Shown piece after piece: positions 1-64,000 of a stretch of 64,000 bases of DNA. The number at the start of each line of letters is the position of its first letter. The first letter of the stretch is position 1. This stretch comes from an archaeon (GTDB taxonomy: Archaea; Nanobdellota; Nanobdellia; Pacearchaeales; DTIR01). A model generated the notes under the pieces. The model worked only from the letters and a program-made list of their open reading frames with translations. It did not search any database and was not told where the DNA came from. The stretch spans positions 220,986 to 284,985 of the forward strand of contig JAZDNM010000003.1 of the NCBI GenBank assembly GCA_043799715.1, written 5' to 3'. The position numbers were made by a program, and so were the translations under genes.

Positions 1-688
1 TTGTGTTGCCAGACAGATAATTGAAAGTAAGCAGGGGCAGGTCATTCTGGTCATCATCAGTGCAGTTTTCGCTGAAGTTGTAATAAAAAACAGTATCCTC
101 TGTTATGCTTCTTGTTGGAAGCTTGCCGCCGGGATTTTTTGCAAATATTGAAGGATTAGTATTGCTTATGAATGTATTCTCAGAGGCATTCACGCTGCCG
201 TAAGTGAAATTTGTGCAGTTTATTTCAAAGGGTATATTCCCCTTGTATTTGAAACTCCTGTTGTACTGGTACTGCCCTGTTGATGCTGAGTATGTCATGT
301 TATTCCAGGAAGTAAATGCCCCTGTAAGATTTTCATTAAATCTTATGCTGCAGTTTCCATCTTCCCTGGTTGATTCTATAATTTCCCCGGAAGTCTTGTT
401 TGTAAAATTGGCGTAAAAATATATGTTGTATGATGACATCCCCTTTGACGGGCACTGGTAATCAAGATTCGGATGCTCCTCCCTGCATGTGGGATAAGTA
501 TACATTGTTGTTGAGTCAGTTGTGTCCCAAATAGTGAGATTTGCCTTTGACTTGTTTGCAGAGGTTGTGGCAAACACAGAATTTGCTGATGACATAAGCA
601 GAAGCAGGAATATTGCTGCAGCAGCAAGAGGCACGATGAATGCCTCGCTCTGTTTCCCTCTGGCAAACTTTAGAATCTGGTTTTTCAT
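1..688 (-). CDS. Secreted surface protein, N-terminal part only; gene continues beyond the window start
   Basis: The minus-strand ATG at 686-688 opens MKNQILKFARGKQSEAFIVPLAAAAIFLLLLM, a signal peptide or TM helix. A Cys-containing sequence with many N-x-S/T sequons follows and runs off the window edge. Translated by eye, and absent from the ORF track because it is truncated. Confidence 0.45.
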   Translation of the reverse strand, partial: MKNQILKFARGKQSEAFIVPLAAAAIFLLLLMSSANSVFATTSANKSKANLTIWDTTDSTTMYTYPTCREEHPNLDYQCPSKGMSSYNIYFYANFTNKTSGEIIESTREDGNCSIRFNENLTGAFTSWNNMTYSASTGQYQYNRSFKYKGNIPFEINCTNFTYGSVNASENTFISNTNPSIFAKNPGGKLPTRSITEDTVFYYNFSENCTDDDQNDLPLLTFNYLSGNT

Positions 689-927
689 TTTCCTCTTTTT
701 GAAACTGAAGATTTTTTTGCTGATTTTTTTCTTGGCCTGTCCCAGTAAGGACTCTTGCATTTCGGGCATACCTTTGGCTCGCCCTCTGAGTTCTGTCTTG
801 GCAGCCATGCATGCCTGCATCTCTCGCATAAATAACCCAATATTTCTGTCTTGCCCATTTATCCTCTTTATTATTGGTAATATACCTTAGGTATATAAAT
901 ATTGCTATATTCTTATTAGTATAATAC

Positions 928-3375
928 TCACTCCCTTAGCCTGCCTATGCCTGAATACAGCTTCATTATTCTGTTGTAATACTTTCTCTTTTCCCTCTGA
1001 GGCAGCGCGTCATACAGGCTTCTTGTCTGGGTGTAATAATGCCTTGCAAGTGTTATGTCTTTTTCTGAAATTGCCTTCTTGGTTCTTTCAATGAAGCTGT
1101 TCAGCAGTGCTCTCTTCCTTTTTATGTCCTTTTCCTCCTCTTTTGATTTCAGCAGCTGCATTTCCTTTCTTGTTATTGCAACAGCAAGCGCAGCGAGTAT
1201 CAGGGTTATTGCAAGTATAAATTGGAACAAGCCGCAGTCATGCCTGCATGAAAAAATTTCAGCGAGCTCGCATTTTTCATCCCCGCATTTCGGAGCTCTC
1301 GGGTAACCAAGGGCGCATGCCTTGCACGGCCCTCCGCAGTCAATCCAGTCCTCCCCCTGATTCTGTATTCCGTCAGAACATGTAGTGCAGGGCTTGCACG
1401 GCCCTCCGCAGTCAGGCAGGACTTCACACATGCCATCGTGGCAGTTTAATATGCTGTCATAACAATCAGGAAGAAGCGTGAATGCGCAAACCTGCATTTC
1501 CTTTGGCTGTTTGCTTGTTGACCTGCAGTTTGCCTTGTCAAAACACGAGCGTGTCTGAAAGCCGCATTCCCCTGATAACAGGGAAGAGCAGTTTGAGATG
1601 ACTGTTTCATAGATATTTCCCAAAATTGCAATTGAGTCAGGAGTTGATGCATTCTGGCATAAGCTCCAGTCAGTGCATATCCACTGTTCTGTACAGCCTC
1701 CGCCGCCGCCTCCGCCTCCTCCTGAAACTGCTGTTGATACTATAGGGGCGGAATTCACAGTCACATTCCAGACAACAGTATCATTCAGCAGCCCGTCTGT
1801 TGCAAGCGCTGTCACATTGTATGCTCCTGCAGCGCCTGATGATGTTGAGAAGGTGTATGTTGAATTTGCGAGGATGAAAATATCATTTTTGTACCATAAT
1901 ATTGAAGGTGTTGTGCCATCCTCATCTTCAGCAGTTGCATTGAAAGTTATGCTCTCGCCCTCTGTTATGGACTGAATTCTATTTTCAGGATAATAGGATG
2001 TTATGTTTGGGGCATGGTTCTCAAGGGTTATTGTGAAAGAAACATTTTCGCATGCATTTTTTGGGGCGGCAGTCTGGTTGCAGAAGGAGATGTTTGCAGG
2101 AGCAGTAAATCCCAAGTCAGTAACGCATATCCTTACAGCATAAGTCCCGTTTATTGTCGCATTTGCAGAGAAATTTATGTTTCCTGTTGCAGCATTTATT
2201 GTGAAGAATGTTGTGCCGCTTGTGAATGTTGAATTGAACCTCAATGCGCCTGGAGTGTCCCCATCTTCCTCATCGCTGGCATAAGCAGTGTAATTAAGGC
2301 TGCTGTTGATATAAACTGTCTTTGCTCCTATGTGCTGCATTACAGGGGCGTCATTCGTGCTTATTATGTTCAGCGCAAAATCCTTGAAATCAGAGGCTTC
2401 CTCGTCAGAGACATAAACTCTTATAGAGTAGACATTTGCCTGCAGTGAATTTGGGGTAAAATCTATCTGCCCTGTGTTCTCGTTTATTACAAAAAGTGCT
2501 GTGTTGTCATAAAAATGCAGGGATTCTGTCCTGTACCTTACAGGGATAAGCAAGTCCTCGTCAGTTGCAGCTGCCTGATAAAGGAAATTGGCATCCTCGC
2601 ATGTCTGCATGTCCGGAATTATTCCAAGCAAAGGAGCGTCATTCACATTCAGCACAGTAAAATTAAACCCTGATGAGTTGGCGGCATTCCTTTCATCTCT
2701 GACTGTGATATTCATGGAATGAAATCCCACATCAGAGTCATTCGCAGAGAAATTAATCAGCCCATAGATATTAAAATCAAATGAGGGGAATATCGCAGAA
2801 GTTGAATTGTGAGTGAAGTTTATGCTCTCATTGTTCGGCTCAACAACAAAAGAGCTGAGGTTTACTGTAAAAAGAATATCCTCTGTCAGATTGAAGTTTC
2901 TCGTGTAATTTATCCAGTAAGGCACCCTGTTTGGGGGAAATATCTCAAGCGAGAATGTTGTTGAGCTGTTTGAGATATTTCCACAAAGCCCATGCGTTGC
3001 CCATATCAATACAGTGTAAGTTCCTGTCTCATTTTCCAGGGGAGTAAAGTTAATCAGCCCGCTTGTCCTCGATATAAAGAAACTTGTAAGATTTGCCTTG
3101 CCTGCTGCCTGGCTTGTCCTGCCATAATAGTATATTGGATTTCCTGAATCAGTTGCAATTACCTGATGTGTGAAATTGCTTCCTGCAATTGCTGTCTTGT
3201 CTGTTATTGATCCAAGAGTTGGCGGTCTGTCAATGCAAACTCCCACTCTTCCAAGGCTTGCCTTCCCGACTGTTAAGTTGCCGGTAATTTTCATCCACAC
3301 AAAAAGGTTGCCTGCAAGCGAGAGCAGCGCGAACATAACGATAATCAGGGCTATTTTATTGTTGTCTAACCTCAT
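928..3375 (-). CDS. Large membrane-anchored surface protein with cadherin-like repeats, a Cys-rich stalk and a cytoplasmic tail
   Basis: 815 aa with an N-terminal signal or TM segment. Three repeats carry an (N/H)(D)AP cadherin-like motif: VNDAPLL, TNDAPVM and ENHAPNIT. Sequons are dense. A Gly9 linker precedes a Cys-rich region with two DCGGPCK(P/A)C repeats, then a TM helix (FQFILAITLILAALAVAIT) and a ~100 aa K/E/R-rich tail. Confidence 0.6.
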   Translation of the reverse strand: MRLDNNKIALIIVMFALLSLAGNLFVWMKITGNLTVGKASLGRVGVCIDRPPTLGSITDKTAIAGSNFTHQVIATDSGNPIYYYGRTSQAAGKANLTSFFISRTSGLINFTPLENETGTYTVLIWATHGLCGNISNSSTTFSLEIFPPNRVPYWINYTRNFNLTEDILFTVNLSSFVVEPNNESINFTHNSTSAIFPSFDFNIYGLINFSANDSDVGFHSMNITVRDERNAANSSGFNFTVLNVNDAPLLGIIPDMQTCEDANFLYQAAATDEDLLIPVRYRTESLHFYDNTALFVINENTGQIDFTPNSLQANVYSIRVYVSDEEASDFKDFALNIISTNDAPVMQHIGAKTVYINSSLNYTAYASDEEDGDTPGALRFNSTFTSGTTFFTINAATGNINFSANATINGTYAVRICVTDLGFTAPANISFCNQTAAPKNACENVSFTITLENHAPNITSYYPENRIQSITEGESITFNATAEDEDGTTPSILWYKNDIFILANSTYTFSTSSGAAGAYNVTALATDGLLNDTVVWNVTVNSAPIVSTAVSGGGGGGGGGCTEQWICTDWSLCQNASTPDSIAILGNIYETVISNCSSLLSGECGFQTRSCFDKANCRSTSKQPKEMQVCAFTLLPDCYDSILNCHDGMCEVLPDCGGPCKPCTTCSDGIQNQGEDWIDCGGPCKACALGYPRAPKCGDEKCELAEIFSCRHDCGLFQFILAITLILAALAVAITRKEMQLLKSKEEEKDIKRKRALLNSFIERTKKAISEKDITLARHYYTQTRSLYDALPQREKRKYYNRIMKLYSGIGRLRE

Positions 3376-3471
3376 CTTTAAAATCAGGATTCCCCCTTTT
3401 CCGGAGCTGGTTTATGATATTACTTCTGTCTGGATATTTAAATAGTTTTCCCGAAAAAATTATACAGGAAT

Positions 3472-3939
3472 TCAGGCGCGCCTGAACACAAGAAATATCT
3501 TTCCGCTGTACTTTCCCATTGGAGCTGATGCAGGGACATAAACATTGAAATCTATCTGCCTTGTTTCTCCGGGAGATATTATAAAATTATTGTCATAAGA
3601 AAGAAAACTGCTTATGCTGCCGATTGCTTTTATCCCCACTGACATGTTAAACCTATCAAGGTTGCCCGCTGTCACAAACCTGTTGGCGCCGCCTTCTGGA
3701 ACAATCGCCCCAAAATTAATGACATCAATGCTTTCTTCTCCAAGGGCAAATGCAACATTGCCGCCAACCTCCAGCTTGGCAGTGAAGATTTTGACATAGC
3801 GGATATTATAGAGCATATAGGATATTTCAGCAGCCACAGCAGAGAATGCAATTATAATCAGAAAAAGGGCTGCTGTCCTTATCCTGCTGTTCCTCGCTTC
3901 TTTTTTTGGCTTATTCGCTTTTCTTTCTTTTTTTGGCAT
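3472..3939 (-). CDS. Small secreted or membrane protein; N-terminus MPKKERK plus a hydrophobic helix
   Basis: 155 aa. A basic N-terminus is followed by a TM or signal segment (AALFLIIIAFSAVAA). There is no recognisable catalytic motif. Confidence 0.4.
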   Translation of the reverse strand: MPKKERKANKPKKEARNSRIRTAALFLIIIAFSAVAAEISYMLYNIRYVKIFTAKLEVGGNVAFALGEESIDVINFGAIVPEGGANRFVTAGNLDRFNMSVGIKAIGSISSFLSYDNNFIISPGETRQIDFNVYVPASAPMGKYSGKIFLVFRRA

Positions 3940-5104
3940 TTTTCATTTCTGAATTTTTTAAAAGGATGAATACTATTATAATTATCAGCCCAACAAAAAT
4001 TGCAGTTGCTGATGTGTAAAACACAAGTCTTTTTATCTCCTCTGGATTGACAAGCATTTTTACTTTTATTTCCTGTGATGTGCTATTGCCTGAGAAGTAC
4101 AGCCTGATTTCCCCGTTGTAATACTGCGCTTTTTTCTCTGCAGCATCATAATAGGCGGTAAGGGTTGCTGTTTCCCACGGCTTAAGGGCAATTGCAGGGG
4201 ATTTCATGACTTCATTCTTCCCGTCATCAATTATTATTGAAGCGTAGACATTTTCAATAGCACTGTTCCACCTGCTCTGCACATCGACATTAAACTTGTT
4301 TATCTTGTTCCTTACAAGCTCTTTTGTGTAATTAACAACCTTCACTGCAAGCAATCCCACCCTAAATCTTGATGATGTGTTTATTTCATTTCCATCATAA
4401 TAAACTGTTGCAACTGCATAATATTCCCCTGACTCAAAATCCTTTGTGTTCAGTTCAGCTGAAAGTGTTATCCTGTCGTTTGAAGGAAGAGATTTCTCTG
4501 ATGTCTTAAGCGTTGTGATTTTTCTGTTGAATCCTGAGTCAGTAGGCCCAAACAAATCAATTACAGCACTGACGTTTGAGATATCTTTCTCTGTCCAGCT
4601 TCTTACTGCAACAGTCAGCGTTATAATATCCCCTGAATCAATATTCGGGACTTGAAAGTCATCTATCTTTGCATAAATGTCCGGGCTGAGAACCCTAATG
4701 CTGACAATTGAGCAGGCTTTTGTCCTTATTGTGACTCCTCCGCCTGCGCCTGACTGCAATTCTGTCACACAGAGAAAATTATCATGCAGTCCTGGCTCTG
4801 GCTTTTGCTCAGGAAGCTGCAATACTGCAGAAAAAGTTTTTGTCATTCCCGGCTGGACATCCTTGAACAATTCATTGCTCAATTTAAAATATTGCGAGAG
4901 TGTTCCATCAACAGTTATCTCGTAATCCATTGTGCTTGGCGTGTTCGCAACAAGGAAATATGAGAAAGATTCCTTCAAGCCGGGCTTGAAATCAATAATA
5001 TAATTAAGCTGCCCGCCATAATCCCCTATCCCAACTGCTGATACAGAAGATATTTGGAAGAGTGCTGCAAGCAGCAAAAGAACAAAAAAAAATTTATTTT
5101 TCAT
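3911..5104 (-). CDS. Secreted protein with a C-terminal TM anchor (hypothetical)
   Basis: Likely start is MKNKFFFVLLLLAALFQISSVSA at 5104, a signal peptide, within the longer ORF 3911..5173. The C-terminus has the TM helix FVGLIIIIVFILL and a basic tail KKRKKSE. Confidence 0.5.
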   Translation of the reverse strand: MKNKFFFVLLLLAALFQISSVSAVGIGDYGGQLNYIIDFKPGLKESFSYFLVANTPSTMDYEITVDGTLSQYFKLSNELFKDVQPGMTKTFSAVLQLPEQKPEPGLHDNFLCVTELQSGAGGGVTIRTKACSIVSIRVLSPDIYAKIDDFQVPNIDSGDIITLTVAVRSWTEKDISNVSAVIDLFGPTDSGFNRKITTLKTSEKSLPSNDRITLSAELNTKDFESGEYYAVATVYYDGNEINTSSRFRVGLLAVKVVNYTKELVRNKINKFNVDVQSRWNSAIENVYASIIIDDGKNEVMKSPAIALKPWETATLTAYYDAAEKKAQYYNGEIRLYFSGNSTSQEIKVKMLVNPEEIKRLVFYTSATAIFVGLIIIIVFILLKNSEMKNAKKRKKSE

Positions 5105-5188
5105 TTTCCTCTTTTTTTGCTTCAGCATAAAGGCAAATAAATACCTTTCGGTTTCTTTATAATAATATCCCAAAAAATAGCATTGAAC

Positions 5189-5863
5189 TCAAGAGCAGGC
5201 AGCATTCCTTCTTGTTGCAGTGAATGTCCATAATGCTGTCTTGTTTCCTGATGCTGAATCTTGGGGAACTCCAAGAACAACGCTTATGTTTAATGAGCGC
5301 TTTCCTGAAACGTATGACAAGTTCTTGCATACCTCATAGCCAGGAGCAGCTGTGCTTTCTATTGCTGTCAAGTTTGCAAGAGCGCCTCCGCAAACCCCTG
5401 AAGCTGCTGCTGAACAAGAGCTTGTTTCATTATTATAAGCATCATACTGCGCATAAGACCCTGTGCCTCCAAGCATTGTTGTTCCTGTTGAATCTGATGT
5501 GAAGTTTACATTAATATCAACTGTTCCTGTGTTTGCAATGCCTATATCTTTTGCGCTCCAGTCTGACTGCGATGTCCAGTTTGCAGGAACTGCCTGGCTG
5601 CTGTTTAATTCTGCTATTGTGTATCCTGCTGCAACATAGCCAACTCCGAATTCAACATTTGCAGGAGCGACATTAAGCTGCGCGACAACAGCGACAGTAA
5701 CATTAACCCTGCCTGTTGTGCCGAAGCCAGTTATTCCCTGCAGTGCAGGAATCATGTTGGCAAGATTTGAAACCTGCAGGACAGTAAGCAAAGCTCCGCC
5801 AAGAGAAATCACAATTGCGGCAGCGAGAAAAACTGCAAGGGTTTTGTTTGAAATTTCAGCCAT
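5189..5863 (-). CDS. Secreted or membrane protein with a Gly/Thr/Ser/Asn-rich ectodomain (hypothetical)
   Basis: 224 aa. The N-terminus has a hydrophobic segment LAVFLAAAIVISLGGALLTV. The rest is low complexity with several sequons. Confidence 0.45.
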   Translation of the reverse strand: MAEISNKTLAVFLAAAIVISLGGALLTVLQVSNLANMIPALQGITGFGTTGRVNVTVAVVAQLNVAPANVEFGVGYVAAGYTIAELNSSQAVPANWTSQSDWSAKDIGIANTGTVDINVNFTSDSTGTTMLGGTGSYAQYDAYNNETSSCSAAASGVCGGALANLTAIESTAAPGYEVCKNLSYVSGKRSLNISVVLGVPQDSASGNKTALWTFTATRRNAACS

Positions 5864-5954
5864 TTTTTCTTTTTAATTCCTCTTTACTGAATCTATGATG
5901 CTTGATTAAATAAATATTCCTATTTTATTCTTTGCTTTTAATATATCTTAGAGA

Positions 5955-6173
5955 TTATCCTGCTGGGATGCCTTCAAGTGTTTCTTCTGCAGGATTTCCT
6001 ATTCCCACTTTTATTTGTGCATAACTTACAGGAGTATCAGATGAATATTGCTGCTTTACAGATGTTATCATATCCAAAACATACCATGTGCTTATTACAG
6101 ATAGCAGTATTGTCAGAACAAGCAGAACAAGTATTGTAGTTCTCGCAACCTCTTGTTTTTCTTTTTTTGGCAT
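5955..6173 (-). CDS. Small membrane protein with MPKKEK N-terminus (hypothetical, possibly pilin-like)
   Basis: 72 aa. It shares the MPKKE(K/R) basic N-terminus plus a single TM helix with the ORF at 3472..3939. Confidence 0.35.
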   Translation of the reverse strand: MPKKEKQEVARTTILVLLVLTILLSVISTWYVLDMITSVKQQYSSDTPVSYAQIKVGIGNPAEETLEGIPAG

Positions 6174-6402
6174 TTTTCCTCTTTATTCTTAATTCTCGAG
6201 TGACAGCAAGTTTATAAACATTTCTTTTGTTTTGAAAAAATTCCAAATGTTTTGCTTGCTTCCAGTTTAATTTGGGAATTTTCTTTATAAATATTCCTAT
6301 TTTTAAAGAAAGTAGCTATAAAGAGGGGAGATTAACACGGAAAAGGTTTAAATAATTCTCTTTCATTGGGAATTAAATAAAAAGAGGCAGGCAATATCAA
6401 CT

Positions 6403-8685
6403 ATGGGTTTAAACGCAGCAGGGAAAAACTTTCTTTGCATTGCAATTCTGTTTGCATTTGTTTCAATAATACTTTCTTCATCAGCATTTGCAGTGTCAAC
6501 AAGAAGTTACTGTAAATATGCAGGCGGCTCAGGAAGCTATGCTTGTGATTCAGGCGCTGTAAGCGGAAACTCTGCAGCCTGCGCTGCTGCAAATGGGGCG
6601 CAATGCGCACAAGAAGGGGATGTTTTCTGCTACGCTGAATCAACATGCGAAGCAGGCACAACATTGAAGGGGCCTATATACACCTATAATGTGAACTGGG
6701 ATGCTGACTCTGCTGACTGCTCATGCAAGGCAGGAAGCAGCAGATGGGGCATAAGATTTATTTCAGGGACAACAGGACAGTGCTGCGGAGATGATGCAAG
6801 CGAATACTTTATTGGCGCAACAAATCAGAAAAATATTGACAAGATTGACACATGCTGCAAGTCAGATGCATATGTATTCAACGGAGTTTGCTGCGGAGAT
6901 GATGCAAGCGAATATTATGCAGGCTCAACAAACGGCAAGAGCTGCGACGGAACACAGGCATGCTGCAGCTCCCCGAGCTTGTATTCCCTGAACAGCAACT
7001 GTGTTTCATCATGCCCGGCTGTGACATCAGTGTACTGGACTGACCTTTCAGGAACAAGGATAAACTCCACAGAGCTAAATGATTATGTAATGCTTGTTGC
7101 AGAAACATCAGGCGCAGAAGGGATGCTGATTAACTTCACACTATGGGAAGAGGGAATAGTAAAATGCTATGAGGAAGTATCAAGAGCTTATTCAAATCAG
7201 GGCAAGGCATCTATTCTCTGGAAAGTAAAAGCCTGTGCCGACGGCTCAAACGACGGAAATAAATTCAAGGCATTTGTAAGTTCAACTCCCCTGATTTATC
7301 TTGAATCAGGGCTTCTTGCTGTCTCGCTTGTTGAAAGCGACAAGCTGCCTGTTGCTGTGATATCACAGCCAGCAGACGGGGGAATTTTCAATCTTGGGGA
7401 TAACATAAACTTTGTCTCAGGAAGCTATGATCCAGATGACCTGATAACCAGTGTAAAGTGGGATTTTGGAGACGGATACACAAGCATGCTCGCAAACACA
7501 ACGCATGCTTACTCTGCAGGCGGTCCTAAATTTGCAATACTGACAGTCCAGAACTCAAGGGGAAAGACAGCAGAAGTCAGAATAGGCATTCTTATAAATT
7601 CATCATCTGATGATCCCCCTCTGGCGATGATATCATCTCCAAGTTACGGGGAGAAATTTTCAGGTATGCTTATAACATTCAATGCAACAATGAGCAGGGA
7701 TGACAGAACTCCTTTCAACCAGCTGATATTCAAATGGGAATTTGACGACGGCAGTTCGCCTTATTCAGGCACTGGCATTTCAGGGGCATATTTCACAAAA
7801 CTGTTCTCAACAGCAGGGGAGCATCTTGTAAAATTAAGCGTTGATGACTCAGGACCTGGCTCGTTAACAGAAACATCATTTTCCATAAATGGCTGCCAGG
7901 TTCCGCTTGACGGCACTTCTGAGTTTGTTCCGTTCGGCAGCTGTTCTTCTATAAGCAAGCATTACTTCTGCGCCAACGAAACAACATATTATGATACAAT
8001 GGAAGAGCACTGCGAGGGCGCTGACAAGCAGGCGCTGACGTCAGACGACTGCTGCCCGAGAGGATTTTATTGCCCTGCTATTGGAGCTGCCTGCTCAGAG
8101 AGATCAAGCAACTGCGCAAGTTACAATATTTCTGCTGAATGTGAACAGTATGGGTGCATATGGCTGAACTCATCATGCGCAGAGCCGGCAGGAATGTCAT
8201 CCTGCTCTGATTATAAAAGTGAGGCTGCGTGCAATACTGATGTGCTCGGATTAGGAAGGTCAGTTGGAAGAGGGCTTGGCACCGACATCTGCGGAAGGAC
8301 ATTCGGAAGCTATCTCGTGAATGCATCAAGCTGCAAGTGCGGATGGGAACCTGCAGGAAGCCCGTCTGGAAACTGCAAATTTGGCTATTCTGTTGTGAGG
8401 ATTATTCCCGGGAATGTCACATTCATAACCTGCATGAAATCATTCACATTAAGCGACTGTGTTGCAGGAACCCAAAGCATGAACTGGACTGCATTAATAC
8501 TGCCTTCGGAACTTGCTGGAAACGAGACAGCAAGACAGCAATGCAGTGAAGGATACAAGGGAATAAAATGCGGAGTTTCAATCTCAAGGCTGCCATTTTT
8601 CGGAATTTTCAATTTTGTCCTTGCTGTAGCGGCAATTGCGCTCTACTATCTCTCTGCTGCAACAAGAAGGAACATCAAAAAATAA
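6403..8685 (+). CDS. Cys-rich surface protein with PKD-like domains and a C-terminal TM anchor
   Basis: Signal peptide MGLNAAGKNFLCIAILFAFVSIILSSSAFA. The CCGDDASEY module is duplicated. Two PKD-like signatures are present, WDFGDGYTS and FKWEFDDGSS. A C-terminal TM helix precedes an RRNIKK tail. RBS-like aaagagg lies upstream. Confidence 0.7.
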   Translation: MGLNAAGKNFLCIAILFAFVSIILSSSAFAVSTRSYCKYAGGSGSYACDSGAVSGNSAACAAANGAQCAQEGDVFCYAESTCEAGTTLKGPIYTYNVNWDADSADCSCKAGSSRWGIRFISGTTGQCCGDDASEYFIGATNQKNIDKIDTCCKSDAYVFNGVCCGDDASEYYAGSTNGKSCDGTQACCSSPSLYSLNSNCVSSCPAVTSVYWTDLSGTRINSTELNDYVMLVAETSGAEGMLINFTLWEEGIVKCYEEVSRAYSNQGKASILWKVKACADGSNDGNKFKAFVSSTPLIYLESGLLAVSLVESDKLPVAVISQPADGGIFNLGDNINFVSGSYDPDDLITSVKWDFGDGYTSMLANTTHAYSAGGPKFAILTVQNSRGKTAEVRIGILINSSSDDPPLAMISSPSYGEKFSGMLITFNATMSRDDRTPFNQLIFKWEFDDGSSPYSGTGISGAYFTKLFSTAGEHLVKLSVDDSGPGSLTETSFSINGCQVPLDGTSEFVPFGSCSSISKHYFCANETTYYDTMEEHCEGADKQALTSDDCCPRGFYCPAIGAACSERSSNCASYNISAECEQYGCIWLNSSCAEPAGMSSCSDYKSEAACNTDVLGLGRSVGRGLGTDICGRTFGSYLVNASSCKCGWEPAGSPSGNCKFGYSVVRIIPGNVTFITCMKSFTLSDCVAGTQSMNWTALILPSELAGNETARQQCSEGYKGIKCGVSISRLPFFGIFNFVLAVAAIALYYLSAATRRNIKK
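6781..6914 (+). repeat. Perfect 26-nt direct repeat (tgctgcggagatgatgcaagcgaata) at 6781-6806 and 6889-6914 inside the surface-protein gene
   Basis: Seen directly in the sequence. It encodes the duplicated CCGDDASEY peptide. Confidence 0.85.
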
Positions 8686-8749
8686 CGCTTTTTCTGGAAA
8701 AAGTTTATAAATTGTTTTATGCTTGTTGATTTGGCAAAAGAGGAATTAT

Positions 8750-11443
8750 ATGTCAAGCAAATCAGCATTTTTGGTTTTGATAACTGCTCTTGCAGCAATA
8801 ATGGCTGTATCCTATGCAATTGCAGAGGTTTCAGGCAGCGGAATGATTCTGACAAGAAGCATGTATGGAATAGGGGAGGCAATTGAAGGGAAAGTTAACA
8901 TTACGCTTTCAAGCGAGCCTGCTGACAGCGCTGTAACAGCTTTGGGAAAAAATACTTCTTTGCTGGATTTCCTGAAAAATAATAATCTTGAAAAAGACAA
9001 GGATTATTTATGCACTCCTGAAGACTGCAATGACTATTATGAGACTGTTGGAATCAGCACAAAGCAAAAATCCCTGCAGGCAGGCGACACACTAATTGGA
9101 AGCATAGCAGTAGGGAAGGACATTGAAATAAAGCAGAATGCATTGGAATTCAGCATAACAGGCAATGGAGGAGAACCAGTATGCGGCGTTGTCCCCCTGA
9201 AGCTGGACTTGCTTGCAGATAACTCAATTGACTGGGTTGATATGGAGCCCTCTGATTTGTGCGGAAGCCTGCAGCCAAGCAGCTGCTATGACGATACTTC
9301 AGCAAATCTTGAGCTTGACATTACAACAACCCCCTACTGCCAAAAAATTTACTTGCCTATTTCAGCGAGATTTAAAATTTCAGCGCTTGTAAAAAAGAAT
9401 ACTGGCGGAGGGGATTTGTCTGCTTTCATATATGACAAAAAAATAGGAGAAAGCACAGAATGCGACCTTCCTGAGCCGAATGTGACTTCTTACACTGAAA
9501 CAAACTGCATGGTGGACTTGAAGGTTTACGGCAACAATCAGGATTATTATGTATGCATCCAGGATAATTCTATTGACGGCGCATACACAATAAAGGCAGA
9601 GAAATCCTCCCCTATATGCGGATACAGCGACCTTCCTGGAAGATCAAGGAACGAAAGCGCTGATTTCGCGCTTCTTGTGCAGGGAACTGCAACAATTCCA
9701 TTAAACAGGACAGTAACATTCAATGAGCAGGAATTCAGCAAGTTTTCTTCTGTAGGCATAGGGGAATATCTTCAGGATTATCTCAATAAAAGGCATTCAA
9801 GCAATTGCCTTGACGGATGCATAATTCCTATAAGGATAATCTCATCAAACGCAGCAAACTTAAAAGATATGAGACTAAGCTACTGCGCCCAGGGATTATG
9901 CACAACAGAACAGAGCTTTTTCGGGCTTGAAAGAAAAAGTTCTATGATTGACATGAACATGACATCCCTTGATTTGTCTGCTGCAAATTTGTCTGCTGAG
10001 GGATATGGGCTCCAGACATTCTCCTTTTCAATAGGCGGAGTAAAGATAGGAGAAGAGGAAATTTCAATAGAAAGAGTTCCTGTAATAAAGAATCTTGTAG
10101 CGCTTAATGCAGAAGCAGGGGCTGCTGTTGATTTTTTTGCTGAGGCATATTCCCCAAAGAACAACACAATTGTAAGCTATGAATGGATATTTGGGGATGG
10201 CGGCACTGCAACAGCAGGGAGCTCTGTAACTCATGAATATAAAAATGTAGGGGAATTTAAGGTTACTGTAACAGCAGTTGATTCACAGGGATTGAAGGGA
10301 AGCAGAAGTTCAAAAATAACTGTGGGCTCACCGCAGGAGATAATTAATATGACTCTCTCTGGCAAGAGGATAATATTCAACGAGCTTAAAAATGAGATTG
10401 ACAAGGCAGGATGGTACAAGGGGCTTATTGAAAAGCAGCTTGGCACAGCAGAAATAAGCACTTTGCTCAGTGATTATGAAAACCAGTTCAGATTCGCAAC
10501 AACCCCGTCGGAATATATAGAGCTTATGCCCAAAGTCAGCAAGTTCATAATACCCCAGTCAATTTATGACTCTGAATTTGTTACAGAGATTCCAATTACT
10601 GTTGATGTTGATTCAATAAAGCCGGAGCTTATTGAAGGGCTTAATGGCGGCGTGTATGACTCCTCAAGAGCATCTGAGACAAGAAACGCAATATGGGCAT
10701 GGCAGCACAAGAATGTTGCCATGACAGCGACTTCAAGAGTGATGGAATCCATTGATGAGAATGAGAATAGGGCAGAGCTTGCAACAATTATTACACTTAG
10801 AATAAAGCCATTGACCCAGTTGGAAGAGAGCTATCTTGTTATTCTTGCGCCTTATGAAAGCGCGACATTTGCATCAGATTACAATCAGAGAGATGTTGCA
10901 GGGAATATAGGATTTGTGCTTGACAGCCTGAGCTCTGATTATATAATTTCATTTGCTGTTACAGGGCGCGTTGATATAAGCAGCCTTGAGATGTTTATGT
11001 CCCCTTATCTGGCAAATCTCGAAATTGAGGAGAATATTGTGTGCAACAGCAACAGGGTATGCGAAAAAAATCTCGGGGAAAACTGGAAGACATGCAGAGA
11101 TGACTGCAAGCCAATAGGACTCGCTTTAATCCTGCTTATTTTTGCCCTAGCTGCAATGGCTGCAGCATATATTTTCCTGCAAAAATGGTACAAAACAAAA
11201 TACGAGAAGTATCTGTTCAAGGAGCAGCATGATTTAAGCAATATGGTGTCGTTTGCAAGCAACTCACTGAGAAGAGGCGAGAGCGAGAATGATGTAAAGG
11301 GTAAGCTCAAACAGGCAGGATGGAATCTTGAGCAGATATACTATATCTTCAGGAAAATAAAAGGCGAAAAGGTTGGGATGCCTGAAGTGAAAATTAAATG
11401 GCTTGACATGGTAAAAAACCTGCTCAAGCACCGAAAGGTTTAA
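8750..11443 (+). CDS. Large surface protein with a PKD-like domain, C-terminal TM anchor and ~100 aa cytoplasmic tail
   Basis: ATG at 8750 with aagaggaa upstream; the track ORF starts at TTG 8723. Signal peptide MSSKSAFLVLITALAAIMAVSYAIA. PKD signature YEWIFGDGGTATAGSSVTHEY. A Cys motif CNSNRVCEKNLGENWKTCRDDC precedes the TM helix IGLALILLIFALAAMAAAYIFL. Confidence 0.7.
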   Translation: MSSKSAFLVLITALAAIMAVSYAIAEVSGSGMILTRSMYGIGEAIEGKVNITLSSEPADSAVTALGKNTSLLDFLKNNNLEKDKDYLCTPEDCNDYYETVGISTKQKSLQAGDTLIGSIAVGKDIEIKQNALEFSITGNGGEPVCGVVPLKLDLLADNSIDWVDMEPSDLCGSLQPSSCYDDTSANLELDITTTPYCQKIYLPISARFKISALVKKNTGGGDLSAFIYDKKIGESTECDLPEPNVTSYTETNCMVDLKVYGNNQDYYVCIQDNSIDGAYTIKAEKSSPICGYSDLPGRSRNESADFALLVQGTATIPLNRTVTFNEQEFSKFSSVGIGEYLQDYLNKRHSSNCLDGCIIPIRIISSNAANLKDMRLSYCAQGLCTTEQSFFGLERKSSMIDMNMTSLDLSAANLSAEGYGLQTFSFSIGGVKIGEEEISIERVPVIKNLVALNAEAGAAVDFFAEAYSPKNNTIVSYEWIFGDGGTATAGSSVTHEYKNVGEFKVTVTAVDSQGLKGSRSSKITVGSPQEIINMTLSGKRIIFNELKNEIDKAGWYKGLIEKQLGTAEISTLLSDYENQFRFATTPSEYIELMPKVSKFIIPQSIYDSEFVTEIPITVDVDSIKPELIEGLNGGVYDSSRASETRNAIWAWQHKNVAMTATSRVMESIDENENRAELATIITLRIKPLTQLEESYLVILAPYESATFASDYNQRDVAGNIGFVLDSLSSDYIISFAVTGRVDISSLEMFMSPYLANLEIEENIVCNSNRVCEKNLGENWKTCRDDCKPIGLALILLIFALAAMAAAYIFLQKWYKTKYEKYLFKEQHDLSNMVSFASNSLRRGESENDVKGKLKQAGWNLEQIYYIFRKIKGEKVGMPEVKIKWLDMVKNLLKHRKV

Positions 11444-11498
11444 TAAAGTCCAGCCCTACGGACTTAAATAAAACTGGTGAATATAAATTTTTTATAAA

Positions 11499-12146
11499 AT
11501 GCCTATTCTAATTATCCCTGATTTTTTCAAGAGGATATTTCTAACTTTGTTCAAGCAGAAAAAGCATGTGAAGCTGGGCTTGTACGGTCCGCCAAATGGC
11601 GGCAAGACAACACTCGCAAACAGGATATGCAAGGACTGGACAGGAGAAGAGCTTGGAAGCGTATCAAAAATACCCCATGAAACAAGGGAAGTCCAGATAA
11701 AAGAAAAGGTTGATTTAAAATTCAAGGGCAAGGAGCTCACATTCAAGCTTATTGATACTCCGGGAATAGCAACAAAAATAGATTATGAGGATTTCTTAAA
11801 ATTTGGCATGAAAAAGAATGATGCCAAGAAAAGGGCGAAAGAGGCGACGCAGGGAGTTATAGAATCAATAAAATGGCTTGATGACATGGATTGCGTTGTT
11901 ATAGTCCTTGATGCAACAATCAACCCTTATTCCCAAGTTAACATCACAATAATCGGCAATCTTGCAGCAAGGAAAATTCCAGTGCTTATAGTTGCGAACA
12001 AGATTGACTTGAACAAGGCAGATATGAAAAGAATAGAGTCTGCATTTCCACAGTATGAACTTGTAGGCCTTTCAGCAAAATTCGGGAAAAATATGGAGGA
12101 ATTTTATGAAAGCTTATTCAGGCTTGCAAAAAAGAGAAAGGGCTGA
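11499..12146 (+). CDS. Small GTP-binding protein (Arf/SR-beta-like GTPase)
   Basis: Walker A GPPNGGKTT, DTPG (G3) and NKID (G4). 215 aa. Confidence 0.8.
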   Translation: MPILIIPDFFKRIFLTLFKQKKHVKLGLYGPPNGGKTTLANRICKDWTGEELGSVSKIPHETREVQIKEKVDLKFKGKELTFKLIDTPGIATKIDYEDFLKFGMKKNDAKKRAKEATQGVIESIKWLDDMDCVVIVLDATINPYSQVNITIIGNLAARKIPVLIVANKIDLNKADMKRIESAFPQYELVGLSAKFGKNMEEFYESLFRLAKKRKG

Positions 12147-12245
12147 ACTCCCGGAAAAAAAAGGAGTTTCAGCACTTGTTGCGACAGAAAACATGCGGCA
12201 TATTACTAAAGGAGGATATAAACCCCTGCGGTTAAGAATGTAAAA

Positions 12246-12638
12246 ATGGCAAAAACATTTTCGTCATTGACCTTGCAGTTTATTCCTTACAGTGAGATAG
12301 ATGGAATCAAGACAGTTGAAAGAATAAAGAAACTGCTGAAGATAGTCCTGCAGAACAAGATTGTGATATTGCAGGGGAAACTCAAGCCAGAGGAAGAAGC
12401 GAGGCTTATTGAGGATACAATGGCTCTTGTAGGCAACGTAAAGGGATTCAAGGGAATTGAGCTTGCTGTTTTGTCTCCAAAGGTTGAAGACATGCCTCTT
12501 ACAGCAAGGATGAAAAGGCAGGTTGCAAAGGCATTGATTGGCGAGCAGGATGCAATGACAATAATAGGTCCTGCGTCAATTGTTAGGGATATAAAGAAAG
12601 ACCCAAGCAAAATGCAGCTGCTTCTCAGGGGGAAATAG
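12246..12638 (+). CDS. Small conserved protein, possibly DUF2073-like partner of the GTPase
   Basis: 130 aa, immediately downstream of the GTPase. The family assignment is from memory of archaeal GTPase neighbourhoods and is uncertain. Confidence 0.4.
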   Translation: MAKTFSSLTLQFIPYSEIDGIKTVERIKKLLKIVLQNKIVILQGKLKPEEEARLIEDTMALVGNVKGFKGIELAVLSPKVEDMPLTARMKRQVAKALIGEQDAMTIIGPASIVRDIKKDPSKMQLLLRGK

Positions 12639-12700
12639 TGCTGCCTGCCAGCAAGATTTATTAAGTTTAGTTTTTTAATTCTGGGAAGGGAGATTAAGAA

Positions 12701-12961
12701 ATGAAAGAGATAACTTCAAGTATTCTGCCTGAAACAAAGAGAATTTTTGAAAGGCATATAGGACTAACCTTTGAACAAATGGATAATATGGATTTAGGTG
12801 AAATAGAGCAATACATCCAAAATAAGGGGGGAGTTCCAACGACACATTCCCCAGAAATATATAGAAAATCAAGAGATGTATTGACAGCAAGGGGTAAATT
12901 TTTGACTGCAGAATCACTTGGAATGGATATGCAAAGATTAATAAGAAAATATGCGAATTGA
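12701..12961 (+). CDS. Hypothetical small protein (86 aa)
   Basis: ORF with aagggag 7 nt upstream of the ATG. No motif recognised. Confidence 0.35.
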   Translation: MKEITSSILPETKRIFERHIGLTFEQMDNMDLGEIEQYIQNKGGVPTTHSPEIYRKSRDVLTARGKFLTAESLGMDMQRLIRKYAN

Positions 12962-12994
12962 CAATTAAATAAAAGATTTAAGAAAATTAAAAAA

Positions 12995-13411
12995 ATGCCA
13001 CACCAATGCGTGCACTGCGGAAAGATATATCCCACTGCATCAAAAGAGCTGCTGCAGGGATGCCCATGCGGAAGCCATTTTTTCTTTTTTGTAAATGCCT
13101 CTGACCTGAATGTGCTGAAGGAGGAAACCTCATCCCTGACAACAGAGGACAAGAAAGAGATAGAAGAGGATGTCAGGGAGATTTTAGGAGTGGATGAAAC
13201 AGAACTCAAGCCGATTATACTTGATTTTGAGTCAATAAGGATAAACAAGCCAGGCAAGTTTGAAATTGACCTGGTAAATCTCTTCAGAAAAAAGCCGCTT
13301 GTTTTTAAGATTGAGGAAGGGAAATATATAATCGATTTGGCTTCAACATTCCTCTCAGAGCTTGAAAAAAGCAGAGCTAAGGGCAAATCAGCAAAAAAGG
13401 GAAAAGGTTAA
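12995..13411 (+). CDS. Zinc-ribbon protein (CxxC ... CxC), DUF2072-like
   Basis: The N-terminus is MPHQCVHCGKIYPTASKELLQGCPCGSHFFFF. The rest is an acidic and lysine-rich C-terminus. Same cluster as the GTPase. Confidence 0.55.
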   Translation: MPHQCVHCGKIYPTASKELLQGCPCGSHFFFFVNASDLNVLKEETSSLTTEDKKEIEEDVREILGVDETELKPIILDFESIRINKPGKFEIDLVNLFRKKPLVFKIEEGKYIIDLASTFLSELEKSRAKGKSAKKGKG

Positions 13412-13435
13412 ATATCATTCTGGATTTTTCCTTTA

Positions 13436-14728
13436 ATGAATAGCATATTGAATTCTGTGCTGGGCAGGATAAAGCCTAATGACAGTGAAATTATCAGAAT
13501 GAATGCATTGACTGCAGAATTAAAGGCAAAGATTGAGAAAGGTTTGAAGAAATCAAAAATAAATGCTGATGTGTTCATCGGAGGCAGCCTTGCAAAGAAT
13601 ACTCTGATAAGGAAAGATGTTTATGACATAGATATCTTTGTGAGATTTGCTTTCAAGGATTATTCAGCAAAGGACAGCATGCTAAGCGATATCCTTGAGA
13701 AAGCGCTTAAATCACAAAATCTAAAATCAAGGAGAATACACGGCTCAAGGGATTACTTTCATGTAAAAGCAGCAGGTTCAATTATATTTGAAATAGTGCC
13801 TGTTCTTCATGTGAAGAAGCCGCAGGAAGCTGTAAATGTTACTGACTTGTCATCTTTTCATGTCTCTTATGTTTCAAAGAAGATAAACAAGAAGCTCGCT
13901 GATGAAATCCGCCTGGCAAAGGCATTTTGCTATGCGCAGAGATGCTACGGCGCTGAATCATATATACAGGGATTTTCAGGCTATGCAGTTGAGCTTCTTG
14001 TGCTTCATTTTGGCAGCTTGATGAAACTTGCCAAGGCAGCATTGAAATGGAAGGATATGCTTGACAAAAAAGAAAAGATTGTCATAGATTCAGCAAAGCA
14101 CTACAAAAACAAAAATGATGTTCTTATAAATATCAATGAGGCAAAGCTTGCATCGCCAATTATACTTGTCGACCCCACTTACTCTGTGAGGAATGCAACA
14201 GCATCTGTTTCCATTGAGACTCTTGAGAGATTTATAGAAGCATGCGTGAAACTTGCGGGAAAAGCAAATGCAGGGATGTTTGAAAAGAAGGAGATTGATA
14301 TTGCAATGCTTAAGAAATCAGCGAAAAAGAGCAAGGCTGAATTAAGCATTCTGTATGCTGCAACAGGCAAGAGCAAGGATGTTGCACCTGCAAAACTCAG
14401 GAAGTTCCTTGATTTTGTGCTTTTTGTCATGCAAAGGCATGGCTTTGAGGTTATAAGAAAAGAAATTGATTTTGCAGGGAAAGAGGCGAGGATGCATATT
14501 ATTTACAAGAGCCCTGGAAAAGAGATGATTGCACAGGGCCCGCCAATAAACAGAATTGATAACCTTCTTGCTTTCAGGAAGAAGTATAAGAATATCTCTA
14601 TCAAGAAGGGCGTTGCATATGCAAGGATAAAAAGGAAAGTCAGGGATATAAAGGCTGCTGCTGATTTAATCAGGAAGGGCAGTGAAATAAAAGCAATGGA
14701 TATTTCTGAGTTCAAGATTTCAAAATGA
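13436..14728 (+). CDS. cca: CCA-adding enzyme, archaeal class I tRNA nucleotidyltransferase
   Basis: 430 aa. The GSLAKNTLIRKDVYDIDIFV nucleotidyltransferase motif (GS ... D.D) sits near the N-terminus. Length and layout match archaeal CCA enzymes. Confidence 0.75.
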   Translation: MNSILNSVLGRIKPNDSEIIRMNALTAELKAKIEKGLKKSKINADVFIGGSLAKNTLIRKDVYDIDIFVRFAFKDYSAKDSMLSDILEKALKSQNLKSRRIHGSRDYFHVKAAGSIIFEIVPVLHVKKPQEAVNVTDLSSFHVSYVSKKINKKLADEIRLAKAFCYAQRCYGAESYIQGFSGYAVELLVLHFGSLMKLAKAALKWKDMLDKKEKIVIDSAKHYKNKNDVLININEAKLASPIILVDPTYSVRNATASVSIETLERFIEACVKLAGKANAGMFEKKEIDIAMLKKSAKKSKAELSILYAATGKSKDVAPAKLRKFLDFVLFVMQRHGFEVIRKEIDFAGKEARMHIIYKSPGKEMIAQGPPINRIDNLLAFRKKYKNISIKKGVAYARIKRKVRDIKAAADLIRKGSEIKAMDISEFKISK

Positions 14729-15579
14729 CAAGGAAAGCAATTGCAGCAGGGACTTTCTATCCTGCTGACAAGGGGGAATTATCCGGATTTTTAAGAAAGG
14801 CATTTCCAAAAAAGAGTTCTGTGAAATCAGGCAGGGCATATGGTATTGTTGCTCCTCACGCAGGATTTGCATATTCGGGGCAGTGCGCTGCCCTTGCCTA
14901 CAATGAGATTTCTGAACTTGATAAAACCTGCACTTTTGTGATTCTTGGAACAAACCATACAGGATATGCTGAATCAAATTTTGCAGTGAGCAGAGAGGAC
15001 TTTGAAACCCCGCTGGGAATTGCGAGGAATGACACTGAGTTCTGCAATGAGATTATTTCTTCGGGAATGGCTGGATTGACAATAGGGGATATGGCAGCGC
15101 ATGCGCAGGAGCACAGCATTGAAGTGCAATTGCCTTTCCTGCAGTCTGTTTTTGGCAGCGGATTCAGGATTGTGCCTGTTATATGCTCTTCTCAGAATTA
15201 TGATGATTGTACTGGATTTGCAAAGGGAATTATTGCTGCTGCGAAAAAATTAAAGAGAAAAATCTGTATTATTGCTTCAGGGGACATGACTCATTACGGA
15301 GTTGCTTACGGCTTCCTACCTTTTGTTTCAAGCATAAAAAAGAATCTGTATACAATGGACAGCAGGGCAATTGAACTTGTTTGCAGGTTTAAAACAAAAA
15401 AGTTCCTTGATTACTGCTCTGGCAAGACAATATGCGGGGCTTCATGCATTGCAGCTGCAATTGAAACCTGCAGGCTGCTTGGAAGCAATAAGGCAGAATT
15501 GATTAACTATTGCACATCTGCGGATATTTCCAATGATTACAGCAATGCTGTGGGATATGCCTCGATTGCATTCAGATAG
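14725..15579 (+). CDS. MEMO1-family protein (AmmeMemoRadiSam system protein B-like)
   Basis: AAGTFYPAD and GIVAPHAGFAYSG motifs. The start overlaps the cca stop (ATGA). Confidence 0.8.
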   Translation: MTRKAIAAGTFYPADKGELSGFLRKAFPKKSSVKSGRAYGIVAPHAGFAYSGQCAALAYNEISELDKTCTFVILGTNHTGYAESNFAVSREDFETPLGIARNDTEFCNEIISSGMAGLTIGDMAAHAQEHSIEVQLPFLQSVFGSGFRIVPVICSSQNYDDCTGFAKGIIAAAKKLKRKICIIASGDMTHYGVAYGFLPFVSSIKKNLYTMDSRAIELVCRFKTKKFLDYCSGKTICGASCIAAAIETCRLLGSNKAELINYCTSADISNDYSNAVGYASIAFR

Positions 15580-15657
15580 GGTATTGTTATTTCTTAATAC
15601 ATAAATATTTTTAAAGTGTTGAAACTCTGAAGTTACAATAAAAGATAGGGTGAGTCC

Positions 15658-16773
15658 ATGGAATATATTGATAACCTGCTAAAATTGAGAAATAATGTTG
15701 CAAGGAAGAATAAGGGGGTATTGGAGATTCTTCTTGCTAATTTTTCAGGCACAGAGCAGCAGAAGGATATAGAAGCAAGAACTCCAGTAGTAAATGATTT
15801 CTTCAGAGTCAAGATAAACATAAAGGCGTTTGATGAGAAAGAGATGCAGAAAAGAGGATTGCATGCTGTTGATTTTCACAATAATGTCGAGGTTTTTGAC
15901 GCAATGACAAGGGAGTTTGACATGCCTTACTGGGCTTTTGTCAAACTGAAAAATGTACCTTTGGCTGACTTGCAGAACACATTCATTTACCAGCTCAAGG
16001 CGTGCAATATACACTGCCCCTGGTGCTATGTTGATGACAAGAACAAGAATGGCGTTCAGGACAACAATTCAAGATTTTTCAGCATTCCCGAGATAGTTGA
16101 TGTATTTGAAGAAAAAAGAAAAGAACAGAAACTTTACAATTTGAGACCTTCTGGCGGCGAGCCGACACTTGTAGTTGAGCAGTGGCTTGAACTGCTCAGA
16201 GAAGTTAAAAAAAGAGGGCTTGGGAAGGATGTATATGTGCAGGGCGATACAAATCTGACAACAGGACATTTTATTGATTCTATTGAGGAGAAAGGGGAAA
16301 TTGAGAAAGATTTACTTGAAAAAGTGGCTGAACATGAAAATTTCGGGCTGCTCTGTTCTTTTAAAGGAACTGACTTGGAAAGTTTTCTTGAGGCGGCTGG
16401 TATGCCCGAACAATACTCCTTTTTAGAGGAGGAAAGGTGGTATGCCTTCGAAAAGCTCCTGAAAGCAGGAGTTGATGCCTATCCTTTCATATACAACCCA
16501 AATCCTTCTTCTGTTAAGCAGTTTATGGAAAAAGGGGCGGGAAAGTTTGGAGAAGGATTCTATCTCAAGACATGGATACTCCCTTTAAAGTTATACGGCC
16601 CTGAAAAGGAAAGATTAGCCAGAAAAGGGGTAAATCCTGCAGATTACCAGAAACAGCTTGACGATAGATTTTCAAAATCAGAGGAGATTATGCAGGGCTT
16701 GATTTGGAAAGAATACGGCTTAAATTACAAGGCTGTCCCAAGAACGGGAATTAAACTTGAAGTCAGAAGATAA
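15658..16773 (+). CDS. Radical SAM protein, atypical QueE/PFL-activase-like with a ~110 aa N-terminal extension
   Basis: LKACNIHCPWCYVDD carries the CX3CX2C motif. A Gly-rich SGGEPTL follows. 371 aa. Confidence 0.65.
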   Translation: MEYIDNLLKLRNNVARKNKGVLEILLANFSGTEQQKDIEARTPVVNDFFRVKINIKAFDEKEMQKRGLHAVDFHNNVEVFDAMTREFDMPYWAFVKLKNVPLADLQNTFIYQLKACNIHCPWCYVDDKNKNGVQDNNSRFFSIPEIVDVFEEKRKEQKLYNLRPSGGEPTLVVEQWLELLREVKKRGLGKDVYVQGDTNLTTGHFIDSIEEKGEIEKDLLEKVAEHENFGLLCSFKGTDLESFLEAAGMPEQYSFLEEERWYAFEKLLKAGVDAYPFIYNPNPSSVKQFMEKGAGKFGEGFYLKTWILPLKLYGPEKERLARKGVNPADYQKQLDDRFSKSEEIMQGLIWKEYGLNYKAVPRTGIKLEVRR

Positions 16774-16774
16774 A

Positions 16775-17491
16775 ATGGCTGAAAGAAAAGAATATTTTCT
16801 AAAGAAGATTTATCCTGAACATCTTGCTGAGATGAGGGCTATAGGCAGGAGGATTGTTGATGTAAGGGTGCAGGATCCTTTAGACAACGAAAAAAGATAT
16901 TCTGAATTCAGGGAGAATGACTGGCTGCATTTTGAAGACACAAATCATGAAGTGCTGAAAGCGTCTGTCCGCTACTGCAGGCATTATGACAGCATAGAGA
17001 ATCTGCTTATAAATGAAGGCATAGAGAACGTATGGCCCAATGCAAAAACATTAAAAGAAGCCATTGAACTGTCAGTTGGATTTCCTGGTTATGCTGAGAA
17101 TATTGAGAAGAACGGCGTTTATTCTCTGTGCATAAAAAAACTTGCAGTTTATGTTGCAGGCCCTTATTCAGGCACAAGGAAAGAAAAAATTAGGAATATA
17201 AAGAATGCAGAAAAAATAGCAAGGGAAGTTGCAAAGATGGGATATATTCCATTAGTGCCACATAAATTATTTGAATTCTGGGAGGATGAAGGCTTTGGAG
17301 AGAAAGCATGCATGGCGCTTGAGAAGGACTTATTGCAGGATAAGAGCGATTTTTTTTATTTTATTAATCCTTCAAATGGTACAAATAAAGAACTTGCGAT
17401 GGCACGGGAGATAATGCCTATTTTTATTTCCCTTGAAAATTTGAGATTCTGGAAACCTGTCAAGACTGAATCAAAATCTAAATCCAGTTAA
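16775..17491 (+). CDS. Hypothetical protein with a nucleoside 2-deoxyribosyltransferase-like (DUF4406-like) C-terminal domain
   Basis: The ATG lies 1 nt after the radical SAM stop; the track ORF starts at TTG 16757. The motif LAVYVAGPYSG resembles the YxAGPF of the NDT/LOG fold. Confidence 0.45.
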   Translation: MAERKEYFLKKIYPEHLAEMRAIGRRIVDVRVQDPLDNEKRYSEFRENDWLHFEDTNHEVLKASVRYCRHYDSIENLLINEGIENVWPNAKTLKEAIELSVGFPGYAENIEKNGVYSLCIKKLAVYVAGPYSGTRKEKIRNIKNAEKIAREVAKMGYIPLVPHKLFEFWEDEGFGEKACMALEKDLLQDKSDFFYFINPSNGTNKELAMAREIMPIFISLENLRFWKPVKTESKSKSS

Positions 17492-17963
17492 AGATTACTC
17501 CCATACCAAAGATAATCTGAACTATAAAGAAAAGGGAATATTTTGCTGTCTCTTCCAGTATGCTTCCATCCCCATACTTATGGTCAAACACTGCATATAT
17601 CATTGTAAGCAGCAGATTGACAAATATTAACAGTACACCAATAAGCAGCATGCCAAGAGAACTCATTAATATTGCTGTTGCATTAATCATAAAGGCAAAA
17701 CCGACAACAAAGCATACCCATGCAAAGGTATTCCACTTTTTCCCCTCTTTCTTGTATCCGAGCTTGGAGTAAGCAAGAGAGGATGTTATAAGCAAAGGGG
17801 TTATAAGAACCAGCTGCATTGTCAGCCAGAATTCATTTTTGAGAATCTGGGGATTTATTGATGCTATTATAAAAAGAACTGTTGCTGCAACGCCAACCAG
17901 CATGGAATTTATGTTTATCCTTGTATTGGACTTGGTGCTTTTCTCTTCAGTTTTCCCAGCCAT
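17478..17963 (-). CDS. Polytopic membrane protein (hypothetical)
   Basis: 161 aa with four hydrophobic helices. Confidence 0.5.
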   Translation of the reverse strand: MAGKTEEKSTKSNTRININSMLVGVAATVLFIIASINPQILKNEFWLTMQLVLITPLLITSSLAYSKLGYKKEGKKWNTFAWVCFVVGFAFMINATAILMSSLGMLLIGVLLIFVNLLLTMIYAVFDHKYGDGSILEETAKYSLFFIVQIIFGMGVIFNWI

Positions 17964-18030
17964 TTTGCCTCTTTTTTACAGGCAAGAGGAGAGGATAGAA
18001 GCTTAAATATTTTTTGCAGAAAGGAAAAAA

Positions 18031-18125
18031 TGCTCCCGACGGGACTCGAACCCGTGTCGCAGGCGTTCTCTTTACTTTTTATGTAGACGAGAGGCCCGCA
18101 TACTTGGCCGCTATACTACGGGAGC
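18031..18125 (-). tRNA. tRNA-Glu (anticodon CUC) with a 22-nt intron at the canonical 37/38 position
   Basis: The reverse complement folds as acceptor GCTCCCG/CGGGAGC, T arm ACGGG-TTCGAGT-CCCGT, anticodon stem CGGGC/GCCTG and loop CTCTCG|C. The intron lies at + strand 18066..18087, and its GAGA can pair with the anticodon-region TCTC in a BHB-like arrangement. Folded by hand. Confidence 0.65.
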
Positions 18126-18128
18126 ATA

Positions 18129-18227
18129 TAGCCCCGCACGGATTCGAACCGTGGTCGCAAGGTTTCTTAAGCATTTTATGAATCTGCTTCCAGAGCCTCG
18201 CATACTGGACCGCTATACTACGGGGCT
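18129..18227 (-). tRNA. tRNA-Gln (anticodon CUG) with a 26-nt intron at 37/38
   Basis: The reverse complement folds as acceptor AGCCCCG/CGGGGCT with A1:U72 and A73, T arm CACGG-TTCGAAT-CCGTG, and anticodon stem CGAGG/CCTTG. Compensatory changes relative to tRNA-Glu support the stem. The intron lies at + strand 18164..18189. Folded by hand. Confidence 0.6.
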
Positions 18228-18600
18228 ATGGTATGCTTAAAAAATGACAATATAAAAATCTTGCTTTCTCACATAAAAACGAAAAAGATATAAATAGCAT
18301 GCTGCTTTTTATCCTATGAGGATTGTCATGATTATTATGATTGTTCTTGTTCTTGGTGCGCTGGCAGTTGCGAATGTCCAGCAGACAAATTTCAAGAATC
18401 TTGGCAGCGGATTGGTTTTTGCGAAGATATACGGAAAGTGGGTATGGCAGGTTGCGGGAAATGTAAAGGACTTGGCTGTCATGGCATACAACATGAAATG
18501 GCTTCCTGAATCAGTGAATATTTCTGATTTTCAGAAGATAACAGCGCTTAATGTGAGCCTGTAAATAGGTTTTTAAATTTGGAATTTTTTCTCCAGTCAT

Positions 18601-18673
18601 GCCTCAGTAGCTCAGTTGGTAGAGCACGACATTGGTAATGTCGGGGTCGAGAGTTCAATCCTCTCCTGAGGCT
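18601..18673 (+). tRNA. tRNA-Thr (anticodon GGU), no intron
   Basis: Acceptor GCCTCAG/CTGAGGC, D arm GCTC-AGTTGGTA-GAGC, anticodon stem CGACA/TGTCG with loop TTGGTAA, T arm GAGAG-TTCAATC-CTCTC. Confidence 0.85.
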
Positions 18674-18735
18674 TTTCAATTTAAAATGAGATTTAGCAAA
18701 TTTTTTAAATAGGGAGTTAATGATAATCAATCAAA

Positions 18736-19101
18736 ATGAAGCTCTATCATCTTATCTTGGGAAGCATTGACGGGAAGCCAGCCCATCACACAGTCGGAGA
18801 CAAAAGGGACTGGTTTTATGTTCCAGGCAGGGGAATAATAATCAGGAGATACAACGATATGCCTGATGGAAAGAATCCATGCTACTGGTTTTCCCAGGAC
18901 AGCGGGCAAATAATGCAGGTTGAAGATTACCTTAAAGATAAAAATAAACTTTCTTTTTTGAAGCTCGTAAAAGAGATAGAATTTGACAAGAATGAAGATT
19001 CTATTTTAGAGGAGATTATCAGCCATGCCCAGGTTTACAACAGCGAACAAAAGAAATTTGTTGATAAAGTCAGGATGTTTGACAAGTATTCTGGGAAATA
19101 A
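18736..19101 (+). CDS. Hypothetical protein (121 aa)
   Basis: ORF only. Confidence 0.35.
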   Translation: MKLYHLILGSIDGKPAHHTVGDKRDWFYVPGRGIIIRRYNDMPDGKNPCYWFSQDSGQIMQVEDYLKDKNKLSFLKLVKEIEFDKNEDSILEEIISHAQVYNSEQKKFVDKVRMFDKYSGK

Positions 19102-19578
19102 TTATTTTTGGTATTTTTTTATATTTATCCCCAAGTCCACTGGTCCGAATGCCAATGGCAGAAGTTCCTCTATACTTGACATGATAATCTTGTCTTTCTT
19201 TGTTGTTGATATGATAACTTCTATATTTTTTCCTGAAATCTGCGATGACTCATAAATCATCTGCCTGCAGCTTCCGCACGGGGCTGTAACTTCCTTTGTG
19301 TCAAAGTTTGCCCCTCTCGCAATTATAGCGATGCTGTCATACATTCTCTTGTTCATGGAATTAGCTTTAAGCAGTGCGGCTCTTTCTGCGCAGATTGTTG
19401 AGCCGTATGCAGCATTCTCAACATTTGAGCCGGTGATAACCTCTCCATCTTGCGTGAGTATCGCAGCGCCAACATAGAACTTAGAATAGGGATTGTATGC
19501 TGTTTCCATTGCTGTTTCCGCTTTTTCAAGCAAAAGCTTCTGGATTATTGTCAATTCTTCGAGTTTAACCTGCTTCAT
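19102..19578 (-). CDS. cdd: Cytidine deaminase
   Basis: CAERAA and PCGSCRQ zinc-binding motifs. 158 aa. Confidence 0.85.
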   Translation of the reverse strand: MKQVKLEELTIIQKLLLEKAETAMETAYNPYSKFYVGAAILTQDGEVITGSNVENAAYGSTICAERAALLKANSMNKRMYDSIAIIARGANFDTKEVTAPCGSCRQMIYESSQISGKNIEVIISTTKKDKIIMSSIEELLPLAFGPVDLGINIKKYQK

Positions 19579-19580
19579 TT

Positions 19581-21260
19581 TTATTTCCTGCCTTTTCTTT
19601 CCGGCTTCAGTCTTCTTGGAGAATCATTGCCAAGTTTCCTGACTTCTACATTTGTCAGGAACCCATACGGCGAAATTTCCTGGGTGTGCACAAATCCTGA
19701 ATCAGAGCCGCAATACCCAAATCCCCTTGCATATTTCCCCCCAACCATCTCCAGCTGGTTCAGCATCACATAAGGGTTTCCCAAAAGATACGCGCTCGAA
19801 ACAGGAACTATCTTCCCATTGGTGTATATCCTGGATATAATATCAGGAGCCAGTTTAAATTCACCTGTGCCTGTTAAAACTTCTCCGCCGCCGCCTTCAA
19901 CAAGCAGCCCATAATCAAGCCCTTTCTGCCTGCATACTGAAATCATCCTGTTTACTAAATCCTCAAATTTATGGTTTACAGATGATTTTACTTCAAGAAT
20001 GCTGATTCTTGGTTCTGTAAAATAATTGTTTGTATCAATGTCATAATAATCAAGCCCTCTGCAGTCGTTGCTTGCCCTTGAACAGCCGTTTGATTTTATG
20101 CCTCTTCTTCCCGCGGTTGTCCTGTCATGAAGGTAATTTTTCAGGATTCCATTTTCTATTATAGGTATGCGCTGGCTTCTGACACCTTCTTCATCATAAT
20201 TGTATGAACCCCATTCTCCCTCTTTTGTAGGGTCATTATAAAGAGACAGGAAAGCAGGCATTATTTTCTCGCCTATCTTGCCTTCAAAAGTTGTTGCGTA
20301 ATCCTCATCAATGCATTTGGCTGACAGCAGATGCGCAACAGCACCTTCATGGAATAATACACCCAGGGCAGTGCCGTCCATTATAACAGGATAAACCCCT
20401 GAGGGCTGGACTTCACAATCAACTCTTTCTTTTATTTTGCGTTCGAGATTGCTCAAATCAGAGAAAATTTTATTCTTGTTGAGGATATTCTCTGGAATGA
20501 GTCCTGCCCTGTTTTGGGAGTATTCCACTTCCCTGCCCTCCTTGTCCTCTAATGTAACTGAAACCCTGAAATAAGCCCCTACATCAGATGTTGAAACAAT
20601 TCTCTTGTTTATGCCGTTCTCTGCTGTTCTCTCAAAACTGACAAGGTCTCTGTTTACTCTCTGCACTGACGCTTTTGCCCAGCAGTCCCTAATCCCTTTC
20701 ATATTGCATAATCTGCTTGTTATCCTCTCTAAAATTCCCCCAACTTCCTCTGCATTCACATTGATGTGCTTCTCCTTTTCACGATAATCCACTGATTCTT
20801 CTTTTGAAAGCTTCTTGAACTTGTCATTCCTGAATTCAGTGTATTCTGCGTGGTATTTCCAGTAATTTTGCAACGCGGTTTTGAGGGCATTCTCTGTTAT
20901 TTCGTCTATCTTCCTCTTCATGGCAGAGCTGCCCCTTATAGGCGCATCCTGATTATAGCAGGAATATCCTACTCCATTTCCCTGCTCATCTATCAAATCC
21001 CCCACTCTTGTTTCAACTCTCAGAATGTTATCTTTAATGAGGCATGCGTCAGGCGCTGTAGTCAGTCCGCCCTTGTCTGCGACAAGTTCTATCTCTTCCT
21101 CTTTTTTAAGGCAGAAAGCGATTTGCCGGGGATAAAAATCAATTTGGTGCACTGAATTTTTTCCTATTTTTGGAGTTCCTGTGACAGCCCTTGACTGGTT
21201 GACACTCATCCACTTCTCTGCACTGTTTTCCATTAGCTGAATTATGTCATCAAGCGCCAT
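19581..21260 (-). CDS. TldD/PmbA-family metallopeptidase-like protein
   Basis: LFHEGAVAH and GFGYCGSDSG motifs, typical of the TldD/PmbA family. 559 aa. Confidence 0.65.
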   Translation of the reverse strand: MALDDIIQLMENSAEKWMSVNQSRAVTGTPKIGKNSVHQIDFYPRQIAFCLKKEEEIELVADKGGLTTAPDACLIKDNILRVETRVGDLIDEQGNGVGYSCYNQDAPIRGSSAMKRKIDEITENALKTALQNYWKYHAEYTEFRNDKFKKLSKEESVDYREKEKHINVNAEEVGGILERITSRLCNMKGIRDCWAKASVQRVNRDLVSFERTAENGINKRIVSTSDVGAYFRVSVTLEDKEGREVEYSQNRAGLIPENILNKNKIFSDLSNLERKIKERVDCEVQPSGVYPVIMDGTALGVLFHEGAVAHLLSAKCIDEDYATTFEGKIGEKIMPAFLSLYNDPTKEGEWGSYNYDEEGVRSQRIPIIENGILKNYLHDRTTAGRRGIKSNGCSRASNDCRGLDYYDIDTNNYFTEPRISILEVKSSVNHKFEDLVNRMISVCRQKGLDYGLLVEGGGGEVLTGTGEFKLAPDIISRIYTNGKIVPVSSAYLLGNPYVMLNQLEMVGGKYARGFGYCGSDSGFVHTQEISPYGFLTNVEVRKLGNDSPRRLKPERKGRK

Positions 21261-21273
21261 TTTAACTCAAAAA

Positions 21274-23751
21274 TCACTCCTTGTGGGACTTTTCAAGAAC
21301 TGCAAGCCTCTTGGGCATCAGTTTCTCAAGAATTGGGTCCACAATAATCTCCCATTTATGGTATCCTTTCTCGAAATCAGGATAATAATTTATGACTCCT
21401 CTGAGCCCTGGAGTTTTTCCGCACCTATCAACATAATTGTTCCATGGCTGCATTCCAAAACCTTCAGTGTAGGAAGTACCGTCAGCAAAACCAATTCCCC
21501 CGTGATGCTTATGGAAATAGATTACTGCATCAGCTTTCTTGTTCATCCTGAGCACCTGTGTCATGGCTCTTTCCATCTCATCATGCCCTGCCCACATCTT
21601 ATGCGAAGTGTAAATAGTATGCCCATCAAGTTCAAATGCACCTGAGCCAAATTCGTCTCCAGGCGAGGAAACAATTTCCACTTGGTTGTCCCGATTGTAT
21701 TGTTCAGGTATCAGGCTGCCTAAAAGGATTGCTTCTTCCCTGCCATTCCGCTGATTGTTATAATGATTGCCGCTTACTATCACTGTTCTGCCCCCGTTAT
21801 CCAAGCACTCAAGCACATAAGGCAGCACTCTTAATTTCCATTCCCTGATAATTTTGTCAGTCGGCTGGATAGGCGAAGTATAAATGAATTTCTCCAGAAC
21901 CAATCTCTCAAGCAGATTTATCCTATTTTTAGGAGTCAAGCTTTTGTCATTTTTTATTTCTTCCATTTTTTCTTCAATTTCTTTTGGAACAAGAGCAAGA
22001 TTATGTTTTGCCATTATGTAATAAGAATCCATGTCGTCATGAAGATGCTCGCTCAGCAAAAGAACATCAGGCAGTCCTTTTTTTCTCTGGTATTTCTGGG
22101 CAGCATCAATGAATTCATAGTTGCTTGGTCTTCCTGGATGATTATCCACTCCCAGTTCAAAATCTCCTTCAATGCTCAATCTCTTGTCAGGGTTGATTTT
22201 CACAAGGCTCTCAAGATTTCTTATTTCCTCTTTTATATGCTCTCTCCTGTTTTCTTTTGCTTTTTTCAGCAATTTTCTTTTTTTGTCAATCTCCTTCTTT
22301 ATTTCCCCGAATCTTATCAAGTCAGGCATCTCCAGATATTCTATTATTGGAGCTTCAGTGTCTGAAAAAGTCTGTATCATTGCGCCAGAAGCATAATTCT
22401 TTTCGCTGAATCTCTTGGTGTGCCAGTTCTTGATGCCCTTGCTTTTGCATACCTGCAAAAGCTCAGTTGACTGGAAAGTTGGAAGCTTGAAAAGATAATT
22501 TGGCTCAGGCGTTAAGCGCTCGCCATTTGTTTTTTCGCTGTATTTTCCCTCGACAAAGCATCTTAAGCCCCCTGTGCCGTGGGCAGTGAGGATAACATCA
22601 GGCACAGGCATTTTGAGCTCATCCGAGAGCCTGTTCAGGAAATTTGATTCCAATCTTAATTTCTTGATTGAATCAGCAGAAACATTGTCAGACCTTATTG
22701 AGTTGGGATTGTGAACAAGGAGGAATGTCAAGTCAGTCGCCTTGATTTGCTCCTGCTCTTTTCCAAAAGAATAAATATCTTTTATTGTCCTGTCTTTTCC
22801 CCTGTAGGAAAAATTGACAAACTTTTCGCTTGTTGAATGAGTCTGGAACTTGTCAAAACTGCTGAATATGACATCAAGGGATGCTGACTGGTACTCTTTT
22901 TTCGAGAGATGAAATGCAATTTCCTCCTGCTCTGCAGTCATCTCCTTTCTTTTGGTTATGTTAAAGAACTGTGATGCCTCTTTTTCCCTTTGAATCGCGT
23001 TTATTTTTTGCTCTATGTCCCGTATTTTGCCAGTCATCCCTGCTATTTCTTTTTCAACCTGCTTTAATTTCTTGCTGCTTTCCTTTTTCCTTATTAATCT
23101 GTCCCGCTGTGTTTCAAGCACAGAAGAAGTTTCTTTGAATTTTTCAAGATATTCATTAAGCCTCTTTTCATTTTCTTCTGTCTGAACATACTCATTTATT
23201 TTTACTTCCTTCTGGTTCTCAATGTTCTTGTAATCCTCCTCGCCATACTGATAGTGAAGTGATGCATTTCCTGCGACTGTTGCAAGCTTGTCAATCTCGC
23301 GCTTTGCAAAATCAGTCGCCTCACTTGTAAGGTTTATTTTTTTGGATATGTAATCCTTGTAGAACTCCTGATTGTCCCCTGAAAGCTTTGTCTTGTCAAC
23401 AAGAAAACCCTTGTCGTCTTCCTTGTTCGGGTCCTTGCCCAAAAATCTCATGTCCTGTGCGTTTCCTCGGGAATAGAAAAAAGGTATATGTGGGACTAAT
23501 CCCCCCTGGATTATGACTGAATTGATTTTGTCTTTGTAGCCGTTCTTCTGCATCCAGAAAACCAAGCCGTCCATTGCCCTTGAATCATAAACTTTTGTTC
23601 CGAAACCCATCTCGGCAAGATAAAGAAATTTCAAATCCCTGCTCTTTTTCTTTGATGTCAGGATATCGTGGGGATGAACCTTCTTTTTTCCGTTTTTCCT
23701 GTGGTTATTATTGGAAGACTCCACCCTTTTTTCCAATGTCTCTGTTACCAT
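21274..23751 (-). CDS. Large coiled-coil protein with a C-terminal calcineurin-like metallophosphoesterase domain
   Basis: 825 aa. The central K/E-rich heptad region is predicted coiled coil. C-terminal motifs are LLSEHLHDD, VIVSGNHYN (GNH) and FHKHHGG. Confidence 0.55.
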   Translation of the reverse strand: MVTETLEKRVESSNNNHRKNGKKKVHPHDILTSKKKSRDLKFLYLAEMGFGTKVYDSRAMDGLVFWMQKNGYKDKINSVIIQGGLVPHIPFFYSRGNAQDMRFLGKDPNKEDDKGFLVDKTKLSGDNQEFYKDYISKKINLTSEATDFAKREIDKLATVAGNASLHYQYGEEDYKNIENQKEVKINEYVQTEENEKRLNEYLEKFKETSSVLETQRDRLIRKKESSKKLKQVEKEIAGMTGKIRDIEQKINAIQREKEASQFFNITKRKEMTAEQEEIAFHLSKKEYQSASLDVIFSSFDKFQTHSTSEKFVNFSYRGKDRTIKDIYSFGKEQEQIKATDLTFLLVHNPNSIRSDNVSADSIKKLRLESNFLNRLSDELKMPVPDVILTAHGTGGLRCFVEGKYSEKTNGERLTPEPNYLFKLPTFQSTELLQVCKSKGIKNWHTKRFSEKNYASGAMIQTFSDTEAPIIEYLEMPDLIRFGEIKKEIDKKRKLLKKAKENRREHIKEEIRNLESLVKINPDKRLSIEGDFELGVDNHPGRPSNYEFIDAAQKYQRKKGLPDVLLLSEHLHDDMDSYYIMAKHNLALVPKEIEEKMEEIKNDKSLTPKNRINLLERLVLEKFIYTSPIQPTDKIIREWKLRVLPYVLECLDNGGRTVIVSGNHYNNQRNGREEAILLGSLIPEQYNRDNQVEIVSSPGDEFGSGAFELDGHTIYTSHKMWAGHDEMERAMTQVLRMNKKADAVIYFHKHHGGIGFADGTSYTEGFGMQPWNNYVDRCGKTPGLRGVINYYPDFEKGYHKWEIIVDPILEKLMPKRLAVLEKSHKE

Positions 23752-23873
23752 TTCGAAATTAAGAGTTACCCCTTTTAAATAGATTTATGAGATTTCAAAA
23801 TATCTTTTGCGAAATATAAATTAACAGAGATTGAATTGTAAAGGTTTAAAAATCTCTTGAGTATTAAGGAGAA

Positions 23874-24365
23874 ATGGCAAAGATATCTGATTCTCTTCTG
23901 GAAAAACTGAAGAATGACTATGAAAAATTCAGAAAGAAATACAATCTGCCTGGATTCCAGCAGCTTAATGAGGAATTTGAGATAGAGAGGATAGCAGAGC
24001 ATGAAACAGATTTATTGTTGAGGGAGATAAGAAAGGCGATAACTGAAAAAGCAGTTGCATTCCTAAGATTTCTTGAGCTGATGATAAATCCGAGTGCCGC
24101 GCCGTTCTTCCTGCTTTCAGTAATAAAGCATCTTAATGCGTCTGACAAAAAGGTTGTCAATGAAATCTACAGGAATGTTTGCGATTTCGAGATAAAGGCA
24201 ATTGCACTTGACATGAAATACAGCGAGAAAGCAGAGGTGGAGTTCATAAAATATGCCTCAGGCAAATGGCAGAAAATGCATCCTGATTTACAGGAGTTAA
24301 GCAGGGCAATAGACAAGGCATGGAATGCCTCATTTGAAAAGAAAGAAAGAAGCTATTTCGGGTGA
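23874..24365 (+). CDS. Hypothetical protein (163 aa)
   Basis: ORF with aaggag upstream. Confidence 0.4.
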   Translation: MAKISDSLLEKLKNDYEKFRKKYNLPGFQQLNEEFEIERIAEHETDLLLREIRKAITEKAVAFLRFLELMINPSAAPFFLLSVIKHLNASDKKVVNEIYRNVCDFEIKAIALDMKYSEKAEVEFIKYASGKWQKMHPDLQELSRAIDKAWNASFEKKERSYFG

Positions 24366-24631
24366 TTAAAGCTTCCCATAAATTACATGATAATAACCGC
24401 CGTCTTTTTTCTGGTGTAAGTATATTATGCATTCCCTTTTTTTATTATGAGCTCTGTTAATCTGCATATGAACATCGTTCAGGATGCCTTCAATATTCTT
24501 TACAGGACCCCCCACATTATCACTGATATTATTATCCAGAGCAAATTTGTTCAGTTTATGCAGGAGCAGTTTCTTATTATCGAAGATATCTTTTTTCATA
24601 ATTCTATAATTACAACAATCTTTAAAAGTAT

Positions 24632-25138
24632 TTGGGTATTTTGATAGGTATGAAAAGAAATGCAATAAAGCCAAAAACTAGGTTTTCTGATTTGGTTGAG
24701 TTCTACAAAGAGATAAAAGCCATGGAAAATCTGACTTTTGCAAGGCTTCTTTCAGGAGTTTTTGATGAGGATAAATCTCTTTTATTCATGAAAGAGCAAA
24801 GAAAGATAACAGAAGAGAGATACGAGAAACTGCTTAACCCGAATGACAGGTATTCTTTTGAATCATTGGGAAAATTGAAATATTTTCTCGAATCATGCGG
24901 CTTTGATAAGAAACAGGTTCAAACCAGTATTGAACATGAAAAAGAACATTACAGGGAAGCACTTATCTATGGATTTAACAATGGGGGATTTGCATGCTGG
25001 CTTGTTAAAAACAAGGGAAAACTCGATTATGTATGCAGCACGCAAATTGCCGCGAAGACAATTCCTGGAATAAATGTCTACAGAAAAATCTCACATGCTC
25101 CAAAAAAACCTTCGTTTATAGATGAAATGTGCTGTTAA
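24632..25138 (+). CDS. Hypothetical protein (168 aa)
   Basis: ORF only. Its first 43 nt overlap the weak antisense ORF 24366..24674. Confidence 0.35.
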   Translation: MGILIGMKRNAIKPKTRFSDLVEFYKEIKAMENLTFARLLSGVFDEDKSLLFMKEQRKITEERYEKLLNPNDRYSFESLGKLKYFLESCGFDKKQVQTSIEHEKEHYREALIYGFNNGGFACWLVKNKGKLDYVCSTQIAAKTIPGINVYRKISHAPKKPSFIDEMCC

Positions 25139-25141
25139 AAA

Positions 25142-26086
25142 ATGAGAGTAATATACGCAACTGACTTGCACGGGCACAAAGGGCTCTTTGAAAAGCTGTT
25201 TGAGGAAAGGGCTGATGCTGTTATCATGGGGGGAGATGTCCTGCCGAATTGCGTAGTCGGGACAGAAGCTGCGCTGGATGCCCTTTCAACAAAAGAATAT
25301 TTTGAGATAATGGCAGCAAGCCAAAGGGATTTCCTGAAGAGATATCTTGTTCCTCGAATTGATGAGTTTAGGAAGAAAAATAAGCCAGATGTTTATATCA
25401 TGATGGGAAATGACGATTTTTCCTACAATCTTGATTTATTGGAGGATGCTGAGAAAAAAGGGATTTTGAAATTGCTGTATGACAAGAAAAATGAGAAACC
25501 AAAGGTGCATGAAATTTCAAAAGATGTATTCATTGCAGGCTATCCTTATGTGCCCCTGACACCTTTTGGGATAAAAGACTGGGAAAAATTTGACAGGGAT
25601 GAAAAGCCGCAGAGAGATTGCAATTTTTTGGGGTATAAAAGCTGCAAGAAGTCGAATGAATATTCTATAACTGAGGCAGATTTATTATTATCTCAAAAAG
25701 ATAATATTGCAAAAGATTTGGAGGATTTTGTTTCTGATGCTGGGAAAGAGAAAATAGGGCAGATGATAATGGTAATGCACTCTCCTCCCTCAAATACAGT
25801 GCATGACATAGCGGGATTTCATGAAGGCTGGATGCATGTTGGCTCAATTGCAATAAGGGAGTTTATTGAAAAATACCAGCCATTATTAACCTTGCATGGG
25901 CATATTCATGAGTCATATAAACGGACAGGAGAATACAGGCAGGATATCGGCAGAACAATATGCATTAATCCTGGAACAGATAAGTATAATTTGTATGCTG
26001 TAATATTTGATTCTGACAATCTTTCTGATATGGAGATTATAGTAAAAAAAGCAGAAGAGATAGAAGAAAAGCCAAGAGGGCCTTAA
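25142..26086 (+). CDS. Calcineurin-like metallophosphoesterase
   Basis: Motifs DLHGH, GGD, GNDD, HSPP and GHIH in the canonical order. Confidence 0.75.
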   Translation: MRVIYATDLHGHKGLFEKLFEERADAVIMGGDVLPNCVVGTEAALDALSTKEYFEIMAASQRDFLKRYLVPRIDEFRKKNKPDVYIMMGNDDFSYNLDLLEDAEKKGILKLLYDKKNEKPKVHEISKDVFIAGYPYVPLTPFGIKDWEKFDRDEKPQRDCNFLGYKSCKKSNEYSITEADLLLSQKDNIAKDLEDFVSDAGKEKIGQMIMVMHSPPSNTVHDIAGFHEGWMHVGSIAIREFIEKYQPLLTLHGHIHESYKRTGEYRQDIGRTICINPGTDKYNLYAVIFDSDNLSDMEIIVKKAEEIEEKPRGP

Positions 26087-27711
26087 TTGAAAACATCCAA
26101 ATCAATCTCAAGCAGTGCAACAGGCATTTCTATTCCAAATTCTGAAAGGACTTTTGGGCTGACTTCCCCGAGGATGCCGATAACATTCTTGCCTGCCCTG
26201 ATTATGCCTGTTCTGCCTTCGAGGAAGCTCGAGTTTGAAGCTTCATTAATGCTGCACTCTATATTCATTGTCTTGGCGATATAATCCAGAATTTGCTTGA
26301 TTTCAGTGAAATTCGCATCCTTATGTGTTATGGCAATGCACAGCTTGTTCATTGTCTTCTGCTCTGTTGCGCTGTAGCATTCGCCTATTTCAAATATTTT
26401 CTGGGGCATCTCCTTTTTTATGTTCTGGCTGAGAAAATCAAGAATGCCGGGCATAACTGAATTCCTCAGGCAGCTGTATGTCACAGACACAGGATTGCTT
26501 ACTTCAACAACCTCTGTTTCAGGAAGATTCATTTTCCTGAATAGAGTATCCTTGCTGCTAAGCGAAAATGTCGCGGCTTCCTGCATGTTCAAGCCGATAA
26601 GCATCTCTGTAATCCTGTTTTTTGCATAAGAAAGCCCCTGCGCCTTGCCTATTGTTGATATTTTTGCCTCATCCGGCTTCAGGTTCTGGTATCCATAAGC
26701 AATAGCAACATCCTCTATTAAATCGCGTTCATCCATTATATCCTGCCTGTAAGGAAGATAAAGAACTTCTATGAATTTTCCTGACTGTTTTGCGCTGAAC
26801 CTTGCTTTTTCAAGCAGTTTGCAGATTTCTTTTTCATTAAACGCAGTGCCAAGAATTCTGTTGCAGTACTGCACATCAAGCCTTGCCCTGACAGGCTCAA
26901 GATTAGGCGTTGTTATTGGATTCTTGCCTGTGACTTTAACTGAATAAATCTTCCCGCCGCGCTCTGCAAGTGCAGCAGCCATTATATTCAATATAGGCAG
27001 GATAAACCTGAAACTGTTTCCTGTAACCTCAATAAACACATTCTTTGTTTTCTCTGACACTTTTCCTGTGTAATCTGAATTTATTACAGGCGGCATGCTG
27101 AGGACTTGCTTCGCTGAATCAATTATTATAGGATACTTTCCTGATTCAAGCAAATGCCTGTATTGTATTCCTTTCTCATGCCTTTGAAGAATTTCTTTTG
27201 GGGACAATGCCTCATTCATTCCAAGAGGCACGAATTTTATCTCGTCATTTCCAAGCTCAGAATAGCTGATGGGCCATTTAATCCTGTCAAAATCATAAAC
27301 CCCCAAGGCAGCTTCTTTTCTTTTCAAGCCGAAATTCTCGCATAATTTTTCCTGAAGCTGCACAATCTGCTTTATTGCCTCGTCATTTAATTTTAAATTT
27401 TTTACAACAGCGCAGGCAATAACAGGCCTTGCCCTGACTCCATTATTTTTCAGGATAAATTCCGACTGCTCTGCCTTGTATCTAGGCATTCCTGTTTCAA
27501 TGCCAAGATGCCCTTTTATCTCCCTTGAAATTCCCTCTGCGCTCCACAAGTCAGGCCTGTTTGCGTCACCTGCCTCAATTTTCAGCACATCTCCCTGAAC
27601 AGACTCGACTGTCGCTTTTGCATACTGAAGCACTTCTTCAAGCTGGCTGCTGCTAAGATTTTTTCCTGTGATGCTGCACAAATCTTTTTTTGAAATTTCT
27701 ATTGTTGGCAT
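26083..27711 (-). CDS. pheT: Phenylalanyl-tRNA synthetase beta subunit (archaeal type)
   Basis: Start MPTIEISKKDL is typical of archaeal PheT; the longer ORF reaches 27765. ~542 aa with B3/B4-like and class II core regions. Confidence 0.8.
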   Translation of the reverse strand: MPTIEISKKDLCSITGKNLSSSQLEEVLQYAKATVESVQGDVLKIEAGDANRPDLWSAEGISREIKGHLGIETGMPRYKAEQSEFILKNNGVRARPVIACAVVKNLKLNDEAIKQIVQLQEKLCENFGLKRKEAALGVYDFDRIKWPISYSELGNDEIKFVPLGMNEALSPKEILQRHEKGIQYRHLLESGKYPIIIDSAKQVLSMPPVINSDYTGKVSEKTKNVFIEVTGNSFRFILPILNIMAAALAERGGKIYSVKVTGKNPITTPNLEPVRARLDVQYCNRILGTAFNEKEICKLLEKARFSAKQSGKFIEVLYLPYRQDIMDERDLIEDVAIAYGYQNLKPDEAKISTIGKAQGLSYAKNRITEMLIGLNMQEAATFSLSSKDTLFRKMNLPETEVVEVSNPVSVTYSCLRNSVMPGILDFLSQNIKKEMPQKIFEIGECYSATEQKTMNKLCIAITHKDANFTEIKQILDYIAKTMNIECSINEASNSSFLEGRTGIIRAGKNVIGILGEVSPKVLSEFGIEMPVALLEIDLDVFN

Positions 27712-27712
27712 T

Positions 27713-28096
27713 TTATGCAAATGATGCTTGGGCTTGGCAACTCCTTTTTTCAGTTTGTTCCTCATATGCTGAACTCATCTGCAGAAGCCTCATTCCAAGA
27801 AAATTTTTTACTATAGTATCCATCTCTTCCATGCTATGCAGATTTTCTTTATAGTGGATTCTGGGGGGGATTAACTCACTGCTGAATAGGACTGCGTGCT
27901 TATCAGAGAATTCATTGTCATGCCCTTTGATAAGGTATCCTTTCTCAGTCACAACGAAGCTGCCTATGTATTTCCTAAGGGCTTGTATACTTCTCTTGTC
28001 TTTTGGCAGAGGTATATTCTGCATGCTTATCTCAAGATTATGGGTTCTTTTTCCATAGAATTTACTTTCAATTTTGTTTATTATTTCAGTTATCAT
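27713..28096 (-). CDS. Small hypothetical protein (127 aa) encoded between pheS and pheT
   Basis: The ATG overlaps the pheS TGA stop (ATGA). Its stop lies 1 nt before the pheT ATG. Confidence 0.5.
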   Translation of the reverse strand: MITEIINKIESKFYGKRTHNLEISMQNIPLPKDKRSIQALRKYIGSFVVTEKGYLIKGHDNEFSDKHAVLFSSELIPPRIHYKENLHSMEEMDTIVKNFLGMRLLQMSSAYEEQTEKRSCQAQASFA

Positions 28097-29571
28097 TTTA
28101 TCCCCCTTAACCAGTCAATATCCTGGCTGAAAAGCTGCCTTATGTCATTTATGTTTAAGTTGAACATTGCCAGCCTGTCAATGCCAAGCCCCCAGGCAAG
28201 AACTGTAATATCTTTTCCTGTCAGGGACTTTACAACTTCCCTTCTTAAAATGCCTGCCCCGCCCAGCTCAATCCAGCCGAGCTTCTCGTGCTTTGCGTGC
28301 AGCTCAACAGAGGGCTCAGTGAACGGGAAATAATGCGGGACAAATTTTATTTCAGTTGCATTTGCAATCTCTTTTGCAAAAAGCTCAAGAACATGAAAGA
28401 GATTTCTTAATGTGAGATTTTCCTGCACTATTATCCCTTCAACCTGGTTGAATTCAGGCAGATGGCTCGCATCAACAACATCTGGGCGGTAGCATCTTGC
28501 TATTGCAAAATACTTTCCGGGAATTTTTGCCTCTGGAAGCTGCCTTGCTGAAAGCACAGTTCCCTGCGGCCTTAATATGGATTTAAGCGCATTTTCAATC
28601 TTCCACTCATATCTCCATGATGACTCGTGCTGTGCCTTCACTGCTGAAATAATTTTTTTGTCTATCTGCTCTGGCTTGAGCTTGTTTTTTACATAATATG
28701 TGCTGCTCCATTCCCTCGCCGGATGAAACTGCGGCTGGAAAAGCGCATCATAATTCCAGAACTCATTTTCAACCAAGCTGCCGTGCATCTCCTCAAATCC
28801 CATTGCCACAAGCTTGTCTCTTACATTATTGAGGAAAGAGTAATATGGCTGCCTTCTGCCTCCGTATATCCTTGGGACTCTGCTTACAATATCATATTTC
28901 CTGAATTTCTTGCCCTTCCATGTGCCTTTTCTGAGCATTTCGGGAGTCAGCTGCTCGACAAATGCGCTGCCCAGCGGCTCACTGATTATTTTCCTGCCTG
29001 CTTCTGTAATCTTGAATGAAACTGCCCTCTGTTCCTCTATTCTTGCAATATCCTTCCTGTTTTTCAGCTGTTCATAGCAATACTTCTGCTCTGCTGTCAT
29101 GGAATCCGCTTCCAATGGCATCTGCCCGAGAAAAACCTCTTCAGGCATTCTTCTTGAAACATTTTCTTTTGTGCCCTGCAGCAGCATTCTTCTATTCTCA
29201 ACATTTAGCAGTGCTTTTTTCTTTAATGCGCCCAAGGCTGCCTTGAACTCATTTTCGCTCAAGCCTGATTTTTTTCTCGCATCGTCAAGCGTGAATGATA
29301 CTGTTTCAGAAAAGACATTAAGCAATTTTCTCTCAGGAAGCCCCTCTTTCAGATAGATTATTCCGTTTGAGCCGAGAATTACATTCTTCTTGTTATGATA
29401 AGAAATCTCAACAATTTTCTTGTTGCTCAGAAATTCCAATGCCCTTAAAACAGTTGTCATGTCTGTTTTGGATTTTTCCGCAAGCTCTTCTGCGCTTTTG
29501 CATTCAAGAAAAGGCAGAATCTTCCTTTCTATAGGGCTTAAGCTGCTTACTATGCTTTCGTGCTGGCTCAT
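28093..29571 (-). CDS. pheS: Phenylalanyl-tRNA synthetase alpha subunit (archaeal type)
   Basis: 492 aa. Class II motifs include FNQVEGIIV and GAGILRREV. The N-terminal winged-helix region is typical of archaeal PheS. Confidence 0.85.
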   Translation of the reverse strand: MSQHESIVSSLSPIERKILPFLECKSAEELAEKSKTDMTTVLRALEFLSNKKIVEISYHNKKNVILGSNGIIYLKEGLPERKLLNVFSETVSFTLDDARKKSGLSENEFKAALGALKKKALLNVENRRMLLQGTKENVSRRMPEEVFLGQMPLEADSMTAEQKYCYEQLKNRKDIARIEEQRAVSFKITEAGRKIISEPLGSAFVEQLTPEMLRKGTWKGKKFRKYDIVSRVPRIYGGRRQPYYSFLNNVRDKLVAMGFEEMHGSLVENEFWNYDALFQPQFHPAREWSSTYYVKNKLKPEQIDKKIISAVKAQHESSWRYEWKIENALKSILRPQGTVLSARQLPEAKIPGKYFAIARCYRPDVVDASHLPEFNQVEGIIVQENLTLRNLFHVLELFAKEIANATEIKFVPHYFPFTEPSVELHAKHEKLGWIELGGAGILRREVVKSLTGKDITVLAWGLGIDRLAMFNLNINDIRQLFSQDIDWLRGIK

Positions 29572-29629
29572 GCGACAGAAAAAGAAGAAGGATTTTAAAA
29601 ACCTTTCCTGAGAATTTTTAAGAAGAAAT

Positions 29630-30049
29630 TCAATAACTGCCTTTCATTCCTTCTCTAAAATGAGAAACTTCTGATTGGGAATGCGCTGAATGTGGAGTGT
29701 ACTTCCTTTCGATATTCTGCAGTTTCTTTCTGCGTTCAGATGCCTCGCCGTCTTCAGCATCAAGATGTTCATAATGCTCCATCAGAATTGATGCATCATG
29801 AATCCAATGAGTCCCTGACAGATTGTATGCCCCTGAGCATATTCCCTCAAGAAACTCGAGAACTTCATCAGTGGCATCATGTGCATAGCCGTAATGCCTG
29901 ATTGCAGGAATAGATTCAATAAAAACCTCTTTTTTGTCCTGCTCAATCTCTGCCTTTCTGACTTTTAAAGAAGCCTGATTGATTATATCCTCGAGATATC
30001 GCTTGTTTGTGGATGCCTTGAGCATTTCTTTCATATTATCCTTATTCAT
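29630..30049 (-). CDS. Hypothetical protein (139 aa), His-rich
   Basis: ORF. 4-nt overlap with the next gene. Confidence 0.4.
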   Translation of the reverse strand: MNKDNMKEMLKASTNKRYLEDIINQASLKVRKAEIEQDKKEVFIESIPAIRHYGYAHDATDEVLEFLEGICSGAYNLSGTHWIHDASILMEHYEHLDAEDGEASERRKKLQNIERKYTPHSAHSQSEVSHFREGMKGSY

Positions 30050-30270
30050 TTTAGATATTTCCCAAAATAGTCATAAAGATTGCTCATAAGCCCCAATGCA
30101 AGGGGGATATTGCCAATATTTGCATATTCCATAACTGAATTAAGAGTTCCGTTTATAACAGCGAGTGTTTCTCCAGGCAGATTAGGCCTATTCTCTTTAA
30201 GTTTCTTGTCTGCCTGTTTAATCATGCCTTCAAGCTGCCTGTAGCTTCTTTTTAATTGGTTCATTTTCAA
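30046..30270 (-). CDS. Hypothetical small protein (74 aa)
   Basis: ORF in an overlapping chain. Confidence 0.35.
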   Translation of the reverse strand: MKMNQLKRSYRQLEGMIKQADKKLKENRPNLPGETLAVINGTLNSVMEYANIGNIPLALGLMSNLYDYFGKYLK

Positions 30271-30272
30271 GT

Positions 30273-30503
30273 TTAATTTTCATTGAATATGAATGATTCA
30301 AGCAGTGACGGAAGCTCTGGCTCATAACCGGGCTGTTTTTCAAATTTCCTGTAATTATCGATTACTATCCTTGCCTTGTCAAGATTGCGGTTTAGCAATT
30401 CCGGATTTTTCATCCAGATATCGAACAATTCCCGTGCTTCGCTTCTTGCTACGTTCATATAGGATGTTTCGGTATTTGTGCTCATTTTATTTTTCTCCCC
30501 CAA
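30273..30503 (-). CDS. Hypothetical small protein (76 aa)
   Basis: ORF in an overlapping chain, downstream of the TrmB-like regulator. Confidence 0.35.
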   Translation of the reverse strand: MGEKNKMSTNTETSYMNVARSEARELFDIWMKNPELLNRNLDKARIVIDNYRKFEKQPGYEPELPSLLESFIFNEN

Positions 30504-31289
30504 TTATGGCTTCTGCCATGCCATGTCAAACAACGATTTCAATGCAGCAGCAAAAAACTCCGAGTTTATCCATATGCCCAAGTCCTCTTCCTTCTCATCT
30601 GCCTTGTCTGTAAGCATGAACATTATTGACTTCCCGTCAATTATGCAGAACCTTGCATTCAGGCTCATGTTCCTGACTTCTGTGCCCAATTCCTTTGAAA
30701 GCTGCTTTGTTTTCTCTGCATCAGCATTTGCCGCTATCTTTATCTTTATGCCGTGCTTTGCAAGTTTTGTGCATATCGGCTTAAGCACTTTCATTTCATC
30801 CTGCAGGGACTTATCTGTTGTTACGAGAATGATTTCTTCTTTTGCATTTTCAAGCATCTCAGCAAGCTGGGAGTATATATTGCTCCTGCCTTTTAATGCT
30901 CCTGACAAATCTGTTGACTTCACAGGAGTAATGCCCTGCTTGTGCAGAACCTCAAGCTCATCATATTCAGAAGTGCCCTTTAGGTTTGAAAGTGTCTTTG
31001 CCCTTTCCTCTGCCTCGGTCATTGTGTTTCTCTTGAGTTTTTCAAGGACTGTATCGGGCTTCACAGCAATATACTTGACTGGCTTTCCGATTTTCTCTAT
31101 TGCAAAGCCCTGCTTTTCCAGGCTTTCGAGAACATCATATGTCCTGCTTCTTGGAACTCCTGACATTTCTGCAATCTCGCCTGCTGAACTGACTCCTTTT
31201 GCAAGCAGTGCAAGCCATACCTTTGCCTCATAAATGTTCAAGCCGAAGCTGCTTCTTATTTTCTTTAGAAGTTCTGGTTTTAGTATCAT
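30504..31289 (-). CDS. TrmB-family transcriptional regulator
   Basis: N-terminal wHTH LNIYEAKVWLALLAKGVSSAGEIAEMSGVPRSRTYDVLESLEKQG. Confidence 0.7.
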   Translation of the reverse strand: MILKPELLKKIRSSFGLNIYEAKVWLALLAKGVSSAGEIAEMSGVPRSRTYDVLESLEKQGFAIEKIGKPVKYIAVKPDTVLEKLKRNTMTEAEERAKTLSNLKGTSEYDELEVLHKQGITPVKSTDLSGALKGRSNIYSQLAEMLENAKEEIILVTTDKSLQDEMKVLKPICTKLAKHGIKIKIAANADAEKTKQLSKELGTEVRNMSLNARFCIIDGKSIMFMLTDKADEKEEDLGIWINSEFFAAALKSLFDMAWQKP

Positions 31290-31606
31290 TTTATTTCTCC
31301 GCTATTCTTATACTCTATTTTCAAATCATATTCTTTAAGTTGAAGATTTCCTTTCTCATCCCTTAAAAGCAGGTAATTTTCTTTCTTTTCCTTGTCAAAT
31401 AAGATTGTTTCTTCCTGTCTGTTAGAATCCAAATCTTTAACCTTGAATTCCAAATTTTGAGGATTAGCATATTTTAAATTTTTGTTCCCAGGGTGCAGGG
31501 GAGTGCCATTGTTAACCTTAGAATACCAGTAAATCCCGTTCATCAGGATTAAACCTATAACCAGAATATCTCTTGTGTCAATTACCCCGTTATTATTCTT
31601 TATCAT
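31286..31606 (-). CDS. Hypothetical membrane-anchored protein
   Basis: Internal start MIKNNNGVID was chosen to avoid overlap with the upstream ORF. One TM helix. Confidence 0.35.
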   Translation of the reverse strand: MIKNNNGVIDTRDILVIGLILMNGIYWYSKVNNGTPLHPGNKNLKYANPQNLEFKVKDLDSNRQEETILFDKEKKENYLLLRDEKGNLQLKEYDLKIEYKNSGEIK

Positions 31607-31607
31607 T

Positions 31608-31862
31608 TTATTTCTCCTTTGATATGTTTTTGTCGCATTCTGTATAGCAGAAATGAATGCTGTCAATTTTGTCATTGCCAACAAAACCGTATGTCTGCAA
31701 TTTTATGTATTCTTTCTTGAGCTCCAGCTGCTTTTTTTCAAGCTCTGCTTTCTTTTTTGAATCCTCTTCCAATACAGGCAGGAGCCATGAGCTCTCTTCC
31801 TGCAGTTTTGTGCATTCTGTGCATATTTTTTCAAGATTATTTTTTATATCCTGCTCATTCAT
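31608..31862 (-). CDS. Hypothetical coiled-coil small protein
   Basis: Internal start MNEQDIKNNLEK. Contains CTEC and CYTEC Cys pairs. Confidence 0.3.
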   Translation of the reverse strand: MNEQDIKNNLEKICTECTKLQEESSWLLPVLEEDSKKKAELEKKQLELKKEYIKLQTYGFVGNDKIDSIHFCYTECDKNISKEK

Positions 31863-32385
31863 TTTTTGTTTCTCCTTGTTCTTTACCATAAATTTCAGTG
31901 CCGCATGTCTTGCAAATCTGCCCTGCTCCCTCGACATAATTTTCCCTCTCATCTACATGGGTGCTTTTTTTGTAAGGGGTAAGTGAACCGCAGTTGACAC
32001 ATTGGTCATATTCCTTTATTTCCTTGTTGAATCTTGCTATGGAATATGGCTTGCCTTTTGCTTCAAGCATAAGCATATCTTTGTCGTTGTGTCCGTCAAG
32101 AATTGTTATATAGATTGCATTTTTCTCGCCAACTATGGCTCTTGAAAGCTGGTATCCTGGCATGGGGAATACAGAATCCCCGCTGTCCTTTATGCTGTCT
32201 GAAATCCTGCTAAGAATAATTTCTGAATTGATTAGGTTTTCAACGCTGTATTTTCCCACAGGGACGGGCGCTGAGATAATAGCATCCTTGACGCCTTCAA
32301 AGCATACTGCCTCAAGCAGCTTTTTTCCGTTAAATCCTATTGTGTGCATTTTGCTCCTAAATTTGTTATTATTTAGCAGTGACAT
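31855..32385 (-). CDS. Hypothetical protein with a C-terminal zinc ribbon (CVNCG ... CKTCG)
   Basis: 176 aa. Possibly a Mut7-C/PIN-like domain plus zinc ribbon, but this is not verified. Confidence 0.45.
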   Translation of the reverse strand: MSLLNNNKFRSKMHTIGFNGKKLLEAVCFEGVKDAIISAPVPVGKYSVENLINSEIILSRISDSIKDSGDSVFPMPGYQLSRAIVGEKNAIYITILDGHNDKDMLMLEAKGKPYSIARFNKEIKEYDQCVNCGSLTPYKKSTHVDERENYVEGAGQICKTCGTEIYGKEQGETKNE

Positions 32386-32463
32386 TCATTTATAAATCTT
32401 TTGGTTATGTAGTCCTAAACAGTGGTAACTAATCCTCAAAAATCCCAATTAAGAAAACTCTGG

Positions 32464-33579
32464 TTATTCTTTCATGATAAACTTGGAAATCTGCTTTCTT
32501 GCCTCTTCTCTTTTTTTCTGATGAGATTTTAAAAACTTGTTTATTGACTCGGCAAGCTTCATTTTGCACTCCCCGCAGGATGTCTGCCCTGTTTTGCATG
32601 CATGGAATTTTTCCTGCATTTTCTTGTCATCCTGCTCAAAGAAATATAGCATATAGTGGTAAATAGTGCATTTCTCAGGCATTCCGCCAAGTTTCTTCTG
32701 CTTTTCTATTGTCTCCCTGCCTCCTGTAAAAGCCCTTCTGACTTTTTCTATAACTTCTTTTTCTGTATCAGTTGTGAATATTGCTGTTTCTGGCTGTGAT
32801 GCTGACATTTTTCCTGATTCGCCCAATCCAGGGGCAAACTTGCAGTGCAGCAGCGCTGGCTTGCTGAAGCCAAGCTTTGGAGCAATGTCCCTTGTTATCC
32901 TGAAATGAGGGTCCTGGTCTATTCCTAATGGTATAAGGCACGGCTTGTTCTCAAGAAAGCACGGAGCTGACTGCATGCTTGTAAAAAAACTCATGCCGAC
33001 ATTTGTCGAATTGTTAAACCCAAACACTGCCTTGACTGTTGAGAATGTAATCTTCTTTGCAATTTTCAAGGCAAGGGGATAGAGCTTTTTTATGTTCTCT
33101 GTGTCAATGATTATTTTTGTAAGCTCTGGCTTGAAGCCAAGGGCAATGACATCAAGTGCATTCTCATACGCGAACTTTTTTGTCTCTTCAAGCGTCAGTT
33201 TCTGGCTTGTGAGGAACTTCTCGTCATCAGTCATCTGGAAATACAGCTTTGCCTTGAACTTGTCCTGAAGCCATTTTGCCAGCATCCACGGCATCAGATG
33301 CCCGAGATGGACATTCCCTGAAGGCCCCCTGCCCGTGTACATGAAAAACTTGTTACCTTTTTCATATTCAGAAAGAAGCCAGGACATATCCCTGTGCGAG
33401 AAAAAAATCTTTCTTCTCAGCAAGTAATGCAGCTCTCCTGTATGCTTTTTTATTCTTGCGAGAATATCGTCTGTAAGGCGCTCTGTGCCGAATTCCTCTA
33501 TGAGCTTTGCATAGTCCTCTTCCTCTATGTTCCCCTCAATTTTCCACGGCGTTACAATAAACTTCTTTTCCTTCTGCAT
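32464..33579 (-). CDS. trpS: Tryptophanyl-tRNA synthetase (archaeal/eukaryotic type)
   Basis: VTPWKIEG near the N-terminus. HIGH-type GNVHLGHL and KMSAS motifs. 371 aa. Confidence 0.85.
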   Translation of the reverse strand: MQKEKKFIVTPWKIEGNIEEEDYAKLIEEFGTERLTDDILARIKKHTGELHYLLRRKIFFSHRDMSWLLSEYEKGNKFFMYTGRGPSGNVHLGHLMPWMLAKWLQDKFKAKLYFQMTDDEKFLTSQKLTLEETKKFAYENALDVIALGFKPELTKIIIDTENIKKLYPLALKIAKKITFSTVKAVFGFNNSTNVGMSFFTSMQSAPCFLENKPCLIPLGIDQDPHFRITRDIAPKLGFSKPALLHCKFAPGLGESGKMSASQPETAIFTTDTEKEVIEKVRRAFTGGRETIEKQKKLGGMPEKCTIYHYMLYFFEQDDKKMQEKFHACKTGQTSCGECKMKLAESINKFLKSHQKKREEARKQISKFIMKE

Positions 33580-33666
33580 TTTTGCTCTTGTTTTACCTCT
33601 TCGAAAAGCCGAAAAACTTTATAAAGGTTTTTATCCAATCTAGTAGAAAGAAGTGAGAAAAAACCA

Positions 33667-34614
33667 ATGAAGCATAACCTCAAGATAACAGCATTGCTGC
33701 TTGCAATGTTTCTTTTTACGCAGCTTCTCGGGCTTGCTGTTATAAACGCATATTCCCCAAGAATTGAGAAGGTATTTGTCAATGGAACTGTCCAGAATGT
33801 AACTGTCCAGACAGAAATTCCTTATGGAATGCAGCCGCCTGAAATGCAGCCATGGGAGGCATTGCAGTCAATAGGGGTAAGCATAATTCTGGCGGTGATT
33901 ATCATGTTCTTCCTTATGAAGAAAAGAGCTGATTTATTACTGAGAGTCTGGCTTTTCTCTGTTGTTGTTATTTCCATAGCCATAGCATTTAATGCTGGCT
34001 TCATGAAGCTGAGTTTCCTTTCAGGAACGCAGATGCTCGCTTTTGTCCTTGCTTTTCCTCTTGCATTTTACAAGATATTCCAGAGAAACATAATAATCCA
34101 CAATGCAACTGAGCTCCTAATTTATCCGGGAATTGCTGTTATCTTTGTGCCGATACTCAATGTGTGGGCAGCAGCAGCGCTTCTTGCCCTTATAGCGGTA
34201 TATGATGTTTATGCTGTATGGCATTCAGGGTTCATGCAGAAGCTTGCAAAATTCCAGATGAATCAGCTCAAGGTTTTCACTGGATTTTTTGTGCCTTATG
34301 TTGCGAAAAAAGACAGGATAATAATAGAAAGAATGAAGTCCCTGCCCCAGAAAGAAAAGATGCAAAAGTTCAAAAAACTCAAGATAAAAGTAAATCTTGC
34401 GATTCTTGGGGGAGGGGACATAACCTTTCCTTTAATATTCGCAGGGGTTATATTGAGAACAAGCGGGTTATTGCATGCAATAATTGTGCCCCTTGCCGCA
34501 ACCCTCGCTCTGCTTCTTTTGTTTGCTGTTGCGAAGAAAGGCAAGTTTTATCCTGCAATGCTTTTTTTAAGCCCGGCATGCATTCTCGCTTGGCTGATTG
34601 GGATGCTGTTTTAG
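33667..34614 (+). CDS. Presenilin/signal-peptide-peptidase-like intramembrane aspartyl protease homologue
   Basis: Polytopic membrane protein. YD motif (IAVYDVYAVW), GxGD motif (LAILGGGDITFP) and a PAL-like YPAML near the C-terminus. Confidence 0.6.
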   Translation: MKHNLKITALLLAMFLFTQLLGLAVINAYSPRIEKVFVNGTVQNVTVQTEIPYGMQPPEMQPWEALQSIGVSIILAVIIMFFLMKKRADLLLRVWLFSVVVISIAIAFNAGFMKLSFLSGTQMLAFVLAFPLAFYKIFQRNIIIHNATELLIYPGIAVIFVPILNVWAAAALLALIAVYDVYAVWHSGFMQKLAKFQMNQLKVFTGFFVPYVAKKDRIIIERMKSLPQKEKMQKFKKLKIKVNLAILGGGDITFPLIFAGVILRTSGLLHAIIVPLAATLALLLLFAVAKKGKFYPAMLFLSPACILAWLIGMLF

Positions 34615-34618
34615 ATTT

Positions 34619-35089
34619 TTAATATAAAATTCCTATAAGAATTGAGCTGATTTGCTCAAATCGGATTTTTCCGTCTGGTGAGGCTGAATTGTCGCCTTTT
34701 GTTATGGCGTACCATCCCCTGCTGTCCTCTCCTGTTTCAATCACTCTATGAACAACAAGAACGCTGCCCTGCTCAAATGTGATTATGTCTCCTTTATGGA
34801 CTTGTTCTGGATGGCTTGGAGCAATCTCTATGCCTGTTGAATTTTCGTTTATCACAGGCACCATGCTGCTTGTGTTTGCGAATCTCCCTATTATTGCGTT
34901 TTCTATGCTGAGGATAATCTGGCTGCTGCTTATTCTGATGCTGCTCTCATTTATCCTGTCATAAGGCGCAGAAGTGATGTTATCAATGCCTGTTCCAAGT
35001 GTGGCAAAAGGATTTCTGAATGGCAGGAAATAAAAAACTGAGATTATCGCTGCCGCGACTGCAAGAATAAATAACACCCTTGGCTGCAT
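34619..35089 (-). CDS. Signal peptidase I (archaeal Sec11-type)
   Basis: Start MQPRVLFILAVAAAIISVF is an internal ATG of ORF 34619..35347. Motifs SSMVPV (catalytic Ser region), GDIITF and KGDNSASPD. Confidence 0.6.
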   Translation of the reverse strand: MQPRVLFILAVAAAIISVFYFLPFRNPFATLGTGIDNITSAPYDRINESSIRISSSQIILSIENAIIGRFANTSSMVPVINENSTGIEIAPSHPEQVHKGDIITFEQGSVLVVHRVIETGEDSRGWYAITKGDNSASPDGKIRFEQISSILIGILY

Positions 35090-35246
35090 TTTCCTCTTTT
35101 GATGCAATTCCAGAGTGGCTTCAACTTTAAAAATATTTATATTCACAGGAAAGAATGTTTCACTTGTTATTCCCTTAGGCAACTTATTTAAACTTTTAAT
35201 TATAGATAATCCAATGCCACAAAAGCTGTCTGCAGGAAGAAATGCC

Positions 35247-37322
35247 ATGGCATATGAACTGCTGGTTCTGGTTGGGGGAGTGCTGGTTCTGCTTCTTTTT
35301 TTAATGTATTTCAAAACAGAGACAACAGGGCATGTTGTTGTTTCCAAGATTTCAGGGCAGTACTATGCCTTGCAGGTTATAAGCGGAATAATTGATTTGG
35401 ATATTGAGGAGGGGGAATTCCTGCCTGCGCAGTCTGTTCTGAAGGCAGGGGTAGCGGGTAATGAGAACAGTTTTACATTGGAGCAATTGATGATATCATC
35501 AGGGGCAGGCATTGAGAAGAAACAGGGAAATTTTTCTGTTAATGATGTTGATATAACAGGGCAGGGTGAGGGCTATGGGATTGCAGGCGGGGCGACAATT
35601 TCATTAAATTTGTCTGACTTCAATCTGCAAGTTGAAGAGGCAGGCAAGTATAATCTGATTATATCTCTTGAATACAACGAAATAGTGCTCTTAACTGAAC
35701 AAAAGAAGATAAATGTCAAGTCATGTTCTCCTGATTGGAAACAGCACAACACAAGCTGCATGGAAAATGATGCCATAACAGGTTATTACAGGGACAGAAA
35801 AGAATGCTATGAGAAAACAGGAAAAGATTCCTATCTTCTTGAAAAGCCTGAGAATATCACTTTTTCATGCGATTACTGCACGCCGAACTGGAAGCCAAAA
35901 AATGAGTCGTGCACTGAAAATGAGACAAGAACTGTTTATTATGCTGACTCAAGAAAATGCTATGAGAAAACAGGGCTGATGTCTGACTTGGCTGGAATGC
36001 CTGAAAATGAAACAGCAGATTGTGATTTTTGCAGGCAGAATATAACCCAATATGCCACTTCCTGCGATGTTAACGACAGCTTCACTGTTTATTACAGGGA
36101 TGCAAAAAGATGCTATGAGAAAACAGGGCTGGAAGAGGATAAAGTGCCAGAAAATGAGACAATGGCTTGCGATTACTGCACGCCGAACTGGGTTGCTGTG
36201 AATACATCATGCTTGTCTGGAGATAAAATTGTTGAATGGTACAATGATTCTGAAGGATGCTTTGGCAAAACTCACTTAAGCTCTGAACTGCTTGGAAGGG
36301 CTGATAACAGAACATATTATTTTGCATGCTCTTATTACAATAATAATCTTATAGGGGATATTTCTGACATCAGCACAAGCATAGAAAATTTGAGCATGAC
36401 TCTTTCAAGCTCTGCTGACCTGACTCAGCCGCTCAGGGACTTGCTTCCTGTTTCAATAAAGGAAAACGGCTCTGAACTGCTTGAGTTCAATTTTAATTTT
36501 TCTGCAGGAGAGCTTAATCTTGCGGATTTGACAATACAAAAGCAGGATGAGAATGCAACTCTGGGATTTATTGCTGTCAACGGCATTGATATTGCCGCGC
36601 AGAATGAAACAAAAACAGTATGGGTTGACAGGATTGGCAGCGGGGCAGGCATATGCATAAAAGATGAGGAGAATGCGAATGCTATGGATATTACTGCGGC
36701 ATGCAGCGCAACAAATGAGATTTTTGTAAAATGCCCTGGCTCTTTTGCAGGATATGCCTGCGAGTTTGATGCTGTGATGAAAAAATACAAAGTTTCTGAC
36801 TTGAGGCATTCAGCTGTTATTGAGCAGGAAGCGTTCTGCGGGGATTCTGCCTGCAATGGCGCTGAATCATGCAGTTCCTGTTCAACTGACTGCGGCGAAT
36901 GCCCTGCAGCTGCTGCTGAAACATCTGCGCAGTCCTCTGGCGGGGGGGGCAGCGGAGGAAGCTGCACGCCAAAATGGGAGTGCTCTGAATGGAATGTTTG
37001 TTCAAATGGAAAGCAGACAAGAACATGCACAAATCTGAAATCTTACTGCCCTGTGAGCAAGCCTGCAGAGCAGCAGGATTGTGAAATGCCGTCTGTTCCT
37101 GAAACAGAAAATAAAGAGATAAAAGAAACTGCCAGTAATGAAACAGTATCAAAACAATATGAAAAGATTCAGCCAAAACTCGGAATGCTTGGTGGAGTAA
37201 TAGGAGTTGTCACTGCAATGCCTTTTGAATTTAGGATAGGAATAGCCGCGACACTTCTTTCATTTGTGCTTGTGCTGATAACGCTAATAGCTTTCCTTGC
37301 AATTATCAGAAAAAAGAAATAA
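35247..37322 (+). CDS. Surface protein with four tandem Cys modules, a Gly-rich linker, Cys/Trp module and C-terminal TM anchor
   Basis: Start MAYELLVLVGGVLVLLLFLMYF. Four repeats of the form Y(Y/R)xDxK(E/K/R)CYEKTG ... PENxT ... CD(Y/F)C. The C-terminus reads SSGGGGSGGSCTPKWECSEWNVCSNGKQTRTC, then the TM helix AATLLSFVLVLITLIAFLAII and RKKK. Confidence 0.65.
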   Translation: MAYELLVLVGGVLVLLLFLMYFKTETTGHVVVSKISGQYYALQVISGIIDLDIEEGEFLPAQSVLKAGVAGNENSFTLEQLMISSGAGIEKKQGNFSVNDVDITGQGEGYGIAGGATISLNLSDFNLQVEEAGKYNLIISLEYNEIVLLTEQKKINVKSCSPDWKQHNTSCMENDAITGYYRDRKECYEKTGKDSYLLEKPENITFSCDYCTPNWKPKNESCTENETRTVYYADSRKCYEKTGLMSDLAGMPENETADCDFCRQNITQYATSCDVNDSFTVYYRDAKRCYEKTGLEEDKVPENETMACDYCTPNWVAVNTSCLSGDKIVEWYNDSEGCFGKTHLSSELLGRADNRTYYFACSYYNNNLIGDISDISTSIENLSMTLSSSADLTQPLRDLLPVSIKENGSELLEFNFNFSAGELNLADLTIQKQDENATLGFIAVNGIDIAAQNETKTVWVDRIGSGAGICIKDEENANAMDITAACSATNEIFVKCPGSFAGYACEFDAVMKKYKVSDLRHSAVIEQEAFCGDSACNGAESCSSCSTDCGECPAAAAETSAQSSGGGGSGGSCTPKWECSEWNVCSNGKQTRTCTNLKSYCPVSKPAEQQDCEMPSVPETENKEIKETASNETVSKQYEKIQPKLGMLGGVIGVVTAMPFEFRIGIAATLLSFVLVLITLIAFLAIIRKKK
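35740..36260 (+). repeat. Intragenic tandem repeats (atgctatgagaaaacagg x3; tgcgattactgcacgccgaactgg x2)
   Basis: Direct DNA repeats seen at ~35806, 35959 and 36110 and at 35871 and 36170. They encode the CYEKTG and CDYCTPNW modules. Confidence 0.8.
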
Positions 37323-37346
37323 AAATAATTAAATTTCAAATTTTGA

Positions 37347-39239
37347 TTACCTTAATCTAACTGTTTCAAGATTTCTCGGCGCAGAGGTTTCAATCCTGTT
37401 CAGCTGATAAATTGTTGATGCCAAATCAAGGCACTTGCTCTGCTCGCCATGGTTAACCATTATCCTTTTTGGATGCGGCTGCGAGTTATTTACAAATGCA
37501 AGAAGCTGATTCCTTCCTGAATGCGCTGTCAAGCCGTCTATTGTTGCTATCTCAAGATTAACAGGAGTTACTTCCTCCTTGCCTTCAACCTGAAACCGGA
37601 CTTCCTTTGTGCCTTCCTGAACCTGCCTTCCCAGGCTGCCCACTCCTTGATAGCATACAAATACAATGCTGTTTTTCTTTGAATCTGCAAATTCCTTGAG
37701 ATATTCCACAGATGCGCCGCCCATAAGCATTCCTGATGTTGCAAGAACAACACAAGGGCCTCCTTCTGTAACTTCTTTTCTTTCCTGAGCCGAGCCGACT
37801 CTCTTGAAAATTTCTGATGCAAAAGGATTTTTGTCCTGAAATATCTGCGCTTTCACGTTTGCAGCAAGAAAATTTGGATATGCAGTATGAATTGCAGTAA
37901 CATCCCAAATCATTCCGTCAATATAAATTGGGACTTGGGGCATAAGGTTGCTCCTCATTGCCTGCTCAAGTATCAGCATTGTCTCCTGGCTTCTTCCCAA
38001 TCCCAGCTCAGGAATGAGAACCTTGCCGCCTCTTTCAATTGTTCTTTTTATTACATCAAGCAGCGCGTTTTCTGCCTCCTGCCTTGGCGGCAGGACATCA
38101 TTCTTGCTTCCGTAAGTTGATTCAATAATCATTGTCTCAAGCCTTGGGAACTGCGTCACTGCTGGCTCAAGCAGTCTTGTTCTGCCGTATTTGAAGTCAG
38201 CGCAGTAAAGAAGATTGTGCAGCCCGTTTCCTATGTTAAGATGAACCATTGAAGAACCGAGGGCATGCCCTGCATTGTAAAGCGTCAATCTTACATCAGG
38301 GGTTATATCAGAAACTTCATTGTATTCAAGGCATATGCTGTGCTTAACCATGTCTTTTATATCTGTTGAGCTGTAAAGAGGCTGTGTTGCTTTTTTGTAT
38401 GCAACTCCAATATAATCAAGTGCAAGCAGAGCTGTTATGTCCCTTGTAGGCATTGTCATATATACAGGCCCGGTATATCCCATTTTGAAAAGCCAGGGAA
38501 TCATTCCGGAATGGTCAAGATGCGCATGGCTCACTATCACTGCATCAACATCCTTGAGATTGAATTCAGGAACATTCAGTATCGGGAACTTGTCTGCGTT
38601 TGTCTGCGCAGCAACATCAATGCCGCAGTCAAGAAGTATCTTTGACTCGGGAGTTGAAAGCAAAAGGCAGCTTCTGCCAACCTGCCTGCCTGAGCCCAGA
38701 AATGTAACCCTGACCCATTCGTCTATTTTCTCAGGATTCCAGTCCTTGTATATCCTGTTGCCTACTTCATTCAGGAATTTTTTCCTGTAATTGTTGTTTA
38801 AGTACAAAACTTCCCTGATGTTTTCTGTTATCTTGCTTCTTATTGCAGGGCTTCTCTGGACTTGGGGAAACCATAATATGCTGTCCTTTATCTTTCTGAG
38901 CGTCTCGCCTCCCTTGCCGATTGCAAGCCCTGGCTTCTTGACTTCTATTACAACTATGCTCCTCTGAACATCAAATATCACATTTGTAATCTCCGCCTCT
39001 GTAGGAACTGTCGCCCTGATGAACTCCTCTGCCTTCTCCTGCTCAAGAAGGATTGATGAGTCAGCCCTGAGCTCAATTCTCTTTTTTATCCTGTCTACAA
39101 CTGCCTTGATTTTCTGCTCTGAATCAAGAAAGAAATCCCTGTCTGTTGTGTAGAGAACTATGTTTGCGCCTTCAAACTGCGCATCTTTTATCGCCTTTGC
39201 TGGCAGTTCTTTTATAATGTTGCCTATTATATCTGTCAT
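37347..39239 (-). CDS. Archaeal CPSF1 (FttA-like) KH / metallo-beta-lactamase / beta-CASP ribonuclease
   Basis: 630 aa with an N-terminal KH-like region. The HxHxDH motif is VIVSHAHLDHSG. Length and order match aCPSF1. Confidence 0.85.
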   Translation of the reverse strand: MTDIIGNIIKELPAKAIKDAQFEGANIVLYTTDRDFFLDSEQKIKAVVDRIKKRIELRADSSILLEQEKAEEFIRATVPTEAEITNVIFDVQRSIVVIEVKKPGLAIGKGGETLRKIKDSILWFPQVQRSPAIRSKITENIREVLYLNNNYRKKFLNEVGNRIYKDWNPEKIDEWVRVTFLGSGRQVGRSCLLLSTPESKILLDCGIDVAAQTNADKFPILNVPEFNLKDVDAVIVSHAHLDHSGMIPWLFKMGYTGPVYMTMPTRDITALLALDYIGVAYKKATQPLYSSTDIKDMVKHSICLEYNEVSDITPDVRLTLYNAGHALGSSMVHLNIGNGLHNLLYCADFKYGRTRLLEPAVTQFPRLETMIIESTYGSKNDVLPPRQEAENALLDVIKRTIERGGKVLIPELGLGRSQETMLILEQAMRSNLMPQVPIYIDGMIWDVTAIHTAYPNFLAANVKAQIFQDKNPFASEIFKRVGSAQERKEVTEGGPCVVLATSGMLMGGASVEYLKEFADSKKNSIVFVCYQGVGSLGRQVQEGTKEVRFQVEGKEEVTPVNLEIATIDGLTAHSGRNQLLAFVNNSQPHPKRIMVNHGEQSKCLDLASTIYQLNRIETSAPRNLETVRLR

Positions 39240-39305
39240 TAGAAACTCTTGAATGATTTTAGAATTTTTGGTATAGCATGATTAAAATTTAGATAAGGAA
39301 TTCCT

Positions 39306-39965
39306 TTACTCAGCAGCGTATCTCGGCTCTATTTTTTCCTCAACATCCTGCCTTATCCCGTCTTTTGTTATTACAAAAACATCAATTCCGTGCCCTGAGC
39401 CAGTATCTCTCTGGGTTGAAGCCTTTATGCACTCAACAGCAAGCTGGACTCCTTCCTTAACAATAATATCTTTTTTGTATCCCCTTTCCATTACTCCCAG
39501 CATGTAAGGCATTCCGCTGCCGAAATTTGCATCATAATCCTCCACTTTCATTATCCCCCCTGCTGGCTCAACAGAATAAAGCTCAAAACTGCCGTCTGTA
39601 TTGAATCCTGCAACAAGAGTGCCGACAATTGTCGGGATATTTGAAAGCTGCCTTATCCCCCTGTATGCAAGCATTGAAAATAGGCTTGCAGCATCCTTGA
39701 CGCTTGGCCTTGACTTGCTTCTTAATTCCTTAAGCTTTAACTCAGCTGTCACGACTTTTGTCAGGACTTGGGCATCAGCAAATCCGCCTGTCCATGAGCC
39801 GACAAGATAATCATTAATCTTGAAAACCTTCTTTGCATTCTTGCTCATCACTATGTTGCCTGCTGTAACCTGCCTGTCAGCAGCCATGACTATGCCGTCC
39901 TTGCACACTATTCCGAGTATGCTCGTGCCTGTTTTCAATATGCTATTTTTAAGTTCATCGTCCAT
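39306..39965 (-). CDS. psmB: Proteasome subunit beta
   Basis: Propeptide followed by TSILGIVCKDGIVMAADRQVTAG. 219 aa. Confidence 0.85.
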   Translation of the reverse strand: MDDELKNSILKTGTSILGIVCKDGIVMAADRQVTAGNIVMSKNAKKVFKINDYLVGSWTGGFADAQVLTKVVTAELKLKELRSKSRPSVKDAASLFSMLAYRGIRQLSNIPTIVGTLVAGFNTDGSFELYSVEPAGGIMKVEDYDANFGSGMPYMLGVMERGYKKDIIVKEGVQLAVECIKASTQRDTGSGHGIDVFVITKDGIRQDVEEKIEPRYAAE

Positions 39966-40092
39966 AATAAACCTCCTGCGGGTTTCTTATCAACTTCCTG
40001 CATCCAATGTTCATTGTACAAGAACCAATAAATCAAGAACCTCTGATTTTTTAAGTTCTGGGGCATTTATAAAGCTTGTGTTTTTTGGGGGC

Positions 40093-40341
40093 TTAATTAT
40101 ATATATTTTCCCTGTGCCCCGCCTCAATTACAAATATGGTAAGCTTGTCCTGCTTGATATCCATGATAATTCTATAATCCCCTATTCTCAGCCGATAATA
40201 AGGGCTTCCAACAATCCTTTTTACAAAATGAAAGGGCCTTATTCTTATCCTTTCAAGCACAGCGATAATCCTTTCCTGAACTTTCTTTTCAAGTTTGTAT
40301 ATCCGCTTTTCAGCAGTCTGCGAGAATTCAATGCTGTACAT
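40093..40341 (-). CDS. RelE/ParE-family toxin
   Basis: 82 aa. YRLRIGDYRII ... IEAGHR is classic RelE. Confidence 0.8.
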   Translation of the reverse strand: MYSIEFSQTAEKRIYKLEKKVQERIIAVLERIRIRPFHFVKRIVGSPYYRLRIGDYRIIMDIKQDKLTIFVIEAGHRENIYN

Positions 40342-40342
40342 T

Positions 40343-40561
40343 TTACAGTTTCAGTCTCTTTTTTACCTGCTCCAAAGAAACTATCTTTCCCTCTTTGATT
40401 TCTTTTTCTGACTGTGCAATATGCCTCTTTGCCTCTTCTGACAGCTCCATAGAATCCTCCATTAAATCCCAGATAAGTGATTCGTAACTTTCATTGTTGC
40501 TTATCTTCAGAACTTTCAATCTTTCAAGCAGTTCATTGCTTACCTGTATCGTTGTTCCCAT
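40343..40561 (-). CDS. Antitoxin, probably ribbon-helix-helix type
   Basis: 72 aa, ends 1 nt upstream of the relE-like gene. The N-terminus TIQVSNELLERLKVLK resembles an RHH beta-strand plus helix. Confidence 0.55.
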   Translation of the reverse strand: MGTTIQVSNELLERLKVLKISNNESYESLIWDLMEDSMELSEEAKRHIAQSEKEIKEGKIVSLEQVKKRLKL

Positions 40562-40608
40562 ATTGATTATATAGTTTGCTATAGTTTATAAAGCTTGTAC
40601 TTCAGAAG

Positions 40609-41088
40609 TTATTTCCTGTAATTCCCCATCCCGGGGATGATATGCCTTATTCCGCCGACATAATCCTCAACATCGCCAAAATATCTCGGAATAAGATGTA
40701 TGTGAAGATGCTCTATTGTCCTTCCTGCAGCAGCGCCTTCATTTACTCCTATGTTGTATGCATCTGGCTTCTTGTTTAGTCCTATGTGCTCCAGCATCCT
40801 CCTGAAGAATTGCACAGATATCTCATTAGGGGGATTTTCAAGGAGCTTTTCATAAAGTTCCCGGTGATTTAACTTGTCAAGCATTTGTTTCGTGCCTGAA
40901 AGCGCGGGCTTTAAATTCTGCCATTCTTTTTCAGTCAGGTCAAAAAGGGAATCCACATGCCTTATTGGGATTAGTTCAGCATGCCCAGGCGAGACAGGGA
41001 ACTTGTCAAATCTCGCAAAGAAAAAATCATTTTCATAAATAACTTCCTTCTTTTCCTTGTAAATCCTGCAAAATAGGCATTCAGTCAT
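40609..41088 (-). CDS. HIT-family (histidine triad) protein
   Basis: HLHIHLIP histidine triad. 159 aa. Confidence 0.8.
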   Translation of the reverse strand: MTECLFCRIYKEKKEVIYENDFFFARFDKFPVSPGHAELIPIRHVDSLFDLTEKEWQNLKPALSGTKQMLDKLNHRELYEKLLENPPNEISVQFFRRMLEHIGLNKKPDAYNIGVNEGAAAGRTIEHLHIHLIPRYFGDVEDYVGGIRHIIPGMGNYRK

Positions 41089-41608
41089 TTTTTATCTTCC
41101 TTATCCTCACAAATATCTCTTCAGCAGGAAATAGGCTTCTTAAAAAGCTTCTTTCGTAAATGTCTGCTCTTATGTGGTTAATTGCTTTTTCTACGAGCCT
41201 GTTCAGGAAGAATATCTTGCCTGCCTTGTGGAACTCAAGTCTCCTGCTTTCAAGTTTCCAGCCCTTCCACATCTCCCTCTGCTCTGAATCTATGACATCC
41301 CCATTGAAATCCCCTATTGAGAAAAACCTCTTGTGGAATATGCTGAGTGAAACAAATCCTATTGGAACTCTGACAATCAACAAGCCGTCTTTCTTCAATA
41401 TTCTCTTGGCTTCTTTCAGAAATAGGGGTATTGATAAGTCAATATGCTCCAGAATATTTGAAGCATAAATCTGTTCTATTGAATTGTCTTTAAACGGATA
41501 GGGGATTTTGTTTAAATCCCAAACCAAATCAATGCCTTGCCCTTTTATCTTGTCCATATTCACATATCCTTTTTTTATGTCTGTTCCGCAGCCGAGATTG
41601 AGTTTCAT
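41081..41608 (-). CDS. Class I SAM-dependent methyltransferase
   Basis: Motif I LNLGCG. Motif post I KKDGLLIV. Confidence 0.7.
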   Translation of the reverse strand: MKLNLGCGTDIKKGYVNMDKIKGQGIDLVWDLNKIPYPFKDNSIEQIYASNILEHIDLSIPLFLKEAKRILKKDGLLIVRVPIGFVSLSIFHKRFFSIGDFNGDVIDSEQREMWKGWKLESRRLEFHKAGKIFFLNRLVEKAINHIRADIYERSFLRSLFPAEEIFVRIRKIKND

Positions 41609-41620
41609 TTTTTATTTCCC

Positions 41621-43681
41621 TTAGTGAACAGTTGTGATGCCGTCATCCTTCCTGAAACGGATGATGTTTTCCACAAAGCTTTCCATCTTTGCCTCGTGGC
41701 TGACAAGTATGAGCTGCTTGACTTTTAATTCTGCAAGAACATCGCGCATCCTGTCAAGCTGCTCTGATGAAAAGCCGTCTGTCGGCTCGTCAAGTATGAG
41801 AATATCCCTTGTGCTTATCTTGCTTATGAATGAGTTAATAACTTGGTTTAATGCAAGGCGATAGGCAAGGGCAACTGCTGTTCTCTCGCCTCCTGAAAGG
41901 AATGAATAATCCAGCTCATATCCCCTTGACTCTATTATTGGAGTAAAATTCTCATCAAGCCTTACTGACAGTTCAGAGACAAGCATTGAAAACCATTTCT
42001 CAAATAATTGTGAGAAATCAGAATGCAATTTTGCCATTACTGCTTTTTCAATTGCTGAAAGAACAACAGGAAACCTGTCCTGAATCCATTTCCTGAGCTT
42101 GTTGAGATATGCAATATCCAGGATTATTTTTTCTTTCTGCAGAATTTCCTTTTCAATTGCAAGAATTAAATCAGCCATATTCTCTGTCTCTTTCTCTACT
42201 TTTGCCTTGCTTATTGCAGCTGCTTTTTCCTGCTCCCTGACTTTTTCTACTTCTCTCCTTGATTTTTCAAATTCCTCCTCAAATTTCTCAAATTCCCTTG
42301 CCTTTTCAAGCAAAGCTGAGAGTTCATTATCCAATATCCCTGATTTCTCAGCTGCTTTTTCAATTGTTGAATTAAGTTTTTTCAAGTCAGCTTCCCTCTC
42401 CTCTATTCTTGAAATTCTGTTCCTCATCATTATCTGCTCCTTCTCTTCTGTCTGAAGCTCAACAAGCTGCCTTTTCTGTGCTGATATGCTCTTGTCAAGA
42501 GCTTCTTTTTGCAGTGTCTTGTCCTTTATCACAGAATCAAGCTTCTCAATTACTGTATCAGATTTTTCCATTATGCTCCGCTTGTGCTTGGGAGGCACAT
42601 CCTGCATACAGAGAGGGCATACATCAACTTCGCTTATGCTTATCTTAACACTCTCATTATGCTTTTTTTCATGGTTCATTGCAGAGATTTCCTTTTCCAC
42701 TGCAAGCCGCTTTGCCTCTGCATCTGAAATCAGTTTCTCTTTTTCTGCGCGCTGCTGCTCAATATTCTGAAACCTGAAATTTTTTGTTTCTTCCCTGCTC
42801 TCTACTATCTGCCTGCTGAGAACTTTTTCCTGCGAAATGAATTCCTTAAGCTGCTCTCTGGCTGGCAAGACAGCAGCTTTTTTTGCAGCTGTTTTTTCCT
42901 TCAGCTCATAAAGCTCTGATGCCTTTTTCTCAATTTCATTCTGCTGGATTTTCTTTTCTCTCAGAATCAGCTGCAGGGCTTCAAGCTCTTTTCTTGATAT
43001 TTCCAGCTGCTGCCTTAATTTCTCAATCTCGCTTTTCTTTGCTGAAACCTCATTCTTCTTTGTTTCCAAGTCAGCAGTCATTCCTTCCTTGTTTTTTATT
43101 GATTCCCTGAGCCTTGCGGAAAATATGCTGAGATTTTCTGAAACCGCCTTGTATTTGTCTATGCCGAATATTCTTCTCAGCGTGTCTGTCCTGAGCTCTG
43201 ACTTCTCAAGAAGAATTTCTCTCATTGATTCCTGCGGAGTGTAAATCGTGTATCTGTAAAGCAGATTGGTTTTTGTAAGATATTCCTGGGGGTAATTCAG
43301 GATTTCAAGCACTTTTTGCTTTAATTGCGTCGGAGAAAGTTCATATTTGTCATTGTCTATTGTGATTTTGCCTGCTTCCTGCGTGACAGAGTTCTTGTTT
43401 CTTTTCAGTATTCTTTCAATCAGCACATTTTTTCCTGCAACTTCCATCTCAATCGCAATGCTGCCTGTTTTTTCTCCGGCTCTCAACAAGCTGCTGCCTG
43501 AAAGATTCCCTTTCTCAAGCCCGAACATTGCGAATTCAATTGCAAGAAGCACAGAAGTCTTGCCAGAGCCTATGTCCCCTGACAAAAGCGTGCTGCCTTT
43601 CGGAATTGTAACCTCGCCATTCCTGTACGAGCGGATATTCTCAAGAATTATTTTTTTTATCAGCATCTCAATTTCCTCCAC
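41621..43681 (-). CDS. rad50: DNA double-strand break repair ATPase Rad50
   Basis: Walker A GDIGSGKTS. Long coiled coil with the zinc hook CPLC. Signature SGGE and Walker B ILILDE. Confidence 0.85.
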   Translation of the reverse strand: MEEIEMLIKKIILENIRSYRNGEVTIPKGSTLLSGDIGSGKTSVLLAIEFAMFGLEKGNLSGSSLLRAGEKTGSIAIEMEVAGKNVLIERILKRNKNSVTQEAGKITIDNDKYELSPTQLKQKVLEILNYPQEYLTKTNLLYRYTIYTPQESMREILLEKSELRTDTLRRIFGIDKYKAVSENLSIFSARLRESIKNKEGMTADLETKKNEVSAKKSEIEKLRQQLEISRKELEALQLILREKKIQQNEIEKKASELYELKEKTAAKKAAVLPAREQLKEFISQEKVLSRQIVESREETKNFRFQNIEQQRAEKEKLISDAEAKRLAVEKEISAMNHEKKHNESVKISISEVDVCPLCMQDVPPKHKRSIMEKSDTVIEKLDSVIKDKTLQKEALDKSISAQKRQLVELQTEEKEQIMMRNRISRIEEREADLKKLNSTIEKAAEKSGILDNELSALLEKAREFEKFEEEFEKSRREVEKVREQEKAAAISKAKVEKETENMADLILAIEKEILQKEKIILDIAYLNKLRKWIQDRFPVVLSAIEKAVMAKLHSDFSQLFEKWFSMLVSELSVRLDENFTPIIESRGYELDYSFLSGGERTAVALAYRLALNQVINSFISKISTRDILILDEPTDGFSSEQLDRMRDVLAELKVKQLILVSHEAKMESFVENIIRFRKDDGITTVH

Positions 43682-44121
43682 ATATTTATGCTCACAAGCT
43701 TTAATCCAAATTTCTTATGAAGTTTGATAGAAGGTATATTTTTAACAAATATCCAAGCATTCACATCCTTTGCTTTTTTCTTCTTTAACCAAGACAAAAG
43801 TTCTTTTATTATCCCGCTGCCTATTCCCCTGTTTCTGATTCCTTTGTCAACATAAATCTTTTCTATTCTGCCTTTTTTCTTCATTGATGCTTGTCCGAAA
43901 CCTAGAATCCTGCCATTATCTATAGAAACAATCCAGTATTGACTCGGATTTTTTAAACCCCGCCTGAAACTGGCTTCTCTTGTCTTTTTATGTTTTTTAA
44001 ATTCCCTAATTGATTTTTCTCGGCTATTATTAAATTGAAGTTTCATTTCTGTGATTCCGCCTTCGCAGTATATCCTATCAATCTCTTTCAAGTCTTCTGA
44101 TTTTGCTCTTCTTATCAGCAT
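43660..44121 (-). CDS. GNAT-family N-acetyltransferase
   Basis: RNRGIGSGIIKEL acetyl-CoA binding motif. 153 aa. Confidence 0.7.
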   Translation of the reverse strand: MLIRRAKSEDLKEIDRIYCEGGITEMKLQFNNSREKSIREFKKHKKTREASFRRGLKNPSQYWIVSIDNGRILGFGQASMKKKGRIEKIYVDKGIRNRGIGSGIIKELLSWLKKKKAKDVNAWIFVKNIPSIKLHKKFGLKLVSINMWRKLRC

Positions 44122-44122
44122 T

Positions 44123-45346
44123 TTATCTTTCCATCCTCTCCTTTAATCCTAAAATCTTGATTGCCTCGTCATTTACCCTTGATTCAAATCCCGCGACTGT
44201 CTCGCCTTCCTGCTTTTCCATGTCAAGGTGCATCAGAGTGTTGATAAAAGGAATGAAGTCCCACTCATTCTCGTCCTTGATATATCTTTTTATTATCTCA
44301 TCCTCTATCCCCTGTATGTTGTTGCTCTGGGTGTGCGTCTCAATGCTCATGCTTGAGCTTGTAAGTGCATTGGTATTCTTCAGCATTGCATAGCATTCAG
44401 ATGCTGCAGCAGTTATCCTGTCAAAATCCATATCAGATGTCTTGCCGTCAATGCAGCCTGAGATTTTCAATGCGAGAATTTTTTCTTTTACTTCATGTTC
44501 TGAGATTTTTTTTATTATTGCCTCTGTTGCAAGCTCGGGCTTCATCCCGCTTACATCAATGCTGACTGGAACAACATCCTTCAGCTTTATTTTTTCTTTT
44601 CTTATGCTGCACTTTCCATCCCCAATGTCAACAATGCAGAAACTGCCCTGCTTCAGCTCCTCAAGCTCCTGAAAATTATTCGGAAACAAAGGCCCTGGAT
44701 AAACAACTGGCTTGCCTTTCCTGCTTGACTCAAATACAATATGCAGATGCCCGCCTGCATAATAGTCAAATCCATCAGGAAGCTCTTCTATGTCAACAGA
44801 TTCTATGAAGTACAAGTCCTTTGGCTTTGCTTCTGTCAGTGTTGTGTGCATCATGAATATCTTTGCCTTGCTTTTTGATTCAGGCAGATGCATCTGCAGA
44901 TTTTTGAACGCCCTTGTTTCTAACCCTCCCTTCTTGCCTGGGAGCCCTGCAAAAATGCAGCCATCATGCTCACATGTTTCAAGAACTGTAAGCATGTCGC
45001 CATTCCCCATATCCTGCTCTGAAGACAGGGAGACATTTTTGCATAATCCTGCTTTTTCTATCACATCAAGAAATGTCTTGCCTGAAACAGAGAAATCATG
45101 CGAGCCTGCAATTACATAGCATCCTATGCCGCTGTCCTTGAGTTTCTTCAGCTCTGATACAGCTTCTTTCAGGATTTCAATAGGAGGCATTGCTGTGTCA
45201 AACAAGTCGCCTGCAATGATTATAAAATCCACTTTTTCTTCAATGCAGATGCCAATGGCTTTCTTGAACGTCTCTAAATTGAGTTCCTGCAGCTTTGGCT
45301 CACGCCATGCTCCCAGATGTATGTCTGCAAAGTGTGCAAACCTCAT
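44123..45346 (-). CDS. mre11: DNA repair nuclease Mre11
   Basis: FAHFADIHLG, IIAGDLFD and GSHD phosphoesterase motifs. 407 aa. Confidence 0.85.
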   Translation of the reverse strand: MRFAHFADIHLGAWREPKLQELNLETFKKAIGICIEEKVDFIIIAGDLFDTAMPPIEILKEAVSELKKLKDSGIGCYVIAGSHDFSVSGKTFLDVIEKAGLCKNVSLSSEQDMGNGDMLTVLETCEHDGCIFAGLPGKKGGLETRAFKNLQMHLPESKSKAKIFMMHTTLTEAKPKDLYFIESVDIEELPDGFDYYAGGHLHIVFESSRKGKPVVYPGPLFPNNFQELEELKQGSFCIVDIGDGKCSIRKEKIKLKDVVPVSIDVSGMKPELATEAIIKKISEHEVKEKILALKISGCIDGKTSDMDFDRITAAASECYAMLKNTNALTSSSMSIETHTQSNNIQGIEDEIIKRYIKDENEWDFIPFINTLMHLDMEKQEGETVAGFESRVNDEAIKILGLKERMER

Positions 45347-45387
45347 TTTCCCCTAGCACTTACAGAAGAGAAGCAAGCTATAAAAAT

Positions 45388-45960
45388 TTATTGATGGTTT
45401 GGACTGCTTACAAGCCAGACATAAAGCTCCTCAAAAAACATCCTTTTTGATGCAAGTTTCCTGAATGCGAGTTTCCTTGCTTTCATCTCTTTTTTTAAGA
45501 TTTCAGGGCTTGTGAATGAACTTATGAGAAGCAGGGCAGCGCCTTTCTCTGAAAGATGGCTCTTTAAGCCCTTTATGAACCTTAAAGCAGTTTCATAGCC
45601 CTTTTTTCCCCCGCATGTGTCAATGTTCATGTCATGTTTGTCTGCTGGCAGATATGGCGGATTGAAAATTATCAAGTCAAATTTGCCTCTTATTTTAGAG
45701 AACAAGTCAGACTTGACTGCATTGAAGCCCTTTGCCTTCATTTCCCTGACTGCGCCAATGTTTATGTCTGTTGTGAGAATGTTTTCTTTTTTGCTTCCTG
45801 CTTCAAGCGCTGTTTCTGCAAGAATTCCAGAGCCTGTTCCCATGTCAAGCACTTTTGCATTGGTGTTTCTTTTCAGCATTTTTTTTGCAAGAAGCTTGAC
45901 TGCATCTGCAAGGAGAAATGAGTCCTCTGCAGGGGCGTATATGCTTTCAAGAATTTTCAT
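45388..45960 (-). CDS. N5-glutamine methyltransferase (HemK/Mtq2-like)
   Basis: Start MKILESIYAPAEDSFLL. Motifs VLDMGTGSG and NPPY. Confidence 0.65.
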   Translation of the reverse strand: MKILESIYAPAEDSFLLADAVKLLAKKMLKRNTNAKVLDMGTGSGILAETALEAGSKKENILTTDINIGAVREMKAKGFNAVKSDLFSKIRGKFDLIIFNPPYLPADKHDMNIDTCGGKKGYETALRFIKGLKSHLSEKGAALLLISSFTSPEILKKEMKARKLAFRKLASKRMFFEELYVWLVSSPNHQ

Positions 45961-45967
45961 TTCAGGA

Positions 45968-46303
45968 TTAAAGGAGCATAGAAACAAGAAATGCCGCTAT
46001 CCCTAATGCTGCTATGGCAAGCAGAATTATGATAAGCAGGAAAATCTTTTTTGGCTTTTTTGCCTGATTCTGCATTGGCTGCTGAGAATTTTTCTGTGGA
46101 TTTGGGGATGGAATCTGGTTTGAATAAGCCGGGATAGTCATTGACTGAATAGAAACTTTTGCCAGTGCGCTCCTTGCTGCGTCTTCAATCTCCTCTTTGG
46201 AATATCCTGCATTTAGCAAACTTGACATTGCCTGCTCTATTTTCTGCCCTCTTTCAAGGGCATTCTTTATTGCAACAACTAAATCATTATCAGGCATTTT
46301 CAA
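45968..46303 (-). CDS. Tail-anchored small membrane protein (hypothetical)
   Basis: 111 aa with a C-terminal TM helix IFLLIIILLAIAALGIAAFLV. Confidence 0.4.
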   Translation of the reverse strand: MKMPDNDLVVAIKNALERGQKIEQAMSSLLNAGYSKEEIEDAARSALAKVSIQSMTIPAYSNQIPSPNPQKNSQQPMQNQAKKPKKIFLLIIILLAIAALGIAAFLVSMLL

Positions 46304-46305
46304 AA

Positions 46306-47640
46306 TTACAAAACAAGCTTCTGCATGTCCTGCTTCAAGTGGCAGTTCTTCCCGAGCTTGTATCCCATTTCTGATGCAAGTTCGGCCATGCAGCTCAGCT
46401 TCTGCATGTCTCCATGAGCAGGAATTATATGCTCAGGATTTACCATATTTATGAAATCCCTCAAATCTTCCTTTGCAGCATGCCCTGACACATGAACATC
46501 AGTAAAGATTCTGACACCTTTTGCCTTTAATCTTTTTTCAAGCTGCTGCTTGTTTGCCATATTCATCGGAGTTGGGATTGTCCTGCTGCTGAAAATAACA
46601 TGGTCTTTGCTTTCAAAATTAAAAGGCAGCACATTTCTTGATAGCCTATCAAGCATGCTTCCTGGCTCGCCCTGATGCCCTGTGCATACAATCAAATACT
46701 CACGCCTATTTTTTGATATTTTTTTCAGCATTGACTCAACCTGATTCTTGTATGTTGCTGTCGGTATTCCTTCTGCAAAATCCGCAAGCTTCAGCCTTGA
46801 TGCTACATTGACATATTTGGCTAAACTTCTTCCGAGAAACACGACTTTCCTGTTAAGCTGCTTCCCGAAATCAACAATGCTCTTCAGTCTTGCTATATGG
46901 CTGCTGAATGTCGTCACGATAATGCACCCTTCCTCATTGCTTGTTGTCAGCAAAACATCCTCAAGAAGCCCTCTTGCGATTTTCTCGCTTGGAGTTTTTC
47001 TTTCCTCTCCTGAATAAAGCGAGTCAACCACAAGCGCCTTTACCCCTTCCTTGGCTATCTCCCTTATTTTTTCATAATTTGGCTTTTTCCCGACTATTGG
47101 AGTGTTGTCAAACTTAAAGTCATTTGCATAAAGTACAACACCCTCGTCTGTGTGAACTGCAATAAGGGCTGTCTGGAGCGTTGAATGGGTAATATTGATG
47201 AAATCAACCTTGTACTGCTTTTTGCCTCTTATAATACATGATGAATTCGGCTGCACAGGAATTATGTTATTGGGAATTGTTGTTCCTTCATCCCTCATTA
47301 ATGTCTGAAGAACTTCTGTTGAGAACGGCGTTGCCATGACATCTGCATTGTATCTCGGAGCGATGTATGGAATAGCTCCGATATGGTCAAGATGAGCATG
47401 GCTTGCGAGAATAGCCCTTACCTTGTTCCTCAAACCCATCTGCTCTAGAATTGTGTCTTCTGGCAGCGCGCCTATGCTCCTTAGTTTTTTCTCATTCATG
47501 ACAAGCTTTTCCCTTTCCTCAACTTCAACTAACGCAGGAAGGTAAAGCCCGCAGTCAAGAATTATGACATCTTCGCCTATTTCAAGGGCAGTCATATTCT
47601 TCCCGACTTCACTGTATCCGCCTATTGTATGCAGTTTCAT
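46306..47640 (-). CDS. Archaeal RNase J (metallo-beta-lactamase / beta-CASP ribonuclease)
   Basis: 444 aa. Motif SHAHLDHIG. The N-terminus MKLHTIGGYSEVGKN is typical of aRNase J. Confidence 0.8.
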   Translation of the reverse strand: MKLHTIGGYSEVGKNMTALEIGEDVIILDCGLYLPALVEVEEREKLVMNEKKLRSIGALPEDTILEQMGLRNKVRAILASHAHLDHIGAIPYIAPRYNADVMATPFSTEVLQTLMRDEGTTIPNNIIPVQPNSSCIIRGKKQYKVDFINITHSTLQTALIAVHTDEGVVLYANDFKFDNTPIVGKKPNYEKIREIAKEGVKALVVDSLYSGEERKTPSEKIARGLLEDVLLTTSNEEGCIIVTTFSSHIARLKSIVDFGKQLNRKVVFLGRSLAKYVNVASRLKLADFAEGIPTATYKNQVESMLKKISKNRREYLIVCTGHQGEPGSMLDRLSRNVLPFNFESKDHVIFSSRTIPTPMNMANKQQLEKRLKAKGVRIFTDVHVSGHAAKEDLRDFINMVNPEHIIPAHGDMQKLSCMAELASEMGYKLGKNCHLKQDMQKLVL

Positions 47641-47749
47641 TCTGTCTCTCTTTTATCTTGTAAATAACAAATATGTATTTAAATATCTTATTAGAAGATT
47701 TTTTGCAAAATCCCCCTGAAAAATTATTTTAGAAGCCCTGCTGGAAAAA

Positions 47750-48214
47750 TTATTCTGTTTTCTGCTCTGGCTGCTCTTCTTCCCTTCTTATTACTCTTAC
47801 ATTGTCGAATTTTACCGTGACTGGGATAGGCACTGCAGCTCCGAGGAGCTCAACAACAACCTCTTCCTGTCCCTTATCAACCCTTATAACCTTCGCTTTT
47901 TCCTTCTTGAACGGCTCTGCGATTATCTCAACTATGTCGCCTTTTTCCATTTTGATTGTTGATGGAGTGTATTCAAGCAGGTTCTTGATTTCCTCATAAG
48001 AAACTGTCTTGGGGATTATTCCCTTGATATAAGAAATATTAAAACAGGCTTCCTCTGCGGTCTCCTTGTCAGGCGACTCGAGGAATATGTATCCTTTCAA
48101 ACCATGAGTTCTGACAATGCTCTGTATCTGGATATTCTTCTTGGCTACACGCTCTGCTATCAAATCAACAACCTGGTCTTCCTTGTTTGTCGTAACCTTT
48201 AATACAAATATCAT
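47750..48214 (-). CDS. spt5: Transcription elongation factor Spt5 (NusG homologue)
   Basis: Start MIFVLKVTTNKE. NGN domain plus the KOW motif GDIVEIIAEPFKKEKAKVIRVD. Confidence 0.8.
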   Translation of the reverse strand: MIFVLKVTTNKEDQVVDLIAERVAKKNIQIQSIVRTHGLKGYIFLESPDKETAEEACFNISYIKGIIPKTVSYEEIKNLLEYTPSTIKMEKGDIVEIIAEPFKKEKAKVIRVDKGQEEVVVELLGAAVPIPVTVKFDNVRVIRREEEQPEQKTE

Positions 48215-48393
48215 TTTATTTTCATCAGCGTCATTGCAACGCCTATTACGAATCCTATGAATCCTATTATAAGCATTCCTATCAGTGAAACTCTCGCGAT
48301 TATTTTGAACTCCTCCTTGCTTGGCTTTCTCAAAACCTGCCAAACCCTCGAACACTTAAGCATAAAATCCTTAACCTGAACGAGAAATTTCAT
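48211..48393 (-). CDS. secE: Preprotein translocase subunit SecE/Sec61-gamma
   Basis: 60 aa with a C-terminal TM helix. Immediately upstream of spt5, the conserved archaeal gene pair. Confidence 0.7.
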   Translation of the reverse strand: MKFLVQVKDFMLKCSRVWQVLRKPSKEEFKIIARVSLIGMLIIGFIGFVIGVAMTLMKIK

Positions 48394-48457
48394 TTTACTG
48401 AAGATATGATTAAAAACAAATTGCGGGTGTTTTTAAACGTTTTGATTTGTGCGGGGA

Positions 48458-48817
48458 TTATTTGATTATTCCTAAAGATGCCATTTCCCCAATAATTGCT
48501 TCACTAACTTTCCAAGATAATTCTGGAAAGTCCTCTTTTATCTTAGTCCAAATCCACATCTCTTGGGTAAAATAAGGCATAGGATTTCCCTTCTCTTTTT
48601 CTTTAAGTTCTTCTGTTTGGTTTATATTAAAAATTATATGATACGCCTCGTGCAGTACAAATAGTTCAATCAATTCTGGGGGATTTTCCCTTCCGATTCT
48701 ATTTCCTTCTGGGTGAGTTGAACCTCCCAAACCCTCTACAATAATCACTGGAAATTCAAAATTATATTTCTCAATTAATCTTTTCTTTGCAGAATTTATT
48801 TGTTCTTCAAATTCCAT
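48458..48817 (-). CDS. Small HExxH-motif protein (putative mini zinc metallopeptidase)
   Basis: 119 aa with FVLHEAYHII (HEAYH). Confidence 0.35.
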   Translation of the reverse strand: MEFEEQINSAKKRLIEKYNFEFPVIIVEGLGGSTHPEGNRIGRENPPELIELFVLHEAYHIIFNINQTEELKEKEKGNPMPYFTQEMWIWTKIKEDFPELSWKVSEAIIGEMASLGIIK

Positions 48818-49020
48818 TATTAATTTAGAAGATGGATTTATATGTAGCCAGAACTCCCGCTAAGGAAAACCCACCAATTACAGACCAAAAAAGGAATTTT
48901 ATATCTGCCACCCAACCAATAGTAAAGACTTCATAAAGAGATAAAAGCAAGACTATTAGAGAGATTACAAAAATTATTTTCTTAGTTATCATTTTATCGG
49001 TCCTTATCCCCTGCAGAACT

Positions 49021-50118
49021 CTACTCTTCAATAAAATCAATTCCCAATTCTTCTGAGATTGCCCTTGTTTTTTTGTCCTTGGTGCCCTCGCCGGGCCCAA
49101 GAATCTGGGGGCTCTTGACGCCTGTCACAATGAGCATTACCCTTACAGTTTTTTCCATGTCCTCGCTTATCTGCGCTCCCCAGATTAATTTTGCCTCTGG
49201 GTTTAATCTCTTGTTTATTGTTTCAAGAATTTTCCTTGCCTCATCCAAACTCAAGTCAGGCCCGCCTATGATATTGACTAATGCGCCTGTTGCTCCTGAA
49301 ACATCAACATCAAGCAGTGGATTCTGAAGTGCTTTTTCAACTGCCTCCTGCGCCCTATCCTGGGAATCAGATTCTCCCAAGCCAATCAATGCAACTCCGC
49401 CGCCTGTCATCACTGCCTTTATGTCAGCGAAATCAAGATTTACAAGCCCTGATTTTGTGATTACTTCTGTAGTGCCCTTGACTGCATTTGTAAGTATCTC
49501 ATCAGCAACCTTGAATGCAGTGTGCAGCGGAAGCTCTGGAGCAAGCTCAAGAAGCTTATCATTGGGTATAACAATCAGAGTGTCAACAATTGACTCAAGT
49601 TTTTCCAGTCCGAATAATGCGTTCTCATATCTTTTCTGCCCTTCAATTGAAAACGGCATTGTAACAACAGCGATTGTCAATGCTCCCTGTTTTTTTGCCA
49701 TCTCTGCGACAACAGGTGCAGAGCCTGTTCCTGTCCCGCCTCCAAGCCCGCAGGTTATGAATACCATGTCGCTGCCTGCAAGCGCCTGCTTTATCTCATG
49801 TTCAGATTCTCTTGCAGATTCCTCGCCTATTCTCGGGTTGCTTCCTGCACCAAGCCCCTGGGTTAATTCTTTTCCTATTAAAATTTTATAATCGGCATCA
49901 GTGTAAAGCAAGTCCTGCGCATCAGTGTTTATTGCTACAAGTTCTGCCCCTTTAATCCCTATTTCCTTCATCCTGCTGAGCGTGTTTCCTCCGCCGCCCC
50001 CGCATCCGACAACCCTTATGTTTGCCTTTCTTTTTGAAAGAATCTCCTCGAGCTCCCTGTCTACATCCTGTGTCCTAGAATCAGAAACTCTCGCCCCTTT
50101 TTCCTTCATCTCAGCCAT
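49021..50118 (-). CDS. ftsZ: Cell division GTPase FtsZ
   Basis: Tubulin signature [14 protein letters not shown]. 365 aa. Confidence 0.9.
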
Positions 50119-50149
50119 CTCTCTTAAAATGGCTCCAAGTTTATAAAGT

Positions 50150-50677
50150 TTATTGTGATTTTTTCTTCGGCTTTGGCTTTTGCCTTGAAGGTTTTGTCTT
50201 TGCCTTGGCTCTTGGTTTTGATTTCTTTGTTACTGGGATTTGCTGGGGAAGCTGCTGCCTTATGATTCCTGCCTGCCTCAGCTGGTTCTGCAGTATTGTG
50301 TTCTCAATTGTAAGCCTCTTTGCTATTGAATCATAATTATGCAGCCTCGCAACAAGAAGATTAAGAACTGCATTCGCCTCATTAAGCGTCAGCTTTATTT
50401 CATACGGATTGATAATTTCAACAGAACTTGGCATGTAGGAAAAGCAGATTTCTGCCAGTCTTGAAAGCTCACTAACTTTTATCTCAACTTCTGCAAACGA
50501 GAAGAACATGCCGCTTGCCTTGCCTGACTCCTTTGGCTCGAATATTTTCTTTTTTTCTATCTGGCATTGGCTTTCGTTCCCCAGTCTTTCAACAAGCTGC
50601 TCCATTGCAGATGCCAGATGCTCTACAGGCCTTCCGAGCATTTCAATAACCAGTACTGCAGTAAGTTTATACTCCAT
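50150..50677 (-). CDS. Hypothetical protein adjacent to ftsZ with a basic C-terminal tail
   Basis: 175 aa. C-terminus [25 protein letters not shown]. Confidence 0.4.
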
Positions 50678-52109
50678 TTTCCCTTGTCCTTATGATCATC
50701 CGCCTTGCAAGGAAGCAAACTGCAGCCATAAGCATTGCTGAAAGGAATATTGTCCCGACAAGCTTCCTGTCAACCCCTGCTTTTGATGAATACACTGCTT
50801 TTCCTGTCGCTGCCTGCTTTGCAGAAGATGCAGTGCTGAAATTTTGTGCATTTAAATTAGTTTCCATTTCTCCCTGCTCTGAAATTTTGTGCATCTCAAG
50901 CAGCGAAACTGCAAAATTAAAGTCCTTTGGAATTTTTCTGCTGCTTCTTAAAATCTGGACTTTTAAGGTGTAATCTCCTGGCTCTGCATCAGTTACAGAA
51001 TTGCTGAGTATGACTGTATTTTTTGAATTCGCATTGATTTCAACCTGCTGTATATTTCCATTCCTGTTTTCTTCTGGAATGCAGGAATAGCACTTGCTTC
51101 CCCTGAAAACATAGCTCCATACTTCAAATTTTGCCTTTATGTCCTTGTTGTTCCTTATCTCAACTGATGTTGTGAATGTCTCGTTTATTCTTGTTGTTTC
51201 CTGAGGAAGGATAAAATATTCAAAATCAGGAAGGCAGAGCGTGCTGTTTTCATTTAATGTTAGGGATTTATTTATTCTTTCATCAAGCCCTTCAATAATC
51301 AATCTGAATGTTAAATTTTCATCAACATTGCATCTCTCTTCTAGATCTATGGATGCAGTAAAAGTGAAGTTCGCGGACTTGTTATCTGCGTGAAAGACAA
51401 GCTCTTCTGTGGCTCTTTCCTCCTCGCTGTCCTCAATCCAGAGACGAACTGCATATTTTGCAGTGTTGTTCCTGTAGCCGCTGAGATTTATGCTGATTGA
51501 TGAGCCGAAATATGCTTCTGGTGGAACTTCTATGAACTCAAGCATGCAGGGATGTTCCTGGTTAGTTTGATTCTGCTGCTGTGTTTGGTTTGTCTGGTTC
51601 TGCTGGGGGATTTGCTGAACTGTGCAGTTGTTTGCTGTTCCGGGAGTCGGCGTGCAGTTCAGCCATGCTGTTCCGTTATATCCAAAAGATTTTCCGCTTT
51701 GCTTTAGGTTTTCATTCCATGAGAATGAACTTATCAAAGCAGATGAGTTGTCATAGAGATAAATTGTTTCGTTATCATCATTTAACCCGCTGCCGATAGT
51801 TGACAATCCAGCACAGCTTTCATTGGACAGATTAAAATTTGAGCATCCTATTGAAGAATCAGCTATTATTGCAAATCCGTAAGGGGCAATTGTCAGGCTG
51901 ATAGAATCATTTGAAACTGCATCAGCAATTTTCCAGTTGGTTAAGTTCAGCATTGAATTCTCATTATTATAAATCTCAACCCACTCATCCCCGTAGGAAT
52001 TATTGCTATGGGGCATAACCTCATTTATCATTACTGAGGCGGATGCATAAGAGATATTTAGGAATATTAAAAAGAATGATAAAATCAGGATGCCTCTTTT
52101 TCCAAGCAT
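50667..52109 (-). CDS. Secreted protein with an N-terminal lamin-tail-domain (LTD)-like module and C-terminal TM anchor
   Basis: Signal peptide, then INEVMPHSNNSYGDEWVEIYN, which is LTD-like. Many sequons. C-terminal helix LVGTIFLSAMLMAAVCFLA. Confidence 0.6.
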   Translation of the reverse strand: MLGKRGILILSFFLIFLNISYASASVMINEVMPHSNNSYGDEWVEIYNNENSMLNLTNWKIADAVSNDSISLTIAPYGFAIIADSSIGCSNFNLSNESCAGLSTIGSGLNDDNETIYLYDNSSALISSFSWNENLKQSGKSFGYNGTAWLNCTPTPGTANNCTVQQIPQQNQTNQTQQQNQTNQEHPCMLEFIEVPPEAYFGSSISINLSGYRNNTAKYAVRLWIEDSEEERATEELVFHADNKSANFTFTASIDLEERCNVDENLTFRLIIEGLDERINKSLTLNENSTLCLPDFEYFILPQETTRINETFTTSVEIRNNKDIKAKFEVWSYVFRGSKCYSCIPEENRNGNIQQVEINANSKNTVILSNSVTDAEPGDYTLKVQILRSSRKIPKDFNFAVSLLEMHKISEQGEMETNLNAQNFSTASSAKQAATGKAVYSSKAGVDRKLVGTIFLSAMLMAAVCFLARRMIIRTRENGV

Positions 52110-52143
52110 GAGAATGTTTAGAGAAGGGAATATTTAAAATTTT

Positions 52144-53154
52144 TTAATTGAAAATTCCTGCAATTTTCTCATTGCAGAACCTGCATCTGCCTTTCTCTAT
52201 GTAATTCTTGAAGACAAAATAGCCCTGCCTTATAATCAGCTGCTTTTTGCATTTCGGGCAGCATGTTGCATTTGCTTCGCTGTCATTTATGTTTCCTGTG
52301 TAGACATATTTCAATCCTGCCCTGAGCGCAATGTCTTTTGCCCTGATTATTGTTTTTTCAGGCGTCGGCTGCAGGTTAGCCATCTTGAATGTGGGATGGA
52401 ATGCTGAAAGGTGCAATGGAATGTTCTTGTCAATTTTTGCAATGTATCCTGCAAGTTCTTTTATCTCCTCCTCGCTGTCATTTAGTTTAGGAATTATGAG
52501 GTTTGTGAGCTCAAGCCAGATTTTGTTTTTGTGCAGCATTTTTATTGAGTCAAGCACTGGCTCAATGCTGCCATCGCAGATTTTCCTGTAGAATTTTTCT
52601 GAAATTGACTTCAAATCTATATTTGCCGCATCAATGTATCTGCAAAGCTCATTCAGCGGCTCAGGATTTATGAAGCCGTTGCTCACAAGAACATTTTTTA
52701 TTCCTTTTTCTCTTGCAATCTTCGCTGTGTCAAGCATGTACTCATAGAACACAGTCGGCTCTGTATAGGTGTATGCGATAATGCTGCACTCCGCATCAAT
52801 TGTTTTCTGGACAATCTCTTCAGGAGACATGGTTATTGAAGGATAGTATTCAGGGCGCTCCTGCGAGATTTGCCAGTTCTGGCACTGCTGGCAGTGCAGA
52901 TTGCAGCCGACTGTTGCGATGCTCATTGCCTGCTGCCCGGGCATAAAGTGATATAGCGGCTTTTTTTCTATAGGGTCGGGGTTCATGCTGCAGAGTTTCC
53001 CGTAAACAATGCTGCGCAGAATGCCTTCCTGATTTTCCCTTACATTGCAGTTTCCCCTTTCGCCATTCTTGATTGTGCAGAATTTTGGGCAGAGCTGGCA
53101 CTGCACAGTCTTGTTCTTAAGTTTCCTGTAATAAAGAGCTTCTTTTTCCTGCAT
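52144..53154 (-). CDS. AmmeMemoRadiSam-system radical SAM enzyme (PFL-activase-like)
   Basis: CQLCPKFCTIKNGERGNC and GCNLHCQQCQNW (CX3CX2C). 336 aa. Confidence 0.8.
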   Translation of the reverse strand: MQEKEALYYRKLKNKTVQCQLCPKFCTIKNGERGNCNVRENQEGILRSIVYGKLCSMNPDPIEKKPLYHFMPGQQAMSIATVGCNLHCQQCQNWQISQERPEYYPSITMSPEEIVQKTIDAECSIIAYTYTEPTVFYEYMLDTAKIAREKGIKNVLVSNGFINPEPLNELCRYIDAANIDLKSISEKFYRKICDGSIEPVLDSIKMLHKNKIWLELTNLIIPKLNDSEEEIKELAGYIAKIDKNIPLHLSAFHPTFKMANLQPTPEKTIIRAKDIALRAGLKYVYTGNINDSEANATCCPKCKKQLIIRQGYFVFKNYIEKGRCRFCNEKIAGIFN

Positions 53155-53214
53155 CTATTTTCTGGGAAACCGGAATTTAAAAGGTTTTTTAAATAATAAT
53201 CCGCAAGAGAGATA

Positions 53215-53649
53215 ATGGAAAGCAAAGCTCCTGAAGTTACTGTCGGGGCGCTGGTTTTCAATGCTGCTGGAAAGCTTTTTCTTGTGAAATCCCATAAATG
53301 GCGCGACAAGTATGCCATCCCGGGAGGGCATATAGAGCTTGGCGAGACTGCTGAAGAGGCGCTGAAAAGGGAGATTATGGAAGAGACAGGAATGAATATA
53401 TCTGGCTTGGAATTTATAGGATTTCAGGAGCATGTGTTTGACACTGCTTTCTGGAAAAAAAAGCATTTTATCTTTCTTGATTTTGCGTGCAAAACAGATT
53501 TCCCAGAGAACGGGAAAATCCAGCTGAATGATGAAGGGCAGAGTTATATCTGGGTTGATGCGAAAGAGGCATTGAAAATGGATGTTGAGCCCTATACCAA
53601 AAAGACAATTGAGAATTATCTTTATATTAAGGGCAGGAAAAATTTATAA
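53215..53649 (+). CDS. NUDIX hydrolase
   Basis: Nudix box GGHIELGETAEEALKREIMEETG. Confidence 0.8.
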   Translation: MESKAPEVTVGALVFNAAGKLFLVKSHKWRDKYAIPGGHIELGETAEEALKREIMEETGMNISGLEFIGFQEHVFDTAFWKKKHFIFLDFACKTDFPENGKIQLNDEGQSYIWVDAKEALKMDVEPYTKKTIENYLYIKGRKNL

Positions 53650-53682
53650 TAGCTGTCTGCCTTGTAGTTTTGGAGGTGTAAA

Positions 53683-54390
53683 GTGAAAAGAGGTATTTTT
53701 TTAGGGGTATTTATTGCAATAACAATCATGTTTTCTCTTGCAGTGGCGATAGCTGCATCAGGGAACTCCGGTTTGGCAACAGGCGCTGGAAATGGCGATA
53801 GCTCTGTTTCAGCAGCCAATAATAAGGCTGCAAGTATAAAGGCAAGCGCGGCAATGATAAGAGAGCGTGTTGAAGAAGAGATTGGAGCAAGAAACATAAG
53901 CGAACTGAAAATAATGATAGCCGAGAGAAAACAGAAGATGGAAATGCAGAGGGTAGGCATGGATAAGAAAGAGCAGAAGGTTTACGCAAACCAGAATGCT
54001 GTCAGAACTGCGGTTCATGCTCTTCTTGCAGTAAGAAATCTCACTGGAGGAATAGGCAAGAATGTTTCAGCAATTGCTGTTGAGTTTAACAACTCTGTCC
54101 AGAACACAATAAAAGCCGAGGCAAAGATAGAGAAGAGAAGCAAAATTGCAAGGATATTCTTTGGCGGGGATGATTCTGCTGCTGAGGAAATTGAGGCGAA
54201 TGTTGAACAGAACAAGCTCAGGATAGAGAACATGAATCAGCTCATGGACAATTGCAACTGCAGTGCTGAGGTAAAAGCGGTAATGCAGGAGCAGGTTCAG
54301 AATATGGAACTTGAGCAGGCAAGATTGAAGCAGGTTGCAAAAGCAGAAGTTAAGAGCAAAGGAATTCTTGGCTGGCTGTTCAAGAGATAG
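53683..54390 (+). CDS. Secreted coiled-coil protein (hypothetical)
   Basis: Signal peptide, then Ala/Glu/Lys-rich helical repeats. Confidence 0.4.
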   Translation: MKRGIFLGVFIAITIMFSLAVAIAASGNSGLATGAGNGDSSVSAANNKAASIKASAAMIRERVEEEIGARNISELKIMIAERKQKMEMQRVGMDKKEQKVYANQNAVRTAVHALLAVRNLTGGIGKNVSAIAVEFNNSVQNTIKAEAKIEKRSKIARIFFGGDDSAAEEIEANVEQNKLRIENMNQLMDNCNCSAEVKAVMQEQVQNMELEQARLKQVAKAEVKSKGILGWLFKR

Positions 54391-54438
54391 GAAAAGTTAG
54401 TTTTCTTTTTTTTGTTTTGATTTTTTGGCTGTTAGTTT

Positions 54439-54795
54439 CTACTTTGCAAACTCGTCAAAAGTCATGCCTTTCTTTTTTGCTGTTTCAAGCGAGATAGCAA
54501 GTCCTGACTTGGTTTTTTCTATGTCTCTTGGCTTCAAAAAGAACCAGCCCTGCCTGTTGAACTTTACTGCTATGATTGGCTGCAAGCCGAATATCTCTGA
54601 AAAAATAAGGAAGTTTTCAATCTGATGCTTGTCAAGATACCTTTTCTTTGACTTGCATGACTTCACTTCAATTGCATATTTTTTCTTGAACTTGCCTGCA
54701 AGCAAATCGCATGAATCATCAGAAGCTTGGGAGGAATGAGACATCAAGCCAGAGCCTGCGACTCTCACGCATGCGAAATTCGCGTCGCACATCAT
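54439..54795 (-). CDS. hjc: Holliday junction resolvase Hjc; ATG-bounded ORF lacks the conserved N-terminus
   Basis: VRVAGSG and AIEVKS (E-x-K) motifs align with Pfu/Sso Hjc. The in-frame upstream codons encode KGAAAERELL, which matches the Hjc catalytic N-terminus. Confidence 0.65.
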   Translation of the reverse strand: MMCDANFACVRVAGSGLMSHSSQASDDSCDLLAGKFKKKYAIEVKSCKSKKRYLDKHQIENFLIFSEIFGLQPIIAVKFNRQGWFFLKPRDIEKTKSGLAISLETAKKKGMTFDEFAK

Positions 54796-54972
54796 ATGCA
54801 GCAGTTCGCGCTCTGCTGCAGCCCCTTTTTCCTTGTTTCCGATTTTGATATTCTCCTATTTTTAGATTCAAAATTGGGAACTTAAAAATTCGTCAGAATT
54901 TTTGTTGTTTCCCATATTATAAGCTCCAATAGCTGATAAGGAAATGTGTTCCTTCTATTTTTAAATTTTCCC

Positions 54973-55164
54973 TCACTCAAATATAAACAATTCATTGATT
55001 GTTGTCTTTAATGCCTTTGCGATGCCATGCGCGAGGTTCAGAGAGGGATTGTATTTTCCCTGCTCAAGAAAGAGTATCGTTTCTCTCCTGACTCCTGCTT
55101 TTTTTGCAAGTTCTTCCTGAGTCATATCAAACTTTGCTCTTAATTCTTTTATTCTGTTTCTCAT
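54973..55164 (-). CDS. XRE-family helix-turn-helix transcriptional regulator
   Basis: Start [30 protein letters not shown]. 63 aa. Confidence 0.7.
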
Positions 55165-55577
55165 TGCTCTTTCGCTGAAAAATACTTGAAAAGCAGGATG
55201 TAAAGAAGCATTGCCCCGCATGCAGTGCATGAAAGAGTAAATGCAAGCAGCTCATAAGCTGGATTTTTCGCTTTTTCTGCCATCAGGACTATTGAAGCAA
55301 GAGCCATGCCGATAACAAGAATTGTGTAAACTGCTCTTGATGTCTTTCCTGATATTTTTTCAATTCGCTCGTCATAAAGCACTTCATTGACTCTTGTCTT
55401 GAGGAAATACATCAATCCTGATGCTATGGCAAAAACTGCCAGAGGCACTATATAATTGCCAAGAACAACAAAAGCTCCTGTCACAACTGCCAGAATCATT
55501 GCGATAATCGCACTGTAAATCCTGAATTTCCTGTATTCAATCTTCTTTCCCTTGGTTTTCCTGTTGTTTTTTGCCAT
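55161..55577 (-). CDS. Membrane protein co-transcribed with the XRE regulator (DUF2178-like arrangement)
   Basis: 138 aa with 3-4 TM helices. 4-nt overlap with the regulator gene. Confidence 0.5.
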
Positions 55578-55767
55578 TTTGTTAGATTAAAATAACATTT
55601 TGTTAGAAATACATAACATATTGCTATTTAAACATTTCGGCTTGGTTTGGGCTTTGGGTCAGGCAGAAATAGATAAATTTTAAAAGCATGATTTATGTGA
55701 TTATGAGAGGGATTATGCATGCAAATGCAGAAGCCTTTAGACAAGCTATAAGGAGGATATATATAAG

Positions 55768-56076
55768 ATGGCTATAAAGAAGAAAGTAGAGGAAGTTTCA
55801 GCTAAGGAAGAATTCGGTAACGAAGAGAGTGAAGACACAGAAGAGATTGAAGAGACCGAAAAAAGCGAGAAATCCGAAGAGAGTGAAGAAAGCTCCCAGA
55901 GTGATATGCCTCAAAGAGAGATGCATAAGATAAAGTGCTCTGACTGCGGAAATGATGCTGAAGTTCCATTCAAACCAACTGAAGGACGCCCTGTGTACTG
56001 CAGAGATTGCTTTATGAAGCACAGGAAGCCGACAAGAAGTTTCGGCGGCGGTGGCGGGTACAACAGAAGGTATTAG
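55768..56076 (+). CDS. Acidic protein with a C4 zinc ribbon and Gly/Arg-rich C-terminus
   Basis: E/S-rich N-terminus. The zinc ribbon is CSDCGN ... CRDC, followed by FGGGGGYNRRY. aggagg RBS. Confidence 0.5.
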   Translation: MAIKKKVEEVSAKEEFGNEESEDTEEIEETEKSEKSEESEESSQSDMPQREMHKIKCSDCGNDAEVPFKPTEGRPVYCRDCFMKHRKPTRSFGGGGGYNRRY

Positions 56077-56156
56077 TTGAATTCTAAAAATTCATAAGAA
56101 ATCTATTTTGATTTTTTCTTTTTCTTTTATTTTTTGCCTGGTCAGAAGTATGAGAA

Positions 56157-56756
56157 TTATCTCTTGTTTGCTCTTCTTTCAAATTCCCTGAACCAGGAAT
56201 TTTTGTAAAATTTTGAAAAGTCGCCTTTCTCCTTGTTTTCAGGGCTCAGAAATTCCTGCAGTATTCTGGCAAGTTTTACGAGATTTACTGCCTTGATTAC
56301 CTCTGCTCTTTCTGGTTTTTCACAGGCAGTTGTTTCTTTTGTTTCAAAGCTGTAAAAGCTGGAGTAATAATGAAAGCAGCTTTTCTCTATCTTGAGAAAA
56401 TCCTTTTCAGAAGGCACATAAAAAACCTCATTCTCTTTTGAAGAGGAGGAGTGGCTGCTTAAAGAATCCATAAAACTCATCTGCGGCCTGAAATTAGTTT
56501 CAAGGCTGCTTAGCAATATTCCTTTTTTGTCATAGAACTGAACTTCATTCTTAATGCGGGAGTCATATATTTTTGAGATGTCTATGTCATGCTCAAGTTT
56601 TTCCTTGTTCTCATCAAGAAACTGGGTTAGGAGAACAAGTTTGCTTTCATCAAGAGATGCAATTTCGCTGGCTGATTCAGCAAGTTTCTCATATTCTTTC
56701 AACGGGACAATATTCTCAAGCGTTAGTTTTGCCATTTTATTTTTTAGCTTATTCAA
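56157..56756 (-). CDS. Hypothetical protein (199 aa)
   Basis: ORF. 8-nt overlap with the upstream gene. Confidence 0.4.
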   Translation of the reverse strand: MNKLKNKMAKLTLENIVPLKEYEKLAESASEIASLDESKLVLLTQFLDENKEKLEHDIDISKIYDSRIKNEVQFYDKKGILLSSLETNFRPQMSFMDSLSSHSSSSKENEVFYVPSEKDFLKIEKSCFHYYSSFYSFETKETTACEKPERAEVIKAVNLVKLARILQEFLSPENKEKGDFSKFYKNSWFREFERRANKR

Positions 56757-57123
56757 CTGCTTTTCTTATTGAATCGCAGATTTCAGCAAGAGTGCTTTTC
56801 GCCTTCTCACTTTTCACAAACTTGTCATCTATGGTTGCTGTGAGAGTATAAAAGTGCCCCCTTGATACCTGTAAATGAATAACTGCTGGCTCTGCCCCTG
56901 GCACTAAAAAAGAGGACTTGTCGTCAGAATGAAATGAATTAGGAGATATATGCCCACCATGCTCAAAGGTACCCTCTGAAACAAGCAGTGTTTTTTCAAG
57001 TATCAAATCAGAGAGTTTCTTGTAGTCCTCATACATCTTATCACTCGTTTGATATTCATATCTCTTCTTTATTATCTCTGCCATTTTCAAAATTTCCTCA
57101 GAAACAGCTGAGATGCCTGACAC
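56749..57123 (-). CDS. Hypothetical protein (124 aa)
   Basis: ORF only. Confidence 0.4.
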   Translation of the reverse strand: MSGISAVSEEILKMAEIIKKRYEYQTSDKMYEDYKKLSDLILEKTLLVSEGTFEHGGHISPNSFHSDDKSSFLVPGAEPAVIHLQVSRGHFYTLTATIDDKFVKSEKAKSTLAEICDSIRKAVE

Positions 57124-57356
57124 CTCTCTTGAAAATGATAGAAACGAACTTTAAAAATCTTGCCCTCTTAAAAAACCTAAATATCCCTGGCTTGCAGCGT
57201 TTTCCTGCTGTTTGCCTTGGCTCTTGCAACTGCCTCTTTTATGATTTGCTCTATCTTCTTGTTCAGCGCAGCAGGAACATCTGACGATATGTTGATGTTT
57301 CTTGCAACTTTTTTTATATTGCTGACTACAACAAGCTTTGCCATTCCCGGGCAGAT

Positions 57357-57500
57357 TTACTTACCAAGAAGTCTGCATACTGTGATTGAGCATACCGGGC
57401 ACTTGCCCTTCAATATCCTTGTGCCTTTAGAAGTCTTGCCTTCTTTTCCGTCTTTTATCTCAACCTTCTTCTTGCACTTAACACAATAACCCTCTGTCAT
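57357..57500 (-). CDS. Small zinc-ribbon protein (47 aa), not in the ORF track
   Basis: aggaggg RBS 5 nt upstream of the ATG at 57498-57500. It encodes MTEGYCVKCKKKVEIKDGKEGKTSKGTRILKGKCPVCSITVCRLLGK, with two CxxC pairs. It resembles a widespread small zinc-ribbon family. Confidence 0.45.
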   Translation of the reverse strand: MTEGYCVKCKKKVEIKDGKEGKTSKGTRILKGKCPVCSITVCRLLGK

Positions 57501-57568
57501 TTTCCCTCCTTTTGCTTGGATTAATTATCAGGATAAGTTCTGATTTATAAATGTTTGGAAAATTAAGT

Positions 57569-59143
57569 TTATAGTTCTTCAAGAAGCTTCCTGACTTTTT
57601 CCCTTTCAAGCAGGATTAAGCTGCTTAATCTCGGCCCCTGTTCTTTGCTGATTATAATCCTGTATGCAGCAGCGAAAAATTCCTTTGTGCCTATTTTGTG
57701 CTTTTCTGCTATTCTTTTGAACTCATCAATCAGATGCTGCTCTGTAATTCCCTTGCCAAGGAATTCTGCAAGCTCTTTCAGGGCTTCTGTTTCTTTCTTG
57801 CTGAGTTTTTTTGCCTCTGCCTTGTCAATTTGCTCATTTATCTTGAAAATGAATTCTTCTGGAGCTTGCTTGAGCCAGTTTCTTGCAAGCTCGGCTCTTT
57901 TCATCAGTCTTGTCCTGTCCTCTGCTGTCTTTGCTTCCTGCTTGTAATGCTCAAGCAGAGCCTTGCTGTCCATAAGCTGCACTATTTCAGCCATCTGCCT
58001 GAAGCTTGGAGCAAAAATGTTCTTTGGCGGTTTTTCAGAGACTTGAGAAAGTTCATAGATTCTTTTCTGCTTCCTGTCAAGCTTGCTGCTGAAATATGCC
58101 TGCTCAAGGCAGTCATATTCTGCATAAATCTTGATGACATCAGCGTCAAATGCAATTGCGAACTCTGTGTTCGGCCTTGACTTGACAAACAAGTATCTCA
58201 ATATCTGGGGCTCATAAACCTGAAGGCACTGCTCCAAATCAATCACATTCCCAAGTGATTTTGACATCTTGCCTCCCTGCCCCTTGATTGTTATGAAATC
58301 ATATTTCTGGTAAAGCGGAGGAGCTTCCATGTAAATTTCCTTTATTATCTCTGACGCTGTTGTGTAGCTTCCTCCTGGAGTCGAGTGCTCTTTTCCGCCT
58401 GGCTCAAAATCAACTCTGAAATAATGCCATCTCATAGGCCAGTCAATTCTCCACGGCAGCTTGACTATGCCTTTTTTCGAGAAATCAATTTCTCCTTTGT
58501 ATCCGCACTTGCATTCATACTGCAGCTTGAAATTCCCATCCCAGCTGAGAATTCTTGTCATGTCCTTCATGCATTTCTCGCAGTAAATCTGGACAGGCCA
58601 CCAGTTCTCATCAAGCTTCTCGTCTGTCTTGAACTTGTTGAGAATCATCTTTATTTTCTCCTTGTGCTGCAGAATGAATTTTATCTCCCCTGAATAAACG
58701 CATTTCTCATATTCCCTTGACTCATAAATAAACTCAGGGAATATCCCCAGCTCAGGGAGATATTTCTCAACATCCTTTTCAAAATGCTCTGCATAATTCT
58801 TGTGGCAGCCGAATGTGTCGGGGGTTTTTGTCAGCTGTATTCCCTTGCAATTTTCAAGAATCTCTGGCTTGGGCATTCCGGATGGAACTTTCCTGAATCT
58901 GTCAAAGTCATCCCAGCTGTATATGAATTTCACTTCCTTATTTTTCTGCTTCATTGCCCTTGCAACAAGCTCAACTGTTATCATCTCCCTGAAATTGCCA
59001 ATATGAACCTTGCCGCTTGGGGTTATTCCTGCAGAGCACACAAATTTAGTCCCTGACTTCGGCTTGCTGATACAAAGCTGCTCTGCTATGCTGTCTGCCC
59101 AGTGGTATTTCTCCTCTGGCTCTTTTTCCTGTTTCTTTGCCAT
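57569..59143 (-). CDS. lysK: Class I lysyl-tRNA synthetase
   Basis: GITPSGKVHIGNFRE (HIGH region of LysRS-I) and KMSKSLGN. 524 aa. Confidence 0.8.
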   Translation of the reverse strand: MAKKQEKEPEEKYHWADSIAEQLCISKPKSGTKFVCSAGITPSGKVHIGNFREMITVELVARAMKQKNKEVKFIYSWDDFDRFRKVPSGMPKPEILENCKGIQLTKTPDTFGCHKNYAEHFEKDVEKYLPELGIFPEFIYESREYEKCVYSGEIKFILQHKEKIKMILNKFKTDEKLDENWWPVQIYCEKCMKDMTRILSWDGNFKLQYECKCGYKGEIDFSKKGIVKLPWRIDWPMRWHYFRVDFEPGGKEHSTPGGSYTTASEIIKEIYMEAPPLYQKYDFITIKGQGGKMSKSLGNVIDLEQCLQVYEPQILRYLFVKSRPNTEFAIAFDADVIKIYAEYDCLEQAYFSSKLDRKQKRIYELSQVSEKPPKNIFAPSFRQMAEIVQLMDSKALLEHYKQEAKTAEDRTRLMKRAELARNWLKQAPEEFIFKINEQIDKAEAKKLSKKETEALKELAEFLGKGITEQHLIDEFKRIAEKHKIGTKEFFAAAYRIIISKEQGPRLSSLILLEREKVRKLLEEL

Positions 59144-59147
59144 TTTC

Positions 59148-59423
59148 TCAGAAAGAGATAATCCTGAAGTCAGCGAACTCCCCTGTATAGTTCTCCTCTT
59201 TTACATCAACTTTCTCAACTTTAGAATATTTCGGCCCTTTTTTCAGGAACTCCAGCATTTTCTCAAGGTCAATCACATTGCCTTCAAAAACAGCATCAAC
59301 GCAGTCCTCTGTGTTCCTGACAAATCCCCTCAAGCCAAGCTTGTCCGCCTGCTCCTTTGCCTGAGTCCTGAAAAAAACACCCTTGACAACGCCGTAAATC
59401 CTTGCATGAAATCTCTTTTTCAT
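59148..59423 (-). CDS. acyP: Acylphosphatase
   Basis: IYGVVKGVFFR and GFVRN signature. 91 aa. Confidence 0.8.
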   Translation of the reverse strand: MKKRFHARIYGVVKGVFFRTQAKEQADKLGLRGFVRNTEDCVDAVFEGNVIDLEKMLEFLKKGPKYSKVEKVDVKEENYTGEFADFRIISF

Positions 59424-59447
59424 AACGTGAAGAAAGATGCAAGATTA

Positions 59448-60230
59448 TTAAGCTTTTTGCTTTCCGGATTTTTTCTTCGGCTTTGGCTGTTTCTGCTTTG
59501 GCTCTTTTTTGGCTCTCTTCTTAAAAACAAATGAAAATACAAGAAGAATTATTCCTGCTGCGAAGAATGCGCCAAAAATCATGAACGAGATGTCTGTGAC
59601 TGATGAAAGCAGGGGTATAAATGGCTGAAGGTTAGGGGTTGCTGCTGCCTGCATTATCCTGTCTCTTGCAATGAGCAGTATAAACGGCAATCCTGCAATT
59701 ATTAAATTATTGGCTACTGTTCTTATGCCCCCAAGTAGGATAATCAGAAGCCCTATTATTATCAGCACAAGAACTGCTTTCATGCTTGCATCTTTGAAAA
59801 AATCATTTGCTGGCTTTGAGAAAATGAATGAGGGAAATTCGCCTTTTTCCTGGGTTTTGAAGCACTCAATAAATGAGCATGTGTAATTGGCATAATACAT
59901 CTTGTCAAAGAAATCATCAAGAATAGCCTCATTGATAGGCACATTGTTCCTTATGTCATTGCAGTCAATTGTTATGTTCTCTGTGCTGTCAACAGGAATC
60001 TGGACTTCGTCAACTGTCTCGCACTCAATCCTTATGCTTGCATCAAGCTTGCTGTTTGCGTCAGCATCCTGGGGCATTGCCGCTGAAATTGCAAAGAAAA
60101 GCGGCTTCATCACCTCTGGTTTTGTTATTTCAGCCAGTGAAAGCGTGAATGGAACTACAAACAGAAGCCCGACAAAAACCATCGACAAAAGAAGAACCGC
60201 AATCCACTTTAATACTCGAGTCAAAGCCAT
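59448..60230 (-). CDS. Membrane protein with a Lys-rich C-terminal tail (hypothetical)
   Basis: 260 aa with four TM helices. C-terminus KKRAKKEPKQKQPKPKKKSGKQKA. Confidence 0.45.
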   Translation of the reverse strand: MALTRVLKWIAVLLLSMVFVGLLFVVPFTLSLAEITKPEVMKPLFFAISAAMPQDADANSKLDASIRIECETVDEVQIPVDSTENITIDCNDIRNNVPINEAILDDFFDKMYYANYTCSFIECFKTQEKGEFPSFIFSKPANDFFKDASMKAVLVLIIIGLLIILLGGIRTVANNLIIAGLPFILLIARDRIMQAAATPNLQPFIPLLSSVTDISFMIFGAFFAAGIILLVFSFVFKKRAKKEPKQKQPKPKKKSGKQKA

Positions 60231-60645
60231 ATGCTGATAAGAGAAGAATTATTTTTAAACTTAACTAAGAGATGGGATTTTTGCCTTTTCCAAATTGATT
60301 ACTAATACCCCCCCACTATGAATACTACTCCCAGATTAATTTTTTAGATTTGTTCCTCTTTATTTCTTCCGTTTGAAATATTGGATTATCTCGGATGCAC
60401 TGAGATAACCAAAGAACAAAGTACCAATTCCTGTACTCCAAAATAATAATGGATATGATTCTGAGATTGTAATGAACACTGTGAAAGTTGTCAAAGTAAG
60501 CCCCAGCATATTCATTCCATCTTTTAGATGTTCGTTCATCCTTATTCACCTCCCATATTAAAAAGGAGATCTGGATTAAAAGCTTATCGGATTTTTTAAT
60601 CTACCATTTAGATAATCTTAAATACCCCCTTTTATTTTTTAGGAT

Positions 60646-61020
60646 ATGCAAGAGCGGTTTAATAAACTCTTGAAGAATAACACGTTCACTATTTTAACTA
60701 TCCCTCTTATGTTTCCATTTTTATTAAGAGTGGGAGTTACAGGGATTTACTTAATAATTGATATTCTTTGTTTATTGGTTGGGATGGCTGTAGGAATTTC
60801 AATAAGACATTTATTTCACAATGAGGGTTATAGTTATGGTTGTTTTTGGTGTTATAAGTTAAAACCAGAAAAAGATTTTTTAGAACAAATTAAAACAGAT
60901 GAAGAAGAAGCTAAAAAAGTAGAAGTAATAAGATGCCCCCTCTGTAAAGAGAAGATTTATGCAATGGATTCAGCAGCACATAAAAGGGAGTTCCACAAAT
61001 CCCTATTAAAGATTGATTAA
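60646..61020 (+). CDS. Membrane protein with a C-terminal zinc-finger-like CPLC ... HKREFH motif (hypothetical)
   Basis: 124 aa with two TM helices, then CPLCKEKIYAMDSAAHKREFH. Confidence 0.35.
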   Translation: MQERFNKLLKNNTFTILTIPLMFPFLLRVGVTGIYLIIDILCLLVGMAVGISIRHLFHNEGYSYGCFWCYKLKPEKDFLEQIKTDEEEAKKVEVIRCPLCKEKIYAMDSAAHKREFHKSLLKID

Positions 61021-61038
61021 GAAGAATTCTGTTGCCTG

Positions 61039-61182
61039 TTAAATCTTGACGCCAGAATCCCTGACTTTCTGGGAATGCTGGTCCAATCGTCCTGATGCAA
61101 GGCAGTCCCAGCATGTGTGCATTGAGCCGTCTTTCTCCTTGACTTTTCCTGTATCCTTGCATTTCGGGCATTGCTGTTCCAT
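61039..61182 (-). CDS. Small zinc-ribbon protein (47 aa), not in the ORF track
   Basis: Encodes MEQQCPKCKDTGKVKEKDGSMHTCWDCLASGRLDQHSQKVRDSGVKI, with two CxxC pairs. Confidence 0.3.
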   Translation of the reverse strand: MEQQCPKCKDTGKVKEKDGSMHTCWDCLASGRLDQHSQKVRDSGVKI

Positions 61183-61292
61183 GCTTCTAAAATGCTCTTT
61201 CTGTTTTTAAAATTATCTACAATATGCTGTTATAGTGCCTTTATGCAAAAATTTTTAAATTAGAATTATCTTAAAAGAGAAAAGAGGGAAAA

Positions 61293-61586
61293 ATGGCTTT
61301 TACTGAAACATTATTGATATTTCTTGGGGGATTTCTTGGCGTATGGGCAAGCATTATGATGAAATATTCTGTCAAAATAAAGAAATTTGCTGAGCTTGGA
61401 AACTATGTTATTGCATTGCTCCTGAGCTTCGCAATTTATGGGGTTTATTCATTCCTGGTTTCTGCGGGCTTCCTGCCTTCTGGGTTTTCAAGACTGGCTT
61501 TGTTCGGCATTTCTGTTTTTCTGGGATTCAGTTTGGATGAGCTGGCGAGATATTTCTACCAATTGCTCAAGAAATCATCTAATTAA
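61293..61586 (+). CDS. Small membrane protein (hypothetical)
   Basis: 97 aa with three TM helices and aaagaggg RBS-like sequence upstream. Confidence 0.4.
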   Translation: MAFTETLLIFLGGFLGVWASIMMKYSVKIKKFAELGNYVIALLLSFAIYGVYSFLVSAGFLPSGFSRLALFGISVFLGFSLDELARYFYQLLKKSSN

Positions 61587-61777
61587 TTGAAAAGATTAGA
61601 ATAAATGCAGCTTCCGTAAAGCGCTGCTTTTGCTGTTCTCTCAAGCCCTATAATTTTCATAACGCGGACTGTCTCCTCAATGCTTCTTGTTGAATACATG
61701 AAATGTGCCTGCTCAAATATCTCCGACGCCATATCCCTGTCAACTTTTTTATCATTGTGCTCTTTAATGCGAGTCAT
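61583..61777 (-). CDS. Hypothetical small protein downstream of cbf5
   Basis: 64 aa ORF that abuts the cbf5 stop. Confidence 0.3.
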   Translation of the reverse strand: MTRIKEHNDKKVDRDMASEIFEQAHFMYSTRSIEETVRVMKIIGLERTAKAALYGSCIYSNLFN

Positions 61778-61779
61778 TT

Positions 61780-62631
61780 TCAGTTCAAAACTGTCTTGGG
61801 CTTTGCAACAATCTCGTGCTTTAAATCTTTTATGGAAATGCTTTCCACTTCTGCCCTTGCGACTTCAATGAGTTTTTTGCTGTTCATGACAGCAATTGAC
61901 TCATCCTTGCTGAAATTGTCATAATTTTCAAGCATGTCGCTGAAAACAGGGGAGCCGTGCAGTAGTTTGTCAAGGAACTCTGGCTTGACTTCTGCTTTTT
62001 TCAGGATTTTAGTTATTTCCTCAACAGGATGCAGCATTGCATCAAGTTTTTTGCTGTCGCCTTGCTTGTGTTCCTGAATTGCATCTGCAAACTGGTAAAG
62101 AGTGAATGAATCTTTCTCATTGAATATGCTTGCCTTTGTCCTTCTCAGCTCTGACATGTGCATTCCTATCCCAAGCTCAATGCCCAAGTCATGAACAAGC
62201 TTTCTGATGTAAGTCCCTGCCTCGCATTTAACTCTGAAAAGAATTTCAAATTCCTTTCTCTCAAGAATGTCAAAGCTTATTATTTCCCTCTGCCTTTCCT
62301 GCCTTTTCACTCTTGACTTCACAGGAGGCAGCTGCATTATCCTGCCAAGAAATTTCTTTTTTATTGCCTCTGCAATTTTTTCAGTTTCAATATCCTTATG
62401 CAATCTTGCAATTCCGACATACTCCTTGTCCTGATGAATAAAATAATCCAGAAGCCTTGACGCCCTGCCAAGCAAAATTGGAAGTACTCCTGTGACTTCA
62501 GGGTCTAAAGTTCCTGAATGCCCTGCCTTGCTCAAGCCAAGCTCTTTTCTCACAAAATCAGTTACTTGGAATGATGTCATTCCCGCTGGCTTGTCAATTA
62601 CAATTATGCTCCTGTTCAAGTCAAGTTCCAT
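61780..62631 (-). CDS. cbf5: tRNA/rRNA pseudouridine synthase Cbf5 (TruB family)
   Basis: IVIDKPAGMTS and GHSGTLDPEVTGVLP TruB motifs. 283 aa. Confidence 0.8.
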   Translation of the reverse strand: MELDLNRSIIVIDKPAGMTSFQVTDFVRKELGLSKAGHSGTLDPEVTGVLPILLGRASRLLDYFIHQDKEYVGIARLHKDIETEKIAEAIKKKFLGRIMQLPPVKSRVKRQERQREIISFDILERKEFEILFRVKCEAGTYIRKLVHDLGIELGIGMHMSELRRTKASIFNEKDSFTLYQFADAIQEHKQGDSKKLDAMLHPVEEITKILKKAEVKPEFLDKLLHGSPVFSDMLENYDNFSKDESIAVMNSKKLIEVARAEVESISIKDLKHEIVAKPKTVLN

Positions 62632-62688
62632 CCGGGGATTTAGAAAAAGATATTTATAAAATATATCAAAAGAAGTGAATATTCAAAA

Positions 62689-63222
62689 TTATTTCTCAAG
62701 CGCCTTTCTCTGATGGACTTCTGTCCTTGGCTTTATGAGCTCCCTCTCAACTTCATGCTTTTCCTTCTGCAAGAGTCTCTCTTCTTCCTTGAGCTCCTCT
62801 GCTCTTTTTTCCTCTTCTGCATTGCCCTCTTTTTCCTGCTCTGCCTGTTTCTTCTCAATCTCTGATTTTTTCACAGCTGCTTTTGCAATCTCTGACTTTT
62901 CTTTTGCCATAATCATCTCTGCTCTTTTGCTGAGCTTGACTACCTCAACCATCACTTCACCTGTTGAGTATTTCACTGCCTTGATTTCTATCTTGGCAGG
63001 CGGCTTTTTTATGCTGCGTCTCCATACTGCCTCATTCAGAAATTTGCTAAGCTTGATTTTCTTTATGTCGTCCCTGACTTTCATGTGCCTTGCTATGAAC
63101 TCCCTTATTGTCTTTACTGCCTTGTTTGCCCTTTTGTATCTTGGCACATGCATCCACGAGCTTCTCAATGGAATTATGTATTTCCTTTCAAGAACAATTG
63201 TTTTTTCCTGTTTCTTTGCCAT
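62689..63222 (-). CDS. rpl31e: Ribosomal protein L31e with a long K/E-rich C-terminal extension
   Basis: The first ~90 aa match L31e: IPLRSSWMHVPRYKRANKAVKTIREF and LNEAVW. A charged ~85 aa tail follows. Confidence 0.8.
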   Translation of the reverse strand: MAKKQEKTIVLERKYIIPLRSSWMHVPRYKRANKAVKTIREFIARHMKVRDDIKKIKLSKFLNEAVWRRSIKKPPAKIEIKAVKYSTGEVMVEVVKLSKRAEMIMAKEKSEIAKAAVKKSEIEKKQAEQEKEGNAEEEKRAEELKEEERLLQKEKHEVERELIKPRTEVHQRKALEK

Positions 63223-63228
63223 TTTCGC

Positions 63229-63435
63229 TTAACCTTGATGCCCTGGCTTGAACCTTCTCGGCAAGGCATGGATTTTTGTCCTTCTCCAGTTTCTTTTTAG
63301 TCTTGTTATCCTTGAGGGATGCACTCTCTTGCCTTTCCCGAATACTTTAGGAATGAGCCAGAACGGAGCCCATTTTGTCCTCTTGCCCTGCTTGGCAAGA
63401 TGCCTTTTCCTGCTTGTTACTTTGTTATGTGGCAT
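63229..63435 (-). CDS. rpl39e: Ribosomal protein L39e
   Basis: Basic 68-aa protein, KRHLAKQGKRTKWAPFWLIPK ... RRTKI. Confidence 0.8.
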   Translation of the reverse strand: MPHNKVTSRKRHLAKQGKRTKWAPFWLIPKVFGKGKRVHPSRITRLKRNWRRTKIHALPRRFKPGHQG

Positions 63436-63473
63436 TTTGCTGTTTGATTTTTTATTTAATGATGTTATTTATT

Positions 63474-63818
63474 TCACAGGGGAGCTTCATAAACCTTTTC
63501 CCTGCGGTTGTCTGCCTTGCTTACTTTAAAAATTTTCCATACAGGCATTATGTCTGCGATTGAGATATTCAGATTGTTTTTGTTGTAAAAATCCGCTGCA
63601 GACTCATAAGAAATAAAAATATCCTCCAGATGCCTGAGATTTTTGCTGCTGCTGACAAGCATGTGAGGCAGGGATAGATGAACTGCCTCTGCAGGCATCA
63701 AGTCTATCTGGTAGATTTCTTCTTTTTTTCCTGAATTATTTTTTGCATTGCTTAAGGAATCATAAAATGTCTTCCAGATATTCTTCCTGTAATCAAGGCA
63801 TATCCCAAACTTTTTCAT
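63474..63818 (-). CDS. Hypothetical protein (114 aa)
   Basis: ORF only. Confidence 0.35.
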   Translation of the reverse strand: MKKFGICLDYRKNIWKTFYDSLSNAKNNSGKKEEIYQIDLMPAEAVHLSLPHMLVSSSKNLRHLEDIFISYESAADFYNKNNLNISIADIMPVWKIFKVSKADNRREKVYEAPL

Positions 63819-63866
63819 TTTTTAATTTATTTTGTTTCTTTCCGAGGTTTCTTCCCAAGAAAGCTC

Positions 63867-64000
63867 TTACTTCCTGAAATGGAACTCCTTTTTTCCTTTT
63901 TGTATTTCCTGAAGAAGAATCTTGAATTCCTCGTCAGTCATCACTTCCCTTATCTGCCCTGAAGCCACTGCCTGCGCAATAAGCGAGATTGCCCTTACTG
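63867..64000 (-). CDS. 3' end of a gene whose start lies beyond the window (hypothetical)
   Basis: The minus-strand frame ends ... VRAISLIAQAVASGQIREVMTDEEFKILLQEIQKGKKEFHFRK with stop at 63867-63869. Confidence 0.3.
   Translation of the reverse strand, partial: VRAISLIAQAVASGQIREVMTDEEFKILLQEIQKGKKEFHFRK

Follow-up and report, generated by a model that had tools for sequence, protein, structure and literature searches.

Results

Two divergent sets of surface genes

The first 11,443 nucleotides of the window (the whole 64,000-nucleotide stretch of archaeal DNA analysed here) comprise two neighbouring gene sets for cell-surface proteins, transcribed divergently (Table 1). Comparison with related loci indicates that the core of the locus, its minus-strand half, is not a variable island but an operon of uncharacterised families with deep conservation, found across at least two DPANN phyla. 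Its products probably form a structure for adhesion or of the cell envelope. From sequence features and structural models, we tentatively propose that this operon may encode a DPANN-specific, membrane-anchored, N-glycosylated Ig scaffold or short fibre presenting two giant cadherin-like adhesins. A small-genome, Pacearchaeota-like DPANN archaeon is supported as the source of the window. Candidatus Pacearchaeota were the closest named relatives, its tRNAs contained introns, and the genes neighbouring positions 1-11443 were archaeal housekeeping genes, all in agreement with the small-genome archaeon assumed in an earlier reading made without knowledge of the origin (hereafter, the sequence-only reading).

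The minus-strand genes are closely packed or overlapping, the overlaps being g3/g2 and Zn-ribbon/g0. Judging from its sequence, the intergenic region between the two sets is presumed to be a bidirectional promoter region. A hydrophobic segment was present at the N-terminus of all eight proteins (g0-g7), with a second one at the C-terminus of g1, g3, g6, and g7. In the rest of the window, a hydrophobic N-terminal segment was found in only approximately 11 of 54 ORFs, indicating that eight consecutive ones are far beyond chance. Both the ORF positions and the hydrophobic segments agreed with the eight consecutive signal-peptide or transmembrane-anchored proteins described previously. The earlier statement that positions 1-11443 contain no glycosyltransferase or sortase-like gene also held on re-examination. 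None of the eight proteins had an NCBIfam match to the CTERM sorting models (PGF-CTERM and PEF-CTERM), and the C-termini of the C-anchored proteins consisted of a plain transmembrane segment followed by a basic tail, not an archaeosortase/sortase motif such as LPXTG. No S-layer family was among the Pfam/NCBIfam matches of g0-g7, and these databases gave no family for g2, g3, g4, and g5.

Table 1 Genes and intergenic region at positions 1-11443 of the window
Feature	Positions	Strand	Remarks
g0	2-688	-	Truncated by the left end of the window
Small Zn-ribbon ORF	685-858	-	Between g0 and g1; overlooked by the sequence-only reading
g1	928-3375	-	ORF
g2	3472-3939	-	ORF
g3	3911-5104	-	NCBI start, giving 397 aa; longest ORF extends to 5173
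g4	5189-5863	-	ORF
g5	5955-6173	-	ORF
g5-g6 divergent intergenic region	6174-6402	none	A+T-rich; several TATA-like boxes read from the sequence
g6	6403-8685	+	ORF
g7	8723-11443	+	ORF; ATG at 8750 is the probable true start

Sequons and cysteines

Sequon excess was tested against 2000 composition-preserving shuffles per protein. An excess was found in g1 (35 sequons, z=8), g4 (10 sequons, z=4.0), and the N-terminal 229 aa of g0 (13 sequons, z=3.8), and a marginal one in g6 (12 sequons, z=2.0), whereas none was found in g2, g3, g5, and g7. The "very many" sequons attributed to the block as a whole are therefore a property of g1, g0, g4, and marginally g6, but not of the other four proteins. The median of the g4 family was 10 sequons, and heavy N-glycosylation, as predicted from sequons, is a trait of this family. 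The surface proteins had also been called Cys-rich, which was borne out for several of them, with 28 cysteines in g1 and 44 in g6.

Conservation of the minus-strand operon

In the window, the transcription order of the operon is g5-g4-g3-g2-g1-(Zn-ribbon)-g0. Comparison of 26 related loci revealed that this order recurs as g5-g4-g3-g2-(small cytoplasmic gene)-g1-g0-like in Pacearchaeota, Woesearchaeota, Nanoarchaeia, and Aenigmarchaeota, with the order of five to six genes kept across phyla at 25-35% protein identity. The cassette is opened by g5 in 12+ loci, g2 keeps its position in 20+ loci, most loci have a g1 orthologue in the corresponding place, and the Zn-ribbon ORF keeps its position in L001/L004 and L027. 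Orthologues in related lineages were 41-71% identical for all proteins, and the large "adhesins" were among the better conserved, indicating that the locus is not hypervariable. The kept gene order and these identities do not support the variable attachment locus of the sequence-only reading. That reading had itself named conservation and synteny with ordinary S-layer genes as evidence that would count against it; the locus proved conserved and syntenic, though none of the genes concerned is a known S-layer gene.

The cassette contains no gene for a chaperone, usher, ATPase, or protease. Tandem g4 paralogues were present in some loci, and in L023 a classical class III signal pilin was located directly upstream of the g5 homologue. 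In Pace- and Woese-type loci, MoxR(-DUF58-VWA) lies at most one gene downstream of the cassette. This adjacency is known from relatives; in the contig analysed here, the corresponding position lies beyond the left end of the window.

The g4 and g5 proteins

The g4 protein (224 aa) carries many sequons. Its N-terminal hydrophobic helix is followed by a linker containing G46, then by a GxVNxTI strand, and finally by an Ig-like sandwich that has a Cys pair. The helix is highly conserved (family consensus MxEISNKTLAxLLxxAIVxSLGGT), and the N-terminus is better conserved than the ectodomain. G46, in the TG motif of the linker, was invariant in 83 sequences, and the Cys pair was invariant in the family alignments. 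Homologues of g4 amounted to approximately 777 cluster representatives (50%-identity clusters, E<=1e-3), and every named family member was a DPANN hypothetical protein.

The AF2 model of g4 (pLDDT 86) showed a helix joined by a linker to a beta-sandwich, and the GxVNxTI strand was confidently placed and unpaired in the monomer. The top PDB matches of this model in Foldseek were exclusively donor-strand-exchange fibre subunits, at weak TM scores of 0.3-0.5. The best match was TLP-1a/b (E 1e-3, prob 0.99), followed by FimG/F/A, CsuE, PapE, Caf1, and Pyrodictium CanA (E up to 0.3). Weak fold matches of this kind could reflect a generic Ig sandwich. At the sequence level, searches of g4 against PDB sequences (phmmer and a profile search) gave no relevant match, none of the 83 family members had a fimbrial, TasA, or Peptidase_M73 match in Pfam, and no sequence homology of g4 to TasA/camelysin, fimbrial, Saci_0406, or CanA subunits was found.

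The g5 protein (72 aa) shares homology with g4 over the first ~60 residues of the latter. Alignment of the two families with hhalign gave a probability of 97% and an E value of 1.6e-11 over 59 columns, the post-helix strand included. It has the transmembrane helix of g4 and one or two short beta-strand motifs without a globular domain, and the GxVNxTI strand is kept in it. The sequence-only reading had paired g5 with g2 as possibly pilin-like, owing to a common MPKKE(K/R) start followed by a transmembrane segment. This start is indeed present, with 25 of 27 nt identical around the start codon, but it was not kept in the g2 and g5 orthologues, and a classical class III (prepilin) signal was not found in g2, g4, or g5. 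A related pilin-like pair of g2 and g5 is not supported: the common start is lineage-specific, and the true homology is that of g5 with the N-terminal 60 residues of g4.

The g3 and g2 proteins

The g3 protein (397 aa) has a cleavable signal peptide (cleaved between VSA and VGIG), three tandem Ig-like domains, and a C-terminal transmembrane helix with a basic tail. It had no Pfam, NCBIfam, or PDB sequence match. The Foldseek matches of its AF2 model (pLDDT 87) were tandem-Ig proteins, namely HYDIN/ASH arrays, CfaB, RbmA, and A2M. The g2 protein (155 aa) combines an N-terminal transmembrane anchor with one Ig-like sandwich of the HYDIN/VesB/NEW3 type. It weakly matched NPCBM_assoc, and its orthologues weakly matched HYDIN_VesB Ig and PG_0320-like_C. 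The post-helix strand of g2, equivalent to that of g4, aligned within its own domain.

The g1 and g0 proteins and the Zn-ribbon protein

The g1 protein is a type I membrane protein of 815 aa, with glycosylation predicted from its sequons. An N-terminal signal/anchor precedes the cadherin-like Ig repeats, after which come, in order, a poly-Gly linker, DCGGPC modules rich in Cys, a transmembrane segment, and a helical cytoplasmic tail with a motif conserved out to Aenigmarchaeota. Three stretches matched Big_9 (E 9e-12, 46.1 bits, cut-off 23.6), and Ig_SIBA-E_2nd was also matched (E 2e-7, 31.5 bits, cut-off 27.8), whereas the classical (eukaryotic) Cadherin family of Pfam was not. The linker motifs NDAP (twice), NHAP, and NSAP were located at residues 245, 341, 453, and 541, ~100 aa apart. 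With both families above their cut-offs and four motifs in place, the cadherin-like (N/H)DAP repeats reported earlier were confirmed in g1.

For g0, the window holds the N-terminal 229 aa with a signal peptide, and this part had no Pfam or NCBIfam match. In L027, a protein of 1429 aa was 71% identical to it over the N-terminus, the full length in relatives being ~1430 aa, and orthologues of g0 carried Big_9, Cadherin_4/5, and He_PIG repeats. By this comparison, g0 is predicted to be the start of a giant secreted cadherin-like protein. The Zn-ribbon ORF encodes a cytoplasmic protein of 57 aa with a CxxC...CxxC arrangement, matching Zn_ribbon_8 under the Pfam cut-off (E 1.2e-4).

The g6 and g7 proteins

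The g6 protein (760 aa) is a type I membrane protein in which the CCGDDASEY module is duplicated; it also has two PKD domains and, at the C-terminus, a transmembrane segment. The g7 protein, also of type I, has 906 aa, with a signal peptide, a C-terminal transmembrane segment, and a cytoplasmic tail of ~95 aa. The PKD families used were PF18911 and PF00801. PKD_4 was matched above the Pfam cut-off in two copies by g6 (E 7e-20, 71.2 bits, cut-off 27) and as one domain by g7 (E 1.6e-14, 54.1 bits). PKD matches in PDB (E 2e-13) included ColH/ColG PKD structures, and only the PKD part of g6 matched an S-layer protein structure, 1L0Q (Methanosarcina surface-layer protein). The motifs WDFGDG and WIFGDGG were located at residue 353 of g6 and residue 488 of g7, so that the two PKD-like proteins recognised before by their WDFGDG/FGDGG signatures are both substantiated. 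The duplicated CCGDDASEY modules were likewise recovered, as two copies in g6 that are 36 aa apart and 86% identical at the DNA level.

In one relative, L028, the entire arrangement is repeated with g6 and g7 included. There, the divergent position of g6 is taken by a protein of 754 aa with 66% identity to g6, and the next gene was 48% identical to the N-terminus of g7. In the more distant loci that hold the wider conserved cassette, g6 and g7 were not found. They are lineage-specific, PKD-containing and Cys-rich type I membrane proteins co-located with the operon, and they are probably further adhesins.

Discussion

Comparison with known systems

In Sulfolobus acidocaldarius, the thread cluster Saci_0404-0409 encodes the subunit Saci_0406 and the putative cap Saci_0405, and threads and other archaeal filaments are also heavily N-glycosylated (PMC9715654). 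Like the threads, the g4 cassette has a small, heavily N-glycosylated (for g4, by sequons) beta-sandwich subunit with an N-terminal strand and a co-encoded second protein with the same donor part and a different acceptor part, and both clusters are without a chaperone, usher, or ATPase. However, there is no sequence relationship between them, and no thread structure was among the top 50 fold matches of g4. The signal peptide of thread subunits is of the ordinary, cleaved kind, whereas g4 has its long, highly conserved hydrophobic helix, and g3, g2, and two giant cadherin-like proteins are further members of the g4 cassette. TLP-1a/b are donor-strand-exchange fibrils from pond water (PDB 9ikj/9ikk; PMC11494351). 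Together with the chaperone-usher pilins (FimA/F/G, PapE, CsuE, and Caf1), they resemble g4 in the Ig-like sandwich and the logic of the N-terminal extension, but the resemblance is weak (E 1e-3 to 0.3, TM score 0.3-0.5, 9-16% identity) and these proteins are bacterial. Chaperone-usher systems also depend on a chaperone of the PapD type and on an usher in the outer membrane, both of which are absent from the cassette.

Type V pili of Bacteroides comprise FimA/Mfa1, the anchor FimB/Mfa2, and the VWA-containing Mfa5. Their subunits are lipoproteins that donate a C-terminal strand; the precursors are tethered to the membrane until they are cleaved, whereupon strand exchange polymerises them, the fibre is ended by a subunit devoted to anchoring, and a VWA protein is associated. 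The likeness to the cassette is conceptual. The tether in the cassette is a transmembrane helix, and cleavage is hypothesised. In relatives, operons of MoxR AAA+, DUF58, and BatA-type VWA proteins adjoin the cassette downstream, and a functional link with them is putative.

The proteins g6, g7, and g1 have bona fide PKD/Big_9 domains, like bacterial and archaeal adhesins and S-layer proteins (ColH PKD, 1L0Q). Unlike in those adhesins, their CCGDDASEY and DCGGPC modules, transmembrane helices, and cytoplasmic tails have no family match. The predicted S-layer/anchor proteins of Nanobdella aerobiophila (MJ1_0160, MJ1_0707, etc.; 10.1101/2023.10.27.564410) are comparable to the cassette by features, being DPANN proteins that combine several Ig folds with many sequons and a C-terminal transmembrane segment and belong to no recognisable family. 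However, each of them is one large protein, singled out for its expression level, whereas here a conserved multi-gene cassette includes small N-anchored Ig proteins. Ig folds, many sequons, and a C-terminal transmembrane segment are generic in DPANN surface/S-layer candidates (10.1101/2023.10.27.564410).

Alternative explanations

The main rival to a scaffold or fibre is an S-layer role, in which g1/g0 would form a lattice or canopy and g3, g4, and g2 a stalk or anchor in the manner of SlaA/SlaB. Deep conservation in genome-reduced lineages would be expected of such a core envelope function, the Nanobdella candidates were nominated by the same features, and no S-layer protein has yet been determined for DPANN (10.1101/2023.10.27.564410). 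We nevertheless regard this role as rather unlikely, given that no S-layer family was matched, the only models hit by g1, g6, and g7 being of the Ig, cadherin, and PKD types, that lattice proteins do not usually have a long, conserved cytoplasmic tail like that of g1, and that six or more different membrane-anchored components plus a strand-only g5 exceed the needs of a two-component S-layer. It is improbable that these are independent surface proteins, neighbours by chance in a lineage's store of adhesins or receptors with no joint machine: a gene order kept at such low identity across phyla is unexpected without functional coupling, coding regions overlap, and g5 is homologous to the g4 N-terminus. 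This explanation would be consistent with further sequon- and Cys-rich surface proteins scattered elsewhere in the window (35115-37322 and 50667-52109), with the finding of no pairwise BLAST similarity among the surface proteins of the window, and with the position of g6 and g7 outside the wider conserved cassette.

If g4, g5, and g2 were divergent type IV pilin-like proteins, their helices would form a filament core and a PilB/PilC-type machine would be located elsewhere. The "lollipop" architecture of the g4 model (a ~30-residue N-terminal hydrophobic helix, then a beta domain) fits this, as does a helix that is common to a large and a small protein (g4 and g5) and better conserved than the remainder. 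The L023 pilin upstream of the g5 homologue also fits, as does the K-A before the hydrophobic stretch in g5 orthologues of Woesearchaeota-type loci, although it does not occur in g5, g4, or g2 of the window. In these, the residue before the helix is K in g4 (SNK before TLA) or T (R-T) in g5 and g2, not G/A, and the leader is not basic. No pilin N-terminal HMM matched g2, g4, or g5, beyond a single T2SSI match (E 0.09) in 1 of 83 members, and no archaeal pilin or archaellin was among the top 50 Foldseek matches of g4. With the PilB/ArlI ATPase, PilC/ArlJ platform, and A24 prepilin peptidase also absent from the 26 loci and the 29 scanned ORFs of the window, we consider a type IV origin highly improbable. 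The "island" of the sequence-only reading, if taken as a horizontally acquired, fast-varying locus for host attachment, could explain why adhesin-type domains cluster here, and an episymbiotic way of life is known for DPANN archaea (10.1101/2023.10.27.564410). It is contradicted by a GC content of 0.41-0.44 in the surface block, which matches the ~0.40 across the window, by the finding of no integrase, tRNA, or repeat boundaries around positions 1-11443, by the orthologue identities in related lineages, not least those of the large "adhesins", and by the housekeeping flanks (OapABC and CCA-adding enzyme; RNA polymerase in relatives), and is hardly credible.

A possible assembly and its role

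In the proposed scaffold or short fibre, g4, g5, and g2 would be inserted into the membrane via their N-terminal helices, and g3, g1, and g0 via C-terminal helices. The GxVNxTI strand of g4/g5 may pair along the edge of an adjacent Ig domain or within its groove, through beta-strand addition or donor-strand complementation, and g5, with a helix and a strand but no domain, may act as a membrane anchor or terminator. In the g4 linker, Gly46 of the TG motif could be a processing site freeing the strand, by analogy with the Bacteroides type V precursors. The tandem g4 paralogues, which recall major and minor pilins, were counted in favour of a fibre, together with the kept gene order, the close gene packing, the cadherin-type repeats of the g1- and g0-like proteins, the g4 fold matches, the g4-g5 homology, the conserved g4 N-terminus, the sequons of the g4 family, and the g1 tail motif. 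Counting against it were the low scores of these fold matches, a cassette lacking chaperone, usher, ATPase, and protease genes, and the generic character of its Ig folds, sequons, and C-terminal anchors among DPANN surface proteins. The post-helix strand of g4 may instead be strand A in cis, as the equivalent strand of g2 lies inside its own domain. The g1 tail, the small cytoplasmic protein, and the MoxR-DUF58-VWA proteins of relatives might have a role in assembly or in coupling to the cell interior. Of the attachment locus suggested by the sequence-only reading, the surface proteins stand and an adhesion role for the block is plausible, whereas the variable island does not. In such a role, g1 and g0 would be displayed on the Ig-fold structure for cell-cell or substrate attachment.

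Gene organization of the surface-protein locus

Nine ORFs occupy window positions 1-11443. The sequence-only reading had described an 11-kb island of sequon- and Cys-rich, membrane- or signal-anchored surface proteins, and all eight large products (g0 to g7) indeed carried an N-terminal hydrophobic segment, with an additional C-terminal one in g1, g3, g6, and g7. Because only about one in five ORFs elsewhere in the window carries a segment of this kind, the anchored run of eight genes is not due to chance. A 229-nt, A+T-rich spacer between g5 and g6 separates the minus-strand genes from the plus-strand pair. The closest named homologues came from Candidatus Pacearchaeota, and the housekeeping neighbours comprised an OapA-like GTPase, OapB, OapC, the CCA-adding enzyme, PheRS, LysRS, FttA, and Rad50.

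Coordinates of features in the window and in related loci (L numbers)
Feature	Position	Strand	Remarks
g0	2-688	-	left end open, beyond the window
Zn-ribbon ORF	685-858	-	57 aa; between g1 and g0; 4-nt overlap with g0
g1	928-3375	-	815 aa
g2	3472-3939	-	155 aa; 29-nt overlap with g3
g3	3911-5104	-	397 aa by NCBI start; longest ORF extends to 5173
g4	5189-5863	-	224 aa
g5	5955-6173	-	72 aa
g6	6403-8685	+	760 aa
g7	8723-11443	+	906 aa; probable true start, ATG at 8750
OapA-like GTPase	11499-12146		directly after g7
OapB	12246-12638		PF09846
OapC	12995-13411		PF09845
Two adjacent tRNA genes	18031-18227	-	Rfam
tRNA-Thr(GGT)	18601-18673		normal
Presenilin-type signal-peptide peptidase	33667-34614	+	at least 6 TM segments
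735-aa surface protein	35115-37322	+	TM segments at N- and C-terminus; 20 sequons, 32 Cys
480-aa lamin-tail domain protein	50667-52109	-	LTD, E 3e-16; TM segments at both ends
MoxR AAA+ ATPase/DUF58/BatA-type VWA after g0-like gene	L001 18912-21182; L003 16276-17151
MoxR/DUF58/VWA-type flank	L005, L008, L012, L020
Class III signal-peptide pilin	L023 7392-7844
Second-module N-anchored gene	L019 5786-6301; L020 9508-10002; L021 9433-9948; L022 1853-2329; L024 9508-9990

The domain calls of that reading were borne out. PKD_4 was detected in g6 (two copies, E 7e-20) and g7 (E 1.6e-14), and the ColH/ColG PKD structures were also matched (E 2e-13). For the cadherin-like repeats of g1, Big_9 (E 9e-12) and Ig_SIBA-E were both above the Pfam cut-offs, and four xN(D/H/S)AP linkers were spaced about 100 residues apart. 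The PKD and Big_9 domains of g6, g7, and g1 are ordinary ones. The CCGDDASEY module was duplicated in g6 (36 residues apart, 86% DNA identity). In g1, DCGGPC(K)xC modules recur, and a poly-Gly linker is present as well. When sequon counts were compared with 2000 composition-preserving shuffles, an excess was found in g1 (35, z=8), g0 (13, z=3.8), and g4 (10, z=4.0), was marginal in g6 (z=2), and was absent from g2, g3, g5, and g7. The overall description therefore holds, but sequon richness is a property of some of the proteins and not of all. Paralogy among the window surface proteins was rejected, as BLAST gave no pairwise match, and anchoring by an archaeosortase or sortase was rejected, as the NCBIfam search gave no CTERM match.

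Around their translation starts (window 681-711, 3918-3969, 5097-5127, and 6152-6190), the operon genes were alike in DNA, with GAAAAATGCCAAAAAAAGAAA common to g2 and g5 and AGAGGAAAATGAAAAA common to g0 and g3, which points to a Shine-Dalgarno-like context that they have in common (GAGGAAAA-ATG). This likeness accounts for the MPKKE(K/R) start that g2 and g5 have in common (25 of 27 nt identical around the start codon) and that is not kept in their orthologues. Reading g2 and g5 as classical type IV pilins was rejected, since they had neither a class III signal nor an HMM match and the MPKKE start is lineage-specific.

Two further surface proteins were encoded outside the locus. The 735-aa protein had no Pfam match and no BLAST similarity to g1, g6, or g7. 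It contained four tandem Cys repeats of ~45 aa (C[DS][YF]C.[PQ]NW..N.SC..N[DE]..T.YY.D...CYEKTG), behind which came a GGGGSGG linker and then a Cys-rich module resembling that of g1. The lamin-tail domain protein carried 23 sequons (4.8 per 100 aa), the highest density among complete window ORFs and exceeded only by the partial g0. As for the neighbouring genes, Pfam names the OapA/B/C-type families 'origin-associated proteins', a name that prompts one to ask whether a replication origin lies near 11499-13411. The lengths of the two adjacent tRNA genes (95 and 99 nt) suggest introns; ARAGORN reported only one of the two, calling it tRNA-??? and giving it an anticodon of four bases, 'gaag'.

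The cassette is conserved across DPANN lineages

Homologues of g3 showed 26-65% identity and none was annotated. The DNA around them was searched with the window proteins by phmmer, and the same gene order recurred in Pacearchaeota, Woesearchaeota, Nanoarchaeia, and Aenigmarchaeota. It opens with a small g5-like gene and one or two g4-like genes; g3, g2, and a small cytoplasmic gene come next, ahead of a g1-like gene (760-1000 aa) and a g0-like gene whose product, of about 1400 aa, carries Big_9, Cadherin_5, and He_PIG repeats. The small cytoplasmic gene encodes the Zn-ribbon protein (CxxC...CxxC and a basic tail) in Pacearchaeota-type loci, where it was kept in L001 and L027, and an unrelated 187-aa protein, located between g2 and g1, in Woesearchaeota-type loci. 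Possible roles for either protein are regulation or partnership with the g1 tail. In the same phmmer searches, g6 and g7 were not found in the distant loci; a closer relative (L028) had both in the same divergent position, with 66% and 48% identity, respectively.

A MoxR AAA+ gene came next in the Pacearchaeota- and Woesearchaeota-type loci, directly or past one opposite-strand gene, and was followed by DUF58 and a BatA-type VWA gene where the sequence ran on; in an Aenigmarchaeota locus, a VWA gene adjoined the g1 homologue. This link was read in relatives, the corresponding flank of the window lying beyond position 1.

Several other features of these loci were observed. In Nanoarchaeia and Aenigmarchaeota, a second module lay upstream of the cassette, consisting of an N-anchored protein from a small unannotated family (~160-170 aa, conserved P.F.W.G...L.IDDN.EF.SP) and then a g3 paralogue of 400-460 aa. 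In one Nanoarchaeia locus (L023), a classical archaeal class III signal-peptide pilin (MSKRGQAALEFLMTYGWAILIV...) was directly upstream of the g5 homologue, the sole type IV pilin-like gene seen adjoining the cassette. Seven cassette loci (L005, L007, L008, L010, L011, L017, and L026) bore 'uncultured Methanosarcinales' titles. They were nearly identical to Woesearchaeota loci in the same gene order, and the g5 N-terminal sequence of L010 equalled that of the Woesearchaeota locus L012. These bins are probably mislabelled DPANN; otherwise, the cassette reaches beyond DPANN.

g4 and g5 share a membrane helix and an adjoining strand

No family was assigned to g2, g3, g4, or g5 by Pfam, NCBIfam, or PDB sequence searches. 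The g4 family comprised 777 representatives of 50%-identity clusters (E<=1e-3), nearly all of 200-235 aa, and its named members were all 'hypothetical protein' of Woese-, Pace- or Nanoarchaeota without Pfam domains. Its N-terminus was unusually conserved (MxEISNKTLAxLLxxAIVxSLGGT), with a consensus fraction of 0.59-0.67 over the first 29 residues versus 0.37 in the ectodomain. A variable linker, in which a Gly (G46) inside a TG motif is invariant, leads to a GxVNxTI strand and then to a sandwich that bears FGxG and ENxGN motifs as well as a pair of invariant Cys. Members had a median of 10 sequons each, and the sites at N6, N54, and N181 were conserved. Profile-profile alignment of the g5 family with g4 residues 1-60 (prob 97%, E 1.6e-11) revealed that both have the helix and the next Gx(V/I)xhx(I/V) strand; most g5 members contain two such strands and are devoid of a globular domain.

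AF2 predictions were made for g4 and g3 as monomers. In the g4 model (pLDDT 86), a helix of 32 residues is joined to a beta-sandwich by a linker of low confidence. Its best PDB matches were all donor-strand-exchange fibre subunits, at TM-scores of only 0.3-0.5, led by TLP-1a/b (E 1e-3, prob 0.99) and followed by FimG/F/A/I, CsuE, PapE, Caf1, and Pyrodictium CanA; the top 50 contained no archaeal type IV pilin or archaellin. In the g3 model (pLDDT 87), a signal peptide (cleaved at VSA|VGIG) precedes three Ig-like sandwiches, and a TM helix forms the C-terminus; the model matched generic tandem-Ig proteins (HYDIN/ASH/PapD-like), the CfaB pilin trimer, RbmA, and A2M. g2 is N-anchored with a single Ig domain of the HYDIN/VesB/NEW3 type, as in g3, and is weakly related to g4. 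The C-terminus of g1 is a cytoplasmic helical motif (…A..Y.r.r.lY..LP..eKrk.Y..I..LY), kept out to Aenigmarchaeota.

Proposed assembly and alternative explanations

The operon is co-directional, tightly packed, and phylum-spanning, and it encodes N-anchored g5, g4, and g2, the C-anchored Ig protein g3, one small cytoplasmic protein, and the two giants g1 and g0, which are cadherin-like type I glycoproteins. We tentatively propose, at somewhat short of even chances, that these products belong to one adhesion or envelope-associated complex, a surface assembly that would present the cadherin-like proteins for attachment. Within it, the post-helix strand of g4 and g5 may add to an adjoining Ig domain by strand complementation; g5, being helix and strand only, would then serve as the membrane anchor or terminator, and the invariant TG of the g4 linker might be a processing site. 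Type V pilus precursors are likewise membrane-tethered. Possible analogues of such complementation are the thread cap/subunit pair (PMC9715654) and TLP-1 (PMC11494351). Against strand exchange, the fold matches are weak, the equivalent strand of g2 seems to belong to the g2 domain itself, and the cassette encodes no assembly enzyme.

A fuller reading, in which g5-g4-g3-g2 encode a type of surface fibre or stalk that is specific to DPANN and has so far gone unrecognised, appears distinctly unlikely as a whole. Here, subunits tethered by the conserved TM helix would be cut at the invariant TG and polymerised by donor-strand complementation, with strand-only g5 as membrane anchor; maturation would be aided by the MoxR/VWA proteins, and the fibre would carry g1 and g0 as the organ with which Woese-, Pace-, Nano-, and Aenigmarchaeota attach to their hosts. 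The window also encodes the presenilin-type intramembrane protease (PF06550, E 2e-10), for which signal-anchor helices like those of g4 and g5 could in principle be substrates.

Among the rival explanations, an S-layer or envelope locus is somewhat unlikely. It accords with the deep conservation of the cassette and with the Ig, sequon, and C-terminal TM pattern on which DPANN S-layer candidates have been nominated (10.1101/2023.10.27.564410), but leaves the g1 cytoplasmic tail and the numerous small anchored components unexplained. A divergent type IV pilin system would fit the helix-plus-domain shape and the N-terminus common to g4 and g5; with no class III cleavage motif, no HMM support, and no machinery genes in the 26 related loci or the 29 window ORFs scanned, it is very unlikely.

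Synteny and conservation bear on the remaining two. That the genes are unrelated neighbours is contradicted by both and is quite improbable. A mobile or variable island is extremely unlikely, as GC content (0.41-0.44, the same as in the remaining window) speaks against it as well. Because gene order is kept in related lineages and identities to them are 41-71% for all genes, with the giants among the better conserved, the suspected variability of the locus was not upheld; known S-layer genes have no part in this conservation.

Implications for DPANN surface biology

DPANN archaea are thought to be host-attached, which is true for all cultivated to date, yet neither an attachment structure nor an S-layer protein of theirs has been determined in molecular terms (10.1101/2023.10.27.564410). 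In this group, clusters of surface proteins that are glycosylated and rich in Ig domains are to be expected. In the literature searched (DPANN with donor strand, pili, cadherin, and PKD), we found no description of the g5-g4-g3-g2 cassette or of its link to two cadherin-like giants or to MoxR/DUF58/VWA. Its function rests on inference throughout, and we put it forward as a candidate DPANN attachment or envelope apparatus. Since the operon, conserved from Pacearchaeota to Aenigmarchaeota, unites four families lacking Pfam or NCBIfam models with two giant cadherin-like proteins, this candidate is concrete and testable, and g4, g5, g3, and g2 are defined targets for structural biologists. Even if strand complementation is wrong, the result is useful, in that the 'island' is ordinary conserved surface-protein content and not a variable locus. 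Archaeal non-type-IV filaments are few, namely threads, bundling pili, cannulae, and tafi; if strand complementation is true, the cassette would add a new membrane-tethered variant to them.

Follow-up and report, generated by a model that had tools for sequence, protein, structure and literature searches.

DPANN archaea combine tiny genomes with a presumed reliance on building blocks from their hosts, and the locus described here raises the question of whether four chained genes of such an archaeon, encoding a CCA-adding enzyme (cca), a Memo-like protein (Memo), a radical SAM enzyme (rSAM) and an NDT-like protein (ORF4), serve one pathway. The window, by which we mean the whole stretch of 64,000 nucleotides that was analysed, had been given a sequence-only reading that linked the four genes around Memo, an attractive idea that we found to be unsupported and have removed. 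With a probability of roughly 60%, we propose that three independently distributed units have come to lie side by side at this locus in one lineage, and that they are not a dedicated four-gene pathway. The first unit would be an origin-proximal housekeeping array of oap genes, cca and Memo, the last two translationally coupled; the second would be a stand-alone rSAM gene of an almost DPANN-only family; and the third would be ORF4, a fusion of an ASCH and an NDT-fold domain. The question thus narrows to two separable targets, rSAM and ORF4.

A check of the ORFs in the window placed all four genes on the plus strand at the coordinates reported previously (Table 1), and the junctions described earlier match the sequence. 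The cca stop and the Memo start overlap in aaATGAca (ATGA at 14725-14728), 78 nt separate Memo from rSAM, and the rSAM stop (TAA at 16771-16773) is followed by one base and then by the ATG of ORF4. As the N-termini of ORF4 homologues read MA/MP/MV-xRKEYFLKK, we take ATG 16775 as its start and not TTG 16757. In the spacer upstream of rSAM are a T-run, the TATA-like ataaatattttta and, 5 nt from the rSAM ATG, a ribosome-binding site, GGTGA; judged from these letters, the spacer is a possible candidate for a separate promoter of rSAM-ORF4.

Table 1. Coordinates of the features discussed (positions in the window)
Feature	Position	Strand	Details
GTPase	11499-12146	+	PF01926 1.1e-14
OapB	12246-12638	+	PF09846 8.4e-17
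OapC	12995-13411	+	PF09845 3.4e-23
cca	13436..14728	+	predicted archaeal class-I tRNA CCA-adding enzyme, 430 aa
Memo-like protein (AmmeMemoRadiSam system protein B)	14725..15579	+	284 aa
Spacer, A/T-rich	15580..15657	+	78 nt between Memo end and rSAM start
Radical SAM (rSAM) enzyme	15658..16773	+	371 aa
rSAM N-terminal domain, residues 1-105	15658..15972	+	conserved across family
CX3CX2C [4Fe-4S] cluster-binding motif, C116, C120, C123	16003..16026	+	invariant, 36 sequences
SAM-binding GGE motif, G166-E168	16153-16161	+	invariant, 36 sequences
ORF4, ASCH + NDT-like (DUF7768/DUF4406) fusion	16775..17491	+	238 aa
ASCH (PUA-like) domain of ORF4, residues ~6-122	16790..17140	+	
NDT-fold domain of ORF4, residues ~124-225	17144..17449	+	
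Cytidine deaminase, 158 aa	19102..19578	-	PF00383 3e-18, PF08211 3.8e-14
Canonical AmmeMemoRadiSam rSAM, 336 aa	52144..53154	-	TIGR04337 2.7e-116, 388 bits vs 220 cutoff

In relatives, cca-Memo is accompanied by the block GTPase-OapB-OapC (11499..13411), its order being kept in loci L001/L002, L010, L049 and L052; OapB and OapC are origin-associated protein genes. By its family matches the cca product belongs to the archaeal CCA-adding enzymes, with PF09249 at 2.3e-25 (89.5 bits, cutoff 27) and TIGR03671 at 2.4e-70 over residues 5-408 (237 bits, under the 281-bit cutoff), while PF01909 and PF21133 score slightly under their cutoffs. By the same kind of evidence its neighbour is Memo, the AmmeMemoRadiSam system protein B (PF01875 4.6e-61, 206.8 bits, cutoff 27; TIGR04336 1.7e-72, 243.9 bits, cutoff 26).

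In the window, as in L001/L052, Memo and rSAM are same-strand neighbours, which could suggest that Memo has been re-paired with a second rSAM in an alternative AmmeMemoRadiSam-like system, forming one pathway with cca and ORF4. We consider this scarcely credible. The canonical AmmeMemoRadiSam rSAM noted before is indeed present in the same window, on the minus strand, and the spacer resembles a separate promoter. One or two opposite-strand genes part Memo from rSAM in L010, L050, L049 and L007, and no Memo lies close to rSAM in more than 30 loci. The four-gene arrangement recurs in full only in the very close relatives L001/L052 (rSAM 68% and ORF4 ~75% identical), and since it is not conserved the re-pairing is largely refuted; Memo is not the partner of this rSAM. 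In line with the earlier reading, no AMMECR1 was found in the window: its LRGCIG-type motif occurs in none of the six frames and Pfam gave no match to it among 20 further window ORFs of 155-371 aa.

The atypical rSAM itself is as described, carrying LKACNIHCPWCYVDD, CNIHCPWC and SGGEPTL. On the basis of its CX3CX2C and GGE motifs, PF04055 (38.5 bits, cutoff 29.5) and a confident predicted structure with a PFL-AE-like partial TIM barrel, it is a member of the radical SAM superfamily, and we infer that it binds one [4Fe-4S] cluster and SAM, yielding a 5'-deoxyadenosyl radical. The N-terminal extension pointed out earlier is a conserved domain of ~105 aa ahead of a Cys triad that starts at residue 116; R50 and D88 are invariant and an FDMPxWA motif is found family-wide, and the domain had no sequence match in Pfam or PDB. 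Together with C-terminal helices it may cap the barrel, shaping the substrate site. The pI is near-neutral (family median 6.8, window protein 5.9), unlike that expected of many RNA-binding enzymes.

The family of this rSAM comprises 94 sequence clusters conserved over their full length, its edge is sharp (E-value 1.9e-33, the next being 2.6e-5), and nearly all of its 39 genome loci are labelled Pace-, Woese-, Nano- or Aenigmatarchaeota. As judged by these sequence searches, the window rSAM founds an uncharacterised family that is almost confined to DPANN archaea and has no characterised relative. With ~90 clusters retained there and almost nowhere else, the enzyme is probably important to DPANN biology.

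Comparison with known families bears out part of the earlier designation QueE/NrdG-like: the core is nearest to the PFL-AE/NrdG/QueE type, whereas the family models score far under their cutoffs. No NCBIfam or PADLOC model came near its cutoff. A duplicated AmmeMemoRadiSam activase is ruled out, as TIGR04337 is not among the matches of 15658-16773 and identity to the window's own AmmeMemoRadiSam rSAM is 24% over 80 aa (E 0.017). QueE (TIGR03963, 17.8 bits, cutoff 260; phrog_2076 5.1e-5, cluster region only) and prokaryotic viperin, pVip (NF038283, 29.2 bits against 180; PADLOC pVip 3.2e-7, residues 113-189 only) were likewise rejected; both are small-molecule, nucleotide-directed single-cluster rSAM enzymes that match the window rSAM only at residues ~110-190.

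As the likeness in fold to PFL-AE is the strongest to any family, the rSAM could be a glycyl-radical-type or other protein-directed activase whose DPANN-specific protein substrate is encoded elsewhere, which we regard as very doubtful. The group of PFL-AE (PDB 3c8f, 8fo0), NrdG and the AmmeMemoRadiSam rSAM is similar in fold and 14% identical, but does not have the conserved N-terminal domain and C-terminal helices, and the former, if placed as a cap, would narrow the opening for a protein loop. All models of glycyl-radical activases remain far under cutoff (TIGR02495 27.2 vs 131, TIGR02491 17.7 vs 126, TIGR02493 16.6 vs 232), and by inspection the rSAM does not have, ahead of the Cys triad, a Gly-rich loop of the DGxGxR type. 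Nor does a glycyl-radical enzyme gene recur beside it: neither NrdD nor PFL adjoins rSAM in 44 loci except for L003, where NrdD comes with a 232-aa activase of its own, 3 kb away.

The neighbourhoods of rSAM in relatives are variable. The 140 neighbours from 36 rSAM loci fall into 125 Pfam families, each found in at most four neighbour proteins, and cca, Memo or ORF4 lies close to rSAM only in L001/L002/L006/L052, L010, L050, L007 and L049, whereas some 33 further loci have none of them nearby. Among the neighbours outside the window's subclade, which vary over about 35 loci, those that do recur have to do with tRNA, namely Pop5 and Rpp30 of RNase P, TruB and GatD. Pop5 lies directly upstream of rSAM in L012-L015 (49-61 nt, same strand) and also beside it in L003 and L030; L003 and L013 have rSAM flanked by Pop5 on one side and by the gene for proteasome alpha on the other, and in L003 the latter gene heads a series of SBDS and exosome genes. 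Rpp30 adjoins rSAM divergently in L010 and L050, TruB is close to it in L004 and L051, and GatD in L016 and L017. Going solely by these recurrent neighbours, our best guess is that the rSAM acts on tRNA or on a modified nucleoside or nucleotide derived from tRNA. The genomes concerned are very compact and have a high share of genes for information processing.

Because tRNA-centred neighbours recur across clades, with cca among them in the clade of the window, the rSAM could be a DPANN-specific tRNA/rRNA-modifying or RNA-processing-associated enzyme whose proximity to cca reflects its role, ORF4 being unrelated cargo. We hold this to be possible, if on balance unlikely, for no neighbour of rSAM is conserved family-wide, its best structural match acts on protein and not RNA, the median pI is as given above, and a Pfam-type domain search revealed no recognisable RNA-binding domain. 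Moreover, as translation genes are densely packed in the small genomes of DPANN archaea, some adjacency to tRNA-related genes is expected by chance. Since the rSAM loci share phylogeny, "conserved" and "not conserved" both rest on few independent events.

Proximity of rSAM to cca-Memo, or its position ahead of ASCH/NDT-like genes, is found in one Pacearchaeota-like subclade only, whose rSAM proteins are at least 56% identical, and some of its members do not show it. ASCH and/or NDT-like genes lie directly 3' of rSAM in five genomes (window, L001/L052, L010, L050, L007), with junctions of +1, -11, +9, +7 and -8 nt at 56-100% rSAM identity. After rSAM, the window and L001/L052 carry the ASCH-NDT fusion, L007 a double NDT-like gene, and L010 and L050, in which ORF4 is split into separate genes, ASCH, a double NDT-like gene and Q_salvage, with or without dCMP deaminase. 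Directly 3' of rSAM, this subclade thus carries a "salvage island" of variable content, drawn from ASCH, NDT-like, dCMP deaminase and Q-salvage genes, which is probably co-transcribed with rSAM from the 78-nt spacer.

The earlier link between rSAM and a nucleoside enzyme is at best tentative: the order is seen in the five subclade genomes, but not in L049 (70% rSAM identity) or L051 (60%), which have no ASCH/NDT-like gene directly after rSAM. Full-length ORF4 relatives at 34-51% identity adjoin thymidine kinase, an AAA_17 kinase-like gene, a double NDT-like gene and Q_salvage, and none of them neighbours rSAM. The same-strand order and tiny gaps are what would be expected if rSAM formed, with the ASCH, NDT-like and Q-salvage genes 3' of it, one pathway for recycling a modified nucleoside or base, in which glycosidase-type enzymes might, for example, free a 7-deazapurine or an N4-modified pyrimidine for the rSAM to remodel. 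A single-cluster rSAM whose N-terminal domain may cap the barrel is consistent with such a small-molecule substrate, and in bacteria an rSAM queuine lyase acts with queuosine salvage enzymes. We nevertheless judge a single pathway of this kind rather improbable. The tight junctions, discounted under the three-unit reading that we favour, could reflect a real functional link.

The LAVYVAGPYSG-bearing C-terminal half of ORF4 was rightly recognised as NDT-like, but the N-terminal half, which had been overlooked, is an ASCH domain (PF04266) with a beta-barrel fold. The C-terminal half has a flavodoxin-like NDT fold and matches the DUF7768 family (36.2 bits, cutoff 26; DUF4406 21.8, cutoff 22), with invariant motifs YVAGPY, GYxPxVPH, WE and SxGTxxE. 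It has its fold in common with the NDT superfamily (NDT, Rcl/DNPH1, MilB CMP hydrolase, DUF4406/DUF7768, PDB 1t1j), but is only ~100 aa long and 9-20% identical to solved members. E206, within the invariant S200-x-G-T-x-x-E206, and E170 are candidate catalytic glutamates, presumably the counterpart of the NDT nucleophile. Via the [S/D]xGTxxE glutamate the domain would cleave or transfer the N-glycosidic bond of a pyrimidine nucleoside or nucleotide, and the products would enter salvage in an organism that is probably without de novo nucleotide synthesis. Each of the two domains is commonly found stand-alone and their fusion is rare, and we found no description of this architecture in the searchable literature; fusions of ASCH with dCMP deaminase exist.

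The ASCH domain of ORF4 may recognise or deacylate N4-acylated cytidine, free or in tRNA. The catalytic octapeptide of ASCH proteins is GxKxx(E/T)xR, in which Lys and Glu/Thr are essential, although in other ASCH proteins Glu-to-Asp is tolerated whereas Lys-to-Ala/Leu inactivates (bioRxiv 10.64898/2026.02.27.708502). In ORF4 it reads G24-R-R-I-V-D29-V-R31, D29 and R31 being invariant among homologues, while at the Lys position the window protein and its closest relatives have Arg, and more distant homologues have Lys. Compared with the ASCH proteins PH0355 (2z0t), E. coli YqfB and T. thermophilus ASCH, ORF4 differs in having Arg for Lys and Asp for Glu and in its fusion to an NDT-fold domain, and as the Lys is replaced by Arg, the ASCH domain may only bind its ligand without hydrolysis. 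All 19 of 19 ASCH proteins assayed deacetylated tRNA ac4C (bioRxiv 10.64898/2026.02.27.708502), and YqfB is an ac4C amidohydrolase (PMC6972931). The ASCH-NDT fusion and its variable salvage island, here taken to include thymidine kinase and a double NDT-like protein beside dCMP deaminase and Q-salvage, point to modified-nucleoside recycling in these archaea, a reading that fits the removal of ac4C by ASCH proteins.

It is tempting to speculate, at long odds, that the rSAM family is a new tRNA/modified-nucleoside enzyme, which either installs a lineage-specific tRNA modification or, in Pacearchaeota, remodels a scavenged nucleoside or base with the ASCH, NDT-like and Q-salvage enzymes, its N-terminal domain being a module, not described before, that caps the substrate on a PFL-AE-like core. 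In the latter case a remodelled 7-deazapurine or N4-acyl pyrimidine, for example, would become reusable by a host-dependent archaeon. As context, a further nucleoside-salvage gene, for cytidine deaminase, lies nearby on the opposite strand.

The sequence-only reading, which had speculatively joined cca, a Memo gene, an atypical radical SAM gene (rSAM) and ORF4 into one pathway, described the DNA accurately. All four open reading frames lie on the plus strand where it had placed them, the cca stop overlaps the Memo start (aaATGAca), 78 nt separate Memo from rSAM, and the rSAM TAA at 16771-16773 is followed after 1 nt by the ORF4 ATG, which the N-termini of homologues favour as the start over an upstream TTG. 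Family scans identify cca as an archaeal class-I CCA enzyme and the second gene as Memo/AmmeMemoSam_B, return only generic superfamily matches for rSAM, and match the C-terminal half of ORF4 to DUF7768, which passes its threshold, and to DUF4406, which narrowly misses its own. The canonical AmmeMemoRadiSam radical SAM enzyme is indeed encoded separately, and no AMMECR1 was found in the window: an LRGCIG-type signature occurs in none of the six frames, and Pfam scans of 20 further ORFs of 155-371 aa gave no AMMECR1 match. The window is archaeal, and the closest named relative is a Candidatus Pacearchaeota MAG.

Coordinates of features in the window and in compared loci (L handles denote compared genome or metagenome loci)
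Feature	Locus	Positions	Strand	Remark
GTPase, OapB, OapC	window	11499-13411		
cca	window	13436-14728	plus	
Memo	window	14725-15579	plus	
rSAM	window	15658-16773	plus	371 aa
ORF4	window	16775-17491	plus	238 aa
long tRNA gene	window	18031-18125	minus	95 nt by Rfam
long tRNA gene	window	18129-18227	minus	99 nt by Rfam
tRNA-Thr(GGT), normal	window	18601-18673	plus	400 nt from the long tRNA genes
cytidine deaminase	window	19102-19578		
canonical AmmeMemoRadiSam rSAM	window	52144-53154	minus	
TruB/Cbf5 and L31e	window	61780-63222	minus	45 kb from rSAM
rSAM between Pop5 and proteasome alpha	L003	4140-6917		
rSAM between Pop5 and proteasome alpha	L013	2861-5191		
MCM helicase with intein	L004	6261-9635		adjoins rSAM
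double NDT-like gene	L007	2834-3613		
double NDT-like gene	L010	7742-8578		
double NDT-like gene	L050	5798-6631		
double NDT-like gene	L057	1396-2112		
ASCH-deaminase fusion	L048	1139-1891		
AbiEii, PD-(D/E)XK protein, LAGLIDADG-like gene	L049	6227-10781		downstream of rSAM

The pathway itself, and the pairing of Memo with rSAM in particular, is not supported, since the order of the four genes is not conserved across rSAM loci. Recurrence of this order had been set beforehand as the test, and among the 44 rSAM loci examined the full order, from the GTPase-OapB-OapC block through ORF4, is confined, besides the window, to a single Pacearchaeota genome with its twins from metagenomes (L001, L002, L006 and L052; rSAM 68% identical to that of the window). 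In L010 (56%) and L050 (64%) Rpp30, encoded on the opposite strand, comes after cca and Memo and before rSAM, which precedes a stand-alone ASCH gene, a double NDT-like gene of 267-278 aa and Q_salvage, with a dCMP deaminase ahead of Q_salvage in L010; L007 (61%) has an opposite-strand gene between Memo and rSAM and a double NDT-like gene after it. In L049 (70%), the closest relative without ORF4, rSAM is followed on the other strand by a region with AbiEii, a gene for a PD-(D/E)XK protein and one resembling LAGLIDADG genes; the site downstream of rSAM looks like a place of variable insertion. Neither cca, Memo, ORF4 nor the salvage genes occur near rSAM in L051 (60%) or in any locus at or below 54% identity. 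At 36 non-redundant loci, 140 neighbour proteins match 125 different Pfam families with at most four proteins per family, and neither these counts nor all-against-all clustering revealed a family-wide conserved neighbour.

Within the window, the 78-nt spacer contains a T-run, an A/T stretch that resembles a TATA box and, as ribosome-binding site, GGTGA, and we suspect that cca-Memo is transcribed separately from rSAM-ORF4. A promoter and terminator scan, whose models are bacterial-type and unsuited to an archaeon, gave nothing above shuffled background. The block of GTPase, OapB and OapC ('origin-associated protein' families) stands directly upstream of cca in an order kept in related Pacearchaeota genomes, and a replication origin may lie close to it.

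ORF4 is a rare fusion and is of interest besides rSAM. When 1.84 billion representatives were searched exhaustively with HMMER, only 4 of 323 matches covered both of its halves, the remainder being stand-alone proteins of ~115-130 aa (residues ~10-122) or ~110-120 aa (residues ~121-225). The C-terminal half does have the nucleoside 2-deoxyribosyltransferase (NDT) fold that it had been said to resemble, and YVAGPY, GYxPxVPH, WE and SxGTxxE are invariant in 17 full-length relatives, the last of these being, we presume, the NDT motif that bears the nucleophilic Glu. An ASCH domain makes up the N-terminal half, and a profile of the family matches PH0355 (2z0t, 8e-12) and PF0455 (1s04, 1.3e-10). 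The octapeptide of this domain in the window is G-R-R-I-V-D-V-R, with an invariant Asp and an invariant last Arg; where ASCH proteins have Lys, the nearest relatives carry Arg and the others Lys. The ASCH protein YqfB hydrolyses N4-acetylcytidine (PMC6972931), and in a 2026 preprint 19 of 19 ASCH proteins tested removed ac4C from tRNA, Lys and Glu/Thr being essential and Glu-to-Asp tolerated (10.64898/2026.02.27.708502). Related archaea also encode 250-aa fusions of ASCH with a dCMP/cytidine deaminase (proteins P0263-P0266, and in L048), which is a further fusion that connects ASCH with the metabolism of cytosine nucleosides.

Full-length ORF4 relatives, 34-51% identical, were found by profile search and metagenome scan in ten further loci, none of which has rSAM beside them; next to these relatives lie genes for thymidine kinase, an AAA_17 kinase-like protein of 326 aa, an unknown protein of 322 aa, a double NDT-like protein and Q_salvage. 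Comparison of loci from the rSAM side and from the ORF4 side therefore places ORF4 in a mobile, variable nucleoside-salvage neighbourhood, which came to lie just downstream of rSAM in one subclade. The association of rSAM with salvage is real locally, in that subclade, and does not extend through the rSAM family or the ORF4 family. The double NDT-like proteins (260-278 aa, opening with KIYLAGSF) look like tandem NDT-like proteins because they weakly match a pair of Pfam models for NDT-like domains (7.9e-5 and 0.021); no Pfam model attains threshold on them, and their genes travel with those for ASCH, Q_salvage and thymidine kinase. In the window, tblastn at E < 1e-3 found no double NDT-like, L010-type dCMP deaminase, Q_salvage, thymidine kinase, kinase-like, Pop5 or Rpp30 gene.

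The other point of interest is the rSAM family, which is uncharacterised, almost DPANN-only, and has a domain lacking a sequence match in Pfam or the PDB. A search against 5.8 billion proteins yielded 94 clusters, of which about 90 are full-length relatives (31-70% identity), with a sharp edge between E-values of 1.9e-33 and 2.6e-5, and the family occupies 39 loci among 185,579 species genomes. By cluster names and these loci, almost all members come from Pace-, Woese-, Nano- or Aenigmatarchaeota, while the labels of a few read Methanosarcinales, Saccharibacteria or 'bacterium'. Members in MAGs labelled Methanosarcinales or Candidatus Saccharibacteria (L034, L035 and L041) may reflect mis-binning or horizontal transfer outside DPANN. 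The L004 contig, labelled 'Methanococcoides sp. SA1', resembles a small DPANN-type genome, and the intein in its MCM helicase gene has a LAGLIDADG endonuclease.

Across a 36-sequence alignment the Cys triad C116/C120/C123 and G166-G167-E168 are invariant, as are N199 and T202 (DTNLTTG), K236 and G237 (SFKGTD), P276, Y279, R319, Y357 and R362. These 36 sequences share no further conserved cysteine, which argues for a single-cluster enzyme. As two further invariant residues, R50 and D88, fall within the N-terminal extension of ~105 aa, this extension belongs to the family as an integral and conserved part; its sequence (N-terminal 108 aa) matched nothing in Pfam or the PDB, and a PDB search with the family profile gave generic cluster-region matches only. 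An AlphaFold2 model built from the alignment is very confident (pLDDT 95.6, pTM 0.93), and its closest structural match is PFL-AE, ahead of NifB (13.5), QueE (13.4), lysine 2,3-aminomutase (13.1) and RlmN (12.8). Foldseek likewise matches it to PFL-AE (E 5.5e-6, TM 0.63 on target), and its long, low-TM alignments to enolases are read as a probable N-terminal cap and barrel architecture. Sequence-level tests exclude rSAM from the AmmeMemoRadiSam, glycyl-radical activase, QueE and viperin families and refute a duplicated AmmeMemoRadiSam activase. A viperin-like defence system was likewise rejected, PADLOC and NCBIfam matches being at the level of the cluster motif only; viral contigs lack the family save for one relative at 23% identity. 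Alignment, fold and family tests thus make 'atypical, QueE/NrdG-like radical SAM with an N-terminal extension' a fair description.

The only repeated close neighbour of rSAM is Pop5, the RNase P protein. On the same strand as rSAM it precedes that gene by 49-61 nt in L012-L015; in L003 it is 568 nt upstream, and in L030 the two genes diverge. The order Pop5-then-rSAM is found in several Nano- and Woesearchaeota. In L003 and L013 rSAM is flanked by Pop5 on one side and by the proteasome alpha gene on the other, and in L003 the latter heads a run of SBDS and exosome (Rrp4, Rrp41) genes. With Rpp30 (L010, L050), TruB (L004, L051), GatD (L016/L017) and, in the window's clade, cca, the recurrent theme is tRNA processing. 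The evidence for this theme is weak: genes of this kind abound in such compact genomes, the loci do not count as independent cases, and the family has a median pI of 6.8.

Motifs, folds and gene order are observed; from here we infer a mechanism. The radical SAM enzyme would bind one [4Fe-4S] cluster through the Cys triad and SAM through the GGE motif, and the 5'-deoxyadenosyl radical that it would form may abstract hydrogen from a substrate held between barrel and N-terminal cap. Our leading guess for this substrate is tRNA, or else a nucleoside or nucleotide derived from tRNA, with a probability of about 0.3 to 0.45 when the salvage variant is included; a protein substrate seems distinctly unlikely and ranks below it. 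In ORF4, the ASCH domain might bind, and perhaps deacylate, N4-acylated cytidine, while the NDT-fold domain could break or transfer a glycosidic bond, the two together feeding pyrimidine salvage with the nearby cytidine deaminase. The literature searched on AmmeMemoRadiSam, DPANN radical SAM, DUF4406/DUF7768 and ASCH with deoxyribosyltransferase yielded nothing bearing on mechanism.

TruB/Cbf5 and ribosomal protein L31e, near neighbours of rSAM in L004 and L051, are also encoded together in the window; as their distance from rSAM differs between the window and these loci, rSAM has moved relative to this conserved block. Downstream of ORF4, two long tRNA genes stand in tandem, of which ARAGORN detects only one, with a four-base anticodon, and both probably contain introns.

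Follow-up and report, generated by a model that had tools for sequence, protein, structure and literature searches.

The locus raises two questions: whether an 825-aa archaeal protein that combines phosphoesterase-like regions with a coiled coil reproduces the SbcCD/Mre11–Rad50 logic in a single polypeptide, and whether the TldD/PmbA-like peptidase gene beside it encodes a functional partner. Both ORFs are found in the 64-kb window (the whole stretch of DNA analysed) at exactly the coordinates given in the original prediction, 21274..23751 for the 825-aa gene and 19581..21260 for the TldD-like gene, each on the minus strand. The larger protein is NCBI 'hypothetical protein V1886_01845' (MAG archaeon) and a 100% match to P0001, and the smaller comprises 559 residues (550 in NCBI). 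The 825-aa stop codon lies 13 nt from the TldD-like start, as read in the junction sequence, and 2 nt separate the TldD-like stop from a cytidine deaminase gene (19102..19578, minus strand; Pfam dCMP_cyt_deam_1, 3e-18), an order of the latter two genes that is also present in the L022 gene map. The TATA-box-like element TATTTAAAA (23773..23781, minus strand), read from the sequence 22–30 nt upstream of the 825-aa ATG, is a putative archaeal promoter that would give the 825-aa gene a leaderless or short-leader transcript, and the three closely spaced genes are probably transcribed together from it. A divergent 163-aa gene of unknown function (23874..24365, plus strand; 71–74% identity to L008_164 and L025_164) anchors the synteny common to the window, L008 and L025. 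The mre11 and rad50 genes placed by the original prediction at 41621..45346 are present elsewhere in the window: 44123..45346 encodes a Metallophos-type Mre11-like protein and 41621..43681 a Rad50-like ATPase.

The 825-aa protein has zero matches in Pfam, NCBIfam, PADLOC and PDB sequences, and neither a PDB profile search nor Pfam or NCBIfam assigns it to the metallophosphoesterase (MPE) superfamily. Our sequence comparisons place it in an unannotated, unnamed family confined to DPANN archaea, which are tiny and symbiotic, with 8 close and about 169 profile-level relatives (cluster representatives), all of ~800–1100 aa. Genome matches come from MAGs labelled Woese-, Pace- and Nanoarchaeota with two exceptions, short contigs (2.6–2.7 kb) in Pseudobdellovibrionaceae and Methanosarcinales bins that are probably mis-binned. 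Motifs and moderate-confidence models (full-length pLDDT 72; fold-match TM-scores 0.2–0.4) identify the protein as a variant of the known MPE superfamily, and suggest that the family combines a degenerate Mre11-like domain, itself bearing a coiled-coil hairpin, with another metal-phosphoesterase domain that appears to be active.

The C-terminal MPE domain spans residues 521–825 (21277..22191, minus strand), as delimited by conservation and fold matches, and carries the motifs D530-x-E532, S-E568-x-x-H571, G661-N-H663, H717 and H747-x-H749. Over 56 aligned family members, G661, H663, H717 and H749 are fully conserved, as are E/D568 and H/D747, and N662 (55/56) and D530 (54/56) are near-invariant. 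The calcineurin-like segments that had been predicted here, LLSEHLHDD (565), VIVSGNHYN (657) and FHKHHGG (746), are all present and, as the 56-member alignment shows, are not chance. Since seven of the eight canonical ligands are either invariant or replaced conservatively in members with ~20–85% identity to the window protein, we interpret the domain as a calcineurin-type metallophosphoesterase that keeps a near-complete two-metal site and, with it, catalysis. Position 532 is His in 52/56 members (93%) and Glu in the window protein, as in 4/56 members; activity of the window protein could be impaired by this Glu at the motif-I His position. The best structural matches of the full-length model are phage MPE proteins of 360–510 aa (BFVD; E 3.7e-7 to 9e-4), and its PDB matches are PolD DP1, TM1076, Vps29, Dbr1 and GpdQ (E 0.014–0.4). 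We infer that these matches belong to the C-terminal domain, which according to the model is closest to phage MPE proteins and to the Mre11-like exonuclease DP1.

The N-terminal region had also been predicted to look phosphoesterase-like, and its model (pLDDT 82) bears this out: the nine best PDB matches are all Mre11/SbcD, led by T. maritima Mre11 (4o43/4nzv; E 4.6e-4, prob 1.0). The module begins after a basic, disordered tail (residues 1–38; 23638..23751, minus strand; pLDDT <50, 21% Lys) and is split into residues 39–170 (23242..23637, minus strand), with the degenerate motifs E47, QGG84 and GEED173, and residues 297–474 (22330..22863, minus strand), the latter defined by invariant columns and fold matches. 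Modelling indicates that an N-terminal stretch of ~440 residues forms an Mre11-like nuclease plus cap, with the same overall architecture as Mre11/SbcD of T. maritima (4o43, 4nzv, 3qg5, 2q8u) and E. coli (6s6v). Unlike those proteins, the module has lost its canonical metal ligands, with GD replaced by GG in motif II, contains an inserted coiled-coil hairpin, shows no sequence-profile similarity to Mre11/SbcD and is encoded with no Rad50/SbcC ATPase gene adjacent. The predicted VIIQGGLVPH motif is found at residue 79; the position of the motif II bridging Asp, residue 84, is occupied by Gly in 47/56 members and by Asp in 1/56, and alignment of VIIQGGLVP with the Mre11 motif II IIIAGDLFD is not significant (P 0.23). 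An invariant basic motif, KGIKNWHTKR (438–447), contributes the invariant columns K438, K441, T445, K446 and R447. In longer homologues an extension of ~100 aa lies at the position of the short tail, and weak DnaD_N, RPA_C and HTH_24 matches (P0008, P0013) hint that it may be a winged helix.

The single central K/E-rich coil of ~250 aa proposed in the original prediction resolves into two shorter elements. An antiparallel hairpin plus third helix (residues 171–296; 22864..23241, minus strand; predicted helices 171–221, 226–259 and 273–296) sits inside the N-terminal module after the motif-III-equivalent strand; this ~125-aa segment is 33% K+E, has no Cys and varies in length among family members (alignment gaps), the window copy being among the shortest. 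A K/E/R-rich helical hairpin of 45 aa (residues 475–520; 22192..22329, minus strand; helices 475–497 and 500–517 predicted, with supporting composition) joins both modules. The proposed Mre11–Rad50 logic thus survives in part: the Mre11-like phosphoesterase fold is there, but the Rad50 half finds no support: the 825-aa protein contains no Rad50-like ATPase, no Walker A motif, no CxxC zinc hook and no Cys in the coil. Mre11/Rad50 fusions of the Mimivirus R555 type likewise place an Mre11-type phosphoesterase and a coiled coil in one polypeptide, but they are reported to keep the Rad50 ATPase (PMC3175470), whereas the 825-aa protein has a short inserted hairpin.

The neighbouring protein is TldD/PmbA-like, as predicted (Pfam PmbA_TldD_3rd, 2.3e-36), and shares the C-terminal catalytic domain of E. 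coli TldD (5nj5; 1.5e-14), including the His-Glu...His motif region and a conserved Cys. Its LFHEGAVAH segment (residue 302) contains HEGAVAH (20331..20351, minus strand), in which the TldD zinc motif HExxxH takes the form HExxxxH; it appears as a HMMER gap against E. coli HEAVGH and is followed by LLSA instead of the canonical HExxxH-x-LE; HE[AG]xxAHLLSA is kept across a long DPANN TldD-like clade. GYCGSDSG (residue 515; 19695..19718, minus strand) holds a Cys that is matched to GVCGKEG in the alignment with E. coli TldD; this Cys, which we take to be the third zinc ligand, is kept in long and canonical TldD-like proteins and absent from the most distant PmbA-like matches. The protein differs from TldD/PmbA (TldD/TldE) in being ~100 aa longer, with N-terminal and middle domains that have no Pfam match, and in having no TldE/PmbA partner gene nearby. 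It is indeed unpaired within the 64-kb window, where tblastn detected no second TldD/PmbA homologue, but this is not unusual, as the long subfamily also occurs alone in L022, L023/24, L028 and L050.

The exact pair does not recur: TldD lies beside the family gene at none of 24 other non-redundant family loci. Peptidases of three families (M16, trypsin-like and TldD-like) nevertheless recur beside family genes. At 10 of the 24 other loci an M16 or trypsin-like peptidase gene lies no more than three genes from the family gene, at 14 there is no nearby peptidase, and M16 or S1 peptidases account for 11 of 108 ORFs within that distance versus 0 of 81 farther away (Fisher p 0.0017, shared ancestry not corrected). 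The 85%-identical orthologue (L008) has an M16 peptidase where the window has TldD, and the M16–LigT–family gene order is kept down to 40–53% protein identity. In L025 and L022 the window's flanking genes are kept, but upstream of the TldD-like gene the slot is taken by a 497/498-aa protein that matches phrog_1745 'DNA transfer protein' (9e-73), the T5 A1 family; in L028 an A1-like gene again accompanies a TldD-like one, at 45% identity. A1-like genes occur in 1119 phage records, and T5 A1 itself, a putative metallophosphatase, is both required for the degradation of host DNA and sufficient for it (bioRxiv 10.64898/2026.04.02.716235). The 825-aa family profile is collinear with the A1-like profile over 210 hhalign columns through all MPE motifs, with a common [SA]NY[DE]xI after motif I, but the homology is weak (P 0.0056; HH probability 6.5%; the controls, which were profile-versus-single-sequence comparisons, had less power), and the 825-aa protein matches neither phrog_1745 nor any phage record and carries the Mre11-like module and coil instead of an A1-type N-terminal region. 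The repeated co-directional peptidase adjacency, together with the replacement of the 825-aa gene by an A1-like gene upstream of TldD-like genes in sister genomes, suggests a two-part phosphoesterase-plus-peptidase module.

We tentatively favour, at a probability of roughly 45%, a reading in which the 825-aa protein cleaves nucleic acids as a metal-dependent phosphodiesterase or nuclease, with catalysis in the C-terminal domain and possibly in concert with a peptidase. It is possible, if rather unlikely, that the TldD-like adjacency is incidental and that the protein is a stand-alone housekeeping phosphoesterase for DNA/RNA end processing or repair, its neighbours reflecting inherited synteny in compact DPANN genomes. 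The lack of TldD at the 24 other loci fits such an account, as do the many housekeeping neighbours, such as ribosomal protein S2, a TyrRS/TrpRS-type tRNA synthetase and an rRNA operon, alongside LigT, a UDG-like gene and GNAT; most M16 cases, moreover, represent a single clade, and the TldD-like genes of L023/24 and L050 have no MPE gene beside them. Set against this are three unrelated peptidase families that occur in four arrangements, each time close by and in the same direction, the near-versus-far enrichment, and four related genomes in which an MPE gene, though not the same one, always precedes the TldD-like or M16 gene. Slot swaps of that kind among 75–85%-identical relatives (825-aa for A1-like, TldD for M16) could also mark a hot spot for a variable defence or counter-defence module, in which a nuclease-like sensor/effector is combined with a protease effector that can be exchanged. 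In L028 and L025, HNH, resolvase and LAGLIDADG genes lie beside the module, the A1-like partner family otherwise comprises phage genes for the degradation of host DNA, and the trypsin-like neighbours resemble protease domains of the LmuA and RT-protease defence proteins. We consider this improbable, since PADLOC matches none of the 825-aa, A1-like, TldD-like or M16 proteins and only the generic protease domain of the trypsin-like ones, and most family loci lie in stable synteny amid housekeeping genes.

MPE domains act also on proteins, nucleotides and lipids, and the superfamily includes protein phosphatases. A role as a scaffold without catalysis, or as a phosphatase of proteins or small molecules that might, for example, regulate the peptidase partner, would accommodate the lost N-terminal ligands, H532E in the window protein and the presence of the MPE-fold scaffold Vps29 among the fold matches; the conservation of the C-terminal ligands and the fact that the best fold neighbours are nucleases (Mre11, DP1, phage MPE proteins) make it distinctly improbable. 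That the protein is a highly divergent DP1, the small subunit of archaeal D-family DNA polymerase and an Mre11-like proofreading exonuclease, is scarcely credible. PolD DP1 chains share the MPE fold and top the PDB matches of the full-length model (E 0.014–0.04, prob 0.92–0.98), and some of the phage look-alikes carry the annotation 'DNA polymerase II small subunit', but there is no Pfam DP1-type match, none of the 25 loci has an adjacent DP2 gene, the N-terminal domain matches Mre11 and not the DP1 OB fold, and a family of 169 representatives is rare for a replicative subunit expected throughout these lineages.

In the favoured phosphodiesterase or nuclease reading, the C-terminal domain would be the catalytic centre and the degenerate N-terminal module would take the place of the other protomer in an Mre11-type dimer, so that two phosphoesterase modules may make up one functional unit. 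As a scaffold, the N-terminal module would also bind the substrate through its invariant basic motif, and the coil and the putative winged-helix extension of longer homologues may serve oligomerisation or the binding of partners and nucleic acid. The likeliest purpose would be joint breakdown or processing of nucleic acid and protein, which might allow an auxotrophic symbiont to salvage macromolecules, or might clear protein-blocked nucleic-acid ends.

The predicted 825-residue phosphoesterase is encoded on the minus strand at 21274..23751 and is separated by 13 nt from the gene for a 559-residue TldD-like protein (19581..21260, minus strand). These are exactly the boundaries given in the original prediction, and the two translations contain every peptide motif quoted there. 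A cytidine deaminase gene (cdd, 19102..19578) starts 2 nt past the TldD-like stop codon, and a TATA-like element, TATTTAAAA, lies 22-30 nt 5' of the 825-residue protein's ATG. We infer that the three genes share one transcript. Just 3' of the operon are three tRNA genes (18031..18125 and 18129..18227, minus strand; 18601..18673, plus strand), and the lengths of the two minus-strand genes, 95 and 99 nt, suggest introns or long variable arms. The make-up of the window is typical of DPANN archaea, with PKD/Ig surface proteins, a class-I LysRS, a CCA-adding enzyme, PheRS, FttA (aCPSF1) and RNase J. Also typical of DPANN surface and host-contact repertoires are the large proteins encoded at 928..3375 (minus), 6403..11443 (plus) and 50667..52109 (minus), which have Ig-like, PKD and lamin-tail domains.

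The C-terminal domain of the 825-residue protein (residues 521-825) carries a near-complete calcineurin-like metallophosphoesterase (MPE) signature across 56 aligned family members. In motif I, Asp530 is present in 54 members and His532 in 52, the window protein and three others having a glutamate instead (D530-F-E532). The motif II carboxylate at position 568 is Glu in 45 of the 56 and Asp in 11, followed by x-x-H/N (S-E568-H-L-H571 in the window). The G-N-H of motif III is formed by Gly661 (56/56), Asn662 (55/56) and His663 (56/56). Within motifs IV-VI, His717 and His749 occur in all 56 sequences and position 747 is His in 20 and Asp in 36 (H747-K-H749 in the window). A full-length AlphaFold2 model, computed from an 8-sequence alignment and of moderate confidence (pLDDT 72, pTM 0.72), retrieved phage MPE proteins of 360-510 residues from BFVD using Foldseek (E 3.7e-7 to 9e-4, probability 1.0), and the PolD small subunit DP1, TM1076, Vps29, Dbr1 and GpdQ from the PDB (E 0.014-0.4). 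We infer that these MPE-fold matches belong to the C-terminal domain. Motifs and modelled fold together support the calcineurin-like C-terminal domain originally proposed. Fold and motifs alone place the protein in the MPE superfamily: the MPE models of Pfam and NCBIfam matched neither it nor six homologues at E values up to 1, and hhalign comparisons of the family profile with the window's Mre11 and with a 314-residue MPE were not significant. The latter is the product of a second, ordinary MPE gene (25142..26086, plus strand; Metallophos_3 and Metallophos matches), which lies on the opposite strand, 1.4 kb from the 825-residue gene.

The N-terminal module (residues 39-474) is a second MPE-type module, interrupted by a K/E-rich coil whose length varies across the family. 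The nine best PDB fold matches of a separate model of residues 36-480 (22 sequences, pLDDT 82) are all Mre11 or SbcD (best E 4.6e-4, probability 1.0). They include T. maritima Mre11 4o43 and 4nzv (E 4.6e-4), 3qg5, 2q8u and 9bi5, with E. coli SbcD 6s6v lower down; the inserted coil keeps the TM-scores down to 0.29/0.39. The coil is modelled as an antiparallel hairpin of helices 171-221 and 226-259, followed by helix 273-296. The module shares the nuclease-plus-capping-domain fold of Mre11/SbcD but lacks their intact two-metal motifs. Gly occupies the motif II position in 47 of the 56 members and Asp in one; the regions of motifs I and III read A-E-x-G-F-G-T and G-E-E-D, respectively. The window's VIIQGGLVP aligned to IIIAGDLFD of the window's own Mre11, in an alignment that was not significant, and an internal duplication was likewise not significant when the N-terminal module and C-terminal domain were compared using hhalign (E 0.04-0.27), the matched pieces lying in the expected motif order. 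The earlier description of the N-terminal region as phosphoesterase-like thus holds for its fold, which is Mre11-like, but the catalytic positions are degenerate. Several polar residues are highly conserved (Asp173, Asn176, His305 and Asp385) and KGIKNWHTKR is invariant, which argues that the module keeps a binding role.

The same prediction likened the protein to Mre11 and Rad50 combined in a single chain, while placing separate mre11 and rad50 genes at 41621..45346. The separate genes are indeed there, 18 kb from the 825-residue gene: a Metallophos-type Mre11-like gene (44123..45346, minus strand, 407 residues) and a gene for a Rad50-like ATPase of only 686 residues (41621..43681, minus strand; AAA_23 and SbcC_Walker_B matches), with a GNAT acetyltransferase gene between them (43660..44121) that shares 22 nt with the start of the Rad50-like gene. 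The Rad50 half of the analogy did not survive. The 825-residue protein has no Walker A motif ([AG]xxxxGK[ST], found at chance level in only 3 of the 56 members), no AAA or SMC Pfam match, no CxxC anywhere and no cysteine within residues 171-296. A Rad50-like reading was rejected for want of a Walker A motif and a hook. Mre11/SbcD have a Rad50/SbcC partner, whereas no ATPase neighbours the family gene in the window or 24 related loci; a profile match between the family and Mre11/SbcD is also absent. The nearest published single-polypeptide case, the Mimivirus R555-type Mre11-Rad50 fusions, retains the ATPase that the 825-residue protein lacks (PMC3175470). We also rejected identification as DP1, as there is no OB-fold match, no DP2 neighbour in any of 25 loci and no Pfam match. 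Judged by its predicted fold and motifs, the protein may work like an Mre11- or A1-type nuclease.

The protein is identical (100%) to an NCBI 'hypothetical protein' from a metagenome-assembled archaeon (352,935-bp contig). A word-indexed search returned 8 relatives, and a profile search of 1.84 billion cluster representatives returned 169 family members, 93 of them at E<=1e-30. Most are 800-1100 residues long and align end to end; the longer members have ~100 extra N-terminal residues with weak winged-helix signals. The family is confined to DPANN archaea, its matches in the genome collection being labelled Woesearchaeota, Pacearchaeota and Nanoarchaeota with two exceptions. These, L014 and L018, are 2.6-2.7-kb contigs in bins labelled Pseudobdellovibrionaceae and Methanosarcinales, and are probably mis-binned because their neighbours are those of DPANN loci, including, for L018, the tRNA-synthetase gene. 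Scans of the 825-residue protein against Pfam, NCBIfam, PADLOC and PHROGs gave no meaningful match, and searches of PDB sequences with phmmer or the 56-sequence profile returned coiled-coil noise alone (haemagglutinin, GCN4, prefoldin; the Rad50 coil at E 0.1). A secreted or membrane protein was also considered and rejected, the 19-residue stretch of highest hydrophobicity reaching 0.98 on the Kyte-Doolittle scale and the N-terminus having no signal-like segment. We found the family described nowhere in the literature searched.

The identification of the 559-residue neighbour as TldD/PmbA-like is borne out by matches to PmbA_TldD_3rd (PF19289, E 2.3e-36, residues 287-512) and to E. coli TldD (5nj5, E 1.5e-14). 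The N-terminal and middle TldD/PmbA domains (PF01523 and PF19290) were not detected. The protein belongs to a long-form subfamily of ~550 residues, for all homologues of which PF19289 alone is listed. The zinc-motif region of the DPANN clade reads HE[AG]xxAHLLSA (HExxxxH), whereas that of canonical TldD, HExxGHxLE (HExxxH), is one residue shorter. The extended motif, at 20331..20351 on the minus strand in the window, is conserved in homologues P0158-P0170, P0173 and P0174, and the cysteine of CG[SA][DE]SG is kept in the clade. From its sequence, we predict that the neighbour is a TldD-like metallopeptidase with a variant metal motif. It is also unpaired, as originally noted: the 64-kb window holds no second TldD/PmbA gene, and no TldE/PmbA paralogue adjoins the orthologues in L022, L023, L028 and L050.

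Comparison of four close relatives reveals a common frame, in which a divergent gene of 163/164 residues is followed by a variable gene, a peptidase gene and, in some cases, cdd. The variable position is occupied by the 825-residue family member in the window and by an 829-residue, 85% identical orthologue in L008, and by 497- and 498-residue proteins in L025 and L022, respectively. The peptidase is TldD-like in the window, L025 and L022 (75% and 62% identical to the window's, respectively) and of the M16 family in L008. The L022 contig starts just before the variable gene, leaving the divergent gene outside it, and the L008 contig stops after M16; cdd follows the peptidase only in the window and L022. 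In L025, a gene of LAGLIDADG type stands there instead (5085-5720), a possible homing endonuclease by a faint Pfam match. The TldD-like gene of L025 (3338-5017) comprises ORFs of 133 and 324 residues under a continuous tblastn alignment, which suggests a frameshift, a stop codon or a mistake in the assembly.

The 497/498-residue proteins match phrog_1745 'DNA transfer protein' (9e-73) and phrog_221 metallophosphoesterase (4e-9), as well as genes annotated 'A1-like', 'DNA transfer' or 'metallophosphatase' in 1119 phage records. They belong to a separate family of homologues of the phage T5 A1 protein, and we rejected the reading of the L022 protein as a truncated member of the 825-residue family. 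This archaeal A1-like family (450-510 residues) has more than 200 database members and no Pfam domain, and the few members with a named source are archaeal; we found no account of a cellular DPANN branch of the T5 A1 family in the literature searched. Its genes include L022:277-1773, L025:1742-3235 and L028:4001-5524, with others in L026 and L027. The L028 member, 45% identical, precedes a long TldD-like gene, so that A1-like genes lie directly upstream of TldD-like genes in three genomes. In L028, HNH, recombinase and resolvase genes come right after the TldD-like gene. T5 A1 itself is described as a putative metallophosphatase that is both required for the degradation of host DNA and sufficient to cause it, and that resembles in structure the nucleases of double-strand-break repair and of polymerase proofreading (bioRxiv 10.64898/2026.04.02.716235). 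The 825-residue protein has no phrog_1745 match at E values up to 0.1 and no tblastn match in 50,697 phage records. Alignment of the two family profiles using hhalign spans 210 columns with all MPE motifs collinear, a weak match (P 0.0056, HH probability 6.5%; controls, P 0.04-0.23), and both families have a [SA]NY[DE]xI motif after motif I.

We collected 24 non-redundant further loci of the 825-residue family via two short peptide patterns, so that the counts that follow do not measure family prevalence. The adjacency to TldD on which the original prediction remarked recurs in none of the 24, and neither does an A1-like neighbour. A peptidase lies within three genes of the family gene in 10 of them, in co-directional and tightly spaced arrangements. 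M16 peptidases account for eight loci. The M16 gene is the next gene downstream in L008 and the next upstream in L016; in L038, L040, L042, L043 and L049 it is upstream with a LigT gene between, and in L013 it is three genes upstream, with LigT and a UDG-like gene between. In L007 and L009, Trypsin_2 genes lie downstream of the family gene, adjacent to it or nearly so. The M16-linked clade (40-53% protein identity) has a co-directional string encoding an uncharacterized protein of ~225 residues, M16 (~400), a LigT-type 2H phosphoesterase (~190) and a ~1020-residue family member, found in L038, L040 (2146-7739, for example), L042, L043, L049, L016 and, with the UDG-like insertion, L013. A different clade has no neighbours beyond a small convergent gene and a gene for a class-I tRNA synthetase. 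In one Nanoarchaeota lineage (L012:698-9585; the same in L002 and L044), a 1004-residue member sits directly upstream of, and co-directional with, an rRNA operon (16S, 4024-5469; a 110-nt tRNA, 5597-5706; 23S, 5999-9585), which explains the 'ORF-free' 6 kb of L012. In one clade, a gene of 350-440 codons lies upstream (L006:13-1062, L030:103-1422), with weak matches to Zot and TrwB-type P-loop NTPases (E 3e-4).

Pure coincidence of gene neighbourhood is a live rival explanation of these arrangements. The absence of TldD from all 24 loci speaks for it; the distribution of M16 and S1 peptidases, which account for 11 of the 108 ORFs lying no more than three genes from the family gene and for 0 of 81 farther away (Fisher p 0.0017, uncorrected for shared ancestry), speaks against it. 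A defence-type variable module is a live rival too, with the exchange of genes within a common frame in its favour and the lack of a meaningful PADLOC match for the 825-residue protein against it. Peptidases of three unrelated families recurring nearby, together with alternation with a cellular T5 A1 homologue, suggest coupled nuclease-peptidase activity. The boldest reading, which we consider unlikely (probability roughly 0.15), is that DPANN archaea have a modular system of two genes, 'phosphoesterase plus peptidase', in which both parts are interchangeable and together would dismantle nucleic-acid/protein complexes. The nuclease-like part would be the 825-residue protein or the cellular T5 A1 homologue, and the peptidase would be TldD-like, M16 or trypsin-like. 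As candidate roles, such a system might repair DNA-protein crosslinks and protein-blocked ends, or digest nucleoprotein that comes from the host or from invaders.

Our main reading, to which we give somewhat less than even odds, is more modest: the C-terminal domain would be a metal-dependent nucleic-acid phosphodiesterase, the N-terminal module would stand in for the second protomer in a dimer of Mre11 type and bind substrate or partners, and phosphoesterase and peptidase may act jointly. For nucleotides and amino acids, DPANN archaea are dependent on their hosts. One purpose that fits the data would be for an auxotrophic symbiont to salvage nucleic acid and protein, a purpose suited by the attached cytidine deaminase; processing of protein-blocked nucleic-acid ends fits equally.

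The Mre11 dimer is built from two chains. The 825-residue architecture would in effect be an intramolecular 'pseudo-dimer', and, if the models are right, the MPE superfamily gains an undescribed architecture in which a coiled coil interrupts a dead Mre11-like module that is itself fused to a live phosphoesterase domain. Its novelty lies in the domain architecture and the family rather than in a new principle. A TldD clade whose metal motif is extended to HExxxxH also came to light. To our knowledge, most DPANN lineage-specific proteins lack an assigned role, and the hypothesis of coupled activity is concrete and testable with recombinant proteins. A1 is the factor behind the rapid destruction of host DNA by T5; if true, the modular reading would reveal a nuclease-protease partnership so far unrecognised and give the T5 A1 family a role in cells.
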